Assembly: GCA_045837725.1 (NCBI GenBank) | Contig: JBEWZL010000098.1 | Location: forward strand, 124,001 to 188,000 | DNA length: 64,000 nucleotides | From: Vermamoeba vermiformis | Lineage: Eukaryota | Direction of reading: 5' to 3' | Shown: positions 1-64,000 of the stretch, in pieces | Position numbering within the stretch: position 1 is the stretch's first letter | How the letters are laid out: each line of letters opens with the position of its first letter | The notes under the pieces: generated by a model | Told to the model about the DNA's origin: nothing | The model's input: the letters and a program-made list of their open reading frames with translations, nothing else | Database searches by the model: none | Translations under genes and position numbers: made by a program

Positions 1-455
1 TCCTTGAGCTGCTGAGGCACGTCCACAGAGTAGGTCACGTAATCACCATTGGCATTCATAGTGCATTGATTTTGATCGTTGCACTCGATATCTGCGGGTG
101 CGTTGTCGAGATCCGGTTCAGCCTCCCAAACATTGCCATCGTAACTTCGAGCAATAATGACAGGACTGCCATCAGGGCGGGTCACACCTACGCGCTTAGC
201 AAAGAGGAACTCTCCTTTGCTACTTTGTGGAAGATACGCTAATAATGACAAGTGTCAGTTTTGAAACGGAATTAGGATCGAATTGCAATCAATTCGACTA
301 TTTAACTGCGTACTAACTTGCGGGGCAGGGTTATCACCTTGTTTAGGCAATTGAGTCAGCAAAACTCCGAGGAGGATGGCAGCCGCAGCAGCAACGAAAG
401 CAGCGGCACAAACGATGATAATAATTCTCTTCTTCCGAGAAATTTGTTTGCCCAT
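1..455 (-). CDS. 5' part of a type II membrane protein (runs off window start)
   Basis: ATG at 455 is followed by a basic stretch and one TM helix (RKKRIIIIVCAAAFVAAAAAILLGVLL). An intron at ~313-239 leads to an open frame YLPQSSKGEFLFAKRVG...IARSYDGNVWEAEP... that reaches the window edge. Confidence 0.7.
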
Positions 456-1450
456 GGTGCACTGTCTCGCGTGGAGTTGAGCTACGAAATGAAGTTGATT
501 ACTAATTTGTTCGCACCCGAATTTATGGCCACAAGATTCGGCTGCCCGCTAGTTTATTTACCCGAATTGTGAGTCAAAGCAAATCACATGTGATTCAGTT
601 CGAGTCCCGTTTGGTAAACATTAGAAATGGCACGTGTGTTCGTAGGCAAACATTTGACGTTTAGCAATAACAATGCAACCACATAAACTCGATAGGTCCT
701 ATTTTAATGGTGTTAGGTATCGTGGATTTGTGGCGTTGATTCCATTTTAAAAATAGCTGCTTAGGAAACCGGTTCTGCTTGGCGTACCTTACACTTAATA
801 GGGATTTGTACCAAATAAACAGAAATTGCCGAGCAATTGGACCTATTTATAACAGCTATAATTAACAATTTAATATTACAATTTAAGAAGAACCTGCGCG
901 AGTCAAATTCGGATTTGTTTGGATATTTGACACTTTCTTTTTAGTTTTAAAGATAAAATAAAATAAAATAAGGAAAATATTCAAGTGTGCTACCGTTAAT
1001 GCTTATGATTAAGAAAATTAATTTTTACGTTGGTTCCGAATATAAATATTTTACCTGATCTTTTTCAGCCTTCCCACTCGCAAGTGCTACCCATTACCGA
1101 ATTAACACCGCAACGCCTTCCACACATTTGCTGGTTTGTAATTTTACAAGTCGAATATTTATGATTGTTGGTGTTCCTTTTGAAAAGTCAAAAATAATAC
1201 GCTGCTCGCAGTAGGAACTTTCAATCAGAATCCGCTGGCCACGTCGCTAATAGGTGTATCCGGACGTACACCACTATATTAATGATACACTTGATGGTAT
1301 TTATAGCGCCTGCCAATCATCGGGTAATATATCAAAACGTGACATGTATCAAGTAGCTCGTTATCATTATTATTGTGATAGCGACGCCACTATATTAGCG
1401 TTTACGATGCTATTTTTTTAATTACCATACATAGTAACTAACTGTTCTAA

Positions 1451-2040
1451 CTAACAAACAAAAACTGAAACCAAGGCAACGAGGCACTTGACAAAAAATC
1501 CAATACTAACTGCGCAACTCGACGACACTAAGTTAGATTTCGGAGAGTCAGAGGCGCTTGGACTGGAATTCGGACCGTTTTGACTAGCGGGACAGTTCTC
1601 AACAGAGGGTCCGCTTTCACTAACGGGACTGTTGCCATCATCATAAGTGTTTTGACCGCTCGGTCCAGCAGTGGTAGGTTGACTGACAGGAATAGCCGTA
1701 CATCCGTTCGGACCAACGCCATCGCCAGTATAACCGTTATTACAGGTGCACGTGAAGCTTAATCCATTCTGCGATTGGCACTCAGCATTGGGACTGCAAG
1801 GGTTGTTCTTGCACAGGTCGATCACTGCGAATATAAGGGTTAGTATCTCGAACAATTCCTCACAAATTCGAAGGTGGAATCGAATCTAAAACGCTTACAA
1901 CTGCATCCTTGGCCATTAATCTCTGCTTCTCTCTCGTCGCCGTTAGGGCACGTGCAATTATAACCAGGCTCATTGTTCGCGCAAGAGGCTTCAGGAACGC
2001 ACGGATAACCGGACGGTTCACTACCTATATACGAATCTAC
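1451..2040 (-). CDS. EGF-repeat cell-surface protein, probably GPI/TM anchored; 5' end unresolved or decayed
   Basis: There are two EGF-like exons (YPCVPEASC..YNCTC..GC and IDLCKNNPCSPNAEC..FTCTCNNGYTGDG..GC), a Ser/Pro-rich stalk and a hydrophobic C-terminus. I found no clean upstream exon or signal peptide. Confidence 0.65.
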
Positions 2041-2816
2041 CTGCGTTATAACGTTTTCGCCTCACATCTCAGAGATCTGGTTCCGTTACAATCGAGCCAT
2101 TGACGTGCTTGCAGTGGCTAATATCTACGACAGCGCCGACCAATTAATCACTTGCACGGAATTGGACACTAGAACGAGATCCCACCACCGCGCCGTAAAG
2201 CGGTTCGCCCCTTCGCTCCTTCGCCCCCTTAGAACGAGATACTCTACTACTAACTACTACTGGCAATACGGATGGCGCTCAACGAGTAGACAGATCAAAA
2301 AATTGGAAATTAACGGAGGCTAGTTTCGCGTTTGATAATGTTGATTGGAGAAAAGGTTGTGGCGATGTACTGGAGAATTGTTGCCACCTTGCTTTGAAAC
2401 CGATTAACGTTCTACCTGCCGTTCATAAACATGCAAAGGCGTAAAGCAATTCAAAATTGACCATCTCGAGCTGAAAGCCGGGATGCGCCGCCATTAATGC
2501 AACCGGTATAGCGGCCCTAATAAGAAAGAATAATGAAGTAATATCATAACTGCTATCCTAACTCGGGCACTCGATATCATCGGCTTAATTTTGGCAAAGA
2601 CTTACAATTTATTACTGGTCGAACTTATGAAGCAGGCCTTTGGTAGAATTCAACGCCATATCATGTTCGGCTTTATTCTTTTTCTTGCGCATGAGCTCAT
2701 CGATCTGATAACAAAAATATTTGAGTTCAAACGATTTGCGAAAATTTTTTCTTATGAAAAGCATTAGAAATGCAGTGCTAAACGCAATATATAACTAACT
2801 TTAAAAAAAATTAACA

Positions 2817-4547
2817 ATGATATGGTCGATTATATATTTAATCGTATGTGTTGCTTTTACCGTTCGGTATCTGCTGGCCGAAAGCGTCAAAAGAGCTGCT
2901 GCGAATTTGCGAAGGAATATTAATTCTAGTGATGCATTAATAGAGCAGTGTATGCCCTTGGTAAGTCAATAATCATCGTTAGGAATAAAATACAATATTT
3001 TTTTTGAAGATCTGCACTATTTTTTGAAAATTTAATAATATAAATATTTCGCAATAATAAACTGATGATAGGATATACGTAGGAAATATTCGAATACGTT
3101 TTATCGCTGACAGATCCGCCCAGTTTTTTGACATGTCGATTTGTAAGCAAATATTGGCACACAGCAACAACAAATTCAATATTAGAACTCAATATGATAA
3201 ACAAGTGCCAATCAATATCAAAGTAAGCAACCTTATTTTCCTTCATTACGACGAAGTGTCACGATCTGATCCATTTTTTGATAGGGAGAAAATAGAATCA
3301 TTACTGAAGGCTGAATTGAAAATTAATATGAAATCTGGAGACTCTTTGTCATATTCTGTAAGTGCTATATTCTTATATAATACAAATCTAACGTCTAATA
3401 TTTTAGGACTCGTATCCGAAATACCTCATTTTGCGAGACATTGCCGCGGCCTATTCAGACGGAAAAACACTTCTGGCGCTTGAAGAAGATTCCATTGAGC
3501 GGCTAGCATTCGAAGTATTTAGCAAAGGATATAACCAAGCGTTTATAAGAAAGCTTAAGGATACGTAAGTGACCGGATCAGATCCGCTAAAACTAGAAAA
3601 AATTGAGTTATTTATTTAGATTTTGGATTAAGACTATGGCCAAGAGTACATATCTATCAAGGCCTAATACGAAAATGCTCGAAGTTCATTGGCGCGGTCG
3701 TTACTTTAAATTGAATGACGGCGGAAGAATTTTTGCAAAGGCTGACGAACTCGCGAGATACAGCGGACCAGCGGATATTATTCTGAGTCCGAAAGCTCTT
3801 GAGGGATTGTTTGGACGGACGATGGAAATAATTATGTATCGGCCTCGCTTAAAGTCGGAATTCTTTCTTGGTAAGAATTATCGGATCTGATAATCAATCG
3901 TAGCCTATGATAACTTTGATAATGTAATAGGGTTTATACCAGTAGTTAGTCTAATCGACGCGGCGTATTTCGCGTTACTGACGCTAATCCCGTGCTTGAT
4001 CCATGATCTTGCCATGACAGGACGGTTTTCAGATCCGAGCAAATCACTCGTTTTTGTGCTGCTATCAGGCACATCACTTATTCTTACTATGTTATTCTTA
4101 TATGTAGGTGGTGCTAGAGGTCAATATGGCTTACTCGTTGAAATGGCGCATTGGATCGGGATCATAACTTTGCCGATATTTGCATTCAACTTTTACGCGG
4201 AATTTTTAGCCTTTTTAGGAAGTGCTACTGTTGCAGGCTCGTATATTGCGTTACTATTTTCGTACACGCAAATATGGCCGATGACAAGCAAAAGAATTCC
4301 ATCCGTCATTTTTTTCACGAGTTTGTTAATGCTTGCAAATGATTGGTCACGTACGATGACCGCTATTAGCGATGGAGCTATATATAGAGCATTCGCTAAG
4401 TGGTTTTTATCGTATTTGATACTGATGTCAAATATCTTGGCCATGTATTTTGTGACACGATCATGGCAGTACAAATCTGAGATGAAAATTATTGCCGCGC
4501 TGTTGTTTATTTTCGTTGTTGTAATGACAGTGTACTTTCCTATTTAG
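2817..4547 (+). CDS. F-box protein with N-terminal hydrophobic segment and C-terminal multi-pass TM domain
   Basis: Six exons with compatible phases (~2817-2960, 3083-3222, 3285-3357, 3408-3564, 3620-3870, 3931-4547). Splicing creates the F-box MPL|EIFEYVLSLTDPPSFLTCRFVSKYWH. The last exon has about 6-7 hydrophobic helices. Confidence 0.75.
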
Positions 4548-4688
4548 GGAACCAATAAATAATTGCAAAGACTTGCAGTTTTCCAAAAATAAATAAATAT
4601 TTTCACAGGTTGACACGTGTCATGATTCATGATTTTCAAAAGCACTAAATGAAATGACGTACTTTCCATATTTGGTAATATTGATAAT

Positions 4689-5421
4689 CTAGTCCTCATC
4701 GTCATCATCGTTTGGTTCTTGACTCCATTTCCAAAACTCATCGCGTTTGTATTTGTCACGATCAGCGCTCCAATCATCGCCCGTCGAGTCGTATTCAATA
4801 AATTCTACGTATTGTTCCAAGAAATCAATGTCTTCCCAGGGACAGTACGTCTTGTAAAACCAAACTGACTTTAACTTCGGCAAGCACTACGTCCAAAAAA
4901 AACATATTAATGCCATTTGATCAGTTAATAGGTTGCATAGATATTAATATGCTTACCATAGTCATGCTTTCGATCATTTCGGTTGAAACAGTTGTACGAA
5001 AGAATTTTATGGACGAGAGATCCGGTGCTTCGTAAGGTTGAGGCCACGGCGTTAATAGCGCGAATGGATTATTAGAACCAAGTGAGTTAAATTCGAAGTG
5101 GCATATATTAGGGCAATAATCTAGTAAGGCTTTGACCACGTTTGGATCTGCTTCGTAAGATCGAGAAAAATTTACGTGGGTAATGTGGCTGAATAATGAT
5201 CTTTCAATAGCACGCACGTATGATTGCGCATTTGCAGGACGGAGGCTTCGAGGATAAAAATAGAGTTCTGTTGATGAAGCCCAACCGAATTTCTGTGAGC
5301 CACATCCAAGTAACGAGGTTGTTTCGCTTTCCCATTGCTTCGATATTAGCGGAATTATTATTAGTCGCGGCTTGAGGTCTAAATAGCTGAATATTTCGCG
5401 TATGACGTCCGTTGGCAACAT
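4689..5421 (-). CDS. F-box protein (F-box followed by LRR-like segment, acidic tail)
   Basis: N-terminal LPTDVIREIFSYL...LISKQW, then LRR-like LLDYCPNICHFEF. The second exon (4689-~4887) ends in EPNDDDDED. Confidence 0.75.
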
Positions 5422-5723
5422 TTTCCTAAAATATCTGTTTCAGTAATTTGTAAATTTTATTTTAATCTTTTATTTATATGTGGATGTGCGATTTAATATT
5501 GGAAATTATTTTGGAAGATTAAGCTAAAAAATTCAGCTTTGTGATTTATTTCTGTTGCTGATCTCATGTCAAAGTCGAGATAGCGTCACCACGCACTATC
5601 ATAATTTAATTCCGTGGTAAAATAAAAGATAAGATTTTACTAACCGAAGATTGCCTGTAAAACTTGGGGATCTGTGCTTCTGCACAAAATTAATTTACTA
5701 ACTTTTACAAGAACAACACCACA

Positions 5724-6710
5724 ATGCTCTCGCACAACAAAAGAAAGATCACCGTCGTTGATTTGTCAGGCAAAGAATTACATGGTGGTCGAGCTTTCAA
5801 AAAGAGAAGAGTCATTAACTCCTCGAGCTGGTCCGATCAGCCAGACCCAGATCCAGAGAAGGATTTAAAGGAGTTCCATATGTTTGAAAAATTGCCTTTC
5901 GATGTCAAGAAGGAAATATTTGGTTATTTTGGCGAAGTAGAACTGATGGGACTCGTAAGAACCTCTAAAGAATTTTACGAGCTGCAGAAAAGCTTGATCC
6001 ACCCGTTACTCGCTTCAGTCGTAAGTACAGCGCTATTAATATTATAAATGAAATATATTCGCTGAATTTGAATAACGAAAATTATTTCTGCGAAGAGGTT
6101 AAACAGATTGAAAGCCACACGAGCGGATCCCAGCAATCTTTCAGCCCAACAAATAGATGATCGTATTACATTCATTAAAGTAAGCTTACTTTTCGTTTCT
6201 TTGATTTTGAAAACGAAGAATGATCCGGATCTTTAAAGGCACAACTGTCGGCGCACGAACAAGAGCACGAAGCGATGAAACAAGAGCTGCAACGAGTATT
6301 TAAGTTAAAATTAGAGCAGTCTAACGAGACGACGCTTCAAAAGTTTAATATATGGAGACAGCCGGACGTGCCAAAAACTTTTCACAGGTACATCCAAAAG
6401 GGCATTAAACCTGAAGGTAAATTATAATAACAATTGTAATTATACACCAATCACTAATACCTTACATGCGTATAAAGGTGAACTAGACCTTTGGGACTTT
6501 TTGCAAAAAAAATCTCCCTACGGATTTGCTGACCGAAGAGAAGAACTCACGCTAGAGACTGTAATAGAGAGATTAGAATATGCCATGGGCTTAGAATACG
6601 ATAGGGAAACTAATGAATGGACTGGTGCTTCTGCTGATGTCGAATTGTTCACCAAGTACGCTGCGAAATTGATGGAGCTAGACTTTGGCGGCTGTTTTTG
6701 GGATTGGTAG
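5724..6710 (+). CDS. F-box protein with basic N-terminus and coiled-coil; 3' end uncertain (6710 or 6783)
   Basis: F-box FEKLPFDVKKEIFGYFGEVELMGLVRTSKEFY, with further exons near 6095-6179, 6239-6416 and 6478 onward. Confidence 0.7.
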
Positions 6711-7775
6711 ACGAGTAGCGGGAATTTATCCCTTGAGCAACTTACGATACAATTCATATGGTTCTAAGTTAAGCAAACTCTAACGTAGAACTGGGGCCGG
6801 TTGCGAACTTAGTTGGCAGCTAATAAACGTACTTCGCAAGACGTGACCTTTCGTCACAGATTGATCGCAGATTGATGTTGTGGTATGAAAAACTATTGGG
6901 GTGCGCTTGGGATAAATAAAGGTGGCAGACATCCATAAAATGACAGGTATCGAAGAAAGAGCCATTTTACAGCATATCGTTTTATGTCGTTTCCACATTT
7001 CGGCGTAACAGTTATAACTTTAGGAGAAATCAGTGCACTTCGATCAGGTATTGTCGATAGTATAATTTGATACGATTGGTTTGATTAAGCAGTCCGCACG
7101 TAGACCTCAGAGTTTCGAGCGAGATATATAAAAACAAGAACTTTTGACCGATTGCCGCTGTTACGCACTTTGCTCCGTCCCTTATTACGCGTTGGTTGCA
7201 ATTTGGATGTCATTTCTCGATTGAATCGAAACGAACAACAGAAATTGATGCTGCTTATGACACACGCCAATTAATCAATGCACTGAACGCGGTCAAATTC
7301 AGCGATGAAAAAGAACCGAGAAGCGCGCCAAATCTACTCAGTTTGGTAAGTTAATAATTTTCGCAAATATAACTGTGATAAATTCATATAAAATGATTGC
7401 ATGAATTTTAATCATATTTGTACGTATTTGAAGCGAACGTTGAAATTGATCAATCAAAAAATGGCAAAATCAATTAAAATTGCCTTTGCAAATTAATAGG
7501 GCGATAAATATAGGAACAAAAGTGCTTACGCAATTCTCATAGCTGAGCTTTCGCCATTAAAAAAATATGTCCGTAAATTTCCCTCCATATTTTTGGACAG
7601 CCAGAGATAAAAGAATGGTTCTTTGTGGTTCTCATTTACACAAAATCTTCGTACCAAAAGAGCAGTAAAGGTCCGTCCAGTATTAACTCTTTCTACGCCA
7701 CTACACAAGTCAACTTCGCGATCGCCGATCTGGATTCGTTACCTGAACTTCGTTATCAACTCAAACTCAAACTGC

Positions 7776-10508
7776 ATGATGGATCTTCACCAACACCACA
7801 AAGCGTCACAGGGTAAATTAATTCTAGTTTCCAATCGCTTGCCCGTGCATGTTGACATCAAATCCGATAACACCATTCAATTTCGCTCGTCTGCCGGTGG
7901 CTTAGCAACAGCGTTGAATGGGTTTCATAAAGACCACGCTGGTTCACTATGGGTCGGCTGGCCTGGCGTCATTCCACTTGAGCACCGAGAGGAAGTCAAG
8001 AACAGATTGCTCACCGAGTACGGTTGCTATCCAGTGTTTTTAGAGGAAGATCTCGTTGAGAAATTTTACGACGGCTTCTCTAATAACACTTTGTGGCCCT
8101 TATTTCACTCATTCCCTGCTTACACGAGATATCTGGACAGCGAATGGGAGGGTACGTAGAATTAATCCAAACTGGAATTTAATTTCTAGCGACGCGAAAT
8201 GAAACTAATCATTTAATTGTAGCTTATAAGGAAGCTAATGAACTATTCGCTAAGGCAATTCTCGAAGTTGCAAGTTCAGGAGATTGCATCTGGATCCACG
8301 GTAAGTGACAGTTTAGCTTAGTGAGTCCGAAAAAGCACCGCTCGTTCTATCTGAATCTCGAAATTTAATTCAACGTGCTTCAATTTCACTAAAATTCCTC
8401 GCGAATTTCTCAAGTCTAAAAGTCTAACACGTGGTTCTGACACGTGTCGCGGAATTTCCTTTTTTGTACTCAAGCAATGTTCACTAAGTTTCCTATACAT
8501 AGATTTTCATATCATGTTGCTGCCAAAGATCCTTCGTGAAGCATTGTCGGACTTGGTCATTGGATTTTTCTTGCACATCCCGTTCCCATCTTACGACATT
8601 TATCGACTGATGCCCTGGGCCAGTGAAATCACAGAAGCATTGCTCCGATCAGATCTCGTCGGTTTCCACACCTACGACTACGTGCAGAACTTTTTGGCCG
8701 TCGTACGAAGATCTTTGGGCATTGACAACAACTTGGGTGTCATCGTCCGTGATCAACTCGTGTGTCACGTGGATGTGTTCCCGATCGGCATTGACTTCAA
8801 CAAGTTCAACCTTGCAACTGAACATCCTGCTACACAAGTCGAGATGGAAAAAATCAAGAAGAGACATGACGGACAAAAGATCATTTTTGCGGTCAGTCGA
8901 CTGGACTACACAAAGGTAAGTCTATCATTTCTAAATTTGGCAAATAGTCTAACAGGTTTTTCGTAGGGCATTATTGAGAGTCTTCACGCATTTGAAACAC
9001 TACTAGTGACGCAGCCACAATACCAAAAGAAAGTGGTGTTCGTCCTCGTAGTTGTTCCGTCACGTGAACGCGTCAAAAGATACGCCTCGCTAAAGAAGGA
9101 AATTGACGAGTCCGTGGGCCGTATTAACTCTAAATATGGCTCATTTGAATGGCATCCAGTGCTCTATTTGTTCCAAAGTCTCACTTTCGCTGAGCTCACA
9201 GCATATTATTCCCGTGCTGACGTTGGTCTTGTGATTCCTTCACGCGACGGAATGAATCTCGTTGCAAAGGTGTGTAAAGTTTAAAAACGAAAATACGAAA
9301 GCGTAGCATCTAATTATGGATTAATTAGGAATATCTTGCCACTAAAAAAGATGCAGCGGGAGTGTTAGTACTTTCAGAAATGGCTGGCAGTGCCAAGGAG
9401 TTGCAAGAAGCTCTACTCGTTAACCCCAACAGCAAGCGAGAAGTAAGTTTGCTTACGAACCTGTTTGAGAAAGTTCGTGCTAAAAAACTGAACGCAGGTC
9501 GTCGAGGCACTTGACTACGCCTTAACGATGCCACTTGACGAACAAATGCGTCGCAACGAGCCAATGAGATCACGCCTTGAGGAGTACGATACGACTAGAT
9601 GGGGCAACATGTTCTTGGAACGATTGGACAGGGCACGTGATGCACGCAAAGAGCTGGTGTTCCGAGTACTCGATGCGACTATTCGTGATGACTTGCTCGA
9701 GAAGTGGAAGAACTCTAAAAGAAAACTCGTCATTCTCGATTATGATGGCTGCTTAGTGCCCTTTAATAGAAACTTGCAAGCTGCTTTGCCTGACCGTGGC
9801 CTCGTCGACGTAAGTCAGATCCGATCTGGAAGAACAATTACTGAGCAGTACTTAACCTTCATATTACAGTTGTTAGAACGCCTTGGCAAGAAAGAGGACA
9901 CTGAAGTGGTGCTGTTGACATCACGTGATCGCACCTTCTTGGAGCGTCATATGGGTCACACGCAACACATCACTTTGGTGGCTCAAGCGGGAGGTTGGAG
10001 CAGACAAGCTGGTTCAACTGAGTGGCAATCTGCCATCACCAACACCTCGCACATCTCCTGGCGCCAGCACATTCTGCCGCTCATGCAAATGACTCGCGAT
10101 CGCATCCCTGGATCTGATCTGACCGACGATGAGTTGACGATCACTTGGGACTGGCGTAGAGCTGATCCAGACACTGCTTTGACTGCCGCTAAGGAGCTGC
10201 TTGACGTGTTGATTCATCTCACCGCGAGCATGGCCTTGAAAGTAGCGATGACTCCGAAATCCATCGTCATTCGCGATGGACAGATCGGCAAGGGTACTTA
10301 CTACAATAATCAGCTTGCTAGTGATGAATGGGACTTTTTGTTGGCAATGGGCGAAGATTTCGAAGAAGTTTTTGCTTCGTTGCCTGAATCCGCTTATTCG
10401 GTACAAGTGGGCATGAAGTTGTCAAAGGCCAAGTGCAACTTTAAGACTGTTCATGAAGCTCGACAACTCTTAGCCACCTTGGCTGATGTTAAATCATTCA
10501 GCGGATAA
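7776..10508 (+). CDS. TPS: Trehalose-6-phosphate synthase/phosphatase (GT20 + HAD-like domain)
   Basis: [68 protein letters not shown] and a C-terminal LDYDG HAD motif; multi-exon. Confidence 0.95.
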
Positions 10509-10738
10509 TTTTGTAGCGGATGCACGTCTCTTTACAATTTTGGTTGTTATTTGTACTTGTAGTGTATTGTTGTATTTTGTTTTATAGTCTAATCAAATGC
10601 TTAGAGCGCTTGATTAATGTTTAATAGAAAGGAAATAAAACTTAGCAATTCCTAGCCCAAATAAGTTTCAGATGCGCTTTTCAAATTGAATATTCATTCA
10701 TTTATTTACAAAGGAGAATACTAGAGCTTAACATACTC

Positions 10739-11602
10739 TTATAGTTCATCTTTACTACGAGGGTTTCGCATCGAAGGGAACTTAGTAGTCTTCAAATTAA
10801 TAGCGCGTTTGATCTTGTACAACTCTCCGTACTTCTGAATATTTTCATGCGCTGTTTTGATCTTAACATATTCATCCGCGCACTCAGGACACTTGTCAGG
10901 GTGCCTAATGACTAATATTAGTCACTTATTACAATACCAAAAAGAATTTTTTTCATTAACAGCAGATCCCGGCTTGAAACGGAAAGTTCGATTTAAAATT
11001 GGGTATTAACGGTAAATAATTTTGAATATTGAACCATACTTTGCTAACGCGAGTTTTCTAAATGCCTTCTTGATGTCGTCTTCGGAAGCTGAAGGATCCA
11101 AACCCAACACTTTGTAGTTTTCATTAAAGGTCTCCCAATCAGGATCATGCTCGGCTATATTAAAAATCAGATTATTAGTATATAGACTTTACGAAGTATA
11201 ATGGGCGTCTAAAAAGGTCATAACAAAATATTTTGATATTTACCTTCGTAATATTTGAGCACGAACATCAATGCCAAAACAGCCAATATTGGGCCCAATA
11301 TGCACCAATTAATACCAAGCGATTTATTTCTAATTAAAATCAATTAATGAAATTGTGGACGACGCAGATACGCCACGTAGTCATTTTTTAATTATTACAA
11401 CGAGCGGGTATTCTATACCTTAGTATTACTATTTAAATATTACTTACGATTTTCGTCTTTTAATTGGCTGATCTACGTCACCAGATTCATTTTGAGTTCG
11501 TGATAACGGCTTTTTTGCTACTTTATGCTTGACTTTAACATCAAATATGCCTTTATATTTATCAACTTGCGTATCTACTAATACAGCTCCTTTGTGCTCC
11601 AT
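10739..11602 (-). CDS. Single-pass membrane DnaJ/J-domain protein with C-terminal KDEL
   Basis: Four exons. TM WCILGPILAVLALMFVL, J-domain [30 protein letters not shown], ending ...RSKDEL*. Confidence 0.85.
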
Positions 11603-11796
11603 TTTGTGTGGATGGAAAAATGAAATAATTTTGCGCGGGAATAGATTTTCATAACCGAAGACCAGAACTGATTTCAGCACCACAATAAGCACCTTGTATA
11701 TTATATTTAATCGATTGTGTATTTTAGTTCCGAATCGCTTATTGTTGCAGAAGCTAATTTTTTTCAGTTTGATTTTTATTTTGTTGAATTGACGAG

Positions 11797-14639
11797 ATGC
11801 AAGCTTTACTTGAACGAGCACGCAGAAAAAAGGAAGAAGAGGAGGCTAAAAAAATGGATTCTGATAAGCAACAACAGTTGCAAGAGAAAGTACGACTTTC
11901 ACTGAAATATTCAACTTTAAGCCGATCTGCATTCCAATCTAATTTACAATTTCTATAAAATAGCAACTTAATTATGCTATTAGAATTAACACCGATTTTA
12001 TTTGATTTTAATTTCAAAATTATTTTTAGTTTGCTCAGATCCAGCTTCCCGAGACTTCCTTAGGCCCTCCAGAAATTGATCCTAGTGAAATTACTATAGA
12101 ACGCGTATTAGGCGACGGTAGTTTTGGCACAGTCTATCAAGGTACGCAATTAAATCAAATAAACTTGAATTTTCAGAATTTTATGCACGCATTTATTTTC
12201 AGCCGTTATTGTCGTGGGAAATTATTATTTTAATTATTATACTTAATATTAATATTTACTTATGATTTATTGACAGGCCAATGCAGATCGAAAAAAGTAG
12301 CGGTCAAAAAGTTGATAAAACAAAACTTAGACGAGAAAGAACTTCAAGATTTTCGGCGAGAAATTGAAATATTATCGTAAGCATTATAAACAAATTAGTT
12401 GTTAGCGTTGTTATGAATATGAACCACAATCGAACGGATCTAAAAAAGGAAAATTTCGTACGAATTATTATTCAACAATTTTATTAATTCTTTTATTTTT
12501 AGCTCAATTTTTTCTCCGAATATTTGCTTGTTTATGGGTGCATGCACAGCGCCTGGAAATTTGATGATTGTCACCGAACTCATGCGCAGTGACTTGGAGC
12601 AACTGTTACAAGATGAAGGTACTATATATCATTATTAATACTATATATAATAATATATCGTTATTATTCGATTTGCTATCGGCTATTAAAATTTAGATTT
12701 TAATTTTTTCACGGTTGTTAGGCGTGCAGTTGACGCTGTTCATGCGCATTAAGATGGGCAAAGAAATAGCACTGGGCATGAACTGGCTGCACCAGAACAA
12801 GCCTACAATCATTCACCGCGATCTCAAGCCCAGCAACATTCTAGTCGATGAGAATTTGAACGTCAAAGTGAGCGACTTTGGGCTGTCACAGATCAAGTGG
12901 ACCAACGCGAAATTGAGCGCAAAGGGCGAGCCAGGCAGTGCTTATTGGTACGTACTATGATCTAATAGTAATACTATTTCATAATATACCGTTATTATAT
13001 ATTAAAACAAAATTGATTTTTTTATGCGACATCCAACTTAAACTTAATTATCGGCAATATTTTACATATATAATTCGTTAAATATATAATTCGATGGTAT
13101 TTTAATTATTAATTTTAACACTAATATTCGTTTGTTAGGATGGCTCCTGAAGTATTGATGGGCAAAGAATACACTGAAAAATGTGATGTTTACAGCTTCG
13201 GCATTGGTACGTCAAACATAAATTATACTTAAATGATAGTACTGTATTAATATGTACCTTAATATATAGTGCTGTGGGAGTTATTAACGCGCAAAAAAGT
13301 GCCTTTTGAAGAGTACGATGACTGGGACGCTTTTCTGGATGCAGTCTGCAAACAAAATCAACGACCAGCGATACCTAACGGCACTAACCCTGGGTACGTA
13401 CTACCACTTTCATATTATACCGATTATATAAACCAAAAAAGAATGTTGATAAAATGACGGATCTGGATCCGACGTTGATTTTTTGTTTTGTTGCAGGTTG
13501 AAGACATTAATTGAAGATTGTTGGGCCTCAGATGACGCAGCACGACCACCGTTCTCGGCCATTGTAAAACGATTGGATACTATTCTTATAGACATTGCGG
13601 TCATGGATCTGCAAGCCAACACCTTTTGGAAGAAATATTTCCCGACCAGAGTAAGCCATTGATTTGAAATTTCCTTATTTGGCAAGTACTCACCGGCCAC
13701 GCATCATCTTAGGACCAAGTGCCTTGGAAAGATTTCATTAACGAGCTCGGTCGGTTCTTGAAGTTGACCGCCTGCGTCAACTTTTCATCGGCGCAGCGAT
13801 GGGTCAGCACGGCACCCGTGAGCGAATTGATTGAAAATCACATGGACCTGTTGGAGGGCACGAATTTATCTGTAAATGTACGGTGCTTGAAGAGTTTGGT
13901 GGCGGATAAATTGAAGACAAGCCAGGGTGTCATATTGGACTCGGACGAAGAAGTTGTGGGACTAGAAAAGTTTGGCAATGTTATGAGCTGGTTCGGACCA
14001 ATGAAAATTCCGAATTCTCCGAACGAGGAAACTGTACTCGATAAGGTAGGCGAAAAAATAATTGCAAAGTTTACTAACCACAATTCTACTTCGCCTTTTA
14101 TGGAAATATTAACGGTTTTATCTCAGATCCGAGAAGTATTAGCGTGCAATTGGTTCCACGGTGATATTGGCACTAAAGAAGCAGAGCGAATGTTGATGGG
14201 TGAAATTCCCGGAAGATTTTTCGTCCGATTTTCAACGACAACACCTGGTGGATTTACTATTAGCAAAGGTACGTCGTCACTTCACTAATACAACTAGTCT
14301 TTATATAGATATCTTTCAACCGTGAAAAAATACGCTTGACACGTGTCAAAAGGTCGTTGATTTTGATGTTTTTTGTTCACAGTTGGCAAGAAGCCTACGG
14401 ACGCAGCGACGAGCATTCGACATCAACGCATATCACATTCACTGACAGACGACAAGTACACCGTGCACCCGTCGAATAGATCTTACAACACACTGCAAGA
14501 TCTGATTGCAGCTGAAACGAGTGAACTACAGTTGTTACATCCGTATCCTGGTTCAAAGTACTTGTCGCTGTTCGTCGAACAAGATGTGTCGGGCTACAAA
14601 GAAGAGCCGGCACAGCAACCAGGCGACAAGCCCAAATAA
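11797..14639 (+). CDS. shk: SH2-domain TKL dual-specificity kinase (Dictyostelium Shk family-like)
   Basis: [24 protein letters not shown] and WMAPE kinase motifs, with a C-terminal SH2 ([21 protein letters not shown]). Confidence 0.9.
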
Positions 14640-14938
14640 AGGGGCATTTGATCCGAGATCTGATCCAAAAAAAACACTGATTAAGCACTATTTTTCAACG
14701 CCTAGGGCGTCCGAATGGCTGTGTTTAAGTTTTTCAAAAACAGGATCCATGTCCCGACCTGAAATCTCGCGCTATCGATTTCTCGCTTGGCCGCGTACAT
14801 TCTTAAAAAATAAAAGCATAATTGGTAAGTCTAATGCTAGGACTTGGATTTTTACAGTGACCTACTTTGATTGATTAACGATAGGACTTTTATTTGGTAC
14901 AAAATTGTCCGCTGTCGGATTTACAAGTAAATAAGTTA

Positions 14939-16025
14939 TTAGTTGGAGTAGGGCAAGAGAACGCGGTCGATAATGTGCACGACACCATTAATTGCAACAT
15001 TATCAGCATTCAAAACGTTAGCGTCGTTCACAGTAACGGATGCAGCTCCAGGGAATGACCGACGTCTGAAAGTTACAGGGAGAATGTTGTTGTCGTTGGC
15101 ATTAAGGGGCGAAGCTTGGAATCCATCGAAAATGTTGGTAGAGAACACTTGTTGCCTAATAAGCAAACGTTAATGTCATTCTTAAAATTTTTCTTGGATC
15201 CTTTTTCCGATCTATTTTCTGATTTCGTTTGTACTTACTGAAGCACGTGGTACACGAGAACGTTCTTCAAAATAGACGGATCGGTAACGCCGATAGAGCC
15301 CAAAATAGGGTCGTTGAAGGCGTCGTTGGTGGGAGCCAAAACGGTGTATAGAGCGTCAGGGTTTTGCAAAGCTTGATCCAATCCGTTCTGATCCAAAACA
15401 GCCTTCAGAGTGGAGAGTTGAGGATTGCTAGCAATAATAGCGTAGACACTGCTAGCGTAGGATTTGAAGAGCCAGGCGTCGTTAAGCAAAACTGTGTCGA
15501 TCGCATGCAAGATTCCGTTGGATGCTTGAACGTTGGCCTTAATGACTCGAGCGTTGTTCACTGAAATTGAGAAAGGAGTTAAGGTCTTTAAAGGACTGCG
15601 CACTTCGAGGTCGATAGCGCTGCCTTGAGCACTGATCAAAGTGGTGTTCATGGACGCTTGGAAAGCAAGTGCAGATGAAGGCAAAGCACCGGAAACGACC
15701 TACAGAGAGTTAGATTAGTTATCGTTAACGATTATTTTATGATTCTTACGTGGTAGGTGAGAACGCTGGTAAGCACATTAGAGTTAGCAGGATCGGTCAA
15801 AAACTTAAGAGTAGCGGCAGGCAAAGCGTTGAATGCAGTGTTGTTAGGAGCAAAGATAGTGTACAAAGCATTTCCGTTAAGAGCTTGGTCCAAACCAGTA
15901 GCTTGAAGCAGACTATAAAGAGTGGAAAAGTTCGGATCTGATGCGATCACTTGGGTCAGAGTCATGAACTGAGCAGTGCTGACTGAGAGTACTGCCAATA
16001 AAGCAACGATAGCAATAAGACGCAT
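14939..16025 (-). CDS. Secreted fasciclin (2x FAS1) protein
   Basis: Signal peptide, YTIFAPNNTAF and YTVLAPTNDAF, NGILHAIDTVL and NGVVHIIDRVL; three exons. Confidence 0.92.
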
Positions 16026-16701
16026 TGTGTACTAAGTAGTAGTGTTCTTGATTAACTGAAAGAAATATTGTCCGAACGTTCGCTTTTTAAGGTTTTTCTG
16101 ATTTTGCCAAATTTGGATCTTTCGAAGAAATTGCAAGCCATCTCGTGATGTAGCACTAATATTACAGAAAATTATATTACACTTTCTAACGCCGTTTGCT
16201 ATGCTCTTTCGATAGCCTAAGCTCTCTACCAGGTAGAAAATTGTTTATCAAGGTAACGGTACATTTTTTATTCCGATAAGTAGGAAACTGTAATCAATTG
16301 TCCGGTTCATACATCCATCCGACGTTTAGATGCGAACGCGTTGTGCAAGATCTCTGAAGTACTAGCTGAAGGTACAGCTCAACTTCAGATCAGAGGTTAG
16401 CGCTCATCCATTTCGGCGACGTTTAAGGATCCTAGAAATGGCCAGACGACGGTCGAGCGGCGAGATCTTCGTCTATACAGATCGAGAATCCATTTCAGAC
16501 TTTCTAATCTTGGAAAATATTCGGATATATAAATCTCCGTAGACCTTCTAAATTTTTAATGATAAAATTTGATCTTATCCAAATAAATGGACATGACGCA
16601 TAATAAGAGCGATGCCTACAAGACAATGAACTTCAAAAGTGTAGTAGTGGATTAAAAAAATGTACCCATGAAAGAAAGATTTATCAAGGGATCATTCTTT
16701 T

Positions 16702-19700
16702 TTATTTTCCGCCGTAGTGAGCTTTAAATTTGGTATGAAATTCGACTAAAATTGCTTGTCTGCGGCCAATAGCTTTAGCTCCTCCAACACACGTCGCGGC
16801 ATTAATGTACGTGCGGTGCTCATCATAATAGGCGCCATAGCCCTCTGTAATTATCATATGAATATGATATTATAGGCACTATTAGTAGGTCTCAGGCTTA
16901 CCGTGATTATGACCGAAGAGATGTAATTTGACATTTGGCTTGCGTTTCAACATGTGCGTCAGTGAGTCATCGCCACGACTGTCACCGCTGAAAATAATAT
17001 CGCTAAACGTATGCAGAAGTTAATACTATATAGATTCATATAAGGGTCTGTATATTAACGTACCCATATCCTTTCGGTGGCACGTGTGTGATGAGAAAAT
17101 CAGCGTCATCGGGAATGAGCTCTGGCTTCGACTTCCATTTCATGCCAAAGATGTTAATGCCTATATTTGGAGATGGTCAATACTATTTCCTTATTTGGTA
17201 ATGATCATTTCTTTGGACGTACCCTCGACGTTAATCATCTTGTCCTCTAAAAAGATGCAATTCTTCAAGTTGTTCCGACACAAGATCGGCAACATCTCGT
17301 GATTGCCCGCAATGACAATTTTGTGCTTGTAGTTCAGTGTGCCGAGCCAATCATCGAAGGCCTTGATTTCGTGCAACTGGCCGTGGACAGTAAAGTCACC
17401 TACGACGCGAAATTTCAGGTCACGTGATCGTACCTAACGAGCTCAATGTGACGTACCTGCGTGCAAGAGAATGTCACCGTCAGGCATGGGAATTCTGTGC
17501 GCGTAATTGTGCGTGTCAGACACCATCACAATGCGCAGTGGCTTGGAGTTTTTGATTTCATCTGACGACACGCCTTTGAGGGGCAGGTGAATGATCTAAA
17601 GAAGGCTGTCTGTCAGTACTGACACTCGAATGACACGTGTCAACCGTTCAAAATGAAAATTATATAGCGGGTCAGTTGACACGCGGGGCAAATTAAATCC
17701 TGTGACAGGTGTCAAACAGAGGTCTGTAACTACTTACAGTAGGCTTGGGCTTGACCTCTTGATCGGCTGTGAAATATTGGCAAAGTTAATAGTACGACCC
17801 AAACTATACTAAATATAGCTCCACGTACCGATCTCGATCAACTGTTTGACGGGCATGGGCGGAGGAACAGGCACGAATTGTTCCGTGTTCAGCAAGTCAA
17901 TCACGTCCTTCAAATTGTCTTTTTCAATGTCTGGCTCCGTGTCCATTTTCTCCGCGTCGGAGATTTTACTTTCTTCGAGCGCGACTTGACGGCCGAATAT
18001 TTGCAAAGATTCGATGGCGATTGGTTGTGCTGTCCTAAGGCCTGCTGTCACATTTTGAAATTTCCATTGCTCGTCCCACCAAACGTCACAGAGGTCACCA
18101 GTACCGTTTGCAAAAATGATGTGCGGGCACTTGTTGTACACGCACCACAACTTGCTGTAACGCCAAAAATAGATTAGACTTGCCTTATATGGTAAGTACC
18201 CGACACCTACCTTGCATTAATATCAGTTGTGACCATGGCGCGTTTGGAGATAGTCGCGTGTCGCCATCGACTTTTGCTGTGGTCCCACCAAATCTCGTGC
18301 AGGAGATTGTCCGAGCGCATAAAATACACGTGCATTTCATTCGTGAAACACGCGATTGGCGAGGACGACACTTTGTCAGCCGGTGACACGTACCGTCTGA
18401 ATTATTGCAAAGATTAGATTCATGAACCAATTCCACGCCGTCAAGCCCTAACATTACCTCAACGAGATATTTTTCCACTTGTCGTCCGGTCGTTTGAACA
18501 GTTCTCGCAAAGTGTCATCAGCAGCGCGGTAAAACAAATGAATCACGCGATGTCGGCCCACGCGTTCAATGCACGTGGGGTCTCCGATGCAAATAGGCGT
18601 GCGCGACGATGAGTCTATGTTGTTTGAGGCATCTTCACTAATGTTGTAATTGGTCCACTAACAATACAAATTGTCAGATCTGCCTTGGGTTGTCTTTGCA
18701 AGTATTTTTTTCGTATTGACTATATTTGGTAATAATACATACAGTTTTCGTCTCTAAATTGTACTGCACTTCAAAAATGGATCCGCCAGCATTGCGGAAA
18801 AACACGTGAATAATGTCGTCCATTGTCACCAGCACTAAAGGCATTACCCAAGTTATTAGTACTTGCCTAATATAGTAATAATAAATCAAACTCAAAATAC
18901 CTTGAGGATTGCCATCGATATCAGTGCCGTCAAAGACAACCAAAGCCACATCCGCAACTGAGGGATCAGCATACTTCAACTAAGAAATAGCGATATTAAG
19001 CGATGTTGCAATATTAGCGCTATTATAATAATCGAGTTTCTTACGAGACAGAGCTGATTTTTAGTGTTTTTGAAAAAGACGTATTGGATGCCGGCTACTT
19101 TGCATGCTGCAGGAACACCAGCTGCCTAATTAAATAATCGTATTAATAATGTGTTGTTATGGACTATGGACGTTATGTTTGAAGCGACAGGAAATGGAGA
19201 CTAAATTTTCATTACCTGGATGCCGCTGTCCTTAAGCAGGAGAGGAGTCACTACGATTTGGTCCGTCTTTATTTTAACTCTATAATTGAAAAATATGCAA
19301 AAATTAATTCTATGATATTTAGAGTAAATTTAAATATAACTTACCGATCTCTAAATTCATAAATAAGACCATCATGGTCTTTAAAAAATAATGTAATATT
19401 TTTCTTATCATTTCCAACGACGTTAGATACTAAGTAAGGTGTTTTTGACTTGGAAGGAAGTGGTCTTGAATTATGAATCCAGTCTCCAGGCGTTAACTCT
19501 TCAATATTCCGTTGTAAGCGGTGTACGTTGCCCTTTTGATCGGTATAGTAGAAGAATAAATCCTTAGACCTTGGCAGTATGAAGCTCATTGTGGTAACTG
19601 CTTTGAAGGTTGATCTTGAATTCCGAAAGAGACAACAGAAATTTAGTTGTACTTTTAATTATCCGGTCAAATTTACATCTTTTTTATTCCATGAAGGAAT

Positions 19701-22700
19701 CTGTACATAAATTACATGCTTAATCCACATACCCTGACGTCAATTTCTCTTTTGCCTGCGGATGGTCCAACGAATCTGTATCCGACTCATCGCTCGAACT
19801 GCTGTAATCAATTCGCTCTTGCAACGAGTGTGTTTCCGACTTGCCACTAGCATTACTAGCATTGCTAACGGTACTAGCTCCATCGTGAATCAGTGGGGAC
19901 GCGTCGCCTTCACTTTTGGAAATGTGCTGAGGCGGAGTTACGTTCAATGAGGGCGTGCTAGGCACTGAACGGTGACGTTGAAACGCTGGGTCCCGCTTCA
20001 TGTCCTCCAAGGACAACAATATTTCATTGAAGTCGGGTCGCTCCTCAGGTACCTGGCTCCAACAGCTCTGTTCGAAAGTTAGATCCGACCTCACCTAAAA
20101 CTTGTACCCGAAATTATCACGTACCTCCATGAGTTTCTTCCAAGCAGCAGGACAGTCTTCAGGTATAGGAGGTCTATATCCATGGTGCGCTATCATGTCT
20201 GCGAGCTGCAGTGTTGATTTGTCGGTGGGACACGGATCTTTTGCTGTCAACATCTCCCACAGCACGACACCAAATGAATAGACATCTGCTTTTTCAGTGA
20301 ATACTTGGCCCTATAGTTAATATAATATAAGTATATAGTGATGCAATAACAAAGCCGTCGATGGGGCACGTACTCTGATAACCTCGGGTGACATCCAAGG
20401 CACAGCTCCAAGAGTTGTAGAAATGGTCTTATTGTCGTGCTTTAGCTTTGACAAACCAAAATCGGCAACTTTTGCACGATATTTCTCGTCCATCTGAAAT
20501 TTATTGTTAGATTCGACCGTTTGTCGTTGGGTGGACTTACCAAAATATTTCTGCAGCTCAAATCACGATGCAGAATAGGAATGCCGTGCAAATAACTCAT
20601 GCCTTGAGCGATTTCAATGGCAGTCATAAGCTTTTGATAGTTGGTGGGCAGATGCTTTTGTCGTTGGTACGGATTGTGCAGCAGATCGTACAAAGAACCG
20701 CCTTTCATAAACTCCGTAACAATAGCCTTGCATTCGGGACTAAGAACAGCACCCAAAAACAAGATGACTCGCGGATGTCGCAGTTTTCTGTTCATGAAAC
20801 AAAATGGTTAATAGACTTTCCAAATTAGGGCAAAATAAACGGTTCGCTTGATTCATGAAATCAACAAAACAAGATTAAGACACTACTTACGTTAATATCT
20901 CGACTTCTCTAATGAACAAGTCTTCGTCGTTCTTCTCTTTAAAGCTCTCACGATAAATAATTTTGATCGCAACATCGCTGCCGCGCCATTTGCCTTTGCG
21001 AACTTCGCCAAAAAATCCTTTGCCAAGAATTTGACCAAAGACTAGTTGTTCTTTGGGTATCTCCCACATGTAGCTATTTCCATGCGATAATCGATCTAAA
21101 ATCAAAAATTAGATCAAGATCTGGATGGGCTGATCTGCCACCGTACCTCTAGGACTAGTCAAGTTGCCAGTCGAGTTCGTTGGCTTTACTATGCTCGAGC
21201 CACTCGTTGGCAAGGAATTGCTTATGGATTTAGAGGAGTCTGTGACGTAGTAAGCATTGTTCGAATTCGAACTTGTGTTACCATTCGAGCCATTTGTCAA
21301 TCGCACTGAATTACCACTGTGTGGCTTAGAAATATCAACCGAGTCTGTCAACTCGTAGTCCGTGCTGTCACCACTGTCATCAGATCTCTTGGACTCGTTC
21401 AAATGTTGCGAAGATTGGCTCAAGTTGGGGCTGTACACCGTGCCACTCGTCACGAGACCTTTGTCCTCGAAGACGAATAGTTTCAGAGCCTTGTGATGTC
21501 CGTAGAGCGCTAAGAAATAATCCAAATCTAAAGCGCCGTAAGTAAGTATTGATTTTTCCTAAAAAGGCAAGTCATTACCTTGTTGCTTGGTTATCCTAAT
21601 CAAGTCGCCGTCCTCGTCCATAAACTTGATTACTAATCTCTCTCGGTTATATTCTTCGAGGACCTGGGCTAGTAGAAACTGCACTGTAAGCTGCTTCGCC
21701 TCGACGGTTACTAGTCGCACATCATCCTCCAAAAAACACTTGAACACGCGGGTATGTTTGCTCGATTTACTCGCTCTTTTTCTTTGTCTTTCTTCTTTTT
21801 CAGTGTTACTATGCTTACTATTGCTCTCTGTCTTCTCTTCAGCACTCGTGGTCAAAATTGTTGCGTGTTTCGGTGATTTCAATGTCTGATTCGCTTGTTG
21901 CGTGGATGCGATACTCGCGCTTCGGTGATGGCTTGGGATTAATATAGGAGGTACCTTTGTATGATGATCAGCGTCAATTGATCTCCTACGATGTTCTACC
22001 TTGTCGGGTGTAACGGTAACTGTTTTGTTGTCAGATTTGGCATGCGAGATGTGACCCAGAGGAAAAGTAACTGACGATTTCAAAGTATGATCGAATGATT
22101 CTGATCGAGCTCTTACTATCGCATCGTTCGGTTGTGCCGAATGTGTTGGGTAATCTCGCTGAGATTTGCTGCCTGACGGAACTTCTTCCAAATCTGGCGG
22201 GTCTCCCTTTTTGGTGTCCTTCTTTTTGGGTTTTTTAACCATCAGCCACGTGAAAGTATATCCTCGCGTCTTTTTGTCTTGAAATAAATCTAAATTTGCT
22301 GCGTTCTCTGGATTTGAGTCTTTCAGCGCGACAATTGCTTTGTGATCCATCAAAATCTGACAAAATCGTGATGCTTTATGTCTAGACCACGAGTGTATAT
22401 CATTGGTTAGCCAATCAACTGCTTCAGAACCTAAATTACATTTTCAATTAAAAAAAATCTGCGTAACGGATCACAAATTTTTAGAAAAGCGAAAAAACAA
22501 AATCGAGGTATGCGTATTATGTATTTGCATGAATTATTACCAGTAAATCCCTTTGCAACCTTCCAGGAATGCTTTCGGAGCTTTACGCCAGTTTTCTCGT
22601 CTGACATGCGACTTAAAAGTCGTCGGATCTGCAGAAAAAGCAATTAATTGCTGCAATTTATCCTAATATTAAAAATGCATTAAGTACTCTAATGTCGTAG

Positions 22701-23135
22701 TGATATCATCGGTCGCTTCGCGTGCTATTGAAAAAAAGAATTTGATCGCACGCTAGCTCCATCCGGAAACAATTTAATACGGCAGAGTAACTATTATACT
22801 GCTACTATAATTAAGTACCTCTGCCTCTTCAAAATATTTTTCTTCTAGGTTGCTCATGATCTCAGCTCGTTTTGCTGCTATCAGTTGTTGCGCATCCTTC
22901 CCGCTAAAGCTGTCTTGAATGCTTTGAAGACTATTCATAGTCTTTTTCTATATTAAATAAAATACTGGGATTAATATATGCGGGATCGGGTTTAGTTAAA
23001 TAATTGTTTTGAGATCTCAGATGTATGTCGGTTACTTACTTCAGCTTCAAGTATTTTAGTCTTCAACGCGTGATAAAACGAGTTTGAATGCTCGTTCTTC
23101 TCGCTGGCTGGCTTGGATGTGGTCAGATTGCTCAT
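16702..23135 (-). CDS. Multidomain protein: DEP - PB1 - TKL kinase - Trp-rich beta-propeller (fucose-lectin-like) - metallophosphoesterase
   Basis: Splice phases are compatible at the inter-domain junctions I checked. DEP (GFTGSEAVDWL..CQILMDHKAI), PB1 (IKFMDEDGDLIRI), kinase (GKGFFG, HRDLSCRN, DFG, WMSPE), repeats (HVFFRNAGGSIFEV, HLFYRAADDTLREL, HVYFMRSDNLLHEIWW) and MPP motifs (SDTH, HAGD, GNHE, TH, GHNH). Confidence 0.8.
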
Positions 23136-23761
23136 TTTTGGAAATCCAACAGTCCACGCTCATACAACGCTATTTAACTTTCAAATAAATATCTAGTATA
23201 CTATATGTATTATTATAAGTCTTTGTTGATTATTGCATCGCGTGTGGTGCTCTGTGTCGCAACGAATACTTCACTGAATTAAAACACACCGCCCGACAAA
23301 ATATTTTCGCCATTTGAAAAATAATCGTGAACTCAAATCAGTAAATATGACTATATTGGGCGCGGAATAGGAGGGATAATTCAACGCTCATATTATCTAT
23401 CGAAAAAACTGTGTTGGTAAGTTCCGTAGAGATGTAGCGTGGATTAAGGCCATTGTTCTTCGGATAACGAATAATATAGATATTATTACTGAGTATATGT
23501 ATGGTTTTTTAAATTAAATACCACTGTATAATAACTAAAAGGACGTATGTTTACCAATATTTCAAATGTCGTTTTGTTCTTTAAGCAGCCACTAAATACT
23601 TATTAAGAAAGACCATACTGCGTGCCTATATTATCTGTGTTCGTTGATTTGAAATTTGAAATTTAATGCCGAATCTGACTTAAACCTTCGGTTTTGTTAA
23701 CGTAATCTTATTTCTTCCCAATGTTTCGTGCAACAACAACTAACGACCATAATCAACGCAA

Positions 23762-23949
23762 ATGTCCACGTTAATACTGGATTACAATGGTTTCAACACC
23801 AGCGCGTGGAGCTTCGCTGCGGATTTGCTGGCAAAAGTCTTGGAACGACCAAATAATATTTGTTTATCACCCCTTAGCGTGTAAATTTGTAAGTACAGCA
23901 TCATTACAAATTTATTAATCATAACAATCCAAAAATACGAGATCCAAAA
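23762..23949 (+). pseudogene. Truncated duplicate of serpin exon 1 plus start of intron 1
   Basis: Near-identical to 26100-26287 (MSTLILDYNGFNTSAW.FAADLLAKVLERPNNICLSP), but CAA has become a TAA stop at ~23882 and no downstream serpin exons follow. Confidence 0.85.
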
Positions 23950-24060
23950 TAATAATAATTTCAGGCGATTAGAATTTGAGCCAACGTATTATGCGGAGCA
24001 AAAAAACGAAAAAGACCGCCAAAAAATTATTGTTTATCTTTTTTTCGTTTGTTACAACAA

Positions 24061-25526
24061 ATGAGTTCCAAAAGAGTGCGGGGAGCTAAAAGACGAGCTA
24101 GTAAGCAGATAAAATGTATAAATAGAATATTAAAATCAGGCCTTGGATTCAAATAAATTCCTTTACATTCTCTTCGCATTAAAATACCTGCTAATATTGC
24201 TCTCATTTTATTAATCGCATTTTATCGCAGAACTAGTCGAACCCTTTGCCGAGTAAGCAATCCAATCTTCCTTGTAGCAATATAATTATATTCATAACCG
24301 CCAATTCAGTACTTCCACAATGCTGGAAGAAATTTTTGATGAAGATCTGCTCGACAAGAACAACATCCATTCCTTCCTCTTGCATGACGTGCAGCAGATC
24401 GCTACTATAGTGCCAGAACAAGGAACACTGCATTCATTGCTCGAAGATTTGTTTAAAGCGAATACTGCAACCAACGCCCAACTCTCTACGGAGGAGGTAT
24501 GCTAAAATTGCAGAATCGTATTAATTTAATGTAATACCCTGCAGAAGCAATTGCTTGATTGTGAATATGGGGATTGTGATCATATATTAGGACCTAGGTT
24601 CAAGGAACTGCTAGGTGAGATTCCAGAGGACAACGAGGGAGAATGGATCGCCCGCTGCCACAACCGCTTATCTGAACTTTTTCGCTATTTAAAAACTTGG
24701 AAAGCCAGTTCTGTTGTGTAAGTGTCACTAAATAATAAGATTATTTATTTACATACTATTTCAATAGCTCTGCCATCATTAACGAAGGAGTTAAACCAGA
24801 TCGAATTTTTGGATTCAATTTTGTTCCAGAGGATGATTATGATGCAGAAGTAAGTGAAACAATTGTCGATTTATTGTTGAATTTGAGATAATGTTTGTGA
24901 GATAGATGCGTTTCCCAGGCTGGTACAACACCGGCATCTGCTGGCCGTTTTTGATGATTGAAAGCAAACCAAAGACCTACCAGAAAAAAGTTGGAGACAC
25001 GTAAGCTACACTTCATATAATATTTTTGACTTATTTTGACCCACAGATGGAAGATGGCAATTATTGAAGCTTTTGCCGTCGAACAACAAACTCAGGTTTT
25101 GAAAGATCTTAAAGTGCCATTAGATAGTACCTACTTTGTCCAGTCTCATCTACCGATCTCATTTGGAGTATATTATGTGGGCCATGTTGTGAGAATCAGC
25201 GTCTACTTCATTCTCGGGCAACAGCATTATTTTGTCCAGTTTCCGGCACTGAGTTTGGCTGCTAAGGCAACAAACATACTGAAGATGTTTGCCATAATGA
25301 AGGTAATGTTAGTTATTATAGGGAGGAATGAAAGATTTGCTAATTTTGAAAAAAGAGATACTCAAGCAAGATGTGTGAAAGTATCATGAATGCTTTCTCG
25401 CAAAGACATTGGGGCAACAGGAATATCCCTGTTAACGATAATGCACTGACAATTGAAAAAGCCAATTCAGAATCTAGATCTACATCTGGAGTCAGTCTGG
25501 TGCCCCAGTATTCATCCACGTCATGA
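24061..25526 (+). CDS. Putative PD-(D/E)XK (restriction-endonuclease fold) protein
   Basis: Eight-exon model with consistent phases. Motifs VKPDRIFGF ... CWPFLMIESKP are followed by a helix and FGVYYVG/VRISVYF strands. Confidence 0.6.
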
Positions 25527-26099
25527 CAAAGATTGCCACAATGAATAGAATGAACGCAAAGAAAAATGGCTTGAATCTTGCCAAAAATGGGTAAATTTTG
25601 ATTGACAGGTCAGTTAGGGCGTCATCCTACCTATCAATAATAAAATAATGACAATATTAGTTCAGATCTCTTGTGTTACTTCGTGCAGCTGCACTTTTCG
25701 CTGTGTACAAGGACGAGTTTGCTAGTTAAACAAGGCTCAGTTCAAACGGAAGTTTCATACGTTTTTATACGTTCGTATACGTTGATATAAGTAAAAATAT
25801 ACGTTTGTTCTGCGGGCATTGAGCCTTCCGAACGCGCGAACGTTAAGAAACGAAAAACATCGAGCAAAATTTGGCGCATACGAAAAATCCCCATCATCCA
25901 TTTGAGCAATCCACAATTAATTCGACCCTCAGCTATCTATAGTATATTATTAATGGTTTATGGTTTATGGTCAGCAATACGCGAAACAAGTTTTTCACTC
26001 GACGTTGTTAAATCTGAAGTTCAAACAATTTTTTGTAAACTTATTTCGATTTGCGATGTCCACGACGTGTAACACTTAACCAGCAACCAATCAACGAAA

Positions 26100-27801
26100 A
26101 TGTCCACGCTAATACTGGATTACAATGGGTTTAACACCAGCGCGTGGACCTTCGCTGCGGATTTGCTGGCAAAAGTGTTGGAACGACCAAATAATATTTG
26201 TTTATCACCCTTTAGCGTGCAAACCTGTAAGTACAACCCATAAATTTTTTAATAATCATGACAATCCAAAAATACGAGATCCAAATATCTTATGATAACA
26301 TTCCATTTTTATTCTGATTCAATCAGTTAATTAGAATATAAATAGTACGCATATTTAGATACTATATTTATTGAATATCTATACCATTAGGTTTTGCTTT
26401 GATTACCGAAGCAGCGGATGGAGACACGAAAAAACAGCTCATGGATGTGCTTAAATTCCCCGCAGACTATTTAACGCAATTCTCCGATATCTTGGACGCA
26501 ATTGACCAATCAGAATCGACCATTAAGATCGCTAATTCATTTTGGCTCAACGACAACTTCAAACTCAACAAAGAATTCATGTCAAAAATTTTAGAAAATT
26601 TCAAAGACGCAGAAGGCAGCGAATGCAATTTTAGTAGTGAAGATCAGAGGTCAAAATACGTATTAAAAATTAATTCGTGGGTCAGACAAAAAACTACAGG
26701 CCACATCCAAAAAATCATTCAGCACATAGATCCAGACGCAACTTTATTATTGGTACGTAGCACTATAATACTATAATTATATTATATTACCATATTTGGC
26801 TAACAATTAACGTTTCCAACGCTAGATTAATGCGGTATATTTTGATGGCATTTGGAAACACGCGTTCAAAGCGGAAAATACGATTAAAAATGCGGAATTT
26901 CGCGGACTAGACAGCAAACAGACTATCAAGACAGCAATGATGACGCAAGAGACGAAGCTCAAGTTCATCGAACATCAAGATTTTAAGGCCGTGATGTTGC
27001 CCTATGAAGGCGATGACACGTGCTTGTACGCGATATTACCTTCCAAATTAGGAAAAGAAGGGTTAGATCACGTGCTTTCTAGTGAATTTTTGACAGAGTT
27101 TTTGACGCGGCACAAAGAACAAATGAAACAAGAGACCGTTAACGTGAAATTTCCCAAATTCAAGTTTGTTAATGACTACGAAATGGTGCCTATATTAAAA
27201 TCAATGGGCATCGAGGATGTGTTCGATGACAGAATTGCGGATCTGAACAAATTGGTCGTGGGAAAAAGGTAAATTTTTTGCCTCACAAGTTAGACTATGA
27301 TTCTAAATTTAATCGCAATTTAATTTCTATATTGGACTCAAAATAGCGATGCTTAACATAACTTCTTATTAGGGGTTATAATATTGACGTTATTTGACGC
27401 GAAGATTTTTTTTTTCCAAATATAGTAATTTAATGTTTTTTCCTTACAGCGAAGGCCTGTGCGTGTCGCAAACGATTCACAAAACATTTTTTGAAGTCGA
27501 CGAAGAAATGACCAAGGCATCGGCCGTGGCAATCGAAAACGAGCTGTATAGTCATGACAACAGGTTAGAACGAGCTCGTAGCTTTGGTACCAAAGCAAGA
27601 AAACGCAAGCAAATGATGATAGTTAAAGAATTCAATGCCAATCGACCATTTGCATTCATTGTCTATCATCACCAGACTCAACAGATTCTATTTTTGGGCA
27701 AAATAATAGATCCGCTACACAAAGGTGATAACGATAAGAAACGTGCTGTTAATAGTATAGCTGAACTCACGGACGAGAATACAACCAAGAAAAAGAAGTA
27801 G
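26100..27801 (+). CDS. Serpin (intracellular) with extended reactive loop and basic C-terminal tail
   Basis: NICLSPFSV, INSWVRQKTTGHI, INAVYFDGIW, LPY, FPKFK, VDEEMTKASA and FNANRPFAFIVYH..ILFLGKI; no signal peptide. Confidence 0.93.
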
Positions 27802-27902
27802 AATTCACTGAACGAACGGTTCACTGAAAATATTTTTCACTGGACCAAATCCGCAAGTTTTTTCAAACCTTTTTTATTATGTACATAATAAATTTAATAG
27901 TA

Positions 27903-30799
27903 TTACAGTACGGTGCTCAAATAAGTCTTTGCAGCAGTTTCGAGCGGAACAATATCAATGCCACCAAGTTCTTTCTTGGCCCAATTCTTTGCTTTCTTGG
28001 CCACAAGGTCCCACAGGCTCTTCAATTCACTGAATTTGAGTTCAAACAGCACTGCGACCATCAACGTCACCGCTGCTGCCTCGCTCTTGGCACTGACGTC
28101 AATGTTGCACTGTTTCAAGATCTCGCGCACTTTGTCCAACTTCGCTTTCCGTGCGAGTGAGTTGAGCGCTTTCATATCAAAACTACCGCTGAACGCTTGT
28201 TGTTGAATCACTGCGCGCACTGCTTCTTTGTCGGCAGGGTTCGAGGCAGGCTTTGACGGCACCAGCATGTCAAAGTCATCATTGGGCACGTAACTTTGCT
28301 CTGACTTTTCTTTATCTTTATCTTTTGCCCCAACTCGCGATTGTCGTGGCTGCTGTTGTTGGAATTGCAGGCCAAATAATTCTGCTCCGCCACCGTTTCC
28401 TTCTGCTAGGCTGCTAGAAGATGATAAAAATCCACTTCTTGAGCTGCGACGAACGCTGCCAGTGGAAGGTGGAGATGGAGGTGCACCTCCGGGCGCCATG
28501 CCCAGCAAGTCCATTTGACCGTCAATAAAACCAAAGGAGGGAGCTCCTATAGGAGGACCCATTGCCATAGGAGGTAGAGGCACACCGTTGAAACCTCCGC
28601 CTCCACGACCACTCTTTGCGTATAGCCCGGGACGTCCAGGATGACCGATTTGGACCGGTCTCATTGAGCCTGTTGTGGCCTCTCGTCTCTTTTCAACAGC
28701 AACAAACGCTGTTAACTTGGACATGACTAGAACAAATGAGATTAACCTACGGTCAACAAATGACACGTGTCATCAAAACTTACCTTGATTGGACAGCGAG
28801 AGTTGAATAATTGCGTCATCAACATCCTTTTGCTTGACTTTGTTACTGAGAGTACCGTCGTCATTGTGCATGCTGCTGTGGCCCGTCGACAAGTCATCGA
28901 TCATCACGCGCGCAGCCAGTTTTGAGATGAAGTCTCCTTCAACCTTTTCGTCGAAATTGATTGAGACATTAGCGGTGTATTTGCCCTTGGGACCCTTAGC
29001 AGTGAACGTCACATTGTGTGTGCCGGAGGTGCTTGCAGGGACGAAGGTGTAGAACACAATATGACTGCCCGCAAAGAGTGGCGGGCAATGGTACGGCGCT
29101 GTGTTGATCACATTGAGCGAGCCCCAGTCCAACTTGGGATCAATCAACGCAGGCTTCAATGCGTGGCTCAAGTGTCGCATGACTTTATCTTCCATGTCAT
29201 TGTTGTCTGTGATGATTTCGTGACGTCCGTTACCAGCCTTGGCCATGTCTTTCACGAGATTTCCATCGGCTTCTCGGCCAATACCGAATGTGAAGACACG
29301 CGTTGTCTTGGCGTATTTTTTCACCATATCAACGCACTCGTCTTTGTTGTTGACTTCACCGTCTGTCAACAAAAAGATTTGACGCGGCACACCTTCGATC
29401 AGCGGTTCACTTAACACTGACTTCATTGGCTCGATGATGTTCGTGCCATTCATATTAGCAAACATCTTTTTGATGTATTCAGTGGCTTCTTTGAAGTTCT
29501 GTTCGTTGTACTTAACCGACTGTTGGAACTTCTTTTCAAACTTGGTTCCAAAGCCTGAATGTGCTTAGTTAATTATGCTACGTATAACTGCACTCATTAC
29601 TTACTGACGATATTAAATAAAGTGCCTTCGGGAAGTGACCGCATGAACAGATCCAATGTTTCCTTAACTAAGGGATGCTTATATTAGTATCATATTACCG
29701 TAGTATTGTATCTTAATCATACCTCGTCTCATCTTGTCTCCAGCCATTGATCCCGATCGATCCACGACGAACACAATTTCAGAGTAGATGTCATCTTCGT
29801 TGACTTCAGGGTAGAATGACACCATCGCCACGGACTGCTTCTCATTCAAAGTTTGCACGCGAGCGGTGGGCTCGTGTTCTTTGTCCAGTTTCATGCGCAG
29901 TACCCAGTGCTTGATGAGCGGAAAGCCTGTCGCAATGTGAATGCCTGCAGTGGCTGTGTGTTGGCCTGTGTACGATAAAGGAATGGTGGATTCTGCAGCG
30001 TGCGAGGGTGAAGTCAACGATACAATAGGAGATCGCATTTGAATAGTCGCATTGACCTGAAATTTCAATAAATTAGGAGACGTTACAAAGTAGATCTGGC
30101 TGCGGCAATGTTACCTTGACGCCATAAGGTACAACGTCATCAAAAGTGTCGTATTTTGGCTTTTCAAATAGCTTGGTGCTGCCGCGGCCATTGGGAGCGT
30201 TCTGTGTCGTCGGCATAACAAACTCCAATTCGCCATCCACATATTCGAGTTTTTGAACGTAGACAATTGTGATGAGAACACCTTTACCTGGCGGTAAATT
30301 TCCTACAGATGTTTGAAAGCGAGTATCGCTGGTTTGCTCGAGCAGGTAAGCACCTAGCAGATTTAGAAATTATTTTAGATTTTGGATTAATTTAATGAAA
30401 CTTACCATGCCCTTCGGCAATGGCATCGTCATAAATTTGTTGAGCTTGTTCTTTTTCTTTAATTTTAGCGTTGATTACTTTGCCGTCAACCTCGATCTTA
30501 AAACTGGTGACAGCTGCATCTTCTGGCAAAGGATATTCATAGATAGCTTCGATGGGCGAGGAATCCTATTGCATTTAATTAGTAATTATTATTTAAATTT
30601 CGTTGGATCGGAGATCAAAGATAAGAAATCAAGTGTCACAGCAACTTACTTGATTTTCATAGCGCTGCTTTAATTCCACTTGCGCTACCGAGTCAACAAT
30701 CTTCACGGTAGAGGAGGCTCCAATTAACGGAAGAGGGGTGAGTTGCCAGTTGCCCCACTGGTCGCAACAGTAGCCGTACAAAATTCCTGCGAGACACAT
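27903..30799 (-). CDS. VIT-vWA domain protein (VWA5A-like)
   Basis: VIT domain (PIEAIYEYPLP..AVTSF, GAYLLEQ, FQTSVGNLPPG), MIDAS VVDRSGSM, LLTDGEV, RVFTFGIG and a C-terminal W.LVAKKA..W helix. Confidence 0.92.
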
Positions 30800-30956
30800 G
30801 GTCGATTGTTAGAAGTTAATGTTCAAAAACAAAAGCACAAATGCAATAAATACTTTTTGCGAATCACACTTGATTGAGTGGTGTAAGAAAATAGCTGGAA
30901 CATTTTCAACACCTATGTAGGTAGAAACGTCTAATTTCCTAATTTAATCTTCGTAA

Positions 30957-32530
30957 TTAGAACATCAAGAGAACAGCGCCGAGGATGAACGGCGTGACAC
31001 TCGCTGCAGTGACACGAATGACGCTGCTGGTCTTCTTTGATGGAGTGGCAGCAGGGCACGTCACAGTAGCACTGCACGTGACATCTTTTGCAGCGTAGGG
31101 CCGAGACAAAACAACGGTAGCTTGGTACTTGTTATCCTTGAAGGTCACGTTCTGGTACTGCGCTTCAACCGCACCACAATCAGCATCGTTCTGCGTGTAG
31201 AGGACGAGCTTGTTGATGTCCACAGAGTTGCAGTCATTCAACGTGAGGTCTTTGCACGTCGCGTTAATAGGGTCAACGATGCATCTGGGGAAGTAGTACG
31301 GCAAGCAGTGGTAAAAGCCGCTAATTGATTCGTCCATCTCGCAGCTTACAATTAACGCATCGCCGTTGTTGTTCAGACCAAAACCGTTGCCAAAATAGGC
31401 ATTAGTAGTGTTCGATATTTCAAACCTAATCTTCGCGCTCCACACACCATCAGCGTTGCGTTGGAGCATATAAGCATTTCCGAAAGACCCGGTATCAGCT
31501 TGCACGCCACGTTTGTACGCACGATTCAATTGTCCAGGAGCTCCAACCAAAACGGTGTCTGAGTTAACTATGTAAGAGGTGTACCCGAGATTTGGAGGGT
31601 TAGAATTTCCAACACCAAGATCATCGCCCAAGATGACTTGATACTTCCACACGCCATTGATCTTCGAGATGAACAGGATATAGCCATTGCCAACGTCCAA
31701 ACTGCCGAGACGAGGGTCGTTGGAGTTTGCGCTGAAAAACACCACTGTCTTTTCGTCGACAAGCAACGAGCCTATGCCAAAGCCGGCGAGCACATTGTAG
31801 CTCTCATTGACTTGATGCGAGTCCACAAAGTCCCATTGAAGGCCATTACGTCTGTAGATGAAGAAGGCTCCCGTAGCATTCCAGAACAAGAGATGCGTGT
31901 CGGTGAGGTGCGGCAAAGACACAGGGAATCCATAAGTAATGGCGCTCTCAAAGTCAGTGCGGCGCAAGTCCCAGCCAGTTCCGTTGTAAGTGTAGGTCAG
32001 CAGAAAATCGTTCATACCAATAACTACTGAATCGTCGGCGAGCACTTTGAAAAGTCGCGGAACGCCGAAGCTATCAGCATTGATAAAGCTAACATTTTTC
32101 ATTTGATTGTTGGCATCAAGCTGGAACAAGATGAAAATCGCGACATCCAACTTGCTGCACCACCATTTACCATTGGATGAGGGCACAGAGGGAAGAGTTG
32201 CTGTAAAGTTTGTGGTGTAGTTGAAATATGCGTTATATTTTTGGCTTCCAGCATCGAACTTAAACACAGTCAAGGCGCCATTATTGTCGGTTGTTGCAGG
32301 GGATTTTTGAGCGTTTGCAAAAATATAGTCTCCAATGAAAGAACATTCAGCGATTTTATTCTCAGTGGTTCCGAAGCTTTCGGCTCTCGTCGCACGTTTG
32401 TTGGATGTTAAATCCATAGTCTAAAAATTAAATTATTTTCCACTGCATTTGTGTGTTTGAAGCTTACCTCTATGCAGTAAACATATTCTACCGCTAAAAG
32501 ACATATTACCCATAGCGGATTTAGTCTCAT
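30957..32530 (-). CDS. Secreted/GPI-anchored FG-GAP-like beta-propeller protein
   Basis: Signal-peptide exon at 32530-32468, NLGY..VLVGAPG and YFGNGFGL..ALIVS repeats, a Cys-rich stalk, many N-x-T/S sites and a hydrophobic C-terminus. Confidence 0.7.
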
Positions 32531-32694
32531 CTTTGTTGACTTGCTGAAAGCGTTGCAAAAAATTAACGGCCAAAAAGATCAGTTTTTTATTTGACCAAAA
32601 AAGGATATTATGATTGACATCTATTGGATTGCTTTAATAATATTCAACTATAAAAGTCAAATACTTACTGGTCAGTACTTAACACGGGTGAGGG

Positions 32695-34141
32695 TTAGTG
32701 GCGATATTTTTTCTTTGATCTGCCTCGGTTCTCATCCTCGTAGTCATCTCGCCCTCGTTTAGTACCAACAGCAGCTGAATAGGGTTCTACAGTCAATACT
32801 CTACCAATAAATAATATTTGCTCCGTCGAATGATGAAACACTATGAACAAAAAAGGACGATCGGCGTTGAACACTTCATAGTCTTTTGGACCGCGACTTC
32901 GACTGCGCACATCAACCTTAGTGACGGCAGCTGCTTTAGTGCCTTCTTCATCGACCTGAATGAACGTGCTGTGAAGTGCTTGTGACACGCAGGATGTATT
33001 TCGTCTTCATAATTATTGTTAGTATGAGCTTGACTGCTTAGAGTAGTTACTTACTCGTGTGTTAATTTGGATAAATCCGCTTTGTCATTATCGAACAAGT
33101 CTTTCAATCCCAATGACTTGAGAAGAGGGATCAGATCATGCAAGCTGTCAAACTTCAATTTAGGAAGCGACAGTTCAACTTTGCTCTTCTTCATTGTGTG
33201 CCTATGCACTGTAAAAAATTCGTGCAAAAAGTGTGCCGATGTTACGTGCTCGAACTCTGTGGTTGTGTTGCTGCTTGGGAGAATGATGAACATGCTCGTG
33301 TCGTCACCCTTGTAAGGCAGTGATATGGCACTAAATTGCAAGGTATTGATTATAGGTACGAAGCACTTTGATGGCTCTAAGTGCATCATGCTCGTTCTAA
33401 CTCTAGAGGCATTATCAAGAGTGCAAAAGTCAGCACCTCTGGTGTCAGTGGCCTCGAACTTGAATTTCCATTCTGCCTCAAAATAGACCGCGTTGAGCTA
33501 ATAATAAACATTAGTAAATTATTGATTTATTAATTAGATGTTCGTACCAGTATCAGCAGTGTTTGTGGATCAATTTGTTGGACTACATTTCGGATGTGGC
33601 CGTCGGTTTTCTGTTCAACCCAGTGGTTGATCCTGTCAATTGACCGCTTATTGTCGCCTATAAAATCGCATGACGATAACTCAGCGTCAACAAACGACTT
33701 CAGCAAAACAGTTTTATAAGCGACATCTAACTTTTTGCGATCTGTCATCCACAAAGAATTAGCTAGCTTAACGACAGCATGAGATTTTTTAATGTTAGTG
33801 AGGAAAGCCTCAACGTGAGCTAAGTAACCTTCGTAAAAACCAAAAACACTCATTAGTTCGTTTCTGGTGTTATTATCTGCTCCCTCAACTAGCATCGCAA
33901 AACCTAGTAGAAAATATTAGTATAATTCAGTAATGGAATTATGATTTTTTAAACAGATTAGGTCGTAAAGTAAAAATAAAATTAATTTTTAATGGATGTA
34001 CTTACAAAGGGCAATACTAATCGGTGCTACACAAATATTGTCTGTACTATTTTTGTTTTTCATAACTTCGAACAAGCGAGTGCCGAATGACATAACACTG
34101 CCCGACAACGAGTTTACACTAGCTTTGTTACTATTATCCAT
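32695..34141 (-). CDS. Serpin (intracellular) with canonical hinge, predicted P1-P1' Arg-Ser, basic C-terminal tail
   Basis: NICVAPISI, INHWVEQKTDGHI, LNAVYFEAEW and VDEEGTKAAAVTKVDVRSRSRGP..FNADRPFLF. Intron positions match the 26100 serpin. Confidence 0.93.
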
Positions 34142-34318
34142 GGTGTCTTATGGAGCTGTATTTTTAAACTGTGTTGGTTTCTTAGCCTGTGCTTTTGTTT
34201 TTTAGATTTATGGTCGCATGTGCGTTGGTGCAAAGAAAATGCCAAGCAGACGCCACGAAGATTTTTGAAATAAAAATACGAATAATATTTATTTACCGAC
34301 AGTGCATTAGTAAAGGCT

Positions 34319-35528
34319 TTATTGAGGTAACCGCATCTTGGTTCCGTACCATTTGCTGTAATTCGAAGAGGTTAGTAATAATAAATAAATGACGCTGACA
34401 TCCGTGTGCAGTCACAAACTTACCTCTTTAAGTAATAATAGAAGAAGTCGCAGTAGAGAGCAGTCTGCACGAGTCCTGCAATCCACACAATCCACTCGCT
34501 GTATTCAGGCTCGGTGGCCAAGCGGTAGATCCAGTTGATGAGATATAAGGCACGATAACCGCCCAATGTGAACATGTAGTCATATGTGATCGTGTCCACA
34601 TCACCTGTAGCTTGCAACATGACTAATTGCGGGAAGATTGCCACGGCCTCGAGGTAGATCGAGAACGCCCACATGATCTAAAATTAACACAGTTAGGTTA
34701 CTTCACTTATAAGCTATACCAGCAGTATAGCTTAGTATAGAGTAGTTGTACTATATTTGGCAACATTATTGCCCTAGTATTGCTTAATAAGGCTAAAAAT
34801 CTCGACGTACCTCCCACAGCGTGAATTTCTTGTTGAAGATAAAGGCGAGGACGAGACAGGGTACAATCAAGTAATACAACGGCATCTTATCGTTCTCGCG
34901 GTTATATGACTTTTTGTACTTGGTAGTGATCATGTAGATCGTGCCATAAGTCGCGGCTAAGAAAATGAGTTTCATAATAATGAGGTAGGCTGAGATCCAG
35001 TTCCAGAATAAGTCCAAATAGCGGCATGTGAATACAATAGCGTACAAGATTTGAGTCTTCAATGAAATACCTGTTCATTAATGAATTAGAAAAAGAAATA
35101 GCGGTGGAAAAATTTTTGCTATCAATATGCAATTAATACTTTCAAATATTGCGATAAAATTTGCGTGCGATAAATAAAAATACATTGCAGCAAATAATTT
35201 TGCAGAAAGAGGGTATTTAGTCGAGATCTACTAGTCAAAAATAAAGAAAATATTTTCATTAACAGAATCTTATTAAATAATACTACTCTTGTAGTATATA
35301 TTATAAAACACGCTTAAATAATTAGTGGAATATTTTTTCAATCCTTAGTAACGTACCTGCGACAGATTTTGATCTGTGAATTTTGTAGAATAGCAACAAA
35401 AAGCTTGACAAATGCAAAAGGTCTCCAATAAATCTAATGAAGTTGAGGTGATATACAGGGCGCAAATTGGTCGCCTTTACGGTATTAAATCCGTCGAAAC
35501 GATTTACGACGAGCTCTCGTTCTGGCAT
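34319..35528 (-). CDS. ERD2: ER lumen protein-retaining (KDEL) receptor
   Basis: RFIGDLLHL, SVAGISLKTQ.LY..VF..RYLD, WAFSIYLEAVAIFPQL, LGGYRALY..NWIYR and GLVQTALYCDFFYYY. Confidence 0.95.
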
Positions 35529-35653
35529 TCTGAACCGTGTATAGGTTAATTATAGTTATTATAGTACTTTAATTTGTACCTTTGTGGTAAAGGATCTGAC
35601 GTCGAGGGAAAATAAAAATTTGCGGGCTTTTCGCTTGTTCAAGTAACGGCACC

Positions 35654-37246
35654 ATGAGCAACACAAAAGCGCAGCACAATCCAGAAGAGAATTTAATTCG
35701 ATATGGCCAGCTCGAGGATGAGCTCGGAGGGTCTATTCGAACTGCAGAACGAAGGCTAAGTCAGGTACCTGACTGATTGAAGATCCACGATCTACCGGAC
35801 AAATTTAACAATTAATATAGGCCATTCATGCAAATAGATTAAAGCAAAAGGAATTACAAAGATTTGATAAAGAATACACCGATTTAGACAAGCTTTTGGA
35901 GGATCTGCCAAAAAAATTATCGCACAAAATAATGGTAAATCGAGCTCTATATTTTTATTACCCTTGTATTCATATTTAGACCAATTTGCACTTAACGCAC
36001 GCCTATTTGGATTTTTTAGAATTATTTGAAATTTTTCTAATATTTATCTATAGGTACCTCTCAGTACTGTAGCATTTATGCCCGGTGAAATATACAATAC
36101 GAACAAAGTTAAAGTATTATTAGGCGAAAATTATTTTGTCAAATGCTCCACATCACACGCACAGTCAATATTGCGCAGACGCCAAGATTGTACGTACTTC
36201 TACTCGTTCAATTAATTATAAGAGGTTAATTAAACTAATATCCGTCTATTATTAGTTATTAAGGAGAGTATGGCACAGATAGACAAGCAATTCAAAGAGT
36301 TGAAGACACGTGTCGGACTTACAACGGAATTGCTAGACGTGTCAGAGGTAAGCACAGTAGCAATAATTTAATAGGCATCATTGAGTATCGTGCATCGAAT
36401 CCGTATTTAATGATTTTGTACTTTAGGCGGACGATCTGGTCGAAATTCGAGAAGATTATAATTCAGACGAAGAGTCAACAGGTACGATCTTATGAGTATC
36501 ATATTGATAGCCCTTTGCGCAATAATCTGATTTTGTTTGGTGATTTCAGTGCCGTTGAAATTAGCGCCAGTATCACAAAAGCCCAAGCCAACAATAGAAG
36601 TGATTTCATCCAAGCCTGCGCAAGATGAGAGCGATGAAGACGACGATGAGAATATGCGCATGATCAACGAGTACTTGCGACGTGAAGAAGCAGATGAGGA
36701 AGAGGATGACAGCGATGAAGAGTATTTCGAACAAGATCCAGGCCCCGTGCAAGGCGTTCAAGAAAAGATGGCAAAACAAACCTTAAATAGCACTAAGCCC
36801 CAGACATCTGCGATTGTTACTGAAAAACAACCACTCAAGTCTGCCATGAAGCAAGCCAAGCCCGTGCTTGAAACAGAGGCAGATCTGGATATGCCTCCCT
36901 TAGTCTCTATTTCAGCGAACTCTGGCAAGGTCGTGGACCAGTTGCCGACTATTAAATCATCCGCGAGTAAGAGTGCGCCTAGTGAACCGAAGCCCGCGAA
37001 GAAAGGTGTCAGTTTTTCGGATCCGTCCCCGTTCAAACCTATCGTGGAAAAACCGATGCAAGATGACGAAGAAGAGGATAGATTTGTTGTAAATATGGTA
37101 AGTGATCCATTACATATCCGTTGCTGAATCATATGTGAGCTCACTGGCACTTTCTGTAGGCGAGTACCGTCAACACTAAGCCCGCAGCTAGCAGCGACGA
37201 GCCTCCAAAACGCGTATCAAAATTCAAGCAACAAATGTCTAAATAA
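35654..37246 (+). CDS. URI1: Unconventional prefoldin RPB5 interactor (URI1/Bud27-like)
   Basis: Alpha-prefoldin motif IMVPLSTVAFMPGEIYNTNKVKVLLGENYF, an acidic stretch, KGVSF and a C-terminal KRVSKFKQ box. Confidence 0.85.
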
Positions 37247-37511
37247 TGTACAGGTATTAAATTTTCATCATTTAATGCATTCAGAGTTCAAATTGACGGA
37301 TCCAACAAAATTAGAAATTTTTTTCGTTATTTCCATAATCCTCAAGTTCTCGAATCGCCTTGCTAATCTTTGCCCCGTAATAATATTGTTCCCTGATCTT
37401 GAGCTCATTTATTGGAAATCTTTTAGCGGAAGGAGCCCTTCCACCCCTCCGCCCCAAAAAATGTTTAAAAATAGCAGTATTGCCGCCTTTCATTTTTCTA
37501 AATAGAACTTC

Positions 37512-40500
37512 ATGAATACCATAACAGACCTTATTCCTCAAGTATCCTCGACAACGAGAAACATTCTCGGGGTGGCGATCGCGTCCGGGTTGGGCCTCGT
37601 TGCGCTCAATAAACTTAGGTCAAATCGGTCGCGACCGAAGAGACTGCCTCGAAGACCAGCAAATAGAGTTGTAAAGAACTCATGCGTCGACCTGGTAGCT
37701 GGATTTGAGCTGGATGCCGACCTTTTGGGCAACAAGGCGTACCATTTGACCAACTTGAAAGCGCTGCAACTCAATGTACCCAATGCATTCGTAGTAACAT
37801 CCGTGGTCTACGAGAGGCACATTGAGCGCTGCAATTGTGACGACTTGATTGCCAGCCTGGCAGACACAAGCTTAAGCGGTAAGATAATTATTATAAAATA
37901 TATACGACAGTAAATTGATTATGTGATTATATAGCACTGATTAAGTTTTTATTCCTAATAAATGCAATAAATTTAAATGTTAAATTTTCAGTGTGTTGAT
38001 GTTATTATTAGATCCTAATCTAAATTAACAGACGCTCAAGTTGAAGAAAATTGTCGTAAAATCAGAGATAGAGTTTTGTCAACGGAAGTCGCGCCAGACT
38101 TACTCGCAGAATGCCAGCAGTTCCTTTCTCAGTTCGAAGGTCCTCTCGGCGTCGCTGTTAGATCGAGTAGCAATCAAGAAGACTCAAAAGGAAAAGCTTT
38201 TGCTGGTCAATTCGAAACTTATTTGAATGTGTCTAAGAATTCTAAAGGTATTTTTTGTTAAGGTCAACTTCAGACCGTAAGACTTGCTCACGATATTTAT
38301 AGATGTTACGGATAAGATCAAGCAAGTATGGGCATCATTATGGACGCCACATGTCATATTATATCGTCGCAAAATGAACTCCAATGAAGTGTCCATTCAC
38401 CCTAAAATGTCCGTGGTCGTGCAAGAGATGGTAGATTCAGCCGTCAGTGGTGTCATATTCAGCGTCAATCCGTTTGGCATGTTCACTGAAGCAATGATCG
38501 AAAGTTACTTCGGTCAAGGCGAGTCACTGGTTTCAGGCGAAATTTCACCGGATCAGTTCATCGTCAACAGAGCTGATCGTAAGATCGTCAAGCAGTCCAT
38601 TGATGTGCATAAGAAGTACGCTATGTACGGTGAGTAATTCTCAAATTGCGGCCTTTGTTCTGCTCTAGGCTAACTTATCGGGAGCTGCAGCGAGCAAAGA
38701 TGGAGGCTTGGTTAAGACAGAACTTTCTCCTTCACTAGCCAAGTCACCTTCATTAACACCTGCGCAAGTGAAGCAACTTGTCGAGCTGGCATTAGAGGTC
38801 GAAAATGAGCTCGAGGCACCTCAAGGTAAGTTTTGTAGCTGGTCGATGAATCACACTCATTCGTTGCAGACATTGAGTTTGCGCTCGACAAGTCAGGCAA
38901 GATTTACTTGTTGCAAGCGAGACCTATCACTACGGGCACGAAGAAGTACTCCTTTTTAAAGGAATGGAAGGCACCAGGCCCTGGTACGTCCTAATGAAAT
39001 TGTCCAAACTGTAACTTATGAGATGGGCATACAGGTGTGTGGACCAAAGAAAATGCGCATCTTAACACGCCTGTCACGCGATTGTATTCCAAGGCAGTGG
39101 AAAAGAATCTGGTGGAAGGCATGCGCTACAGTTCAGCACAGATGTGCGCACCACTGGAAACAATTGAGCAAAAGACCGTCAATGGCTTCGTATATGGTGC
39201 TCCACGTAGTGTCGGCGCACCTCCTAGCGCAAACGGTAAGCGCATACTAATCAAAAGGTGACAAAGTTGACACGTGTCATCGCAGGACCCCCACCAAAAT
39301 GGATCTTTAAAGCACTTGTTCGCATTCACCCCACACTTCGCAAGCGTCTCGCTGGCATTGAAAACGTGTACAAAACCAAGGCTTGGCGCAAACAAATGGA
39401 GTGCTGGCTCAACGAAGACAGAGCTAAGTGCATCGATGGTACACTGGCACTGTCAGCTGTAGATGTCTCTGCACTCTCTGATGACGCGCTGCTAGCTCAT
39501 TTTGTCAAGTGCTACGAGAACGTACGTGACAATATTATTCTCGAGCAGCTAGATTCTAATCGTAGATCAGTGGGGCCTCATGATCTTCCATCATCACAAG
39601 TACACCTTCACCAGCATTACATCTGTCGGAGATTTCTTAGTCCACTTGAAGGAGTGGGGCATCGACTTAATTGACGGCATGCACTTGTTGAGTGGTTTGG
39701 ATCCCATCAGTTACGGGTACGTTAAACACAAGCACAAGGCGGGGTAGCTGACAGCATTATCTGTAGAGTCGAGACATTTGCAGTAGATGACGTATACAAG
39801 TCATTCAAGGAAGATGCCGATGCCCTGCATCTGTTGAAGAACTCCGAAGAAAAGCCAGAAATTGTGCTGGAGAAATTGAGAAACAGATCTGGACCGGTCA
39901 CAGAAGCACTTAAAAAATGTAAGTCAATCACTTGTTCTTGCAGTACATCTGTCTAACTACGACACAAGTCACGCTCCTCGCTGGATTTAGACCGAGCAAG
40001 GGCTACGACATCGACCAGCCAAGCGTCCAAGAAGTGCCGCACTTGTTCTTGGAGGGACTGAGAAAGACGTACGAGTACGGTGCCAAAGAGTTTGTGATCC
40101 CGTCTCCTTCACAAGAAGAAATCAACTCGGTCAGAAATCGCGTGCCGGAGAAAGGTATTATCGAGATTTACTTATTAAGCGTTAGTCTAACCCTGCCAGA
40201 CCGTGCGCTGTTCGACGAATTGCTCGCTGAAGCACAATACATGTACCCGCTCCGCGATCAACGAGCCATGTACGGTGACCTGCTGGCCTGCGGTCCATTG
40301 CGATTTGCAGTGCTTGAGATTGGAAAGAGACTGGTGCAGAAGAAAATACTTCCCAGGGCTGAGGTGCGCCAAAGCAAAATCAGATAAATTCACGAGTACT
40401 AACGCACGATTAGCTGGCTCTGAGTGCGAGTGACGAAGAGCTGACGCTGATGCTGAGCAAGCCCAACGAGGACCATTCAGCCTTGGCAGCACTATTGCAA

Positions 40501-41126
40501 GAATGGGACGAGTACAGACGTACGACTGACCCTGGCACAGTGCCCGAGTTCTTGGGCGGTGTGCCTGCTGAGCCACCTCCAGCTGACTGGTAAGTAAAGA
40601 ACTCTATAAGACAGAGGAAGGTCTAACACGAGTGCTAGGTTCCCCGACCCGTATTCACAACGCATGATGAAAGCCGTCTCGTTAGTTATTCCAATGGTTC
40701 TCAGCGCTGGTCGTCCAAATCCAGCTGGTCAAGCACTGGAAGACAAGAAACTTGTGGGCATTTCAGGGGCACGTGGTGTCGTTGAAGGACGTGTCAAACT
40801 CGTCAAATCATTGGACACGGACCAGCACAACTTCCAGAAAGGAGGTACGAGCTCACCGTATTATGGATAACTTATCTTATATTGACACGAACGTGACAGA
40901 TATCCTCGTGACGTACTGCACGTCATCCTCGTTCTGCTTGTTGCTGTCACAGAGTGCCGCTGTCATCACTGAAGAAGGCGGTGCTTTGTCACACGCAGCA
41001 ATCACCGCACGTGAGCTGCACATTCCTGCCGTGGTGGCTGCTAGGAATGCCATGCAAGTGCTGCAAGACGGCATGTTGGTGCGAGTTGACGGCAATGCTG
41101 GCATCGTGCACATATTGTCAGAATAA
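37512..41126 (+). CDS. PEP-utilising dikinase with rifampicin phosphotransferase/PigC-type domain order (ATP-grasp - substrate domain - C-terminal phospho-His swivel)
   Basis: LGNKA..L, VPNAFVVT, AVRSSSNQED..AFAGQFETYLNV, VVVQEMV, SGVIFS, GQGESLVSG, DIEFA and LLQARPIT, with C-terminal TEEGGALSHAAITARELHIPAVV (His at ~40992); many introns. Confidence 0.85.
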
Positions 41127-41189
41127 ATGTTCAAATAATAAATTAGTAATTTTTTGTTTATTTACGACGCATTTGTTTTTTGTTCGGCA

Positions 41190-43959
41190 CTAACTGACGC
41201 GCACACGATTAGCCTCCCAGTTGATCAAACCAGGATAACTGGACTTGGTCTCCATGCTGAACAACAATGTTGCGCCTTCACGTTTCTGTTCAATGACTGC
41301 ACCGTGATCTTCTAAAAACTTTTTGCACTCTTCTTCGTTCTCAAAATGCAGTTCTTTAATAATAAATTCAAACGGCACTTCGGGTCGGAACCTGAAACAA
41401 GGTTAATCGAGCTGCATTAACCATGACTACGACTTGTGACTTACGATTTGCTCATGACTTTCAGCGCAATAAATCGCACGTCATCGAAGAGTGCTTCCAT
41501 AATGTATTGCCCCATATTCGGTGCTTTGTCATATAAGTTGAAAAAGCCGTGATAATCTTGCAAGAAAAATGCCCGTTCAACCTGATAGCAATAATATTAA
41601 TGGGTACAAGTCAATTCTAACGGTAATATAGTCGTATTACGTACTTGCATAGCGTGCTTGATAAACGCATTGCTTTTCATATCTTTCGTTAAATCTTTAT
41701 ACAATAATACAAGACCTAATCCATAGTGTTAATATATTTTTTCAGAGTGAGTCTAGTGCGCTACTTACTTGAATTGTTTCGCTCATACAATAAATACAAA
41801 ATTCTATACGCAGTGAACTCCATGACGTTGCCAGGCACGCCCATATTATACAACACTTTCAGATTGGACTGGCACTGATTGAACTCGATAATGTCGCCGT
41901 TCTCTAAACACAGCCGCGCGTGTGTCTCGTACACTTCGACAGCGAACTCGTTTTTGATGCTTTGTACCTGCACCACATGCCTGCATTAGTACGCGACACC
42001 TCGATGTTAGCAATCACAATGCGACTCACAGTGAGATCTTGTCGAATGGACTTCATTTGCTCGCAGACATAGTCCCAGTCCTCAGTGTTTTTCCACCGCT
42101 CTTTGACCATTTGAAAAGACTGTTTTAACACGGCTTCAGGTCTGACGGTTGACGGGTCTGGCACGCGTGTCAAGCGGAAATATTCTTTTTCTAGCGCCGT
42201 TGACGTGCCTTTTATGGTCATTTTATCCCAGTCAATTTCATCTGTCATCTAAAAAGATCAAGTGTCACATCAATAACACTTCCTATTTAGGCAATTACAA
42301 TGCCATTACGTACCGTGTCAATGAGCGGTCCTCGAACGGGCTGTGAGAACACAACAGGATTCTTTTTCTTGTGCTCTTTGTTGTCTTTTTGAAATCGTTT
42401 CCGCCGTTCATCTGCGCGCTCATCTTGAAAATTCTTTTCGATACTATATATGGGAATAACCTCAGTTGGTAACTATAATACTAATATAGTAATAATGCTG
42501 CGTACCTGGGTGCCTTCCTCTTGCCTAAAATAGTCACGGTGACTTTGCCAGGCCTGAACATAATTCACAAATGTTAGTAACAAAGTTAATATACCTAACC
42601 CAATGCTATAGTCAATGTGCGAGTATGAATCAACAACACATCGTTAATATAATGTTATAAATATCACGAACAATACGGGCACGGGCTCTTTGAGCCAATC
42701 TTTCGTGTTCAAATTGCCGTCAGTGATGGCCTGTTTGATGGCATCGCGCAACAAGAGCTCCATTTGACTCTTTTCTTCCTCGGCTAAACAAAGAAAGCAC
42801 GTGATTGGTCAGTTACTGCTCGTAGAATTATTACTTCACGGACTTACTTTCACAGGTCGCAAAAGATCGTTCAACATAAGCACGCACATCAGGGGTCCAA
42901 TTAACCCTATTTAACATAAAGGTAAGTAAATTATAGTGCTACATATGATAGACTAGGCACTTAAGCCACGTACGAGGACTGTTGTTGTTTTTGTTGCTGT
43001 TGGATCTGTTGTCGTTTCAATTTCCTCTGCTGACTCTTCGACAACTGCTGTGCAATGCTCGAGGCCTGTTGCACTTTGGTTTGAAAGTCGTTGTCGGGCC
43101 CTGGTGCCGCGCTATTGTTGTTATTGGGCTTGGGCTGTTGAGGCAACAGTCCTGCTGCGCGTTTTTGTGCCTCTAATTTCTTTTCTATTGATAATTAACG
43201 TTAATAACATGTTCCATATCTGTATATTGCCATTTCTCGGCAATGTTATACCGCTAAAATAATTAGCTAGATCTTGCCACCGTCAAGTCGCCCATCAATT
43301 ATATGTATAGTATAGTGTACTTACTGGCCTCATCTAATTGCTGTGCCTGTTGTATTGTCGGATAATTGTTCGCATAACTCGCGGCAGTGCTGGCAGCAGT
43401 TTGACCCGTGCCAGTGTACGTCGCTTGTTGCTGGTACTGCTGTGGCCAGTAGCCGTAATATTGATAGTATTGATAATATTGTTGGTACTATTAATAAATG
43501 TCATATGAGTAAGGCTATTAGATAATTACTGGGGTAGTACCTGCTCCGGCGTCATTTGTTGATTGTAACCATAATTAGCCCTAGTAGCGAAGATAAATTA
43601 ATATCTAGCTAGTTAAAATATATCATATGTAGTACCAAGCAGCGGCCCATTGTTGCTGTTGCGCATCAGTGCCAGCAGGCCAAGTTCCTGAAATTAATAA
43701 ATTGTAAACTTGTCCCAAAAATCGGAATAAATTTAATATAATATTACCTGTATTCTGTTGATATTGTTGTGTCATATTAGCCGTTTGACCTGGCGTAAAA
43801 CCGCCTCTATTCAATTATAAAATTAATTCAAATTCAGATCTCGATAATGGCCATGTAAATAGACCAAACATTACTATATTCATGCAAAGGGAAAATACAA
43901 AATTAATTATCTATTTCCTGTCCTTAAACGTACTGTTGAGCTGAGTTTGGATTTGACAT
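41190..43959 (-). CDS. LENG8: SAC3/GANP/THP3 family protein (LENG8-like)
   Basis: Gln/Tyr-rich N-terminus, then [55 protein letters not shown] and EFTAYRILY. Confidence 0.9.
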
Positions 43960-44021
43960 CACATCTATCTTCGTGGATCAAATGTAATAATTGGCTAATA
44001 CTTCTATATTATTAGCTCTAT

Positions 44022-44915
44022 TTACAATTTTGTCTTCAGTTGTGGTCTGATGCTCGAAATAGAAATGTTGGTTGAAAGCCGCGACACCGTAACATACACT
44101 TCAAGTTTTTTTTCGTTCCAAATCGAACCCAAAAAGGATTCAGCCAATTCCACGTATTCCACGAGATTATTTAAAATTTTAAACATCGTCGCAATTTGAC
44201 AACTACCACTCAAGAAAAAATAGCCAGAATTAATATGTAATGCCGTCAGTGCTCTGACACTAAAACGACACCCGAACCGTACACGAAAAAAAGCCATTGC
44301 CCTGATTTAAATGCCGCATGCGCGCTCACCAACTGCCAAAGCTACTCCCACTACGACGCCAAAAACAATGGAGAGCAAAAAGAAAGGCTCTGGCCTGAAA
44401 GAATATATCAGCAGCTTGCTCCATACCAGAGGAAATTACTAATTTCCGGAAAAAGCCGGACGAAAACGAATCATTCTAAAAAAATACTTACAGACACGAG
44501 GAGCTTGAAGCCGCCAAGTAAATGAACATAGATACTCGAAGCTAACTTCTGTTTTTTTGTCGTTGGTCAGATTTACGTTGAAGCTCGAAATAATCGCGCA
44601 ACTTGTATCAAATAATTTTGAAGAATAAATATCAAAATATTGTGTAATAGTCTTGCGATCTTTGGTCCCCCGGAAATCGAAAAATAAATAATTGTGAAAT
44701 CCAGGCGGAAGATGTGCTGAAACTGAATCTTTGGCATTGTTTGTAGGGTGACGTATCATTTTTGAGTGTATTAATGGTCCAAATATTTTTTGGAAGTACG
44801 CTGCAATTGTTTTGAACGGGATTGCAAGCATTGGTGGCTCGATGCACTTGCCTTCCGCCAGTGTTTCTTCCTCCCACTCCAAGTGCTGAATTTGGTCATT
44901 AGTATTGTCGGCCAT
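44022..44915 (-). CDS. Hypothetical protein
   Basis: A 158-aa ORF can be joined in frame to the downstream ORF at 44022-44297 through two GT-AG introns, one of them only ~28 nt. I recognise no domain. Confidence 0.4.
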
Positions 44916-45321
44916 CGTCCCGACGTGCTTTACAATAAAAATAAATGCGTTGTAATGGACAATTCCAAAAAGCGTAAGTCTTGAAGTGTTTTCGGACTGA
45001 CAGGGAACCTCACGCGAAGTCCTAGTCGAGCTAATACGTACAGTATACCTGCTTCTAACGCAAACGCGATTTTAACATTCCATCTAAATTAATGCCCTTG
45101 TTGCCACTAGATGGGATGAGAAAGTAAGGGTTAATCAACTTTCGTGTGATCTTCGTCTCCATGGCTCTTTAACCACTATTCTGAATGACTCGAATCTAAA
45201 TAAATGCGAAACCAAACAAAGACACATGCCAAACGAATGTAAACCAGTTGGCGCCTTTTTTTAAATTTTCATTTGTCCTCAAACCATCACGTTCGAAGCA
45301 ACAATAGCACGATAATATATC

Positions 45322-46289
45322 ATGGCACTAGATTTGAGTATTACCGCAGCTCAGATCGAATTTCTAGCCGAGGATGAAAAAGTCACGATCATCCCTAACT
45401 TCAAGCTGGATTCAATGGCATTTATCGGGGTAAGTCACTATAAATTAATTTGTAGTGCAGGGATTATAATAGCGAGAAATCACGGCTTTTTTACTCGAAT
45501 TATAAATTTATAATTAACGAAATAATATCGTAGGGCGAGTACGGACCGTTTATCCCTTTAGTGCCCATAGATATTCCATTATGGCTCGCGATTACATTTA
45601 AGAAAAGACAAAAATGTAAAATTAAGCCTCCTGCGTGGTTGTCAGTCGGTATGGGCGCGATCCATTCTCTTTGCTATTATAGAACTCGTATTAATTAATC
45701 TGCAGATCATTTAACCAACGTACTTGCTGCTGAGCGAAAATCAGCGGGCAGTAAAGGCATTTTAACGTTTGAAAAGCTGCCGTTCCATTACATGGAGATC
45801 GCGACACAACTGCTTGATAAGTAAGCCTCAAACACTCGATATTGACTCGAATAGATGTTAATGCTGTGTATATCAGTGCCTCAGATGATATTCCAAATAG
45901 CGAGCGTATTAGAACGCTAATAGAAGACTTGTGGGCTCAACGTAACAACAAGATCCGCGATGGTTTAGCGTCCGGAGTTCAGAGTCAAAATCGCCATTTT
46001 ATTGGTGTAAGTACTTTAATATACAATTCAATGAGAAATATAGAACGTTGCGGGTACTAACAGTGGTTACATCCAGCTCAACGATGTTTGTGCACTTGAA
46101 TTGAACACATTGCGACCACTGCTATTAGAAACGATGAATAAGATGCATGCGCTCGAAGCAGAGTCTACTGGCGTACAATCAGTCAAAAATCCGTTCCAGT
46201 ACACACCTGGATCCGGTTCCTCGCGCGCCACTCAAGGCTCAGCCAGTTCTACTGCTACTCGTCGTTCTGTGCGTCAATTTAACCAGTAA
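45322..46289 (+). CDS. PSF2: GINS complex subunit Psf2
   Basis: [62 protein letters not shown] and ELNTLRP. Confidence 0.95.
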
Positions 46290-46366
46290 TATATATGAAA
46301 CTCATCGCCATATCCGAGTGGATAGTCGGTGCTTGTAAATAGAGAATTATAAAACAATTATTTTTA

Positions 46367-49300
46367 TTATGACGCCCTATTCAACAGCACTAATACCTCT
46401 TTCAATCGCGTGGCCCACACAAAGTCCTCGTTATGCACTTTAATTCCGAGAATTCGGCGCTTATTTTCTTCGGTCATGACGGCGCTGACTTGCTCGCTCG
46501 TCAAATGTCCGAACAAGACTTTCATCAACGAGGCCACTTTGACACGATCTACCAGCCACCAAGGACTAGTCTCGCGTGCATTTATGATGGTCAATAAGTG
46601 GTACTTGGCGTGTACTGAGAGTTGTTGATCTAATTCAGTGAGCAGTTGATGCACCGTGAACACGCTGAATGGACTGAAACACAGCGCAACTGCTGCTTCG
46701 GGCTCATTGTTGTTCAGCCGCAGAACTGTTGCCTTCAACTGCTCGTAGTCTAGTCTCATATTACTGTAGTGAAACATATCGATGAACAGTTGCACAGTGC
46801 GCGTCAAGTCCTGCGACAAGAGCTTCTTGTTGACACGGATCTGATTCTTGTCTGTTGTTCGCAGTGTTTCTTTCAAGGTGTTTACGAGCTGATAATAACT
46901 CTCGTCAAAATCACTCGGCTTATTCTTCTTGGCCCACTCGAGCACCGCATTGGGCAAGTACTTGTTGTCGAGCACTAAATTGCCCGTGCCTTCAGTACTT
47001 TGCTGCGTGATTTGGTTCAACGACGACTCCAACACGCTGCAAATATCTTCGTCGCCCGAGTATATCATCAGTGCCTGTCTCAGACTCTGACTAGCATACG
47101 TCGAGTCCACCAACACTAGACTCTGACTCAAGTACTCGAGACATGTTTGGTACGCGTGCTTTCGACCGTCATAAGGCAGTCCAGGGTGATACAAGCCCAT
47201 GTCAATCACTTCCCAATACAAGTGCTTGACTTGATCCAAGCTAATAGCACTATGTTGTGCCAGAGCGAGTACTATCTGACAGCGCTCTTTTAAGCCAACA
47301 GTTGAATCACCAACCAATTCGAGCAACACTTGTTGACCTGCCTGTTGTAGCTGAAGTAGACCTTAAGGTGTCATTAGATTTAAAATTAATATAAAGCATG
47401 CATACCTCGCAAGTACGATGCTAGCTCTTGATAAGTCACTGACAGCTTGCCAATCAATTTCAACAATCCTTGCTTCACTGCTGGGATGACCTTTGGCTCC
47501 TCAAAACAGCATAATAACTCTGCCAGCCTCGTGTTCTGGTGCTCCGTAATTTCGTACAATCTCAGTAGGGCTCCAAGTGAGCGGTGATCTTTTGAAGTGG
47601 CCAGGAAGTCTTGGACAGTCCGAGCCAGCCAATTGATGTCTTCTCTGCGCTGCAGTGTGCCAAGCTGTTCGTCAATACAGCTCAAGATCACTTCAATGCC
47701 ACTGCGGTCTGTGATTTGACCTGGGCCTGTTATGTTTTCAGTGAAGCACATCTTGACCACAGTCGATATCAATAATTGTTGCAAAGGCTAGACAAAGATC
47801 GTTAGACGACTCCTTTAACTATTTGAACACTAGTACATACCCAATGCAAGGCCAATCTTTTCGAGGTCGTTTGCAAGACCGACATGACAGGTTTCAAGTC
47901 AAACACATCGTCTTCTGGATAAGGACGTGTTTGATACAATTGCACAATCGCTCTCAGTGCTCTAATCGCTGATTGTATAGTGTCGTTTGTCTGTTTAGTC
48001 TTCTGCGTGCTGTTGTTAAGTACGTCCAGCACACTGCTCAGCACGAGCTCTTTCAGTTCTTTCGAGTATCTCAACTCGGAAAAAGGACCAAAATCTCGTT
48101 CGTGACAGATGTACGCGTTCTCGTAGATCTTGCCAATGCCCAACAAACAGCCACTCGCGTGCTCTTGGCTCGACAATTTGTTGACAAGAAAGCGCACTCC
48201 TGATTCAACTCTAGCAGACTGTTAACGGCAGCAAGAAATGAAAGGGAGGCACTTACCCAGTGTGCGCTGAAAACACTTTGAATGCAGGCTCGGACAAATT
48301 GATGTTGTTCTCTTTGTCGTAATATTGCAAATGTTCTGCGCAAAAGTCAGCAATATCTCCGCTGACCTTCCACGACCAAAATATCTCGATGGCACGTGAT
48401 TTGATCTCCATGTCCGTTTGCAGCGGAATCCACTGGAACAACATTGTCTTGACCACCCCATTGTCGGGATAGTTCTTCACTGCCTCGAGACACGACAACA
48501 AGTCACTCTTTGGCATTGACTCTGGGTCATATTTTTCAATCGATTCGAGCACGCTGTCGAGACTCATTTGTTTGCGCGAGATTTGCTGCAACACTTTGCG
48601 CAGTGAATTAGCCATGGCTCTGTCAGTCGTCTTGTCCACAATAGTAGTGATAGCTGACGCTGCTTCTTCACCGTACAGCTCCAAGGCTCTGTAGGGTACT
48701 TTGATGTCGTAGTGCGTCGAGTACAAGAAGTTGATCAGCACTGGCAGCGATGACTTGCTCTTCAGAAGTGCGAGAGCTAGAGCGGCAAGACTCGGGTGAT
48801 AGACAGCCTTCAAGTCAGGGAACATGACTTCGTATTCGAGCAGTGGTACGTCTTCGGGGTACTTGAGGAAGAATCGTGCTGCACGCTCAAAGTCTGCAAG
48901 TTGAGGACCACCTCGTTGACTGAATGACGGACGCGGTTTCTGAATTAGTTAGATAAATCTTAATAATGCATCCATAATATAATATTATATCATACCTCCA
49001 TGCCTAGCCGGAAATTATTATACAATTCCACGTTGCGAAGTTTGATCAACAAGTACTCGCACAACACGCGACACTTGACATCGTCCATATTGAACTCGTC
49101 CTGTTTTTTGACAATTGATTTTGACTGAACGGGCATCGAGGTCCTTTTGAGGCCAGTGAGTTCGTGTTCTAAGGCCTCAACAAATAACGGGCCCTTCGCT
49201 ACATTGTACAGCTCACGTGCCATGTCTCGACCAGTGGACGAGGCACAAATGGCTCTCAATATTACATTCAAATGCTGAAAGAGAATTAGCTAATAAATAC

Positions 49301-51528
49301 CTCATAATAGGTATGGGTATACTCACCGAGAAGTTGTTGTGAAATTGAATGAGGTAATGCGCACAGAAGTAATGCAGTGAATATTCTCCGCTGAAATCTG
49401 AAGGTGCACTCAAGAGTTGTGACATTGTTTCAGCAGGAATGACGTGCACACCAGCACTCAAGCTCAACACAATGGGCGCTAAGTGGTTCAACAGTTCGTG
49501 GCCGTACAGCACTTTTTGCGCGTCTGATTTGGCTGCCAACTGATTCAACTTCTCTGTCAATGAACTGAACAAGGCCTCGCTCTTAGTGGTCGATAAGATG
49601 GACACTTCAATCAGCTTTAATAGCACTTTTAAATCGAGTTTGCTCGAGGCTACTATCGACAGGAAGAACTGTGAAAATATCGTTAGCACTCGGGACCTAA
49701 TTTTAAGAAGATGCGTACCTCTCCTAAGTCCTCATTATGACCGACAAGACTATCTAATATTTTGACTTGCATGTGCGGTGATTCGAGAGTGAATCGCTTG
49801 GCTAACACTTTGCGACCAAACTCATTGACAATGAAGCACGGAGCAGTGGCGGGATTGATCTTTCTGTGCGTCAAAAATGCCTCGCAGTGCAGGTAGAACG
49901 GCACTTTCAATGAAGTCGGGATCACAAAGTCGATTTGATAGCGATGCGAGGCTTGATGGAATGCAACATAGCCCGTGCCATTGACATCTATATATATGAT
50001 ACCAGTTAGTCTTAATGTACGAGTAATGCACAGTCTTACTCATTCTGTGCCGTTCAAGGTAGTCCGTCACTGTTCGATAAAAGTCATGCGCGGCCAGAGC
50101 ACATTCAATCTCGAACAGTACTCCGTGCCCCACGACTTGAGCCATCAAGTTATCAGCGCTAATAATAGATGGTCAGATAACGTCAAAACTCATTGCCGTC
50201 ACCTTACTTTTTGATTGTCTCTTGCAAGAATGGCACTGCCTTGTCTCCGTACTTGATGATTGATCGTCGGATGATGCCAGGTGACAACAATTTGGCTGAA
50301 AATACAGCGGAATTTCTGTACTGTTCGACAGCCACTAACAGTATTTTGAAGATAAATTCGAGACCGGGCATGTGCTGCAATACTCCGAATCCGTTGAAAA
50401 TCGATTCGATCAACAAGTGCTCGCTCGATAATAAATACGCTATATTAGTCTCCATAAATGATTGCAATATCTCTGCATATGAATGACTCGCTAATTCTGG
50501 TCGTTCATTCACTGCTGCAACTACGCGCATGACACGTGTCACTTGCTCGACTGTCATCTTCAACACATTGGATTGAATTATCTGCACTAGATAACTCTTT
50601 TGTGAAGCTATTATATATAACTATTAGTCTCCTTATAGTGGATCATATGCCTTACTTGACAACGCTCGAAACAGAGACTCGTAGGTGTCCATTGAAAGAT
50701 CTGAGTGCGCGAGAGTCCAAACGAAAGTTGGAATAACCTCAGGGTGATTATAGTGCCTTAATATCCTATCAAACACGTCCCAATATACTTCTTGTGGCGT
50801 CATTTCATGGGAATCAAGTGACCGCCCAGTCGATGGATCTATTGGCATCATACACAGTACTCTCGCCAGTACATAGTCGCATGCTAGTCCTGTGCCCGAT
50901 TCTTCATATGGTATGACTGACTTGCCATGCTTGGGTACGATACTTGAATGGAAAGCTACATGCTCGAAATTGTGCTCAAGCATTAGATCTGCATTTAAAA
51001 TCATCGCCTTTATAGCCTTCACTAATAATCTCTCGCGCCAATTCTTTGCCTGCATGCTTTGCGTCAGTATATCGACAATATTTAATCTAAATGCTTACAG
51101 AAAGAAGCTTTTCGTTAAGATAAGGCAAGATCTCTTTTCCTCGGGAAGCAAACAAGTACATTGCTGTATGTAATCCTCGTCCATTGGCACTTGATAATTT
51201 GTTGAATGTAATATCGAGGTCTAAATAATTAATGGATGTTAAATAATTGAGAATACGGCGAAAAATCTTACTCTTTTTTTGAAGCAGGACTTCTTTGACT
51301 TCTGTAGGCAGATTTAACTTCTTAATTTCGTCTGTTGAATATTTGTCGCATATTGCAATCATGCACAGCTCTCGAAGACGAGGCAGAGGCTCTTGTTTTG
51401 ACGGATCTGTCGATTTATCAATACGCAGCGATCACAATTATTTAACCATCATGCTACGCATAACGTGGCTCTTTGTTATATTTCATATTTATTTTGGTTT
51501 GCATTCCTCACTTACTTGTTAGATCCAT
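46367..51528 (-). CDS. Large alpha-helical (HEAT/ARM-like) protein with N-terminal BC-box/SOCS-box-like motif
   Basis: A chain of long same-strand ORFs joined by short GT-AG introns, Leu-rich and helical. The spliced N-terminus reads MDLTNPSKQEPLPRLRELCMIAICDK...LNLPTEVKEVLLQ. Confidence 0.7.
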
Positions 51529-51759
51529 CGATTGCAATTGGATTTGGCCAGCTTGTGTACACAGGCAGAAGAATTTCTTTAACACATATTTATATATGGT
51601 ATATTAATACCAGAATGTTGGTGTTCTGTTCGCTTCTTGCCAATAAAAGGTGCTGGATCGCAAAACTTTATTTTTTGTATTCTGTCGTCCTGACTGAATC
51701 CACTACGGACGTGATCCTATTTAATTATTAATATATTCATCTGTATCATATAATACACC

Positions 51760-54085
51760 ATGTCACAAGGTTATAGAAAGCTAGCAATTAAACAGTTACC
51801 TAAAACAAGCAAATCTCAGACGCCTGAGGCTAGATATTGGAAGAAGTTCCGCGTAAGTAATATTATTATTATTTATTATTGTTTCTATAATGTGCCATGC
51901 AAGGGACTGAATTTGAGATCAGATCCAGATTCTGATCGTTACCTCCCCGCATTAAATAATTTTAATAAAATAATGTACGCTTCACATATGATTTAATATG
52001 TAATATTAATGCATGTATACGTATTATTACGCGTATTAATAATAATTTAGTTCCCCATCTTGTTGCAACAATTCGGCAGTGTCACACGCGTTGAGTTTTC
52101 ACCAGTGGCCCCGTACGATTTTGCTGTGACAAGTTCTGCTAGAGTAAGTACTAAATATTAGGTCATTTTAAAATATAAATCAAAACGACCGCGATCTGAT
52201 CCACGATGAATCCGATCTGACCAATTTATTTTTAACAGGTTATTATTTATAATTCGAAAACAAATGAACCTAAACAAACCATTACAAAGTTCAAGGTAAT
52301 AAAAGCTACAATCTGCCTATGATCCGCTAATAAAAACCAAATTAGGAAACTGCGTTTGGCGGATCCTTCAGACAAGACGGTCAATTAATTGTTGCTGGTG
52401 GTGAAGAAGGCATTATTAGACTCTTCGACGTCGCCAAGAAACATCAACTGCGAACATTCACTGGTCACACTGAGTACGTGCAGATCTGTGTTTATTCCTC
52501 GTAATAGACGCTAATATTACTCCACAGCGCCGTTCACGTAACGAGATTTTCAATGAACAAAGATCACGTGATGTCGGGAGGTGACGACGGCACAGTGCGC
52601 TGCTGGGACGTGTCAACAGGAGAGGCAGTCGCAGTGCTCGGAAAACACGACGATCGAGTGCGCGCAGGAGTGACGAGCCCCGCCAGTCCTGATGTGTGGG
52701 CCTCAGCTGGCTACGACAACAAGATCCGCGTGTGGGACGTGCGCGCCAAGTACGTGCCAATCGATCCGTCGTCATTAGTGACACTAGTACTGACATATAT
52801 GATCACCAATCAGGGAGTGCATTAAAGTGCTGGACCACGGCCATCAAGTCGAAGATCTGTTGTTCTATCCGTCAGGCGGTGTGCTCGTGTCTGCTGGTGA
52901 CAATGTCGTCAAGGTCTGGGACGTGTTGGGTGGCTTCAACGTGTTGGAAACATTGACCGCACATCAAAAGACTGGTGAGTAAATAATTGATGGTTGAGTA
53001 TTATTTGCAGCCCTTGACATCTATTGCGCAGTCATGTCCCTCGCACTCGACAGCACGCGCACTCGTCTGTTCACGGCTGGTGCCGATCAACTCGTCAAGA
53101 TTTACGACACAACGAGCTACAAAGTGACGCACACCATTAAATATCAAGCGCCTATTATGTCTATTGCTGTATCTGTAAGTAGCTCTTCATAGATTGCTTG
53201 CCGTCATATCTAACGTTCATTCCAGCCCAACAACACGCACTTGATCACTGGTATGAGTGACGGCACTTTGTCCATTCGACACCGCGTTGTAGATGTCAAT
53301 GAAGAAGCTGCTCAAGCCAAAGAAGATCCGCAATACAGTACGTATCAACATTGACACGTGTCATTTAAATTAACCTTCACATGACAGATGTCACCAACTG
53401 GCGCTATTACATTCGAGGTCGAACAGAAACACCCGGAGAGGACGATTTGACGATTGAAAAGAAGCGAGCACAACGATTACAGCCCTACGACAAATATCTG
53501 CGAAAGTTCAATTACCGAGAGGCCTTGAATGCAGCGCTGCAGTCCAAGCAAGTCGTGGTGATTGTGAGTCTGTTCGAAGAATTCATTCGTCGCAAATCAG
53601 TCAACACAGCGATCTCTGGCTTGAATGAAGTCACTATTCAACCGCTCTTGAACTTCTTGACGCGATACATTATTGATCCCAAATACTCCAAGACACTCGC
53701 TGTCATTTCAAATTTTGTTTTAGGTACGTGATATTACGACCTGTTCTATGAACTTGACGATACTAATTTGCGTGCCACAGATGTTTACAGCAAAGTGCTG
53801 GGCCAATCAAAGATGGTTGACGACATGATGTTGAAGTTACAACAGCGCGTGCAAGCTGAAGTCAATTTAGAAAAGAATTTGCACGGTCTGTTGGGCGTGA
53901 TGGACTTGATTATGGCTTCGAACTCCACTTCACTGCGACGAGTGGCCACGCACGACATTAACGAATACAAACTTGACAACAACACTGCCGACAACAACGA
54001 CAAATCTGCGAGCAATACTGAAGTTAACAACACGATAAACGACGTTATGGAAGAGGATACCGAAGACAAAATGAATCTGTCGTAA
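51760..54085 (+). CDS. UTP15: U3 snoRNA-associated WD40 protein Utp15
   Basis: TPEARYWKKF, FSPVAPYDFAVTS, WD40 repeats (SGGDDGTVRCWD, AGYDNKIRVWD) and the UTP15 C-terminal domain (LQPYDKYLRKFNYREAL). Confidence 0.92.
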
Positions 54086-54126
54086 AATAAAAAACAAATC
54101 TGTTCAATTAATTACAATTTACTGCG

Positions 54127-55306
<1,180 letters not shown>

Positions 55307-55430
55307 TATAGTTGTGTTAGTCTTGCAGTCAAGCTGTGTTAAAATAGAATGTTTTTTCGCCTAGAAGATTCGAAAGGTTCGATACGGAGAATTCTAGATT
55401 CCCATCGGCAGTTGTGGTGCAGCAACGAAT

Positions 55431-57485
55431 TTATTGGACTAAACACCGAGATGGGTGGGTTACTTCAGCAGCGTTAAATATCTCCCCACTAGGACCGTTG
55501 GCGTACGAGCAGCTGCCCCAACTGCCCGCGGTGCAATGGATACAAATGCAATTGCCGCCATACGCCTCAGTGCCCGCATCAATGTCGCGCTGTGCGTAGA
55601 ACTTGTCCCACTCCTCCGTGTTCAATACGTAGTGATTGCCGCCGCAGTGAGGACACGCGTACATCATGCGACTGACCTTCTCGGTGTAAATAGCGCGGAA
55701 GATCATCTTCCAGTTCGGGTGTGGTGCTGACATGGCCGCTTGATGTGCCTCCAAGTCCTCGTCGCGCCAACAGCTTAGCACCAATCTCTTCCAGTCTGCC
55801 GAGTGCGCTGCACCTTTGCACACGGTTTCAAATGCAGCGAGAGTAATGTGATCGTCAATGTGCCCCGAAATCAAGTGCCACACGTCATGGGGTATCGAGA
55901 CTGCAGCAATAGTGTGCGTGAAATTAGTGGGCAACATCACGTGTCTGTCAAAGAACTCTTCAATGTGGTCCAACGCCCACACAATAGCGATGTTGTTGCA
56001 GGTACTGTGCTGGAGTTCTGCATCGCTGGCAATGGGTGCCTTGCGCTGTGGCACTGATAGGACTGTTAGTACTAGTTAGAGATTGCATTCCACTCCGCTT
56101 ACACTCGTGTTTGATGTATTGATAGAGCTCAGTGTCCAGAAACGGCGTGTCGTACTCATGATCTCCGAAGTAGCCATAAATTTTAGTTTGAAGCTCTGGC
56201 GAATGGTAAACTAGAGAGTAGTCAGTTCGATTGATCGTATTCAACTGCCTTGCAATCAACTATAATTACCTGATTTGGTATAAACGCAGTGTGTCTTGGT
56301 CAGAAGTGAGTTCAATTGGTCGCGCCAAATGACTGGCACTGATTGCGTGAAGAAGGCTTCGAGCGCTAGTTCCGCTGCTCGTTGTGCGCCGTAGCTGGAA
56401 TCAATCACGTGTTAGCTGCATGCAATCAGTGTTAACAGTACTTACGCGCTGAAGTAACGCTCGAGCAATGTCAGTTGTTCTTCAATGATGACCTTCTTCT
56501 GCACATCAGTGGCCAGCAAGAACTTGGTTCTGTCAATTTTGATGCCGGTCAACGGAAAGTCAATGCAGTTCTGATCACCAGTGTTGTACTGTTCAAATGC
56601 GCGGGAAATATATCCTGCAGTCTTACCTGCACAATCAACCATTAGGACATCAATCGGTACTCGCCTTAGTACTTACATTCTTTGTCCGAGACCAGTTGTT
56701 TTCTGAAGATGCGCTTGTAATGCAAGCACCGCGCGAGAGTTTCACGAGCACGCAAGTCCACCAATTGACGCACGTCTTGCTTTTCAAACAACTGGTCGAA
56801 GGTTCTCAACTTCATGTCTTTCTTGATCGCAACCATGTGACGAACTACAACAGTTCATTATTGTTATTGTTAGCAACACGATCAGAAATAATAGTGGCAC
56901 CTACTATTCTTATTCCAGTGCACAGGGAAGAAGCAAGTGGAGTACTTGAGAGCCAACAAAGCGCTCTTTTCAGCAGATTGCAGCTTAATTTGACCCACAC
57001 CAAAGTAGTTTGTAGTGTACTGACGCCAGTCCTTCACGATGAATTTGTCGGTGTAAAGCAGTTGATTGCTGGCGTAGTTCTCAACGAGTTCTAATTCCAA
57101 CATTTGGCCGGTAAGCAGTCTTCCAGTGATTTTAGGGAATGGACCGCCCTGCACATTCAGCCATGAAAATTGATCGTAGTGATCTGTAATTACAATTTTT
57201 AGCAATTATTATGGAAAATTGACACTTCTAAAATATAGGTAGCCTTTCTAGTGGTTATTTTAACAATTAAATAATTTAATTTTAACTGAGAACTTTAAAG
57301 TCTTTGTCTAGACGTTTTTCGCTTCTGAACATACGATCCACAAAAGTGACCAAACTGCTGTGAGGAATAATTAAATCCCAGTCTTTAGACGATGTGGCGA
57401 AATTGCCTTCGAAGGCACGCGAGCCGATTAACAAAATAGGCGACGCTTGGTCTTCGATTGTCTTTCTGTGCTTAACGTAATCCAT
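55431..57485 (-). CDS. Phage-like nucleotidyltransferase-fold protein fused to F-box-like motif and Cys-rich Zn ribbon
   Basis: Seven-exon model. N-terminal LLIGSRA...KDWDLII, then LLALKYS..FPVHWNKNIRH and KFLL..VQKKVIIEEQLTLLERY. The C-terminus has IPHDVWHLISGHIDD..TL..FETVCK and CPHC...CICIHC. Confidence 0.65.
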
Positions 57486-57812
57486 CTTTTGTTGTTAGTT
57501 TAAAAACAGCGAGCAATGGTTGTTGTATTTAAAGCTTGGCTAGGCAACTTTTATTTGAATTGAACCGCACAAAATACGAACTGCCAGAAAAAAATCCGAA
57601 CCACACAACGATCACGGTCTTTCCGAGAAGCTTCCTGAAATGGACATGCTACAGAGCACCGGCGAAATGTGACGAACGGAACACCGAATCACTGCGGCAC
57701 TTTGTGAATTTTACCGTTCCGCCCTTTATTACCCGTTTCAATGCATCTTCTTGCATTTATAATCCACCTTTCTAACCCAGTACCACAATAAGCAAGACCC
57801 CTAACAGAACTT

Positions 57813-58397
57813 ATGGAGCACCACAACGCCGCAAGTGTCAAACGAGTTGGAGTGATCATTGGTAGCTCTCGGCCAACACGCAATGGTCACCTGATTGTTG
57901 ACTGGATCCTGAGCGAGATCCAAAGCAAAAACGACGCAATGAGCTTTCACATAATTGACTTAGCAGTGTGGAACTTACCGATGCTAAATGAGCCGGACAT
58001 CCCAGCGCACGGAAAATACTCACAGCCGCACACGATCCGATGGAGTGAAGAGATCAAATCGTACGACGCCTTCATCTTCGTAACACCCCAATATAACTGG
58101 GGCTATCCCGCTGTGCTCAAGAACGCACTCGACTATTTGTACACTGAATGGAACGCTAAGCCTGCTATTGTCATCAGCTACGCACATCGTGGAGGTGGTA
58201 AAGCAGCCGCACAACTGCGACAGGTGATTGAAGGTGGACTGAAGATGAATGTAGTGCAGACCATGCCTGAGATTGTGTTTAAAGAATCCATGCTCGATGA
58301 ACACCGCCACATTAGCACGCCTGGCACGCACTTCGCCCCTTCAGTGCCTGCCATTAATAGCGCCATCGAAGAGCTTAAAAACAAGTTGTTCAAATAA
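57813..58397 (+). CDS. NADPH-dependent FMN reductase (flavodoxin-like, ChrR/SsuE/Lot6 family), intronless
   Basis: IIGSSRPTRNG, FVTPQYNWGYPAVLKNALDYL and EWNAKPA..ISY..RGG. Confidence 0.93.
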   Translation: MEHHNAASVKRVGVIIGSSRPTRNGHLIVDWILSEIQSKNDAMSFHIIDLAVWNLPMLNEPDIPAHGKYSQPHTIRWSEEIKSYDAFIFVTPQYNWGYPAVLKNALDYLYTEWNAKPAIVISYAHRGGGKAAAQLRQVIEGGLKMNVVQTMPEIVFKESMLDEHRHISTPGTHFAPSVPAINSAIEELKNKLFK

Positions 58398-58550
58398 ATT
58401 TACTACCACTTTATCCACGCGCTGCCCATGATCCTTTGTTGCCACATCACCTCCGTTGTAGCAGTTAGGTGAACGAATCTTCTAACTCCTCTCGCAGCGA
58501 ATCCACTTCTGTATGATAGAGCGACTCTGTACTCCAGACATTTGAGAGCA

Positions 58551-60780
58551 CTATTCTGATCTTGTCGGACCTCTGGGCTGTAACAAATTCTTCATGTACT
58601 CGTCGTGGCCGAACATGATAGAGATGTCGTCAATCAACTCGCGCAAGTCACGCTGTTGTGCCGCCAGTGCCTTTTGCATAGCCAGCCATGTTTGTCGCAT
58701 TGACACGAGATTGTTCACTCGAGCTACCAAGTCCATTGGTTGGAAGGGTTTGGCAAGGTAATCTTGCGCACCAGTCATGAGCATATTCACTTTGAGCTCG
58801 TCGTCAGCTTTGGCGGTGAGCATGATGATCGGGATAGCATCTAGTTCGCGACGAGATCGTATCTCCCCGACCATTTCATCTCCTGACATGCGCGGCATCA
58901 TGACATCTGTCACGACACAATCGGGAGTGTGATCAATGACACGTGCCAAGCCTTGCTCTCCATCGAACGCTGAAATGACTCGGAAATGTTCTTCGAGAAT
59001 GCTGGCTATGAATTGATTCATCGTCGGATTATCTTCGACTACCAACACTAATGGCTTCGTTTCTTCTGCTTGAAGAGATGCAATGTCATTCGACTTAACA
59101 GGAGCTGTGTGAGATGACAAGTCTGACACAGCTTGTCGGGCAAAGTCCGCAATGCGAGAGCGCATGTCCGAGTTACTCGACAGATTGCCTCGATTCACGA
59201 CAGCATTGACGACATGAGCACCCTCAGGGGCAGTGCGCGGGAATTGGATCTTCAACAGTGCCCCACCGAGTGACGTGCTGTGCGCGACCTCCACTTGACC
59301 GTTGTGCAGTGTCACTAACTCTTTCACGATAGCCAGACCAAGGCCAGTGCCGCCGTAGTTGCGTGTTGACCCTCCTTCGCCTTGTTGAAATCTGTCAAAT
59401 ATGACTTTCCAGAGCTCTTCTTTGATACCAGGTCCGGAGTCCTCCACGATGATTTCGATCAGTCCTCGAGGTCTACTCTCGCTTGGACCCTCGTGATTGA
59501 CTGAAACGAGCACGTGACCACCTTCAGGAGTGAATTTGAATGCATTCGAGAGTACATTGAGTAAGACACGTTCAACTTTGTCTGCATCCACTTGTGCAGT
59601 CCACGAGCCCTCCACATTGACTTCAAATGTCATCAAACGATTAGACGCTTGTAATTCGAAGTGAGCACAGACTCGGTGAATCAGTTCAGGGAAGTTGAGC
59701 TCTGAATAGCACAACTCGACTCGTCCTGCTTCCAGTTTTGAGATGTCGAGCAAGTCATTTACGTGCTGCATGACGTCAGTATTAGTAAATGACGGAAATT
59801 CTTAGTTTAGGCGGAATAATTATTCCAAAACGCAACTATACCTTTAAAAGGGTGTACGAGTTCATAACAACCGTTTCCAAATTCTTTTGTAATGTTGCGT
59901 CTTCGCGAACTTGTGGCAAGTCGAGCATCTTTTCAACAGGACCAAGAATGAGAGCGAGAGGTGTTCTAAGCTCGTGACTTACATTGGCGATAAATTGACT
60001 TTTTAACTTGTCAAGTTCCTGTCAGTGGTACATTAATACGAAATCGAATCAAATCACGATTGATTCAACTAATTTCGCTATTATACTCGTTGGTAGTTCT
60101 TAACATCTCAATAAATCGAAGCAAGCCGAAAAATAGAGCTCCACTCCGAAAATAAATTTGTGTAATCGGATGTGCTTGTGATAGGTACCTTGACACGTTC
60201 GTATAATGTTCTCAGCTCTTGATTTTTTTGCACTACTTGTGCCTCGGCAATTTTCTTCTCAGTAATGTCGCGACCTTCAGCCAACAAATACAATACTTCA
60301 TTCTTCTCGTTTAGCACTGGACTAAGCGAGAAATCAACTGTAATGATCTCCTCGCCGTGATTGCGCCCCCACGCATCGGCTTCATAGCGGACAAATTGCT
60401 TCGTTTCTATTGCTTGGTAAATTGCTTGGCGTAACTGCTTTGGCGTCTCAGGGTTAATATCCCACCAGTGAGTCTCCCTAGTATTGTATTAATTTTGATG
60501 GTTCACCGCAGCAAGTACACGTGCAGGCTTACCAAAAGAGCTTCCCCACCACATCTGACAACTCCAGGCCTGCTCCCCTGAGCGCAGGCAAGTTTGAAAT
60601 CAATACTCTTCCGTTAACTCCAATTAAAGAAACAAATTGATACATGTGGTCTAAAACGACGCTTGCATAATGCTGCTTCGCTTGTAAACCGATCGCGTCC
60701 TCGGCAGCTTTACTTTGACGCAACCGTCGTATCTCTTCGATCAATTCATCCCGTGACTTATTATCGAAATTATCGTCCAT
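58551..60780 (-). CDS. Hybrid histidine kinase PAS-HisKA-HATPase-REC, TodS/StyS-like
   Basis: Four exons. PAS ([33 protein letters not shown]), H-box [11 protein letters not shown] boxes (NAFKFT, DSGPGI, GTGLGL) and receiver (VEDN..VTDVMMP..LTAK..KPF). Confidence 0.92.
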
Positions 60781-61079
60781 TGTGTTGGTGTTGTGCGGAG
60801 TTTAAAAATAAATGTCAAAAGTAAAAAGTTTAGTTATTGCAACCTTCTGAAAGTTGCTTGTCAATTCTGTGTGCTACGAAATAATCCGTAGGGTAGGGAA
60901 AGGCTCACATAATGATTGTGTGCTATAATATGTGGTAGGAAAACATTGCCCGTCGAGATCCAAGAGTTGTGTTTTCTTATTGCATATTTATTTAAATCAC
61001 AAACAACTAAAACGATTTAAATTGTTTTCTCCGCACTAATTTTAGTTATTATAGAATTATTTTCGCGTTAGTATTCATT

Positions 61080-62455
61080 TTAAGCAAGTTCAACTTCAGC
61101 ACCGATGGCAGTCAGATCCTTCTTCCACTCCTCGGCTTCCTTGGCTGGCAGACCAGAAGCAATAACTTTAGGCAAGTCCTCCACGAGAGGCTTGGACTGT
61201 AATTGCAAAGTGTCGTTAATAACAATTATTACTATAATTGGTTATCAAAATGAAACGGTGGTAAATCACTGCAAAACGAACAAACAGCGAGTGCAGCAAA
61301 CGAGTTACTGGCACAATAAGAGCTCATGAAGCAACACTTACGTCCATGAGGGACATGCCGGGCTTGAGTCGTCGAATCTCCTTCAATACGGTGAATTTAG
61401 CTCCGTCCTTGAACTTGAGCAATTTAACGTCGAATTTAGACTGTTGAGGACCCCTGTAACAAATGCACCAGTCAGTACACTGCGCACACTCCATGCATCG
61501 AGGGCTGCGCGACATTCACGTGTGTCACGTGCACAGAATGCGCTACGTACTTGGCATCCTTGGCGTCCTTCTTCTCAGCAGCGGCGTCCTTGGCAGGAGC
61601 GGCATCAGCTTGAGGAGCTTGAGCGGCAACAGGGGCAGCTTGAGCTGTATAGGAGTGCAGTTAGTATTGAGTACTCGTAAGGCTTCAAGTGGTGTTGGTC
61701 GTTCGAGCTATAATTGGACTCGTGTGCGAATGACTCGTACCTGGAGCAGCGCTGTACATTTGAGGTGAAACACCAGTTCGCTTTTGAAGCTCGTTGCCTA
61801 TTAAAAAAATAAATATTAGACCGTTGTGGATCGGTGGTAGACTGAGTTCAGCAGATTTGTCCGTTTCTTGAGATCGCGCGGTTCATGGTGCCTAATTCAT
61901 GCATAAAACACATAGAAAAAATATGTAAAAATTGTATGCCGATATTACATTTTTAAACCGCGCGATCTCTCCTCAGATTCGAATGCAATCCAAGCTTACC
62001 AAAAGCAATCATTTCAGCCATAGTAAGTTGCATCAACTCGTCCACAAGTTTAGATACACGAGGAGAAACACCGACTTCGTTAGGGTTGCTAGATGGGGGC
62101 ACTACGCTGTCCAATCCATTGGGCTTCATATCAGCAGCCAATTCTGACAAAGGTGTGCTGTGTGGTGAGTTGCTATATAATCTTGTGCTTGTGGCAGCGA
62201 ATAGGCTGTGGAGGTAATAAGCAAGGTTAATACGATTTTTTTTAATCCAGCTAAATAATTAAAATATTGTAATAATTTATAGCAGCCTCCATTCCAATTG
62301 ATAATCCGTATAATTAATGTCCGTCCATAAAATAACACTGTGGTATATTTTTCAAGCGCTAATAGTACAAACCTGACAGATTTGTTTGATTTGAATCCTT
62401 TCTTTTGGCATCGAGCCACTCGCTTAGCGGAGGTTGAAACAATACGATTTAACAT
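61080..62455 (-). CDS. MRPL12: Mitochondrial ribosomal protein L7/L12
   Basis: Arg/Lys-rich presequence, KLVDELMQLT, Ala-rich hinge, FDVKL..F...KFTVLKEIR and LVEDLPKVI....KEAEEWKKDL...GAEVEL. Confidence 0.92.
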
Positions 62456-62640
62456 TATTCGATATATTAACAAAATTGGTGGGCCTCCTCCGCAGGGAAT
62501 AACAAAAAATAACAGCGCTATGGTCGCAGGGCAAAATTCGACACACGGGCAATAAAACGAAAAATTTCTGACGTCAGGACCATTAATTATTTTCAATTTC
62601 AATCAGTAATCCACATATAGAACCTAAATAGTTCGGTAAA

Positions 62641-64000
62641 ATGGGCATTTGCAAGTGTAAAAAACGAACAGATCTGTTTTGCTTCAATCACAAAAAACCT
62701 GTTTGTGAGAGCTGTATTCTCGAAGGTCATAAGCTGGTAATTATCCCAAAATTATACAATACACAAATTAACTACAAACGAGTGAAAATCTATCGCCTAT
62801 AATTATTACGAATATTTTTCTAATTTTGATGGAATTTTGAAGTGCCATATCAGAACGTACAAAGATTGGCTTCAAGACAATGAATTTCCTCCACCAGCGT
62901 GCGGGTTATGCAAGAAACAATTAGACGAGAGTGAAGCGGACAATGTTATTCGATTTCTGTGTCTCGGTGAGTAATTTCAATTTGCTCTTTTTCACATAAT
63001 TTCATGCTAAACACAATACTAGATATGTTCCATATGAAATGCATCGATGATTATGGATCTAAGATGCCAAACAACACAGCCCTCGCAGGCTTTGGTTGCC
63101 CTACATGTGGCGTAAGTTTCTAGTGGCACAATATTCGTCGATGTATTAACAATGTTCTGCATGTCAACAGACTCCATTCGTGCCTGCTTCCGTCGAGCCA
63201 TCGCCACTCGTGTCAGATATTATTAGTCGACTCAACAACTTCACTTGGATAAACACAATGCTGCCGCAGGTACGACGAGTCATACCTCGTTGTGTTGATG
63301 AATATAGGACTAATCTTTGGCCCTCATAATGTAGCTGCCATCAGCTCCGAGCAGTGTCAATGGCACACCAGTCAAGTTCAACGATTTTGTACCCGCTGAA
63401 GGCCAATCACCCTACAAACACGCAACATCGCACTCAGCCACACCAAACATCAAACCCAATACTAAAAAGTACGTGTTGTCATATCTACGTTGGTTCATGC
63501 GGCGATTAACGTATTCAATTGCAGCTTTAATGAACTGAAAGACGGCAGCGGTCCGATTGATCCGATTGGAGTCAGTGTCGCGAGCAGAAAACACAATCAA
63601 GTACGTACAATATTGACAATGGTCTTCTTTGGTACTACGTTACTAACTTGCGTCATTATCCATCCAGCCTTCAGCCTCAGCAGTTGATCCAGAGAGTGGG
63701 TTACCAGAGGGCCAGGACGATGACGAAGACAAGTACAGAAAAAAGAGCGTGTGGCGCATGTTTGAGGCCATGGGCTTAGTGTAAGTATCTCGTCTACTAG
63801 TCCACGAGAGCTATTCTAGCAGTACCACCAGCATCGCTAATCAATGGTTTGTTTCAGTGAACGAGCAACAGTCAACGGACAACGAACACGCGAACTAAGG
63901 CTGAGCAAGTCACGCCTGTTATTGCTCTTCGTGCTAATTGCTATAGTTATGTCAATAATATATGTTTCATCCAACCTCGGCAAGGGTGGAGTCACTAAAG
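62641..64000 (+). CDS. ZFPL1: Zinc finger protein-like 1 (Golgi), runs off window end
   Basis: MGICKCKKRTDLFCFNHKKPVCESC, RTYKDWLQD, RING CGLC..CLDMFHMKC..CPTC, DEDKYRKK and a TM segment near the window end. Confidence 0.9.

Follow-up and report, generated by a model that had tools for sequence, protein, structure and literature searches.

The gene at positions 37512 (ATG) to 41126 on the forward strand of the window (the whole 64,000-nucleotide stretch of Vermamoeba vermiformis DNA that was analysed) is probably best explained as an expressed eukaryotic gene encoding a single-chain amoebal dikinase, with an ATP-grasp part (I) fused ahead of a substrate-binding-plus-swivel part (H), that phosphorylates a small molecule; this reading draws on sequence comparison and on analogy with characterised enzymes. 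To our knowledge, small-molecule dikinases of the RPH and HpeHI types have been described in bacteria and archaea alone, and the locus would represent a eukaryotic dikinase branch that is fused, intron-rich and under purifying selection, here with a membrane-type leader. Few substrates of small-molecule dikinases are known, namely rifamycins, prodiginine precursors and phenols. The identity of the substrate would define a new phosphorylation-based handling of a metabolite or xenobiotic, and would also test for acquired antibiotic-modifying chemistry in bacterivorous amoebae.

The reading frame was confirmed as 14 exons with a coding sequence of 2853 nt, corresponding to 950 aa and ending in a TAA stop at 41124-41126. 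The gene model was built from GT..AG sites, and two junctions were then set by the spliced contigs of X5, an RNA run of a related organism that is ~96% alike and whose longest spliced contig measures 2292 nt. All 13 modelled GT..AG introns were seen as joints in these contigs, confirming the introns proposed in an earlier note on this DNA, and the locus is an expressed, intron-rich, spliced eukaryotic gene, the evidence for expression being the transcripts of the related organism. Three RNA runs labelled with the species of the best-matching DNA yielded 3 reads in total over 4.4 kb, none of them inside the coding exons. The organisms in which its relatives occur, together with the neighbouring genes, point to a host that is probably an amoebozoan. 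The codon comparison between the window and the X5 transcript, which covers 40 of their 70 differences, gave 38 changed codons, 29 synonymous and 9 not, and purifying selection on the gene is therefore indicated. All peptides quoted in the earlier note are present in the translation, namely ILGVAIASGLGLVALNKLRSNRSR (aa 18-41), WKAPGPGVW, GPPPKWIFKALVRIHPTLRKR (from aa 454), and GGALSHAAI (containing His907).

The protein is composed of a hydrophobic-plus-basic leader, a PPDK_N ATP-grasp domain, a central domain of ~480 aa, and a C-terminal His-swivel. The Pfam scan was performed on 11 reading-frame pieces, while external sequence searches were run exon by exon. PPDK_N was matched by four of the 11 pieces, the PEP-utilizers family (mobile His domain) by one, the last, and the six central pieces had no Pfam match. 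Exon 1 (37512..37878; aa 1-122 plus 1 base), bounded by X5 joints, encodes the leader and the first part of the ATP-grasp domain, its piece matching PPDK_N over aa 70-118 at 21.5 bits, under the 27-bit cut-off. The ATP-grasp domain continues in exon 2 (38032..38247; Pfam E 2e-14) and exon 3 (38303..38629), which holds its core and gave the best PPDK_N match (E 2.9e-26). Exon 4 (38691..38825) has two tandem in-frame acceptors (AG 38683-84 and AG 38689-90), of which the X5 transcript takes the distal one (joint 38628>38690, 61 nt skipped). In exon 5 (38870..38983), the ATP-grasp domain ends (DIEFA with Glu351, and LLQARPIT) and the central domain begins (WKAPGPG). The central, substrate-binding domain occupies exon 6 (39035..39235), which aligns with bacterial H subunits, exon 7 (39286..39521; X5 joint 39521>39571), which includes the GPPPKWIFKALVRIHPTLRKR segment, exon 8 (39571..39716), with an HHHKY motif, exon 9 (39767..39918), exon 10 (39969..40154), with the motif GFRPSKGYDID, and exon 11 (40200..40363), with the "block 9" phosphoryl-transfer motif LRDQR. 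It is followed by exon 12 (40414..40589; central domain and linker), exon 13 (40639..40844; linker and start of the swivel domain), and exon 14 (40900..41126), which encodes the phosphohistidine swivel domain (PEP-utilizers, E 6.3e-22) and the stop; exons 8, 9, 10, 12, and 13 were likewise delimited by X5 joints. In the 950-aa model, no PEP/pyruvate barrel lies downstream of the swivel because the stop codon directly follows that domain. The architecture described in the earlier note, with the ATP-grasp first, the His-swivel last, and no barrel, was thus recovered from the exon-wise Pfam matches and the position of the stop, and the order typical of RPH and small-molecule dikinases (ATP-grasp, substrate-binding domain, C-terminal swivel with His) is present.

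This anatomy bears on the reading that the protein is an enzyme of central metabolism, of the PEP synthase, PPDK, or glucan-water-dikinase type. The ATP-grasp and swivel domains are homologous to those of PEP synthase and PPDK, which also work by phosphohistidine swivel catalysis, and they match PEP synthases at least as well as RPH (8a8e, 2.9e-18; 9dae, 3.1e-14). The BLAST identity to E. coli PpsA was 33% in the ATP-grasp domain and 37% in the swivel, with Listeria RPH no better at 32% and 35%, and relatives of the protein are publicly annotated "phosphoenolpyruvate synthase". However, PEP synthase and PPDK have a central swivel, a C-terminal PEP/pyruvate barrel, and a regulatory Thr two residues ahead of the catalytic His (GGxTS/CH); the window protein has none of these, its swivel being C-terminal and Leu905 (GGALSH) occupying the regulatory-Thr position, and its central domain is a homologue of the binding domain of the RPH/HpeH type. 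A PEP synthase or PPDK identity is refuted by the anatomy (stop after the swivel, no barrel, Leu905), and the chance of a central-metabolism enzyme of any of these types is practically negligible.

The residues required for dikinase catalysis were located by alignment. Lys75 (37734..37736, forward strand), whose GGK motif reads GNK in the window protein, is equivalent to Lys22 of RPH-Lm/PPDK, an ATP phosphate ligand according to the available part of PMC4844700. A residue-level alignment of exon 2 with PEP synthases and with the ATP-binding domain of RPH (5hv6) showed AVRSS and FAGQ..TYLN to be conserved; the exon carries Arg166 (AVRSS) and Thr185 (FETYLN), the equivalents of Arg117 and Thr136 in RPH-Lm. 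Arg712-Asp713 (40253..40258, forward strand) correspond to Arg666-Glu667 of RPH-Lm, a mapping made via P0135 (REYPK, residues 666-670 of RPH-Lm; REHHK in P0135; RDQRA in the window). The same Asp is found at the Glu667 position in P0179, P0176, and P0062, and the block 9 Lys670 of RPH is Ala716 in the window protein, with Arg715 adjacent. The catalytic His907 (CAC, 40992..40994, forward strand) lies in TEEGGALSHAA, which conforms to TxxGGxxxH; the swivel motifs given in the available part of PMC12167813 are T/SxxGGxxxH and GGxTS/CH. By alignment, the small-molecule dikinase ATP ligands (Lys75, Arg166, Thr185) and the Arg-acid pair (Arg712/Asp713) are all present.

By analogy with RPH (PMC4844700) and HpeHI/PpsAB (PMC12167813), as described in the accessible parts of these reports, the ATP-grasp domain at the N terminus would bind ATP via Lys75, Arg166, and Thr185, and His907 of the C-terminal swivel would attack the beta-phosphate, yielding a pyrophosphorylated His907. 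The gamma-phosphate would leave as Pi, and the swivel would then bring the beta-phosphoryl group over to Arg712/Asp713 in the central substrate-binding domain, where a hydroxyl of the small molecule would accept it. The predicted net reaction is ATP + X-OH + H2O → AMP + Pi + X-O-P.

The fold was assessed by proxy: for P0031, an amoebal homologue 33% identical to the window protein, the AF2 model has a pLDDT of 80.2. The best full-length PDB match of this model was RPH-Lm 5hv1 (E 1.4e-37, TM 0.47-0.48), and besides RPH-Lm no solved PDB structure covers its central domain. The window protein resembles RPH-Lm (PDB 5hv1, 5fbs) in being a single chain with the same three-domain order and, by analogy, presumably the same dikinase chemistry, and the grasp Lys, Arg, and Thr, the block 9 Arg, and the catalytic His are conserved. 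These likenesses would fit a true rifamycin phosphotransferase, that is, an RPH orthologue inactivating rifamycins of prey or of neighbouring actinomycetes. In contrast to RPH, the window protein has Asp for Glu667 and Ala for Lys670, belongs to another clade, and carries a leader, which RPH lacks. BLAST comparisons of the protein with Listeria RPH, a pig-cluster PigC, and E. coli PpsA gave alignments in the ATP-grasp and swivel domains and nowhere else. For Listeria RPH (L164), these matches covered aa 71-370 and aa 838-948, no match was obtained in the rifampin-binding domain, and the global identity was 27.3%; validated members of RPH clade A share >42% identity with RPH-Lm according to the available part of PMC4844700, a threshold that the window protein misses. 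The NCBIfam scan of seven central-exon translations (exon 9 left out) gave six without any family and a borderline match of exon 11 alone to PRK08296.1-1 (E 0.0094), and none of the seven matched an RPH (NF041857, NF000283), PigC, or RedH model. On NF041857, with a cut-off of 999 bits, the amoebal homologues P0031, P0062, and P0174 scored 243-275 bits, in the ATP-grasp and swivel domains only. In addition, the available part of PMC4844700 describes a distant family member that conferred no rifampin resistance. With 27% identity, no match in the binding domain, and a separate clade, an RPH orthologue is disfavoured and appears exceedingly improbable.

A similar comparison applies to the prodiginine ligases PigC, HapC, and RedH, which share the domain order and the ATP-grasp and swivel families with the window protein; a condensing enzyme of this kind would serve a biosynthetic pathway like that of prodiginines or tambjamines by activating a pyrrole aldehyde. 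Exon-wise NCBIfam matches to PigC in the ATP-grasp and swivel domains equalled those to other families. However, the Pseudoalteromonas PigC (L166), flanked by PigD and aminotransferase genes, aligned with the window protein only in the ATP-grasp (31%) and the swivel (31%), and the amoebal homologues scored 257-279 bits on NF052631/NF052632, against cut-offs of 1300/1350 bits, the scores compared with the 1300-bit cut-off being 266-279 bits. No biosynthetic context was found, the larger reading frames of the window including no pigment-pathway gene. The partial alignment, the separate clade, and the lack of pigment-pathway neighbours disfavour a PigC-like enzyme, which we regard as very improbable.

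The clade assignments come from two sets of trees. In the tree of the H part (substrate-binding domain plus swivel), a branch with 100% SH-aLRT support splits RPH, PigC (including L166), and fused bacterial proteins from the window protein, the other amoebae, and the bacterial H subunits. [quoted passage not shown] The Listeria and Streptomyces RPH formed clades of their own, with 100% support in the H-part tree and 99% in the ATP-grasp tree, and PigC likewise fell in a clade other than that of the window protein in both. The window protein grouped with other amoebae (Vannella-type, Luapeleamoeba) in the H part with 84% support, a grouping left unresolved in another H-part tree, and the window branches were very long (1.7-2.3 substitutions per site). 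In the ATP-grasp tree, five amoebal domains formed a clade with 97% support. This clade fell outside that of the partner I subunits, and the two halves of the protein may therefore differ in origin.

A profile search with the central region among 5.8 billion proteins returned 14 matches. Three were fused amoeba-type proteins, namely P0174 (Vannella) and P0062 (Luapeleamoeba), both assigned by source label, and P0031, which carries no such label, and among the 14 matches full-length fused relatives were found solely in amoebae. The other 11 were stand-alone proteins of 544-568 aa composed of a substrate-binding domain plus swivel, and window aa 379/384-949 aligned end to end with every one of them at 28-35% identity (35% for P0179) and E down to 2e-90. 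The earlier note had likened the central domain to uncharacterised bacterial proteins; this likeness was substantiated and extends collinearly over aa 379-949, for which the closest relatives, as judged by alignment, are the H subunits of uncharacterised two-gene bacterial dikinases. A bacterial genome scan identified 138 relatives. Of the 80 loci kept, 73 carry a same-strand ATP-grasp match 30-400 nt downstream. In the bacterial family, the H gene (binding domain plus swivel) precedes the I gene (ATP-grasp), whereas in amoebae the two are fused, I then H. Examples include the plasmid genes of Streptomyces sp. NBC_01001 (L163), where the PGAP annotation gives this same gene pair, its stop and start overlapping, and loci in MAGs of Thermoanaerobaculia, Nocardioidaceae, and Solirubrobacteraceae (L081-L160); the products are annotated as "PEP-utilizing enzyme" and "PEP/pyruvate-binding domain-containing protein". 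The Streptomyces H protein aligned with the window protein at 31% identity over 570 aa (E 3e-70), and the motifs APGPG.W, GPPPK.IFK.L..HP..RKR, R[DE].R, and GRRL are common to the window and bacterial H proteins, which the fully supported split of the H-part tree leaves together. In contrast to the two polypeptides of the bacterial enzymes, the window protein is a single chain encoded in one reading frame over 14 exons, with introns and an N-terminal leader, and its ATP-grasp domain is full-length, whereas that of the bacteria is short (PPDK_N profile positions from about 88-104 onward).

The bacterial genes also differ from the window gene in their partners, which are an MFS pump or a cNMP-binding domain. 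An orthologous MFS gene directly follows the ATP-grasp gene in 11 of 69 testable loci, four of these being in-frame fusions, and its best family was TIGR00711 (DHA2 efflux), with scores of 128-186 bits that fall short of the cut-off of 230. The remaining loci had a cNMP-binding fusion or nothing. The cNMP_binding domain was detected in all three I subunits tested, and ~32 of 73 loci share an extension of 135-169 aa. The MFS-linked bacterial subgroups were the nearest to the window protein, and both contain the GPPPK segment, while the three other amoebal proteins lack both this segment and the leader. Of the 75 other family rows, 16 have the GPPPKWIFKALVRIHPTLRKR segment, as do 2 of the 7 fused bacterial rows. 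The 138 genomic relatives from this one scan point to a bacterial subfamily that is large and uncharacterised, in which the enzyme is partnered by an MFS pump of the drug-efflux type or by a cyclic-nucleotide sensor. The cyclic-nucleotide-binding domains carried by many bacterial I subunits hint at signalling, and a PPDK-derived kinase, VadK, is reported in Mycobacterium, both of which would suit a regulatory enzyme or one with a protein acceptor. On the other hand, a cNMP-binding domain is missing from the window protein, the bacterial subgroups nearest to it are the MFS-linked ones with the shared GPPPK segment, and all characterised enzymes with such a binding-domain fold act on small molecules, so that a regulatory role or protein acceptor is improbable.

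Within the preferred reading of a small-molecule dikinase, our leading guess for the substrate is a xenobiotic or secondary metabolite, not rifampicin in particular, that would be inactivated or marked by phosphorylation. The detoxification of prey-derived antibiotics suggested in the earlier note may draw indirect support, and that from one side only, from the DHA2-like efflux pump to which the enzyme is coupled in the nearest bacterial subgroups. A different assignment is suggested by HpeHI, CreHI, and PpsAB (phenylphosphate synthase), which likewise combine an ATP-grasp component with a component bearing the binding and swivel domains, and which share the swivel motif T/SxxGGxxxH and the absence of the regulatory Thr; an amoebal enzyme of this type would trap or scavenge a phenolic from plant or lignin debris or from prey for catabolism rather than detoxify it. 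According to PMC12167813, phenols are the substrates of all two-component small-molecule dikinases characterised so far, which phosphorylate them for catabolism. Membership among HpeH, CreH, and PpsA would call for about 45% pairwise identity together with this action on phenols. The binding-plus-swivel part of the window protein belongs with two-component H subunits, and its ATP-grasp exon 3 matched the crystal structure of HpeI, 9goj (E 8.3e-16), more strongly than that of RPH (5fbs, 2.1e-10), with 8a8e as a further match; the P0031 model also matches 9goj. The phenol enzymes differ in having separate subunits of ~71 and 40 kDa, known phenolic substrates, and catabolic operons. Against a phenolic substrate, the bacterial H relatives measure 544-569 aa, versus 71 kDa for HpeH, and reach 74-154 bits where the PRK08296 models set cut-offs of 578-730, and the operon partners inspected are DHA2-like efflux pumps or cNMP-binding domains and not aromatic-catabolism genes. 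A phenol-type kinase is unlikely on this balance, with an appreciable chance nevertheless, and if the substrate were an ordinary phenol the locus would be a routine horizontally acquired catabolic gene.

The leader of the window protein contains a hydrophobic segment at aa 18-32 (ILGVAIASGLGLVAL; 37563..37607, forward strand), a candidate signal-anchor with a Kyte-Doolittle mean of 2.4 that is the most hydrophobic 15-mer of the protein, followed by a basic tract at aa 33-56 (37608..37679, forward strand) with 10 Lys/Arg and no Asp/Glu. The leader is contiguous with the ATP-grasp domain inside exon 1, is covered by the X5 transcript from codon 11 onward, and is absent from all six aligned homologues, so that the added hydrophobic-plus-basic leader claimed earlier proved to be real sequence. 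Its probable role is to anchor the enzyme on a membrane, the catalytic domains facing the cytosol. The segment is short for a transmembrane helix (15 residues, rich in Gly, Ala, and Ser), and the leader could alternatively be a mitochondrial presequence. In a speculative and rather doubtful extension of the tethered-dikinase reading, amoebae would have acquired a bacterial phosphorylate-then-expel cassette (two-gene dikinase plus DHA2 pump) and fused both enzyme genes, and the window lineage would have swapped the pump linkage for the N-terminal signal-anchor, placing the enzyme on an organelle or phagosome surface to inactivate a bacterial metabolite at the membrane of entry. If this were true, the protein would be a eukaryotic counterpart, tethered to a membrane, of the resistance enzymes that modify antibiotics, and its substrate would belong to a compound class new to dikinases. 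Within codons 24-35 of the leader, all six listed differences from the X5 transcript are synonymous.

The gene at window positions 37512-41126 on the forward strand is split, the pieces of a single protein lying in shifting stop-to-stop frames that are joined at GT..AG sites into 14 exons. In the final model, these forward-strand exons are exon 1 (37512-37878), exon 2 (38032-38247), exon 3 (38303-38629), exon 4 (38691-38825), exon 5 (38870-38983), exon 6 (39035-39235), exon 7 (39286-39521), exon 8 (39571-39716), exon 9 (39767-39918), exon 10 (39969-40154), exon 11 (40200-40363), exon 12 (40414-40589), exon 13 (40639-40844), and exon 14 (40900-41126), with a product of 950 aa. Joints in the public sequencing run X5 set the start of exon 4 (at intron 3), the end of exon 7, and the start of exon 8. 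Introns 1 to 13 measure 153, 55, 61, 44, 51, 50, 49, 50, 50, 45, 50, 49, and 55 nt, respectively. The start and stop coordinates of the earlier note agreed exactly with this model, and all the peptides quoted there were found in the translated product. The gene is single-copy within the window, and Met1 is the first ATG downstream of a stop in the same frame; the X5 contig is without the first 32 nt of the coding sequence.

X5 comes from an organism other than that of the DNA run best matching the stretch, and its longest record is a 2292-nt contig that is about 96% alike to the window (61 mismatched letters across the seven pieces listed). X5 provided 14 joints on the stretch, drawn from several contigs (depths 6.8-8.5); 13 of them corresponded to the predicted introns of the gene with GT..AG ends, including intron 7 (39522-39570), and the remaining joint (37096>37159) is part of the upstream neighbour gene. 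The gene is transcribed and spliced in at least the X5 relative. A total of 70 differences separated the window from the X5 transcript; among the 40 listed, 38 codons were changed, and because 29 of these changes were synonymous and 9 nonsynonymous, the gene is under purifying selection. No RNA run was listed as carrying the stretch; three RNA runs bearing the species name of the best-matching DNA run yielded 1, 0, and 2 reads, all of them outside the coding exons, and were uninformative on expression. Bacterial contamination and a pseudogene were both ruled out by the 13 spliced introns together with the open 950-codon frame. At intron 3, two tandem in-frame acceptors lie six bases apart (38683-38690); the X5 transcript used the distal one, whose proximal counterpart would, if used, insert two extra alanines. 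Introns 1 to 6 (37879-39285) are all in phase 1, a phase found in 9 of the 13 introns overall.

Pfam matched the ATP-grasp domain (PPDK_N) in pieces with exons 1, 2, 3, and 5 (the scan did not include exon 4) and the mobile His domain of PEP-utilizers in exon 14, with the stop codon right after the swivel; the order proposed from the sequence, with ATP-grasp first and His-swivel last, was thereby confirmed. Six central pieces had no Pfam match. The NCBIfam models for rifampin phosphotransferase (RPH), PigC, RedH, PEP synthase, and the PRK06241 subfamilies matched the ATP-grasp and swivel exons nearly equally, and the seven central exons scanned gave no NCBIfam match except a borderline one of exon 11 to PRK08296.1-1 (E 0.0094). 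Against PDB sequences, exon 3 matched 8a8e, a true PEP synthase (E 2.9e-18), 9goj, HpeI (E 8.3e-16), and 5fbs, the RPH of Listeria monocytogenes (RPH-Lm; E 2.1e-10), and the swivel behaved in the same way. The ATP-grasp and swivel are therefore shared domains that do not single out RPH.

A HMMER search with exon 3 against 1.84 billion representatives returned 7990 matches with E <= 1e-3, of which none reached E <= 1e-30, and only two fragments exceeded 50% identity. A word-index search gave fragments 85% and 57% identical, from metagenome contigs that reached 497 kb and 659 kb. In a metagenome pattern scan with broad patterns, the matches listed were only bacterial, with 33-49% identity (loci L001-L080), and the 85% and 57% relatives were not among them; 89 pattern matches on viral contigs included no relative. 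The gene calls of the two 85% identical relatives (P0001 and P0161), on large metagenome contigs of up to 497 kb, are prokaryote-style and read in frame through the counterpart of intron 2, adding about 20 residues; these are therefore eukaryotic gene fragments filed publicly as 'phosphoenolpyruvate synthase'.

When the central region (aa 388-860) was compared with 153 fetched proteins, strong matches were obtained only with the fused amoeba-type proteins P0031 and P0062, the latter from a Luapelamoeba hula transcriptome. A profile search of this region among proteins of 505-2000 aa gave 14 matches, three of them fused proteins (P0031, P0062, and P0174 from Vannella, MMETSP) and 11 stand-alone proteins of 544-568 aa that consist of the central domain and swivel without an ATP-grasp. 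The gene product aligned end to end over aa 384-949 with all 11 stand-alone proteins, at 28-35% identity and E down to 2e-90, and this collinearity bears out the suggestion that the central domain resembles uncharacterised bacterial proteins. The exon 7 segment GPPPKWIFKALVRIHPTLRKR, quoted in the earlier note, is conserved in some of the stand-alone proteins; in an alignment of 84 rows, 16 of the 75 other family members had it, as did two of the seven fused bacterial rows, and the large bacterial subgroup and the other three amoebal proteins lacked it. Exon 7 alone as a query produced 242 candidates, none of which scored. Among the papers listed by literature searches, none describes a member of this enzyme family from amoebae or other eukaryotes.

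The substrate-binding and swivel part (H part) was placed in a quick IQ-TREE tree of 41 rows (LG+C20), with the RPH of Listeria and Streptomyces, a PigC encoded in a genuine pig cluster, and a PigC-like protein of Thioclava among the added rows. A branch with 100% SH-aLRT had RPH, PigC, and the fused bacterial proteins on one side, and the window protein, three amoebal proteins, and 26 bacterial H proteins on the other; a FastTree of 83 rows gave the same main split. The four amoebal proteins grouped together with 84% support, a grouping not resolved in another H-part tree. In the ATP-grasp tree (61 rows), five amoebal domains formed a clade (97% support), with separate clades for the I subunits (ATP-grasp; 100%), RPH (99%), and PigC (95%); E. 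coli PpsA was placed elsewhere, the backbone was not resolved, and a FastTree of 122 rows agreed. The branches of the window protein are long (1.7-2.3), so its fine placement is unsure. By BLAST, the window protein gave a single match to the Streptomyces H protein (aa 379-943, 31%, E 3e-70), whereas its matches to Listeria RPH (32% and 35%), PigC (31% and 31%), and E. coli PpsA (33% and 37%) took in only the ATP-grasp and the swivel, respectively. The earlier note had filed the gene with RPH and PigC and proposed a phylogeny against these and PpsA; with separate ATP-grasp clades, an H part that groups with bacterial H proteins, RPH and PigC beyond the 100% branch, and BLAST similarity in only the ATP-grasp and the swivel, that filing is not supported. 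The locus product belongs to none of RPH, PigC, and PEP synthase. Its binding and swivel module does belong to the two-component family, while the split into two polypeptides that defines this family is absent from the single-chain window protein. The simplest reading of the sequences is that there would be one amoebozoan family of fused dikinases whose H module comes from the bacterial two-component family. The window protein stands out by its eukaryotic occurrence, the fusion of I then H, the intron-rich gene, and the membrane-type leader.

A prokaryote scan with one genome per species identified 138 relatives, and the best 80 of these (L081-L160) were used for locus analysis; they belong to Acidobacteriota (Thermoanaerobaculia), many Actinomycetota, Myxococcales, Burkholderiales, and others. 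In 73 of these best 80 loci, the swivel was followed on its own strand, 30-400 nt downstream, by an ATP-grasp match. Of the seven exceptions, six stop level with the end of the swivel match or no more than about 180 nt from it, or have no swivel match (L120, L140, L157), and one (L090) has DNA downstream but no ATP-grasp match. A PGAP-annotated Streptomyces plasmid carries H and I as two genes, the stop of one overlapping the start of the next, with an HTH regulator upstream. The same two-component layout is described for HpeHI, CreHI, and PpsAB in PMC12167813.

In 11 of the 69 loci where the DNA extends 1.5 kb or more past the ATP-grasp, a mutually orthologous MFS transporter came directly after it, either as an in-frame ATP-grasp-MFS fusion (L081-L084, Thermoanaerobaculia/Acidobacteriota; e.g., L082:8830-10752) or as an adjacent gene (L094, L108, L109, L115, L134, L135, and L136). 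The fused transporter is a DHA2-like MFS protein with 10-12 hydrophobic segments, and in NCBIfam the transporters score best against DHA2 efflux (TIGR00711), with 128-186 bits, under the 230-bit cut-off. The 11 loci include the lineage most identical to the gene product (L082, 36%) and have the GPPPK segment of exon 7 in common with it. Because enzyme and pump are fused, coupling of phosphorylation to transport is suggested for the bacterial proteins. A detoxification role can be hypothesized from one line of evidence, this efflux-pump linkage at 11 of the 69 bacterial loci; its main rival is that the enzyme acts as a phenol kinase. The largest bacterial subgroup (about 32 of the 73 loci) bears, instead of the MFS protein, a 135-169-aa extension of the ATP-grasp gene, which was a C-terminal cyclic-nucleotide-binding domain in all three cases tested (L095:8814-9920, L151:8800-9891, and L141:2292-3350; Pfam cNMP_binding, E 1e-14 to 1e-18). 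The enzymes with this extension may be regulated by cAMP or cGMP.

Regarding catalysis, PMC4844700 reports Lys22, Arg117, Thr136, Arg666-Glu667, Lys670, and His825 of RPH-Lm as important by mutagenesis. By alignment, the first three of these residues correspond to Lys75 (in GNK in place of GGK), Arg166, and Thr185 of the window protein, and His825 corresponds to His907 in the translated gene model. Two chained alignments, RPH-Lm REYPK to REHHK of protein P0135 and the latter to RDQRA of the window protein, mapped Arg666-Glu667 to Arg712-Asp713 and Lys670 to Ala716, with Arg715 adjacent. The swivel motif TEEGGALSH fits the T/SxxGGxxxH pattern and, unlike PEP synthase and PPDK, has no regulatory Thr (PMC12167813). 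Fold evidence came from a proxy, the amoebal homologue P0031, which is 33% identical to the window protein: its AlphaFold model (25-row alignment, pLDDT 80.2) had RPH-Lm 5hv1 as the best full-length PDB match (E 1.4e-37, TM 0.47-0.48), and the next matches covered the ATP-grasp or swivel only, HpeI among them. From the residue mapping, the swivel motif, and this proxy fold, we infer that the window protein would be a dikinase using phospho-His907. The predicted reaction, ATP + X-OH + H2O -> AMP + Pi + X-O-P, would proceed through this residue, and the enzyme would work like RPH and HpeHI.

At the N-terminus lies aa 18-32, a segment more hydrophobic than any other 15-mer in the protein (Kyte-Doolittle mean 2.4), followed by 10 Lys/Arg and no acidic residue in aa 33-56. 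All six aligned homologues begin at the ATP-grasp or have only a short, unrelated N-terminal extension. Among the eight changes listed between codons 24-49 and X5, seven were synonymous; the leader is thus coding sequence under constraint. In the mitochondrial outer membrane, signal-anchored proteins carry a short stretch of moderate hydrophobicity flanked C-terminally by basic residues, and by the positive-inside rule such an anchor leaves the enzyme on the cytosolic side. By analogy, the leader would follow the signal-anchor pattern, with the enzyme facing the cytosol; the composition of aa 16-56 would suit a mitochondrial presequence too.

In the surroundings of the gene, a 60-codon open frame (MKGGNTAIFKHFLGRRGG...) occupies 37311-37493 on the reverse strand and starts 18 nt upstream of the ATG of the gene; it had no Pfam match and no X5 coverage, and if real, it would imply a very short divergent promoter common to both genes. 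The upstream neighbour (36531-37300, forward strand) encodes a very acidic, Ser/Lys/Pro-rich protein without a Pfam match, and its 62-nt intron (37097-37158) was confirmed by an X5 joint. Rfam gave no match on the window. In the convergent downstream gene (41190-42248, reverse strand), two exon pieces matched SAC3/GANP weakly (E ~4e-4, under the cut-off), and the only reads of RNA run X23 on the stretch fell at the 3' end of this gene. By eye, and in a combination that would fit an amoebozoan genome, the larger frames at 7611-10508, 13713-14288, 26375-27801, 33051-33497, and 58551-59801 resemble a trehalose-phosphate synthase/phosphatase, an SH2-domain protein, two serpins, and a hybrid histidine kinase.

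What the first reader, a model, noticed from the sequence alone, without database searches (positions are those of the whole stretch)
58551..60780. Intron-containing TodS/StyS-like aromatic-hydrocarbon sensor kinase in a eukaryote
Seen: three spliceosomal introns interrupt a PAS-HisKA-HATPase-REC protein. From recall of Pseudomonas TodS PAS1-SK1, it matches segment by segment: YEFVGLLD vs [18 protein letters not shown] vs GKLFWETHWW; EVIAVDFSLLP vs [33 protein letters not shown] vs [37 protein letters not shown] vs [15 protein letters not shown]. The aromatic pocket residues (F, FW, WW, F) are kept while a few small positions differ. The protein ends just after the receiver, lacking TodS PAS2-SK2. 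Inference: a bacterial aromatic sensor was acquired horizontally and trimmed to the eukaryotic hybrid-HK form, which could feed an HPt phosphorelay and sense bacterial volatiles or aromatics.
Basis: partly seen in the sequence, partly recalled or inferred. Interest (0 to 1): 0.8.

Follow-up and report, generated by a model that had tools for sequence, protein, structure and literature searches.

The report
TodS-type sensor kinase in a eukaryote
A spliced, expressed eukaryotic gene encodes a soluble sensor kinase whose sensing domain closely resembles the toluene-binding domain of the bacterial kinase TodS; it belongs to an older, amoeba-type family of such kinases, not a one-off recent capture.

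Summary
A four-exon, minus-strand gene (60780..58551, three GT-AG introns) encodes a 642-aa PAS-HisKA-HATPase-REC protein with all catalytic motifs present. Exon 2 matches the solved TodS PAS1 domain (E 5e-20). An AlphaFold model of the 83%-identical orthologue's PAS has TodS PAS1 as its six best PDB matches. Nine of the 12 TodS pocket residues are kept; G48, V59 and I114 become Ser, Ser and Ala. Introns 1 and 3 are spliced out in public contigs. All three junctions agree with an intron-less orthologue.

This is not a private, recent acquisition. At least five further lineages, 40-83% identical, share the truncated form and its tail. Several appear as exon-sized fragments on 150-560 kb contigs, and one shares the site of intron 3. 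In a tree, five single-kinase rows (four lineages, one of them this gene) group with two EukProt dual kinases, one labelled as from a dictyostelid (bootstrap 95). That clade sits among long, mostly unlabelled double-kinase proteins; the few that carry names are bacterial. So the bacterial ancestry is old and the trimming probably happened inside eukaryotes. The ligand, the HPt partner and the host organism are unknown. Interest is moderate.

The parts
60533..60780 (-). Exon 1. ATG at 60780; residues 1-82 plus two bases of codon 83. N-terminal helix and first half of the PAS domain (F49, S51, S62, A66, F82).
   Evidence: matches TodS PAS1 chain residues 5-41, E 0.011
60478..60532 (-). Intron 1, 55 nt, GT..AG. 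It splits the PAS domain inside the Trp83 codon.
   Evidence: a contig of run X1 skips these 55 nt; junction agrees with P0001
60189..60477 (-). Exon 2. Residues 83-179: second half of the PAS domain (W87, W88, A118, V130, F132, A149, G151) and the helix that leads to the kinase.
   Evidence: TodS PAS1 5hwv/5hwt E 5e-20; pocket table
60019..60188 (-). Intron 2, 170 nt, GT..AG.
   Evidence: no read or contig covers it; supported by reading frame, by colinearity with P0001, and by P0023, whose ORF begins just upstream of the same junction
59842..60018 (-). Exon 3. Residues 180-238: HisKA/DHp with the phospho-accepting His194 (codon 59976-59974).
   Evidence: Pfam HisKA 5e-10; motif positions
59766..59841 (-). 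Intron 3, 76 nt, GT..AG, directly after ..TLLK.
   Evidence: a contig of run X18 skips exactly 59766-59841; RNA reads of X21 at 90-95% likeness show a joint at the same place; fragment P0320 of a 43%-identical family member breaks at the same site
59235..59588 (-). HATPase_c catalytic domain, residues 298-415. N-box at 310, G1 at 347, F at 361, G2 at 376.
   Evidence: Pfam 6e-25; motifs
58713..59048 (-). Receiver domain, residues 478-589. Acidic pair E482-D483, phospho-accepting Asp525 (codon 58907-58905), T555, K577.
   Evidence: Pfam Response_reg 4e-27; motifs
58551..58712 (-). C-terminal tail, residues 590-642, and the stop codon. The first part is the post-receiver linker helix shared with the long double-kinase relatives. 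The last ~20 residues (..[18 protein letters not shown]..) are shared only by the truncated eukaryote-type family.
   Evidence: tail HMM: long double-kinase relatives match HMM positions 1 to 38-45 only, eukaryote-type proteins match to position 49-65; no Pfam family
58551..59765 (-). Exon 4, residues 239-642 plus stop.
   Evidence: P0019 (406 aa, 99% identical) is this exon's ORF from a Logan contig

Best explanation
This is a working, expressed gene for a soluble hybrid histidine kinase of the TodS family, long resident in a eukaryotic lineage that is probably amoebozoan.

How it most likely works (inferred):
1. A small hydrophobic, probably aromatic, membrane-permeant molecule enters the buried aromatic cage of the N-terminal PAS domain (F49, F82, W87, W88, F132).
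2. The change passes down the C-terminal PAS helix into the DHp helices.
3. His194 is autophosphorylated by the HATPase domain.
4. The phosphoryl group moves to Asp525 of the protein's own receiver.
5. Because the second kinase module of TodS is missing, it leaves the protein through a separate HPt protein to the host's response regulators.

History (inferred from the tree and the intron pattern): a double kinase of bacterial TodS type (PAS-HK-REC-...-HK2) entered an ancestor of this eukaryotic group. It persists as dual kinases in two EukProt records, one labelled from a dictyostelid. In a sister branch it lost everything after the receiver linker, gained introns and diversified.

Ser51, Ser62 and Ala118 replace TodS G48, V59 and I114 in the part of the pocket that holds the substituent of the ring. 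The ligand is therefore probably not toluene itself, and may carry a polar group.

Shown: gene structure, splicing of introns 1 and 3, domain order, intact motifs, and TodS-type sequence. A TodS-type fold is shown for the orthologue's PAS. The tree shows a clade with eukaryotic relatives.
Inferred: ligand class, kinase activity, HPt relay, direction and age of the transfer.
For: Gene and splicing:
- Four exons, three GT-AG introns, one open 642-aa frame.
- Spliced contigs for introns 1 and 3, plus a few RNA-seq reads on exons 3-4.

TodS PAS1 likeness:
- By sequence, E 5e-20 and 0.011.
- By fold, an AF2 model of the orthologue's PAS has pLDDT 93. Its six best PDB hits are all TodS PAS1: E 3.5e-14 to 3.6e-12, target TM 0.84-0.92, 41-44% identity. 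The next hit is NifL at 2.2e-8.
- 9 of 12 pocket residues are kept. The two Ser are found only in the window protein and P0001 among the 32 sequences compared.

Intact kinase: H-box, N, G1, F and G2 boxes and the receiver D/T/K are present. No 19-residue window is hydrophobic enough for a membrane span (maximum Kyte-Doolittle 1.36).

Family and history:
- 43-48% identity over about 560-620 residues to 800-1600-aa proteins with two kinase modules.
- Truncated relatives occur in at least five further lineages, with exon-sized fragments on 150-560 kb contigs and full lengths on 2-7 kb contigs.
- The intron-3 site is shared with the P0315 lineage.
- Tree of 58 rows x 551 columns: the 7 eukaryote-labelled rows form one clade (UFBoot 95, SH-aLRT 90, 96% of 200 bootstrap trees). 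The 5 single-kinase rows form a clade at 100/99.
- Codon GC3 is 0.41-0.52, within the neighbours' 0.41-0.61.
Against: - No ligand, kinase activity or partner was tested.
- The aromatic cage (F46, W84, W85 in TodS numbering) is kept in nearly all 32 family members compared, most of unknown function, so it does not by itself predict aromatic sensing.
- In TodS, every tested pocket substitution except I114V abolished signalling at the usual dose (PMC4861429, passages). The three changed positions may therefore mean a quite different ligand, or none.
- The fold model is of the orthologue P0001, not of the window protein.
- Only a handful of the 51 non-eukaryote rows in the tree carry a name. The three family proteins whose names I looked up are bacterial (Alloalcanivorax, a Cytophagaceae MAG, a Leptolyngbyaceae MAG). 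The bacterial nature of the rest is inferred from architecture and contig type.
- The eukaryotic clade could be helped by shared odd composition: P0139, P0025 and P0026 are flagged. A simple LG+G4 model was used, and the bootstrap had not fully settled (correlation 0.988).
- Where the clade sits inside the radiation is unresolved (AU p 0.081 for a forced union with the TodS-proxy clade).
- Intron 2 has no read support.
- No HPt or response-regulator gene was seen among the window's ORFs of 85 aa or more, and the genome could not be searched.
Confidence: 0.7

Rival explanations
1. A recent, lineage-specific horizontal transfer of a bacterial aromatic-hydrocarbon sensor into this genome, trimmed afterwards.
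For: The non-eukaryote-labelled relatives reach 43-48% identity over the whole length. The PAS is TodS-like. An intron-less FMN-reductase gene of a family common in bacteria lies 150 bp away.
Against: The closest non-eukaryote-labelled sequence among 1.84 billion representatives is below 50% identical. Eukaryote-type relatives with the same truncation and tail exist at 83, 66 and 40-46% identity. The intron-3 site is shared with a 43%-identical member. Codon composition matches the neighbours. The tree gives one eukaryotic clade that includes two EukProt dual kinases.
Confidence: 0.07
2. Bacterial contamination or a chimeric assembly: the kinase is not part of the eukaryotic chromosome.
For: The best annotated matches are bacterial-type kinases, and automatic names such as 'CheY-like chemotaxis protein' were given to its exon ORFs in metagenomes.
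Against: Three GT-AG introns interrupt the frame, so no bacterial reading gives the protein. Public contigs carry the spliced form. Flanking genes on both sides are intron-bearing eukaryotic genes on the same contig. Composition matches them.
Confidence: 0.01
3. An anciently vertical eukaryotic kinase: the family was in the eukaryotic stem, and the bacterial look reflects the common origin of all two-component kinases, not transfer.
For: The family is old inside eukaryotes (several lineages, shared intron site). Dual kinases are reported from Amoebozoa, fungi, Capsaspora and a streptophyte alga (PMC6324907, passages).
Against: The seven eukaryote rows form one shallow-rooted branch among 51 other rows, mostly 800-1600-aa double kinases, spread over many deep branches. 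Identity to those proteins is 43-48% across PAS, kinase and receiver alike. I could not add the fungal, plant or D. discoideum kinases, so this test is incomplete.
Confidence: 0.12
4. A kinase whose PAS no longer senses a ligand. It would serve as a constitutive kinase or phosphatase or as a dimerisation module, with the Ser/Ser/Ala changes having closed or spoiled the pocket.
For: Three pocket positions differ from TodS, and in TodS nearly all tested pocket changes stopped signalling. One family member (P0315) has lost the WW pair.
Against: The aromatic cage and the PAS-to-DHp helix are kept between the window protein and P0001 (86% identity in exon 2). The model of P0001's PAS is confident throughout the core. 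Both Ser are conserved in the two orthologues, which is what a maintained specificity would look like.
Confidence: 0.1

Closest known systems
TodS of Pseudomonas putida (and the TmoS/StyS-type double sensor kinases); PAS1 structures 5HWT, 5HWV, 5HWW
   Same: Same order PAS1-HisKA-HATPase-receiver. PAS1 is alike in sequence (E 5e-20), and the orthologue's PAS is alike in fold (target TM 0.84-0.92, 41-44% identity). 9 of 12 pocket residues are the same, including the aromatic cage. The protein is soluble. A TodS-family proxy of the same 978-aa length (P0274, Alloalcanivorax) is 39% identical over 592 residues.
   Different: No PAS2 and no second kinase, so no internal His-Asp-His relay. G48, V59 and I114 are replaced by Ser, Ser and Ala. 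The gene has three introns. It is not next to a TodT-type regulator or catabolic genes. In the tree it is not specifically sister to the TodS-proxy clade, although that placement is not rejected (p 0.081).
Amoebozoan dual histidine kinases: EukProt proteins P0142 (labelled Synstelium polycarpum, 1622 aa) and P0139 (1187 aa). They may belong to the 'DhkD branch' of Kabbara et al. 2018, but that was not tested.
   Same: They are the sister group in the tree, 43-44% identical to the window protein. They share the N-terminal helix and the TodS-type PAS; P0142's pocket positions are hydrophobic with the full aromatic cage (P0139's were not tabulated). They have the same HK-REC core.
   Different: They keep the second HisKA-HATPase; Pfam finds two receivers in P0142 (P0139 was not scanned), plus an Exo_endo_phos domain there. 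The window protein stops after the first receiver's linker. Whether they are orthologues of D. discoideum DhkD was not tested, because no DhkD sequence was available to me. The DhkD paper describes extracellular PAS/PAC domains and one membrane span (PMC3783435, passage), which the proteins here lack.
Canonical eukaryotic hybrid histidine kinases (plant, fungal and amoebozoan HK-REC proteins that signal through HPt)
   Same: Kinase plus C-terminal receiver in one chain. The expected output is through an HPt protein.
   Different: The sensor is a TodS-type PAS1. I found no description of that in eukaryotic kinases: 'TodS', 'toluene' and 'aromatic' occur 0 times in the main text of the eukaryote-wide survey PMC6324907.

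Membership tests
TodS-like double sensor kinases (TodS/TmoS/StyS type) | N-terminal PAS1 of the TodS type (fold and hydrophobic aromatic pocket) | tested here: met
   phmmer against PDB: 5hwv/5hwt E 5e-20 and 0.011. Foldseek: the top six hits are TodS PAS1 (the model is of orthologue P0001). 9 of 12 pocket residues are identical.
TodS-like double sensor kinases (TodS/TmoS/StyS type) | First kinase module with phospho-accepting His and complete ATP-binding boxes | tested here: met
   HisKA 5e-10 and HATPase_c 6e-25. H194 and the N, G1, F and G2 boxes are present.
TodS-like double sensor kinases (TodS/TmoS/StyS type) | Internal receiver domain after the first kinase | tested here: met
   Response_reg 4e-27. 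D525, T555 and K577 are present.
TodS-like double sensor kinases (TodS/TmoS/StyS type) | Second sensor/kinase module (PAS2-HK2) that completes the internal His-Asp-His relay | tested here: not met
   The protein ends 53 residues after the receiver. The tail has no Pfam match. Only about 150 bp separate the stop from the next gene.
TodS-like double sensor kinases (TodS/TmoS/StyS type) | Binds mono-aromatic hydrocarbons and controls a catabolic operon through a TodT-type regulator | not testable with these tools
The neighbouring genes are an FMN reductase and an L7/L12-like gene, not a regulator or catabolic genes.
Eukaryotic hybrid histidine kinases | HisKA-HATPase followed by a receiver in one chain, encoded by a nuclear spliced gene | tested here: met
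Eukaryotic hybrid histidine kinases | HPt protein and response regulators in the same genome | not testable with these tools
   No genome is held for this window. None was seen among the window's ORFs of 85 aa or more.
Amoebozoan dual histidine kinases | Two kinase modules and two receivers in one chain | tested here: not met
   The window protein has one of each. The sister protein P0142 has two of each.
Amoebozoan dual histidine kinases | Common descent with named amoebozoan dual kinases | tested here: inconclusive
   One clade with EukProt P0142 and P0139, UFBoot 95 / SH-aLRT 90. However, the model was simple, composition flags were raised, and D. discoideum DhkD and the Physarum and Acanthamoeba sets were not in the tree.

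The most novel reading that the evidence does not exclude
The TodS-type PAS kinases of this eukaryotic clade, both the single-kinase form found here and the dual kinases seen in dictyostelid-type records, are cytosolic receptors for membrane-permeant aromatic small molecules. Candidates are the organism's own phenolic or polyketide signals, or aromatics released by prey bacteria. In the window lineage, the two serines that replace G48 and V59 in the substituent subsite would tune the pocket to a ring that bears a polar group. If so, a bacterial pollutant sensor became a eukaryotic chemoreceptor, and the family would offer candidate receptors for amoebal aromatic signals whose receptors, by my recall, are still unknown.
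Probability: 0.2. Interest if true: 0.75.

Novelty: new variant of a known kind. Interest (0 to 1): 0.45.

Why it matters
Ligands are known for very few eukaryotic histidine kinases. Here the sensor domain has a solved, ligand-bound bacterial counterpart at 41-44% identity, with a defined 12-residue pocket. That makes ligand class and specificity directly testable by binding assays and pocket swaps.

The finding also links two things I did not find connected in the searched literature: the 'dual' histidine kinases reported from amoebae, and the bacterial TodS-type double kinases. The searches were TodS with eukaryote/HGT terms, TodS with Dictyostelium (one paper, which makes no link), the eukaryote-wide kinase survey, and the DhkD paper.

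It also gives a worked case of how a bacterial internal phosphorelay protein can be cut down to the hybrid form that eukaryotic HPt relays use.

On the other side, amoebozoan genomes are already known to hold dozens of bacterial-type kinases (14-51 per species, PMC6324907). One more of bacterial ancestry is therefore not in itself surprising.

Tried and rejected
- Own genome search: none is held for this window. HPt, response-regulator and paralogue counts were therefore impossible.
- RNA holders: 'no RNA holder listed' for the stretch. I laid two labelled RNA-seq runs and two contig runs instead.
- Naming the organism failed.
  - No Rfam family matched in the window.
  - A protein-atlas query with the trehalose-phosphatase exon gave only broad taxa.
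  - The KDEL-receptor exon gave a single hit, 55% identical, which EukProt labels as Cochliopodium minus. That is a weak hint of Amoebozoa only.
  - A kinase ORF followed by an SH2 ORF (12697-14285) recalls amoebozoan SH2 kinases, but I did not show that they are one gene.
- The genome-contig scan and the metagenome-contig scan used generic peptide patterns. They returned only relatives of 45% identity or less, and none of the close eukaryote-type loci, so I never saw the DNA of the orthologues. Their intron positions are inferred from protein fragments.
- Remnant of the second kinase's H-box in the tail (..[10 protein letters not shown].. against ..MLGHELRNPL.. of P0013): rejected as unsupported.
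  - The long double-kinase relatives match the tail HMM only up to positions 38-45.
  - Pfam finds nothing in the tail.
  - The His is not kept in P0026 or P0315.
- Viral vector: the viral-contig scan found only 22-36% matches to the kinase/receiver part, and none covering the PAS.
- Protein atlas with the PAS-HisKA part of P0001: only generic bacterial PAS-HisKA clusters.
- Specific sisterhood with the TodS-proxy clade: not in the best tree, but not rejected either (p 0.081).
- Co-transfer of the neighbouring FMN reductase: not examined beyond Pfam.
Full report
**1. What is in the sequence**

The finding's coordinates are exact. On the minus strand an ATG at 60780 opens a frame that is interrupted three times and ends at a stop at 58553-58551.
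- Exons: 60780-60533, 60477-60189, 60018-59842 and 59765-58551.
- Introns: 55, 170 and 76 nt, each starting GT and ending AG. Their G+C is 36-42%, against 47.7% for the coding sequence.
- Joined inside a script, the exons give 1929 nt with one terminal stop, or 642 residues.

Pfam finds HisKA in exon 3, and HATPase_c and Response_reg in exon 4. There is a sub-threshold PAS match in exon 2. On the full-length orthologue P0001, PAS_9 and PAS_4 stay just below their curated cut-offs (26.8 against 27 bits, 22.7 against 23.1), while HisKA, HATPase_c and Response_reg are clear.

All catalytic landmarks are present: His194 in SHELRTPL, the N, G1, F and G2 boxes, and receiver E482-D483, D525, T555 and K577. 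No segment is hydrophobic enough for a membrane span.

**2. Is it spliced and expressed?**

- A contig of run X1 joins 60476 to 60532, skipping the 55 nt of intron 1.
- A contig of run X18 joins 59765 to 59842, skipping exactly intron 3. The skipped ends read CT..AC on the plus strand, which is GT..AG on the gene's strand.
- Both runs are only guessed to be RNA.
- Two labelled RNA-seq runs gave few reads: 9 and 6 laid. X19 has reads at 99% or more likeness on exons 3-4. X21 has five reads, 90-95% alike, with a joint at the intron-3 place. I take those to come from a close relative or allele.
- Intron 2 was not covered.

All three junctions are confirmed independently by P0001 (643 aa) and P0002 (652 aa). 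These are uninterrupted proteins from short contigs, 82.6% identical to the spliced protein from residue 1 to 639, and they read straight through ..GKLFWETHWW....YERIKELDKLK.. and ..TLLKHVNDLL...

The flanks are eukaryotic. The window holds SH2, protein kinase, DEP, F-box, fasciclin, two serpin genes, VIT/VWA, KDEL receptor, UTP15, QPRTase and a TPS/TPP fusion, all in pieces as expected of intron-bearing genes. The kinase's third-position G+C (0.41-0.52 by exon) lies within the neighbours' range of 0.41-0.61. Contamination or chimerism is excluded.

**3. Is it TodS-like?**

Yes.
- Exon 2 matches the solved TodS PAS1 chain (5HWV/5HWT) at E 5e-20 over 87 residues, and exon 1 matches its first 37 residues at E 0.011. 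Nothing else in the PDB comes near; the next hit is at E 0.038.
- I folded residues 33-179 of the orthologue P0001 with a 42-row alignment (mean pLDDT 93). I used P0001 because I could not hand the joined window protein to the tool. The model's six best PDB matches are the six TodS PAS1 chains: E 3.5e-14 to 3.6e-12, target-normalised TM 0.84-0.92, rmsd 1.3-3.2 Å, 41-44% identity. NifL and LOV domains follow from E 2.2e-8.

The TodS structure paper (PMC4861429; I read passages found by term search) names twelve pocket residues. I mapped them through P0274, a 978-aa protein of Alloalcanivorax profundimaris (name) that aligns residue for residue (43-168) with the TodS chain. The window protein has:

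| TodS residue | Window residue |
|---|---|
| F46 | F49 |
| G48 | S51 |
| V59 | S62 |
| A63 | A66 |
| F79 | F82 |
| W84 | W87 |
| W85 | W88 |
| I114 | A118 |
| V126 | V130 |
| F128 | F132 |
| A145 | A149 |
| G147 | G151 |

That is 9 of 12 kept. The same paper says G48, V59, A63 and A145 surround toluene's methyl group. The two serines are therefore in the substituent subsite. Among the 32 sequences compared, only the window protein and P0001 have Ser at either position.

A caution: F46 and W84 are invariant and W85 nearly so across those 32 sequences. The cage marks the family, not toluene sensors in particular.

**4. Relatives, and a change of picture**

A phmmer search of 1.84 billion cluster representatives with P0001 gave, after its own fragment, only proteins of 33-49% identity. 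Most are 800-1600 aa, with two or more matched stretches, and aligned from about residue 30 to 620. By BLASTP the window protein is 43-48% identical to them over about 560-620 residues. Those I scanned have PAS-HisKA-HATPase-REC followed by PAS and a second kinase of HisKA, HisKA_2/HWE or HisKA_3 type.

Closer to home there is a set of proteins with the same short architecture and the same C-terminal tail (..ELIDDI..F.HD..). They were found with the exon-4 search and a tail HMM.
- P0019: 99% identical, this species' exon 4.
- The P0001/P0020-22 group: 81% on exon 4.
- P0023: 66%, 480 aa, with exons 3 and 4 fused.
- P0025 (622 aa) and P0026 (654 aa): 44-46% over the whole length.
- P0315/P0038 (712 aa): 43%.
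- P0095: 40%.

Cluster listings show a telling pattern. Full-length forms sit on contigs of 2-7 kb, while fragments of 67-198 aa (383 aa for P0095's cluster) sit on contigs of 150-560 kb. Mapping the fragments shows that they break where the full-length protein continues. The piece then runs on as ..|GKPV..|VSTSS or ..|VSYI, which is what a GT donor read through looks like. One break, after ..ILLK in P0320, is at the very site of the window's intron 3. These are therefore intron-bearing eukaryotic genes too, and at least one intron predates the split of lineages that are now 43% identical.

Two of the long relatives come from EukProt. P0142 (1622 aa) is labelled Synstelium polycarpum, which I recall to be a dictyostelid social amoeba. 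P0139 (1187 aa) has no species printed but contains long Gln/Asn runs. P0142 has two HisKA, two HATPase and two receiver domains plus an Exo_endo_phos domain.

**5. Trees**

A quick tree of 80 full-length rows placed the window protein, P0001, P0025 and P0026 in one clade (SH-aLRT 99). That clade lay inside a 52-row clade that also holds the TodS proxy P0274. For this tree I kept rows whose best BLAST segment covered query residues 60 or lower to 570 or higher, and dropped four near-duplicates: P0002, P0304, P0300 and P0302.

A careful IQ-TREE run followed, on 58 rows x 551 columns under LG+G4. The rows were the 33-row neighbourhood, the other members of the 52-row clade, four outgroup rows, and P0139 and P0315. 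Results:
- All seven eukaryote-labelled rows form one clade, with UFBoot 95 and SH-aLRT 90, present in 96% of 200 bootstrap trees.
- The five single-kinase rows form a clade at 100/99.
- The two dual kinases are its sister.

Caveats:
- The bootstrap had not quite settled (correlation 0.988).
- Composition flags were raised for P0139, P0025 and P0026, among others.
- The other 51 rows are mostly unnamed.

Forcing the eukaryotic clade together with the eight-row TodS-proxy clade costs 55 log-likelihood units but is not rejected (AU p 0.081). The exact bacterial neighbours therefore remain open.

**6. Reading**

The simplest account has four steps.
1. A bacterial TodS-type double kinase was acquired by an ancestor of a eukaryotic group that includes dictyostelids.
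2. It is retained there as a dual kinase.
3. In a sister branch everything beyond the post-receiver linker was lost.
4. That branch gained introns and diversified, and the window's gene is one member.

The tail supports this. The long double-kinase relatives match its first 38-45 positions (receiver helix 5 and the linker) and no further, while the last ~20 residues are special to the truncated family.

The truncation turns an internal His-Asp-His relay into an ordinary hybrid kinase that needs an external HPt. That last point follows from established knowledge of TodS and of eukaryotic phosphorelays. It is an inference here, because no genome was available to look for HPt.

**7. What is known**

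- The eukaryote-wide survey of sensor kinases (PMC6324907; term search of the main text) mentions TodS, toluene and 'aromatic' 0 times. It does report dual kinases in Amoebozoa that 'cluster with the DhkD branch', and 14-51 kinases per amoebozoan genome.
- The DhkD paper (PMC3783435; passages) describes two kinase and two receiver domains with PAS/PAC domains, and does not mention TodS.
- The only paper in the library holding both 'TodS' and 'Dictyostelium' (PMC4558063; passages) does not connect them.
- A search for TodS with histidine kinase, horizontal gene transfer and eukaryot* listed four papers, none of which, by title and abstract, is on this topic.
- I did not see the supplements of these papers.

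Eukaryotic hybrid kinases of bacterial type are well known in amoebae. A TodS-type PAS1 sensor in them, and the single-kinase offshoot found here, I did not find described.

**8. Verdict**

TodS-family ancestry and loss of PAS2-HK2 hold. 'Freshly acquired and trimmed here' does not. Aromatic or volatile sensing remains a testable hypothesis.
- I rate it a new variant of a known kind, of moderate interest.

Noticed in passing
window 57792-58397 (+): A single uninterrupted ORF encodes an NADPH-dependent FMN reductase (Pfam FMN_red 1.2e-33). It converges on the kinase gene, with only about 150 bp between the two stop codons. An intron-less gene of a family common in bacteria beside a kinase of bacterial ancestry; its origin was not examined.
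   Followed up: no
window about 60967-61520 (-): An intron-bearing gene whose last exon ends ..EEWKKDLTAIGAEVELA. This resembles ribosomal protein L7/L12 by my recall and was not tested. Five RNA reads of run X19 end at 60967 with a run of T on the plus strand, which fits a poly(A) site for this minus-strand gene.
   Followed up: partly
window 26375-27798 (+) and 32698-33916 (-): Two three-exon serpin genes in opposite orientation flank a VIT/VWA gene (27906-30369, -) and a 487-aa ORF with no Pfam match (30960-32420, -).
   Followed up: no
window 12697-14285 (+): A protein-kinase ORF is followed about 750 bp downstream by an ORF carrying an SH2 domain. Kinase-then-SH2 is the order I recall for amoebozoan SH2 kinases. 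I did not show that they form one gene.
   Followed up: no
window 38281-41123 (+): Exons with PPDK_N (2.9e-26) and the PEP-utilizers mobile domain (6.3e-22) point to a pyruvate/PEP dikinase-type enzyme. Its origin was not examined.
   Followed up: no
window 44442-51094 (-): A run of long minus-strand ORFs (210, 331, 231, 172 and 153 aa, among others) has no Pfam family. It may be one large gene of unknown kind.
   Followed up: no
window 7611-10505 (+): A trehalose-6-phosphate synthase / trehalose-phosphatase fusion gene in at least four exons.
   Followed up: no
protein P0315 (712 aa; related family member, not in the window): This member of the truncated family has lost the WW pair of the PAS pocket (..GMHFWNGLSFKPF..) and carries a long acidic C-terminal extension. 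Not all members can share one ligand.
   Followed up: partly
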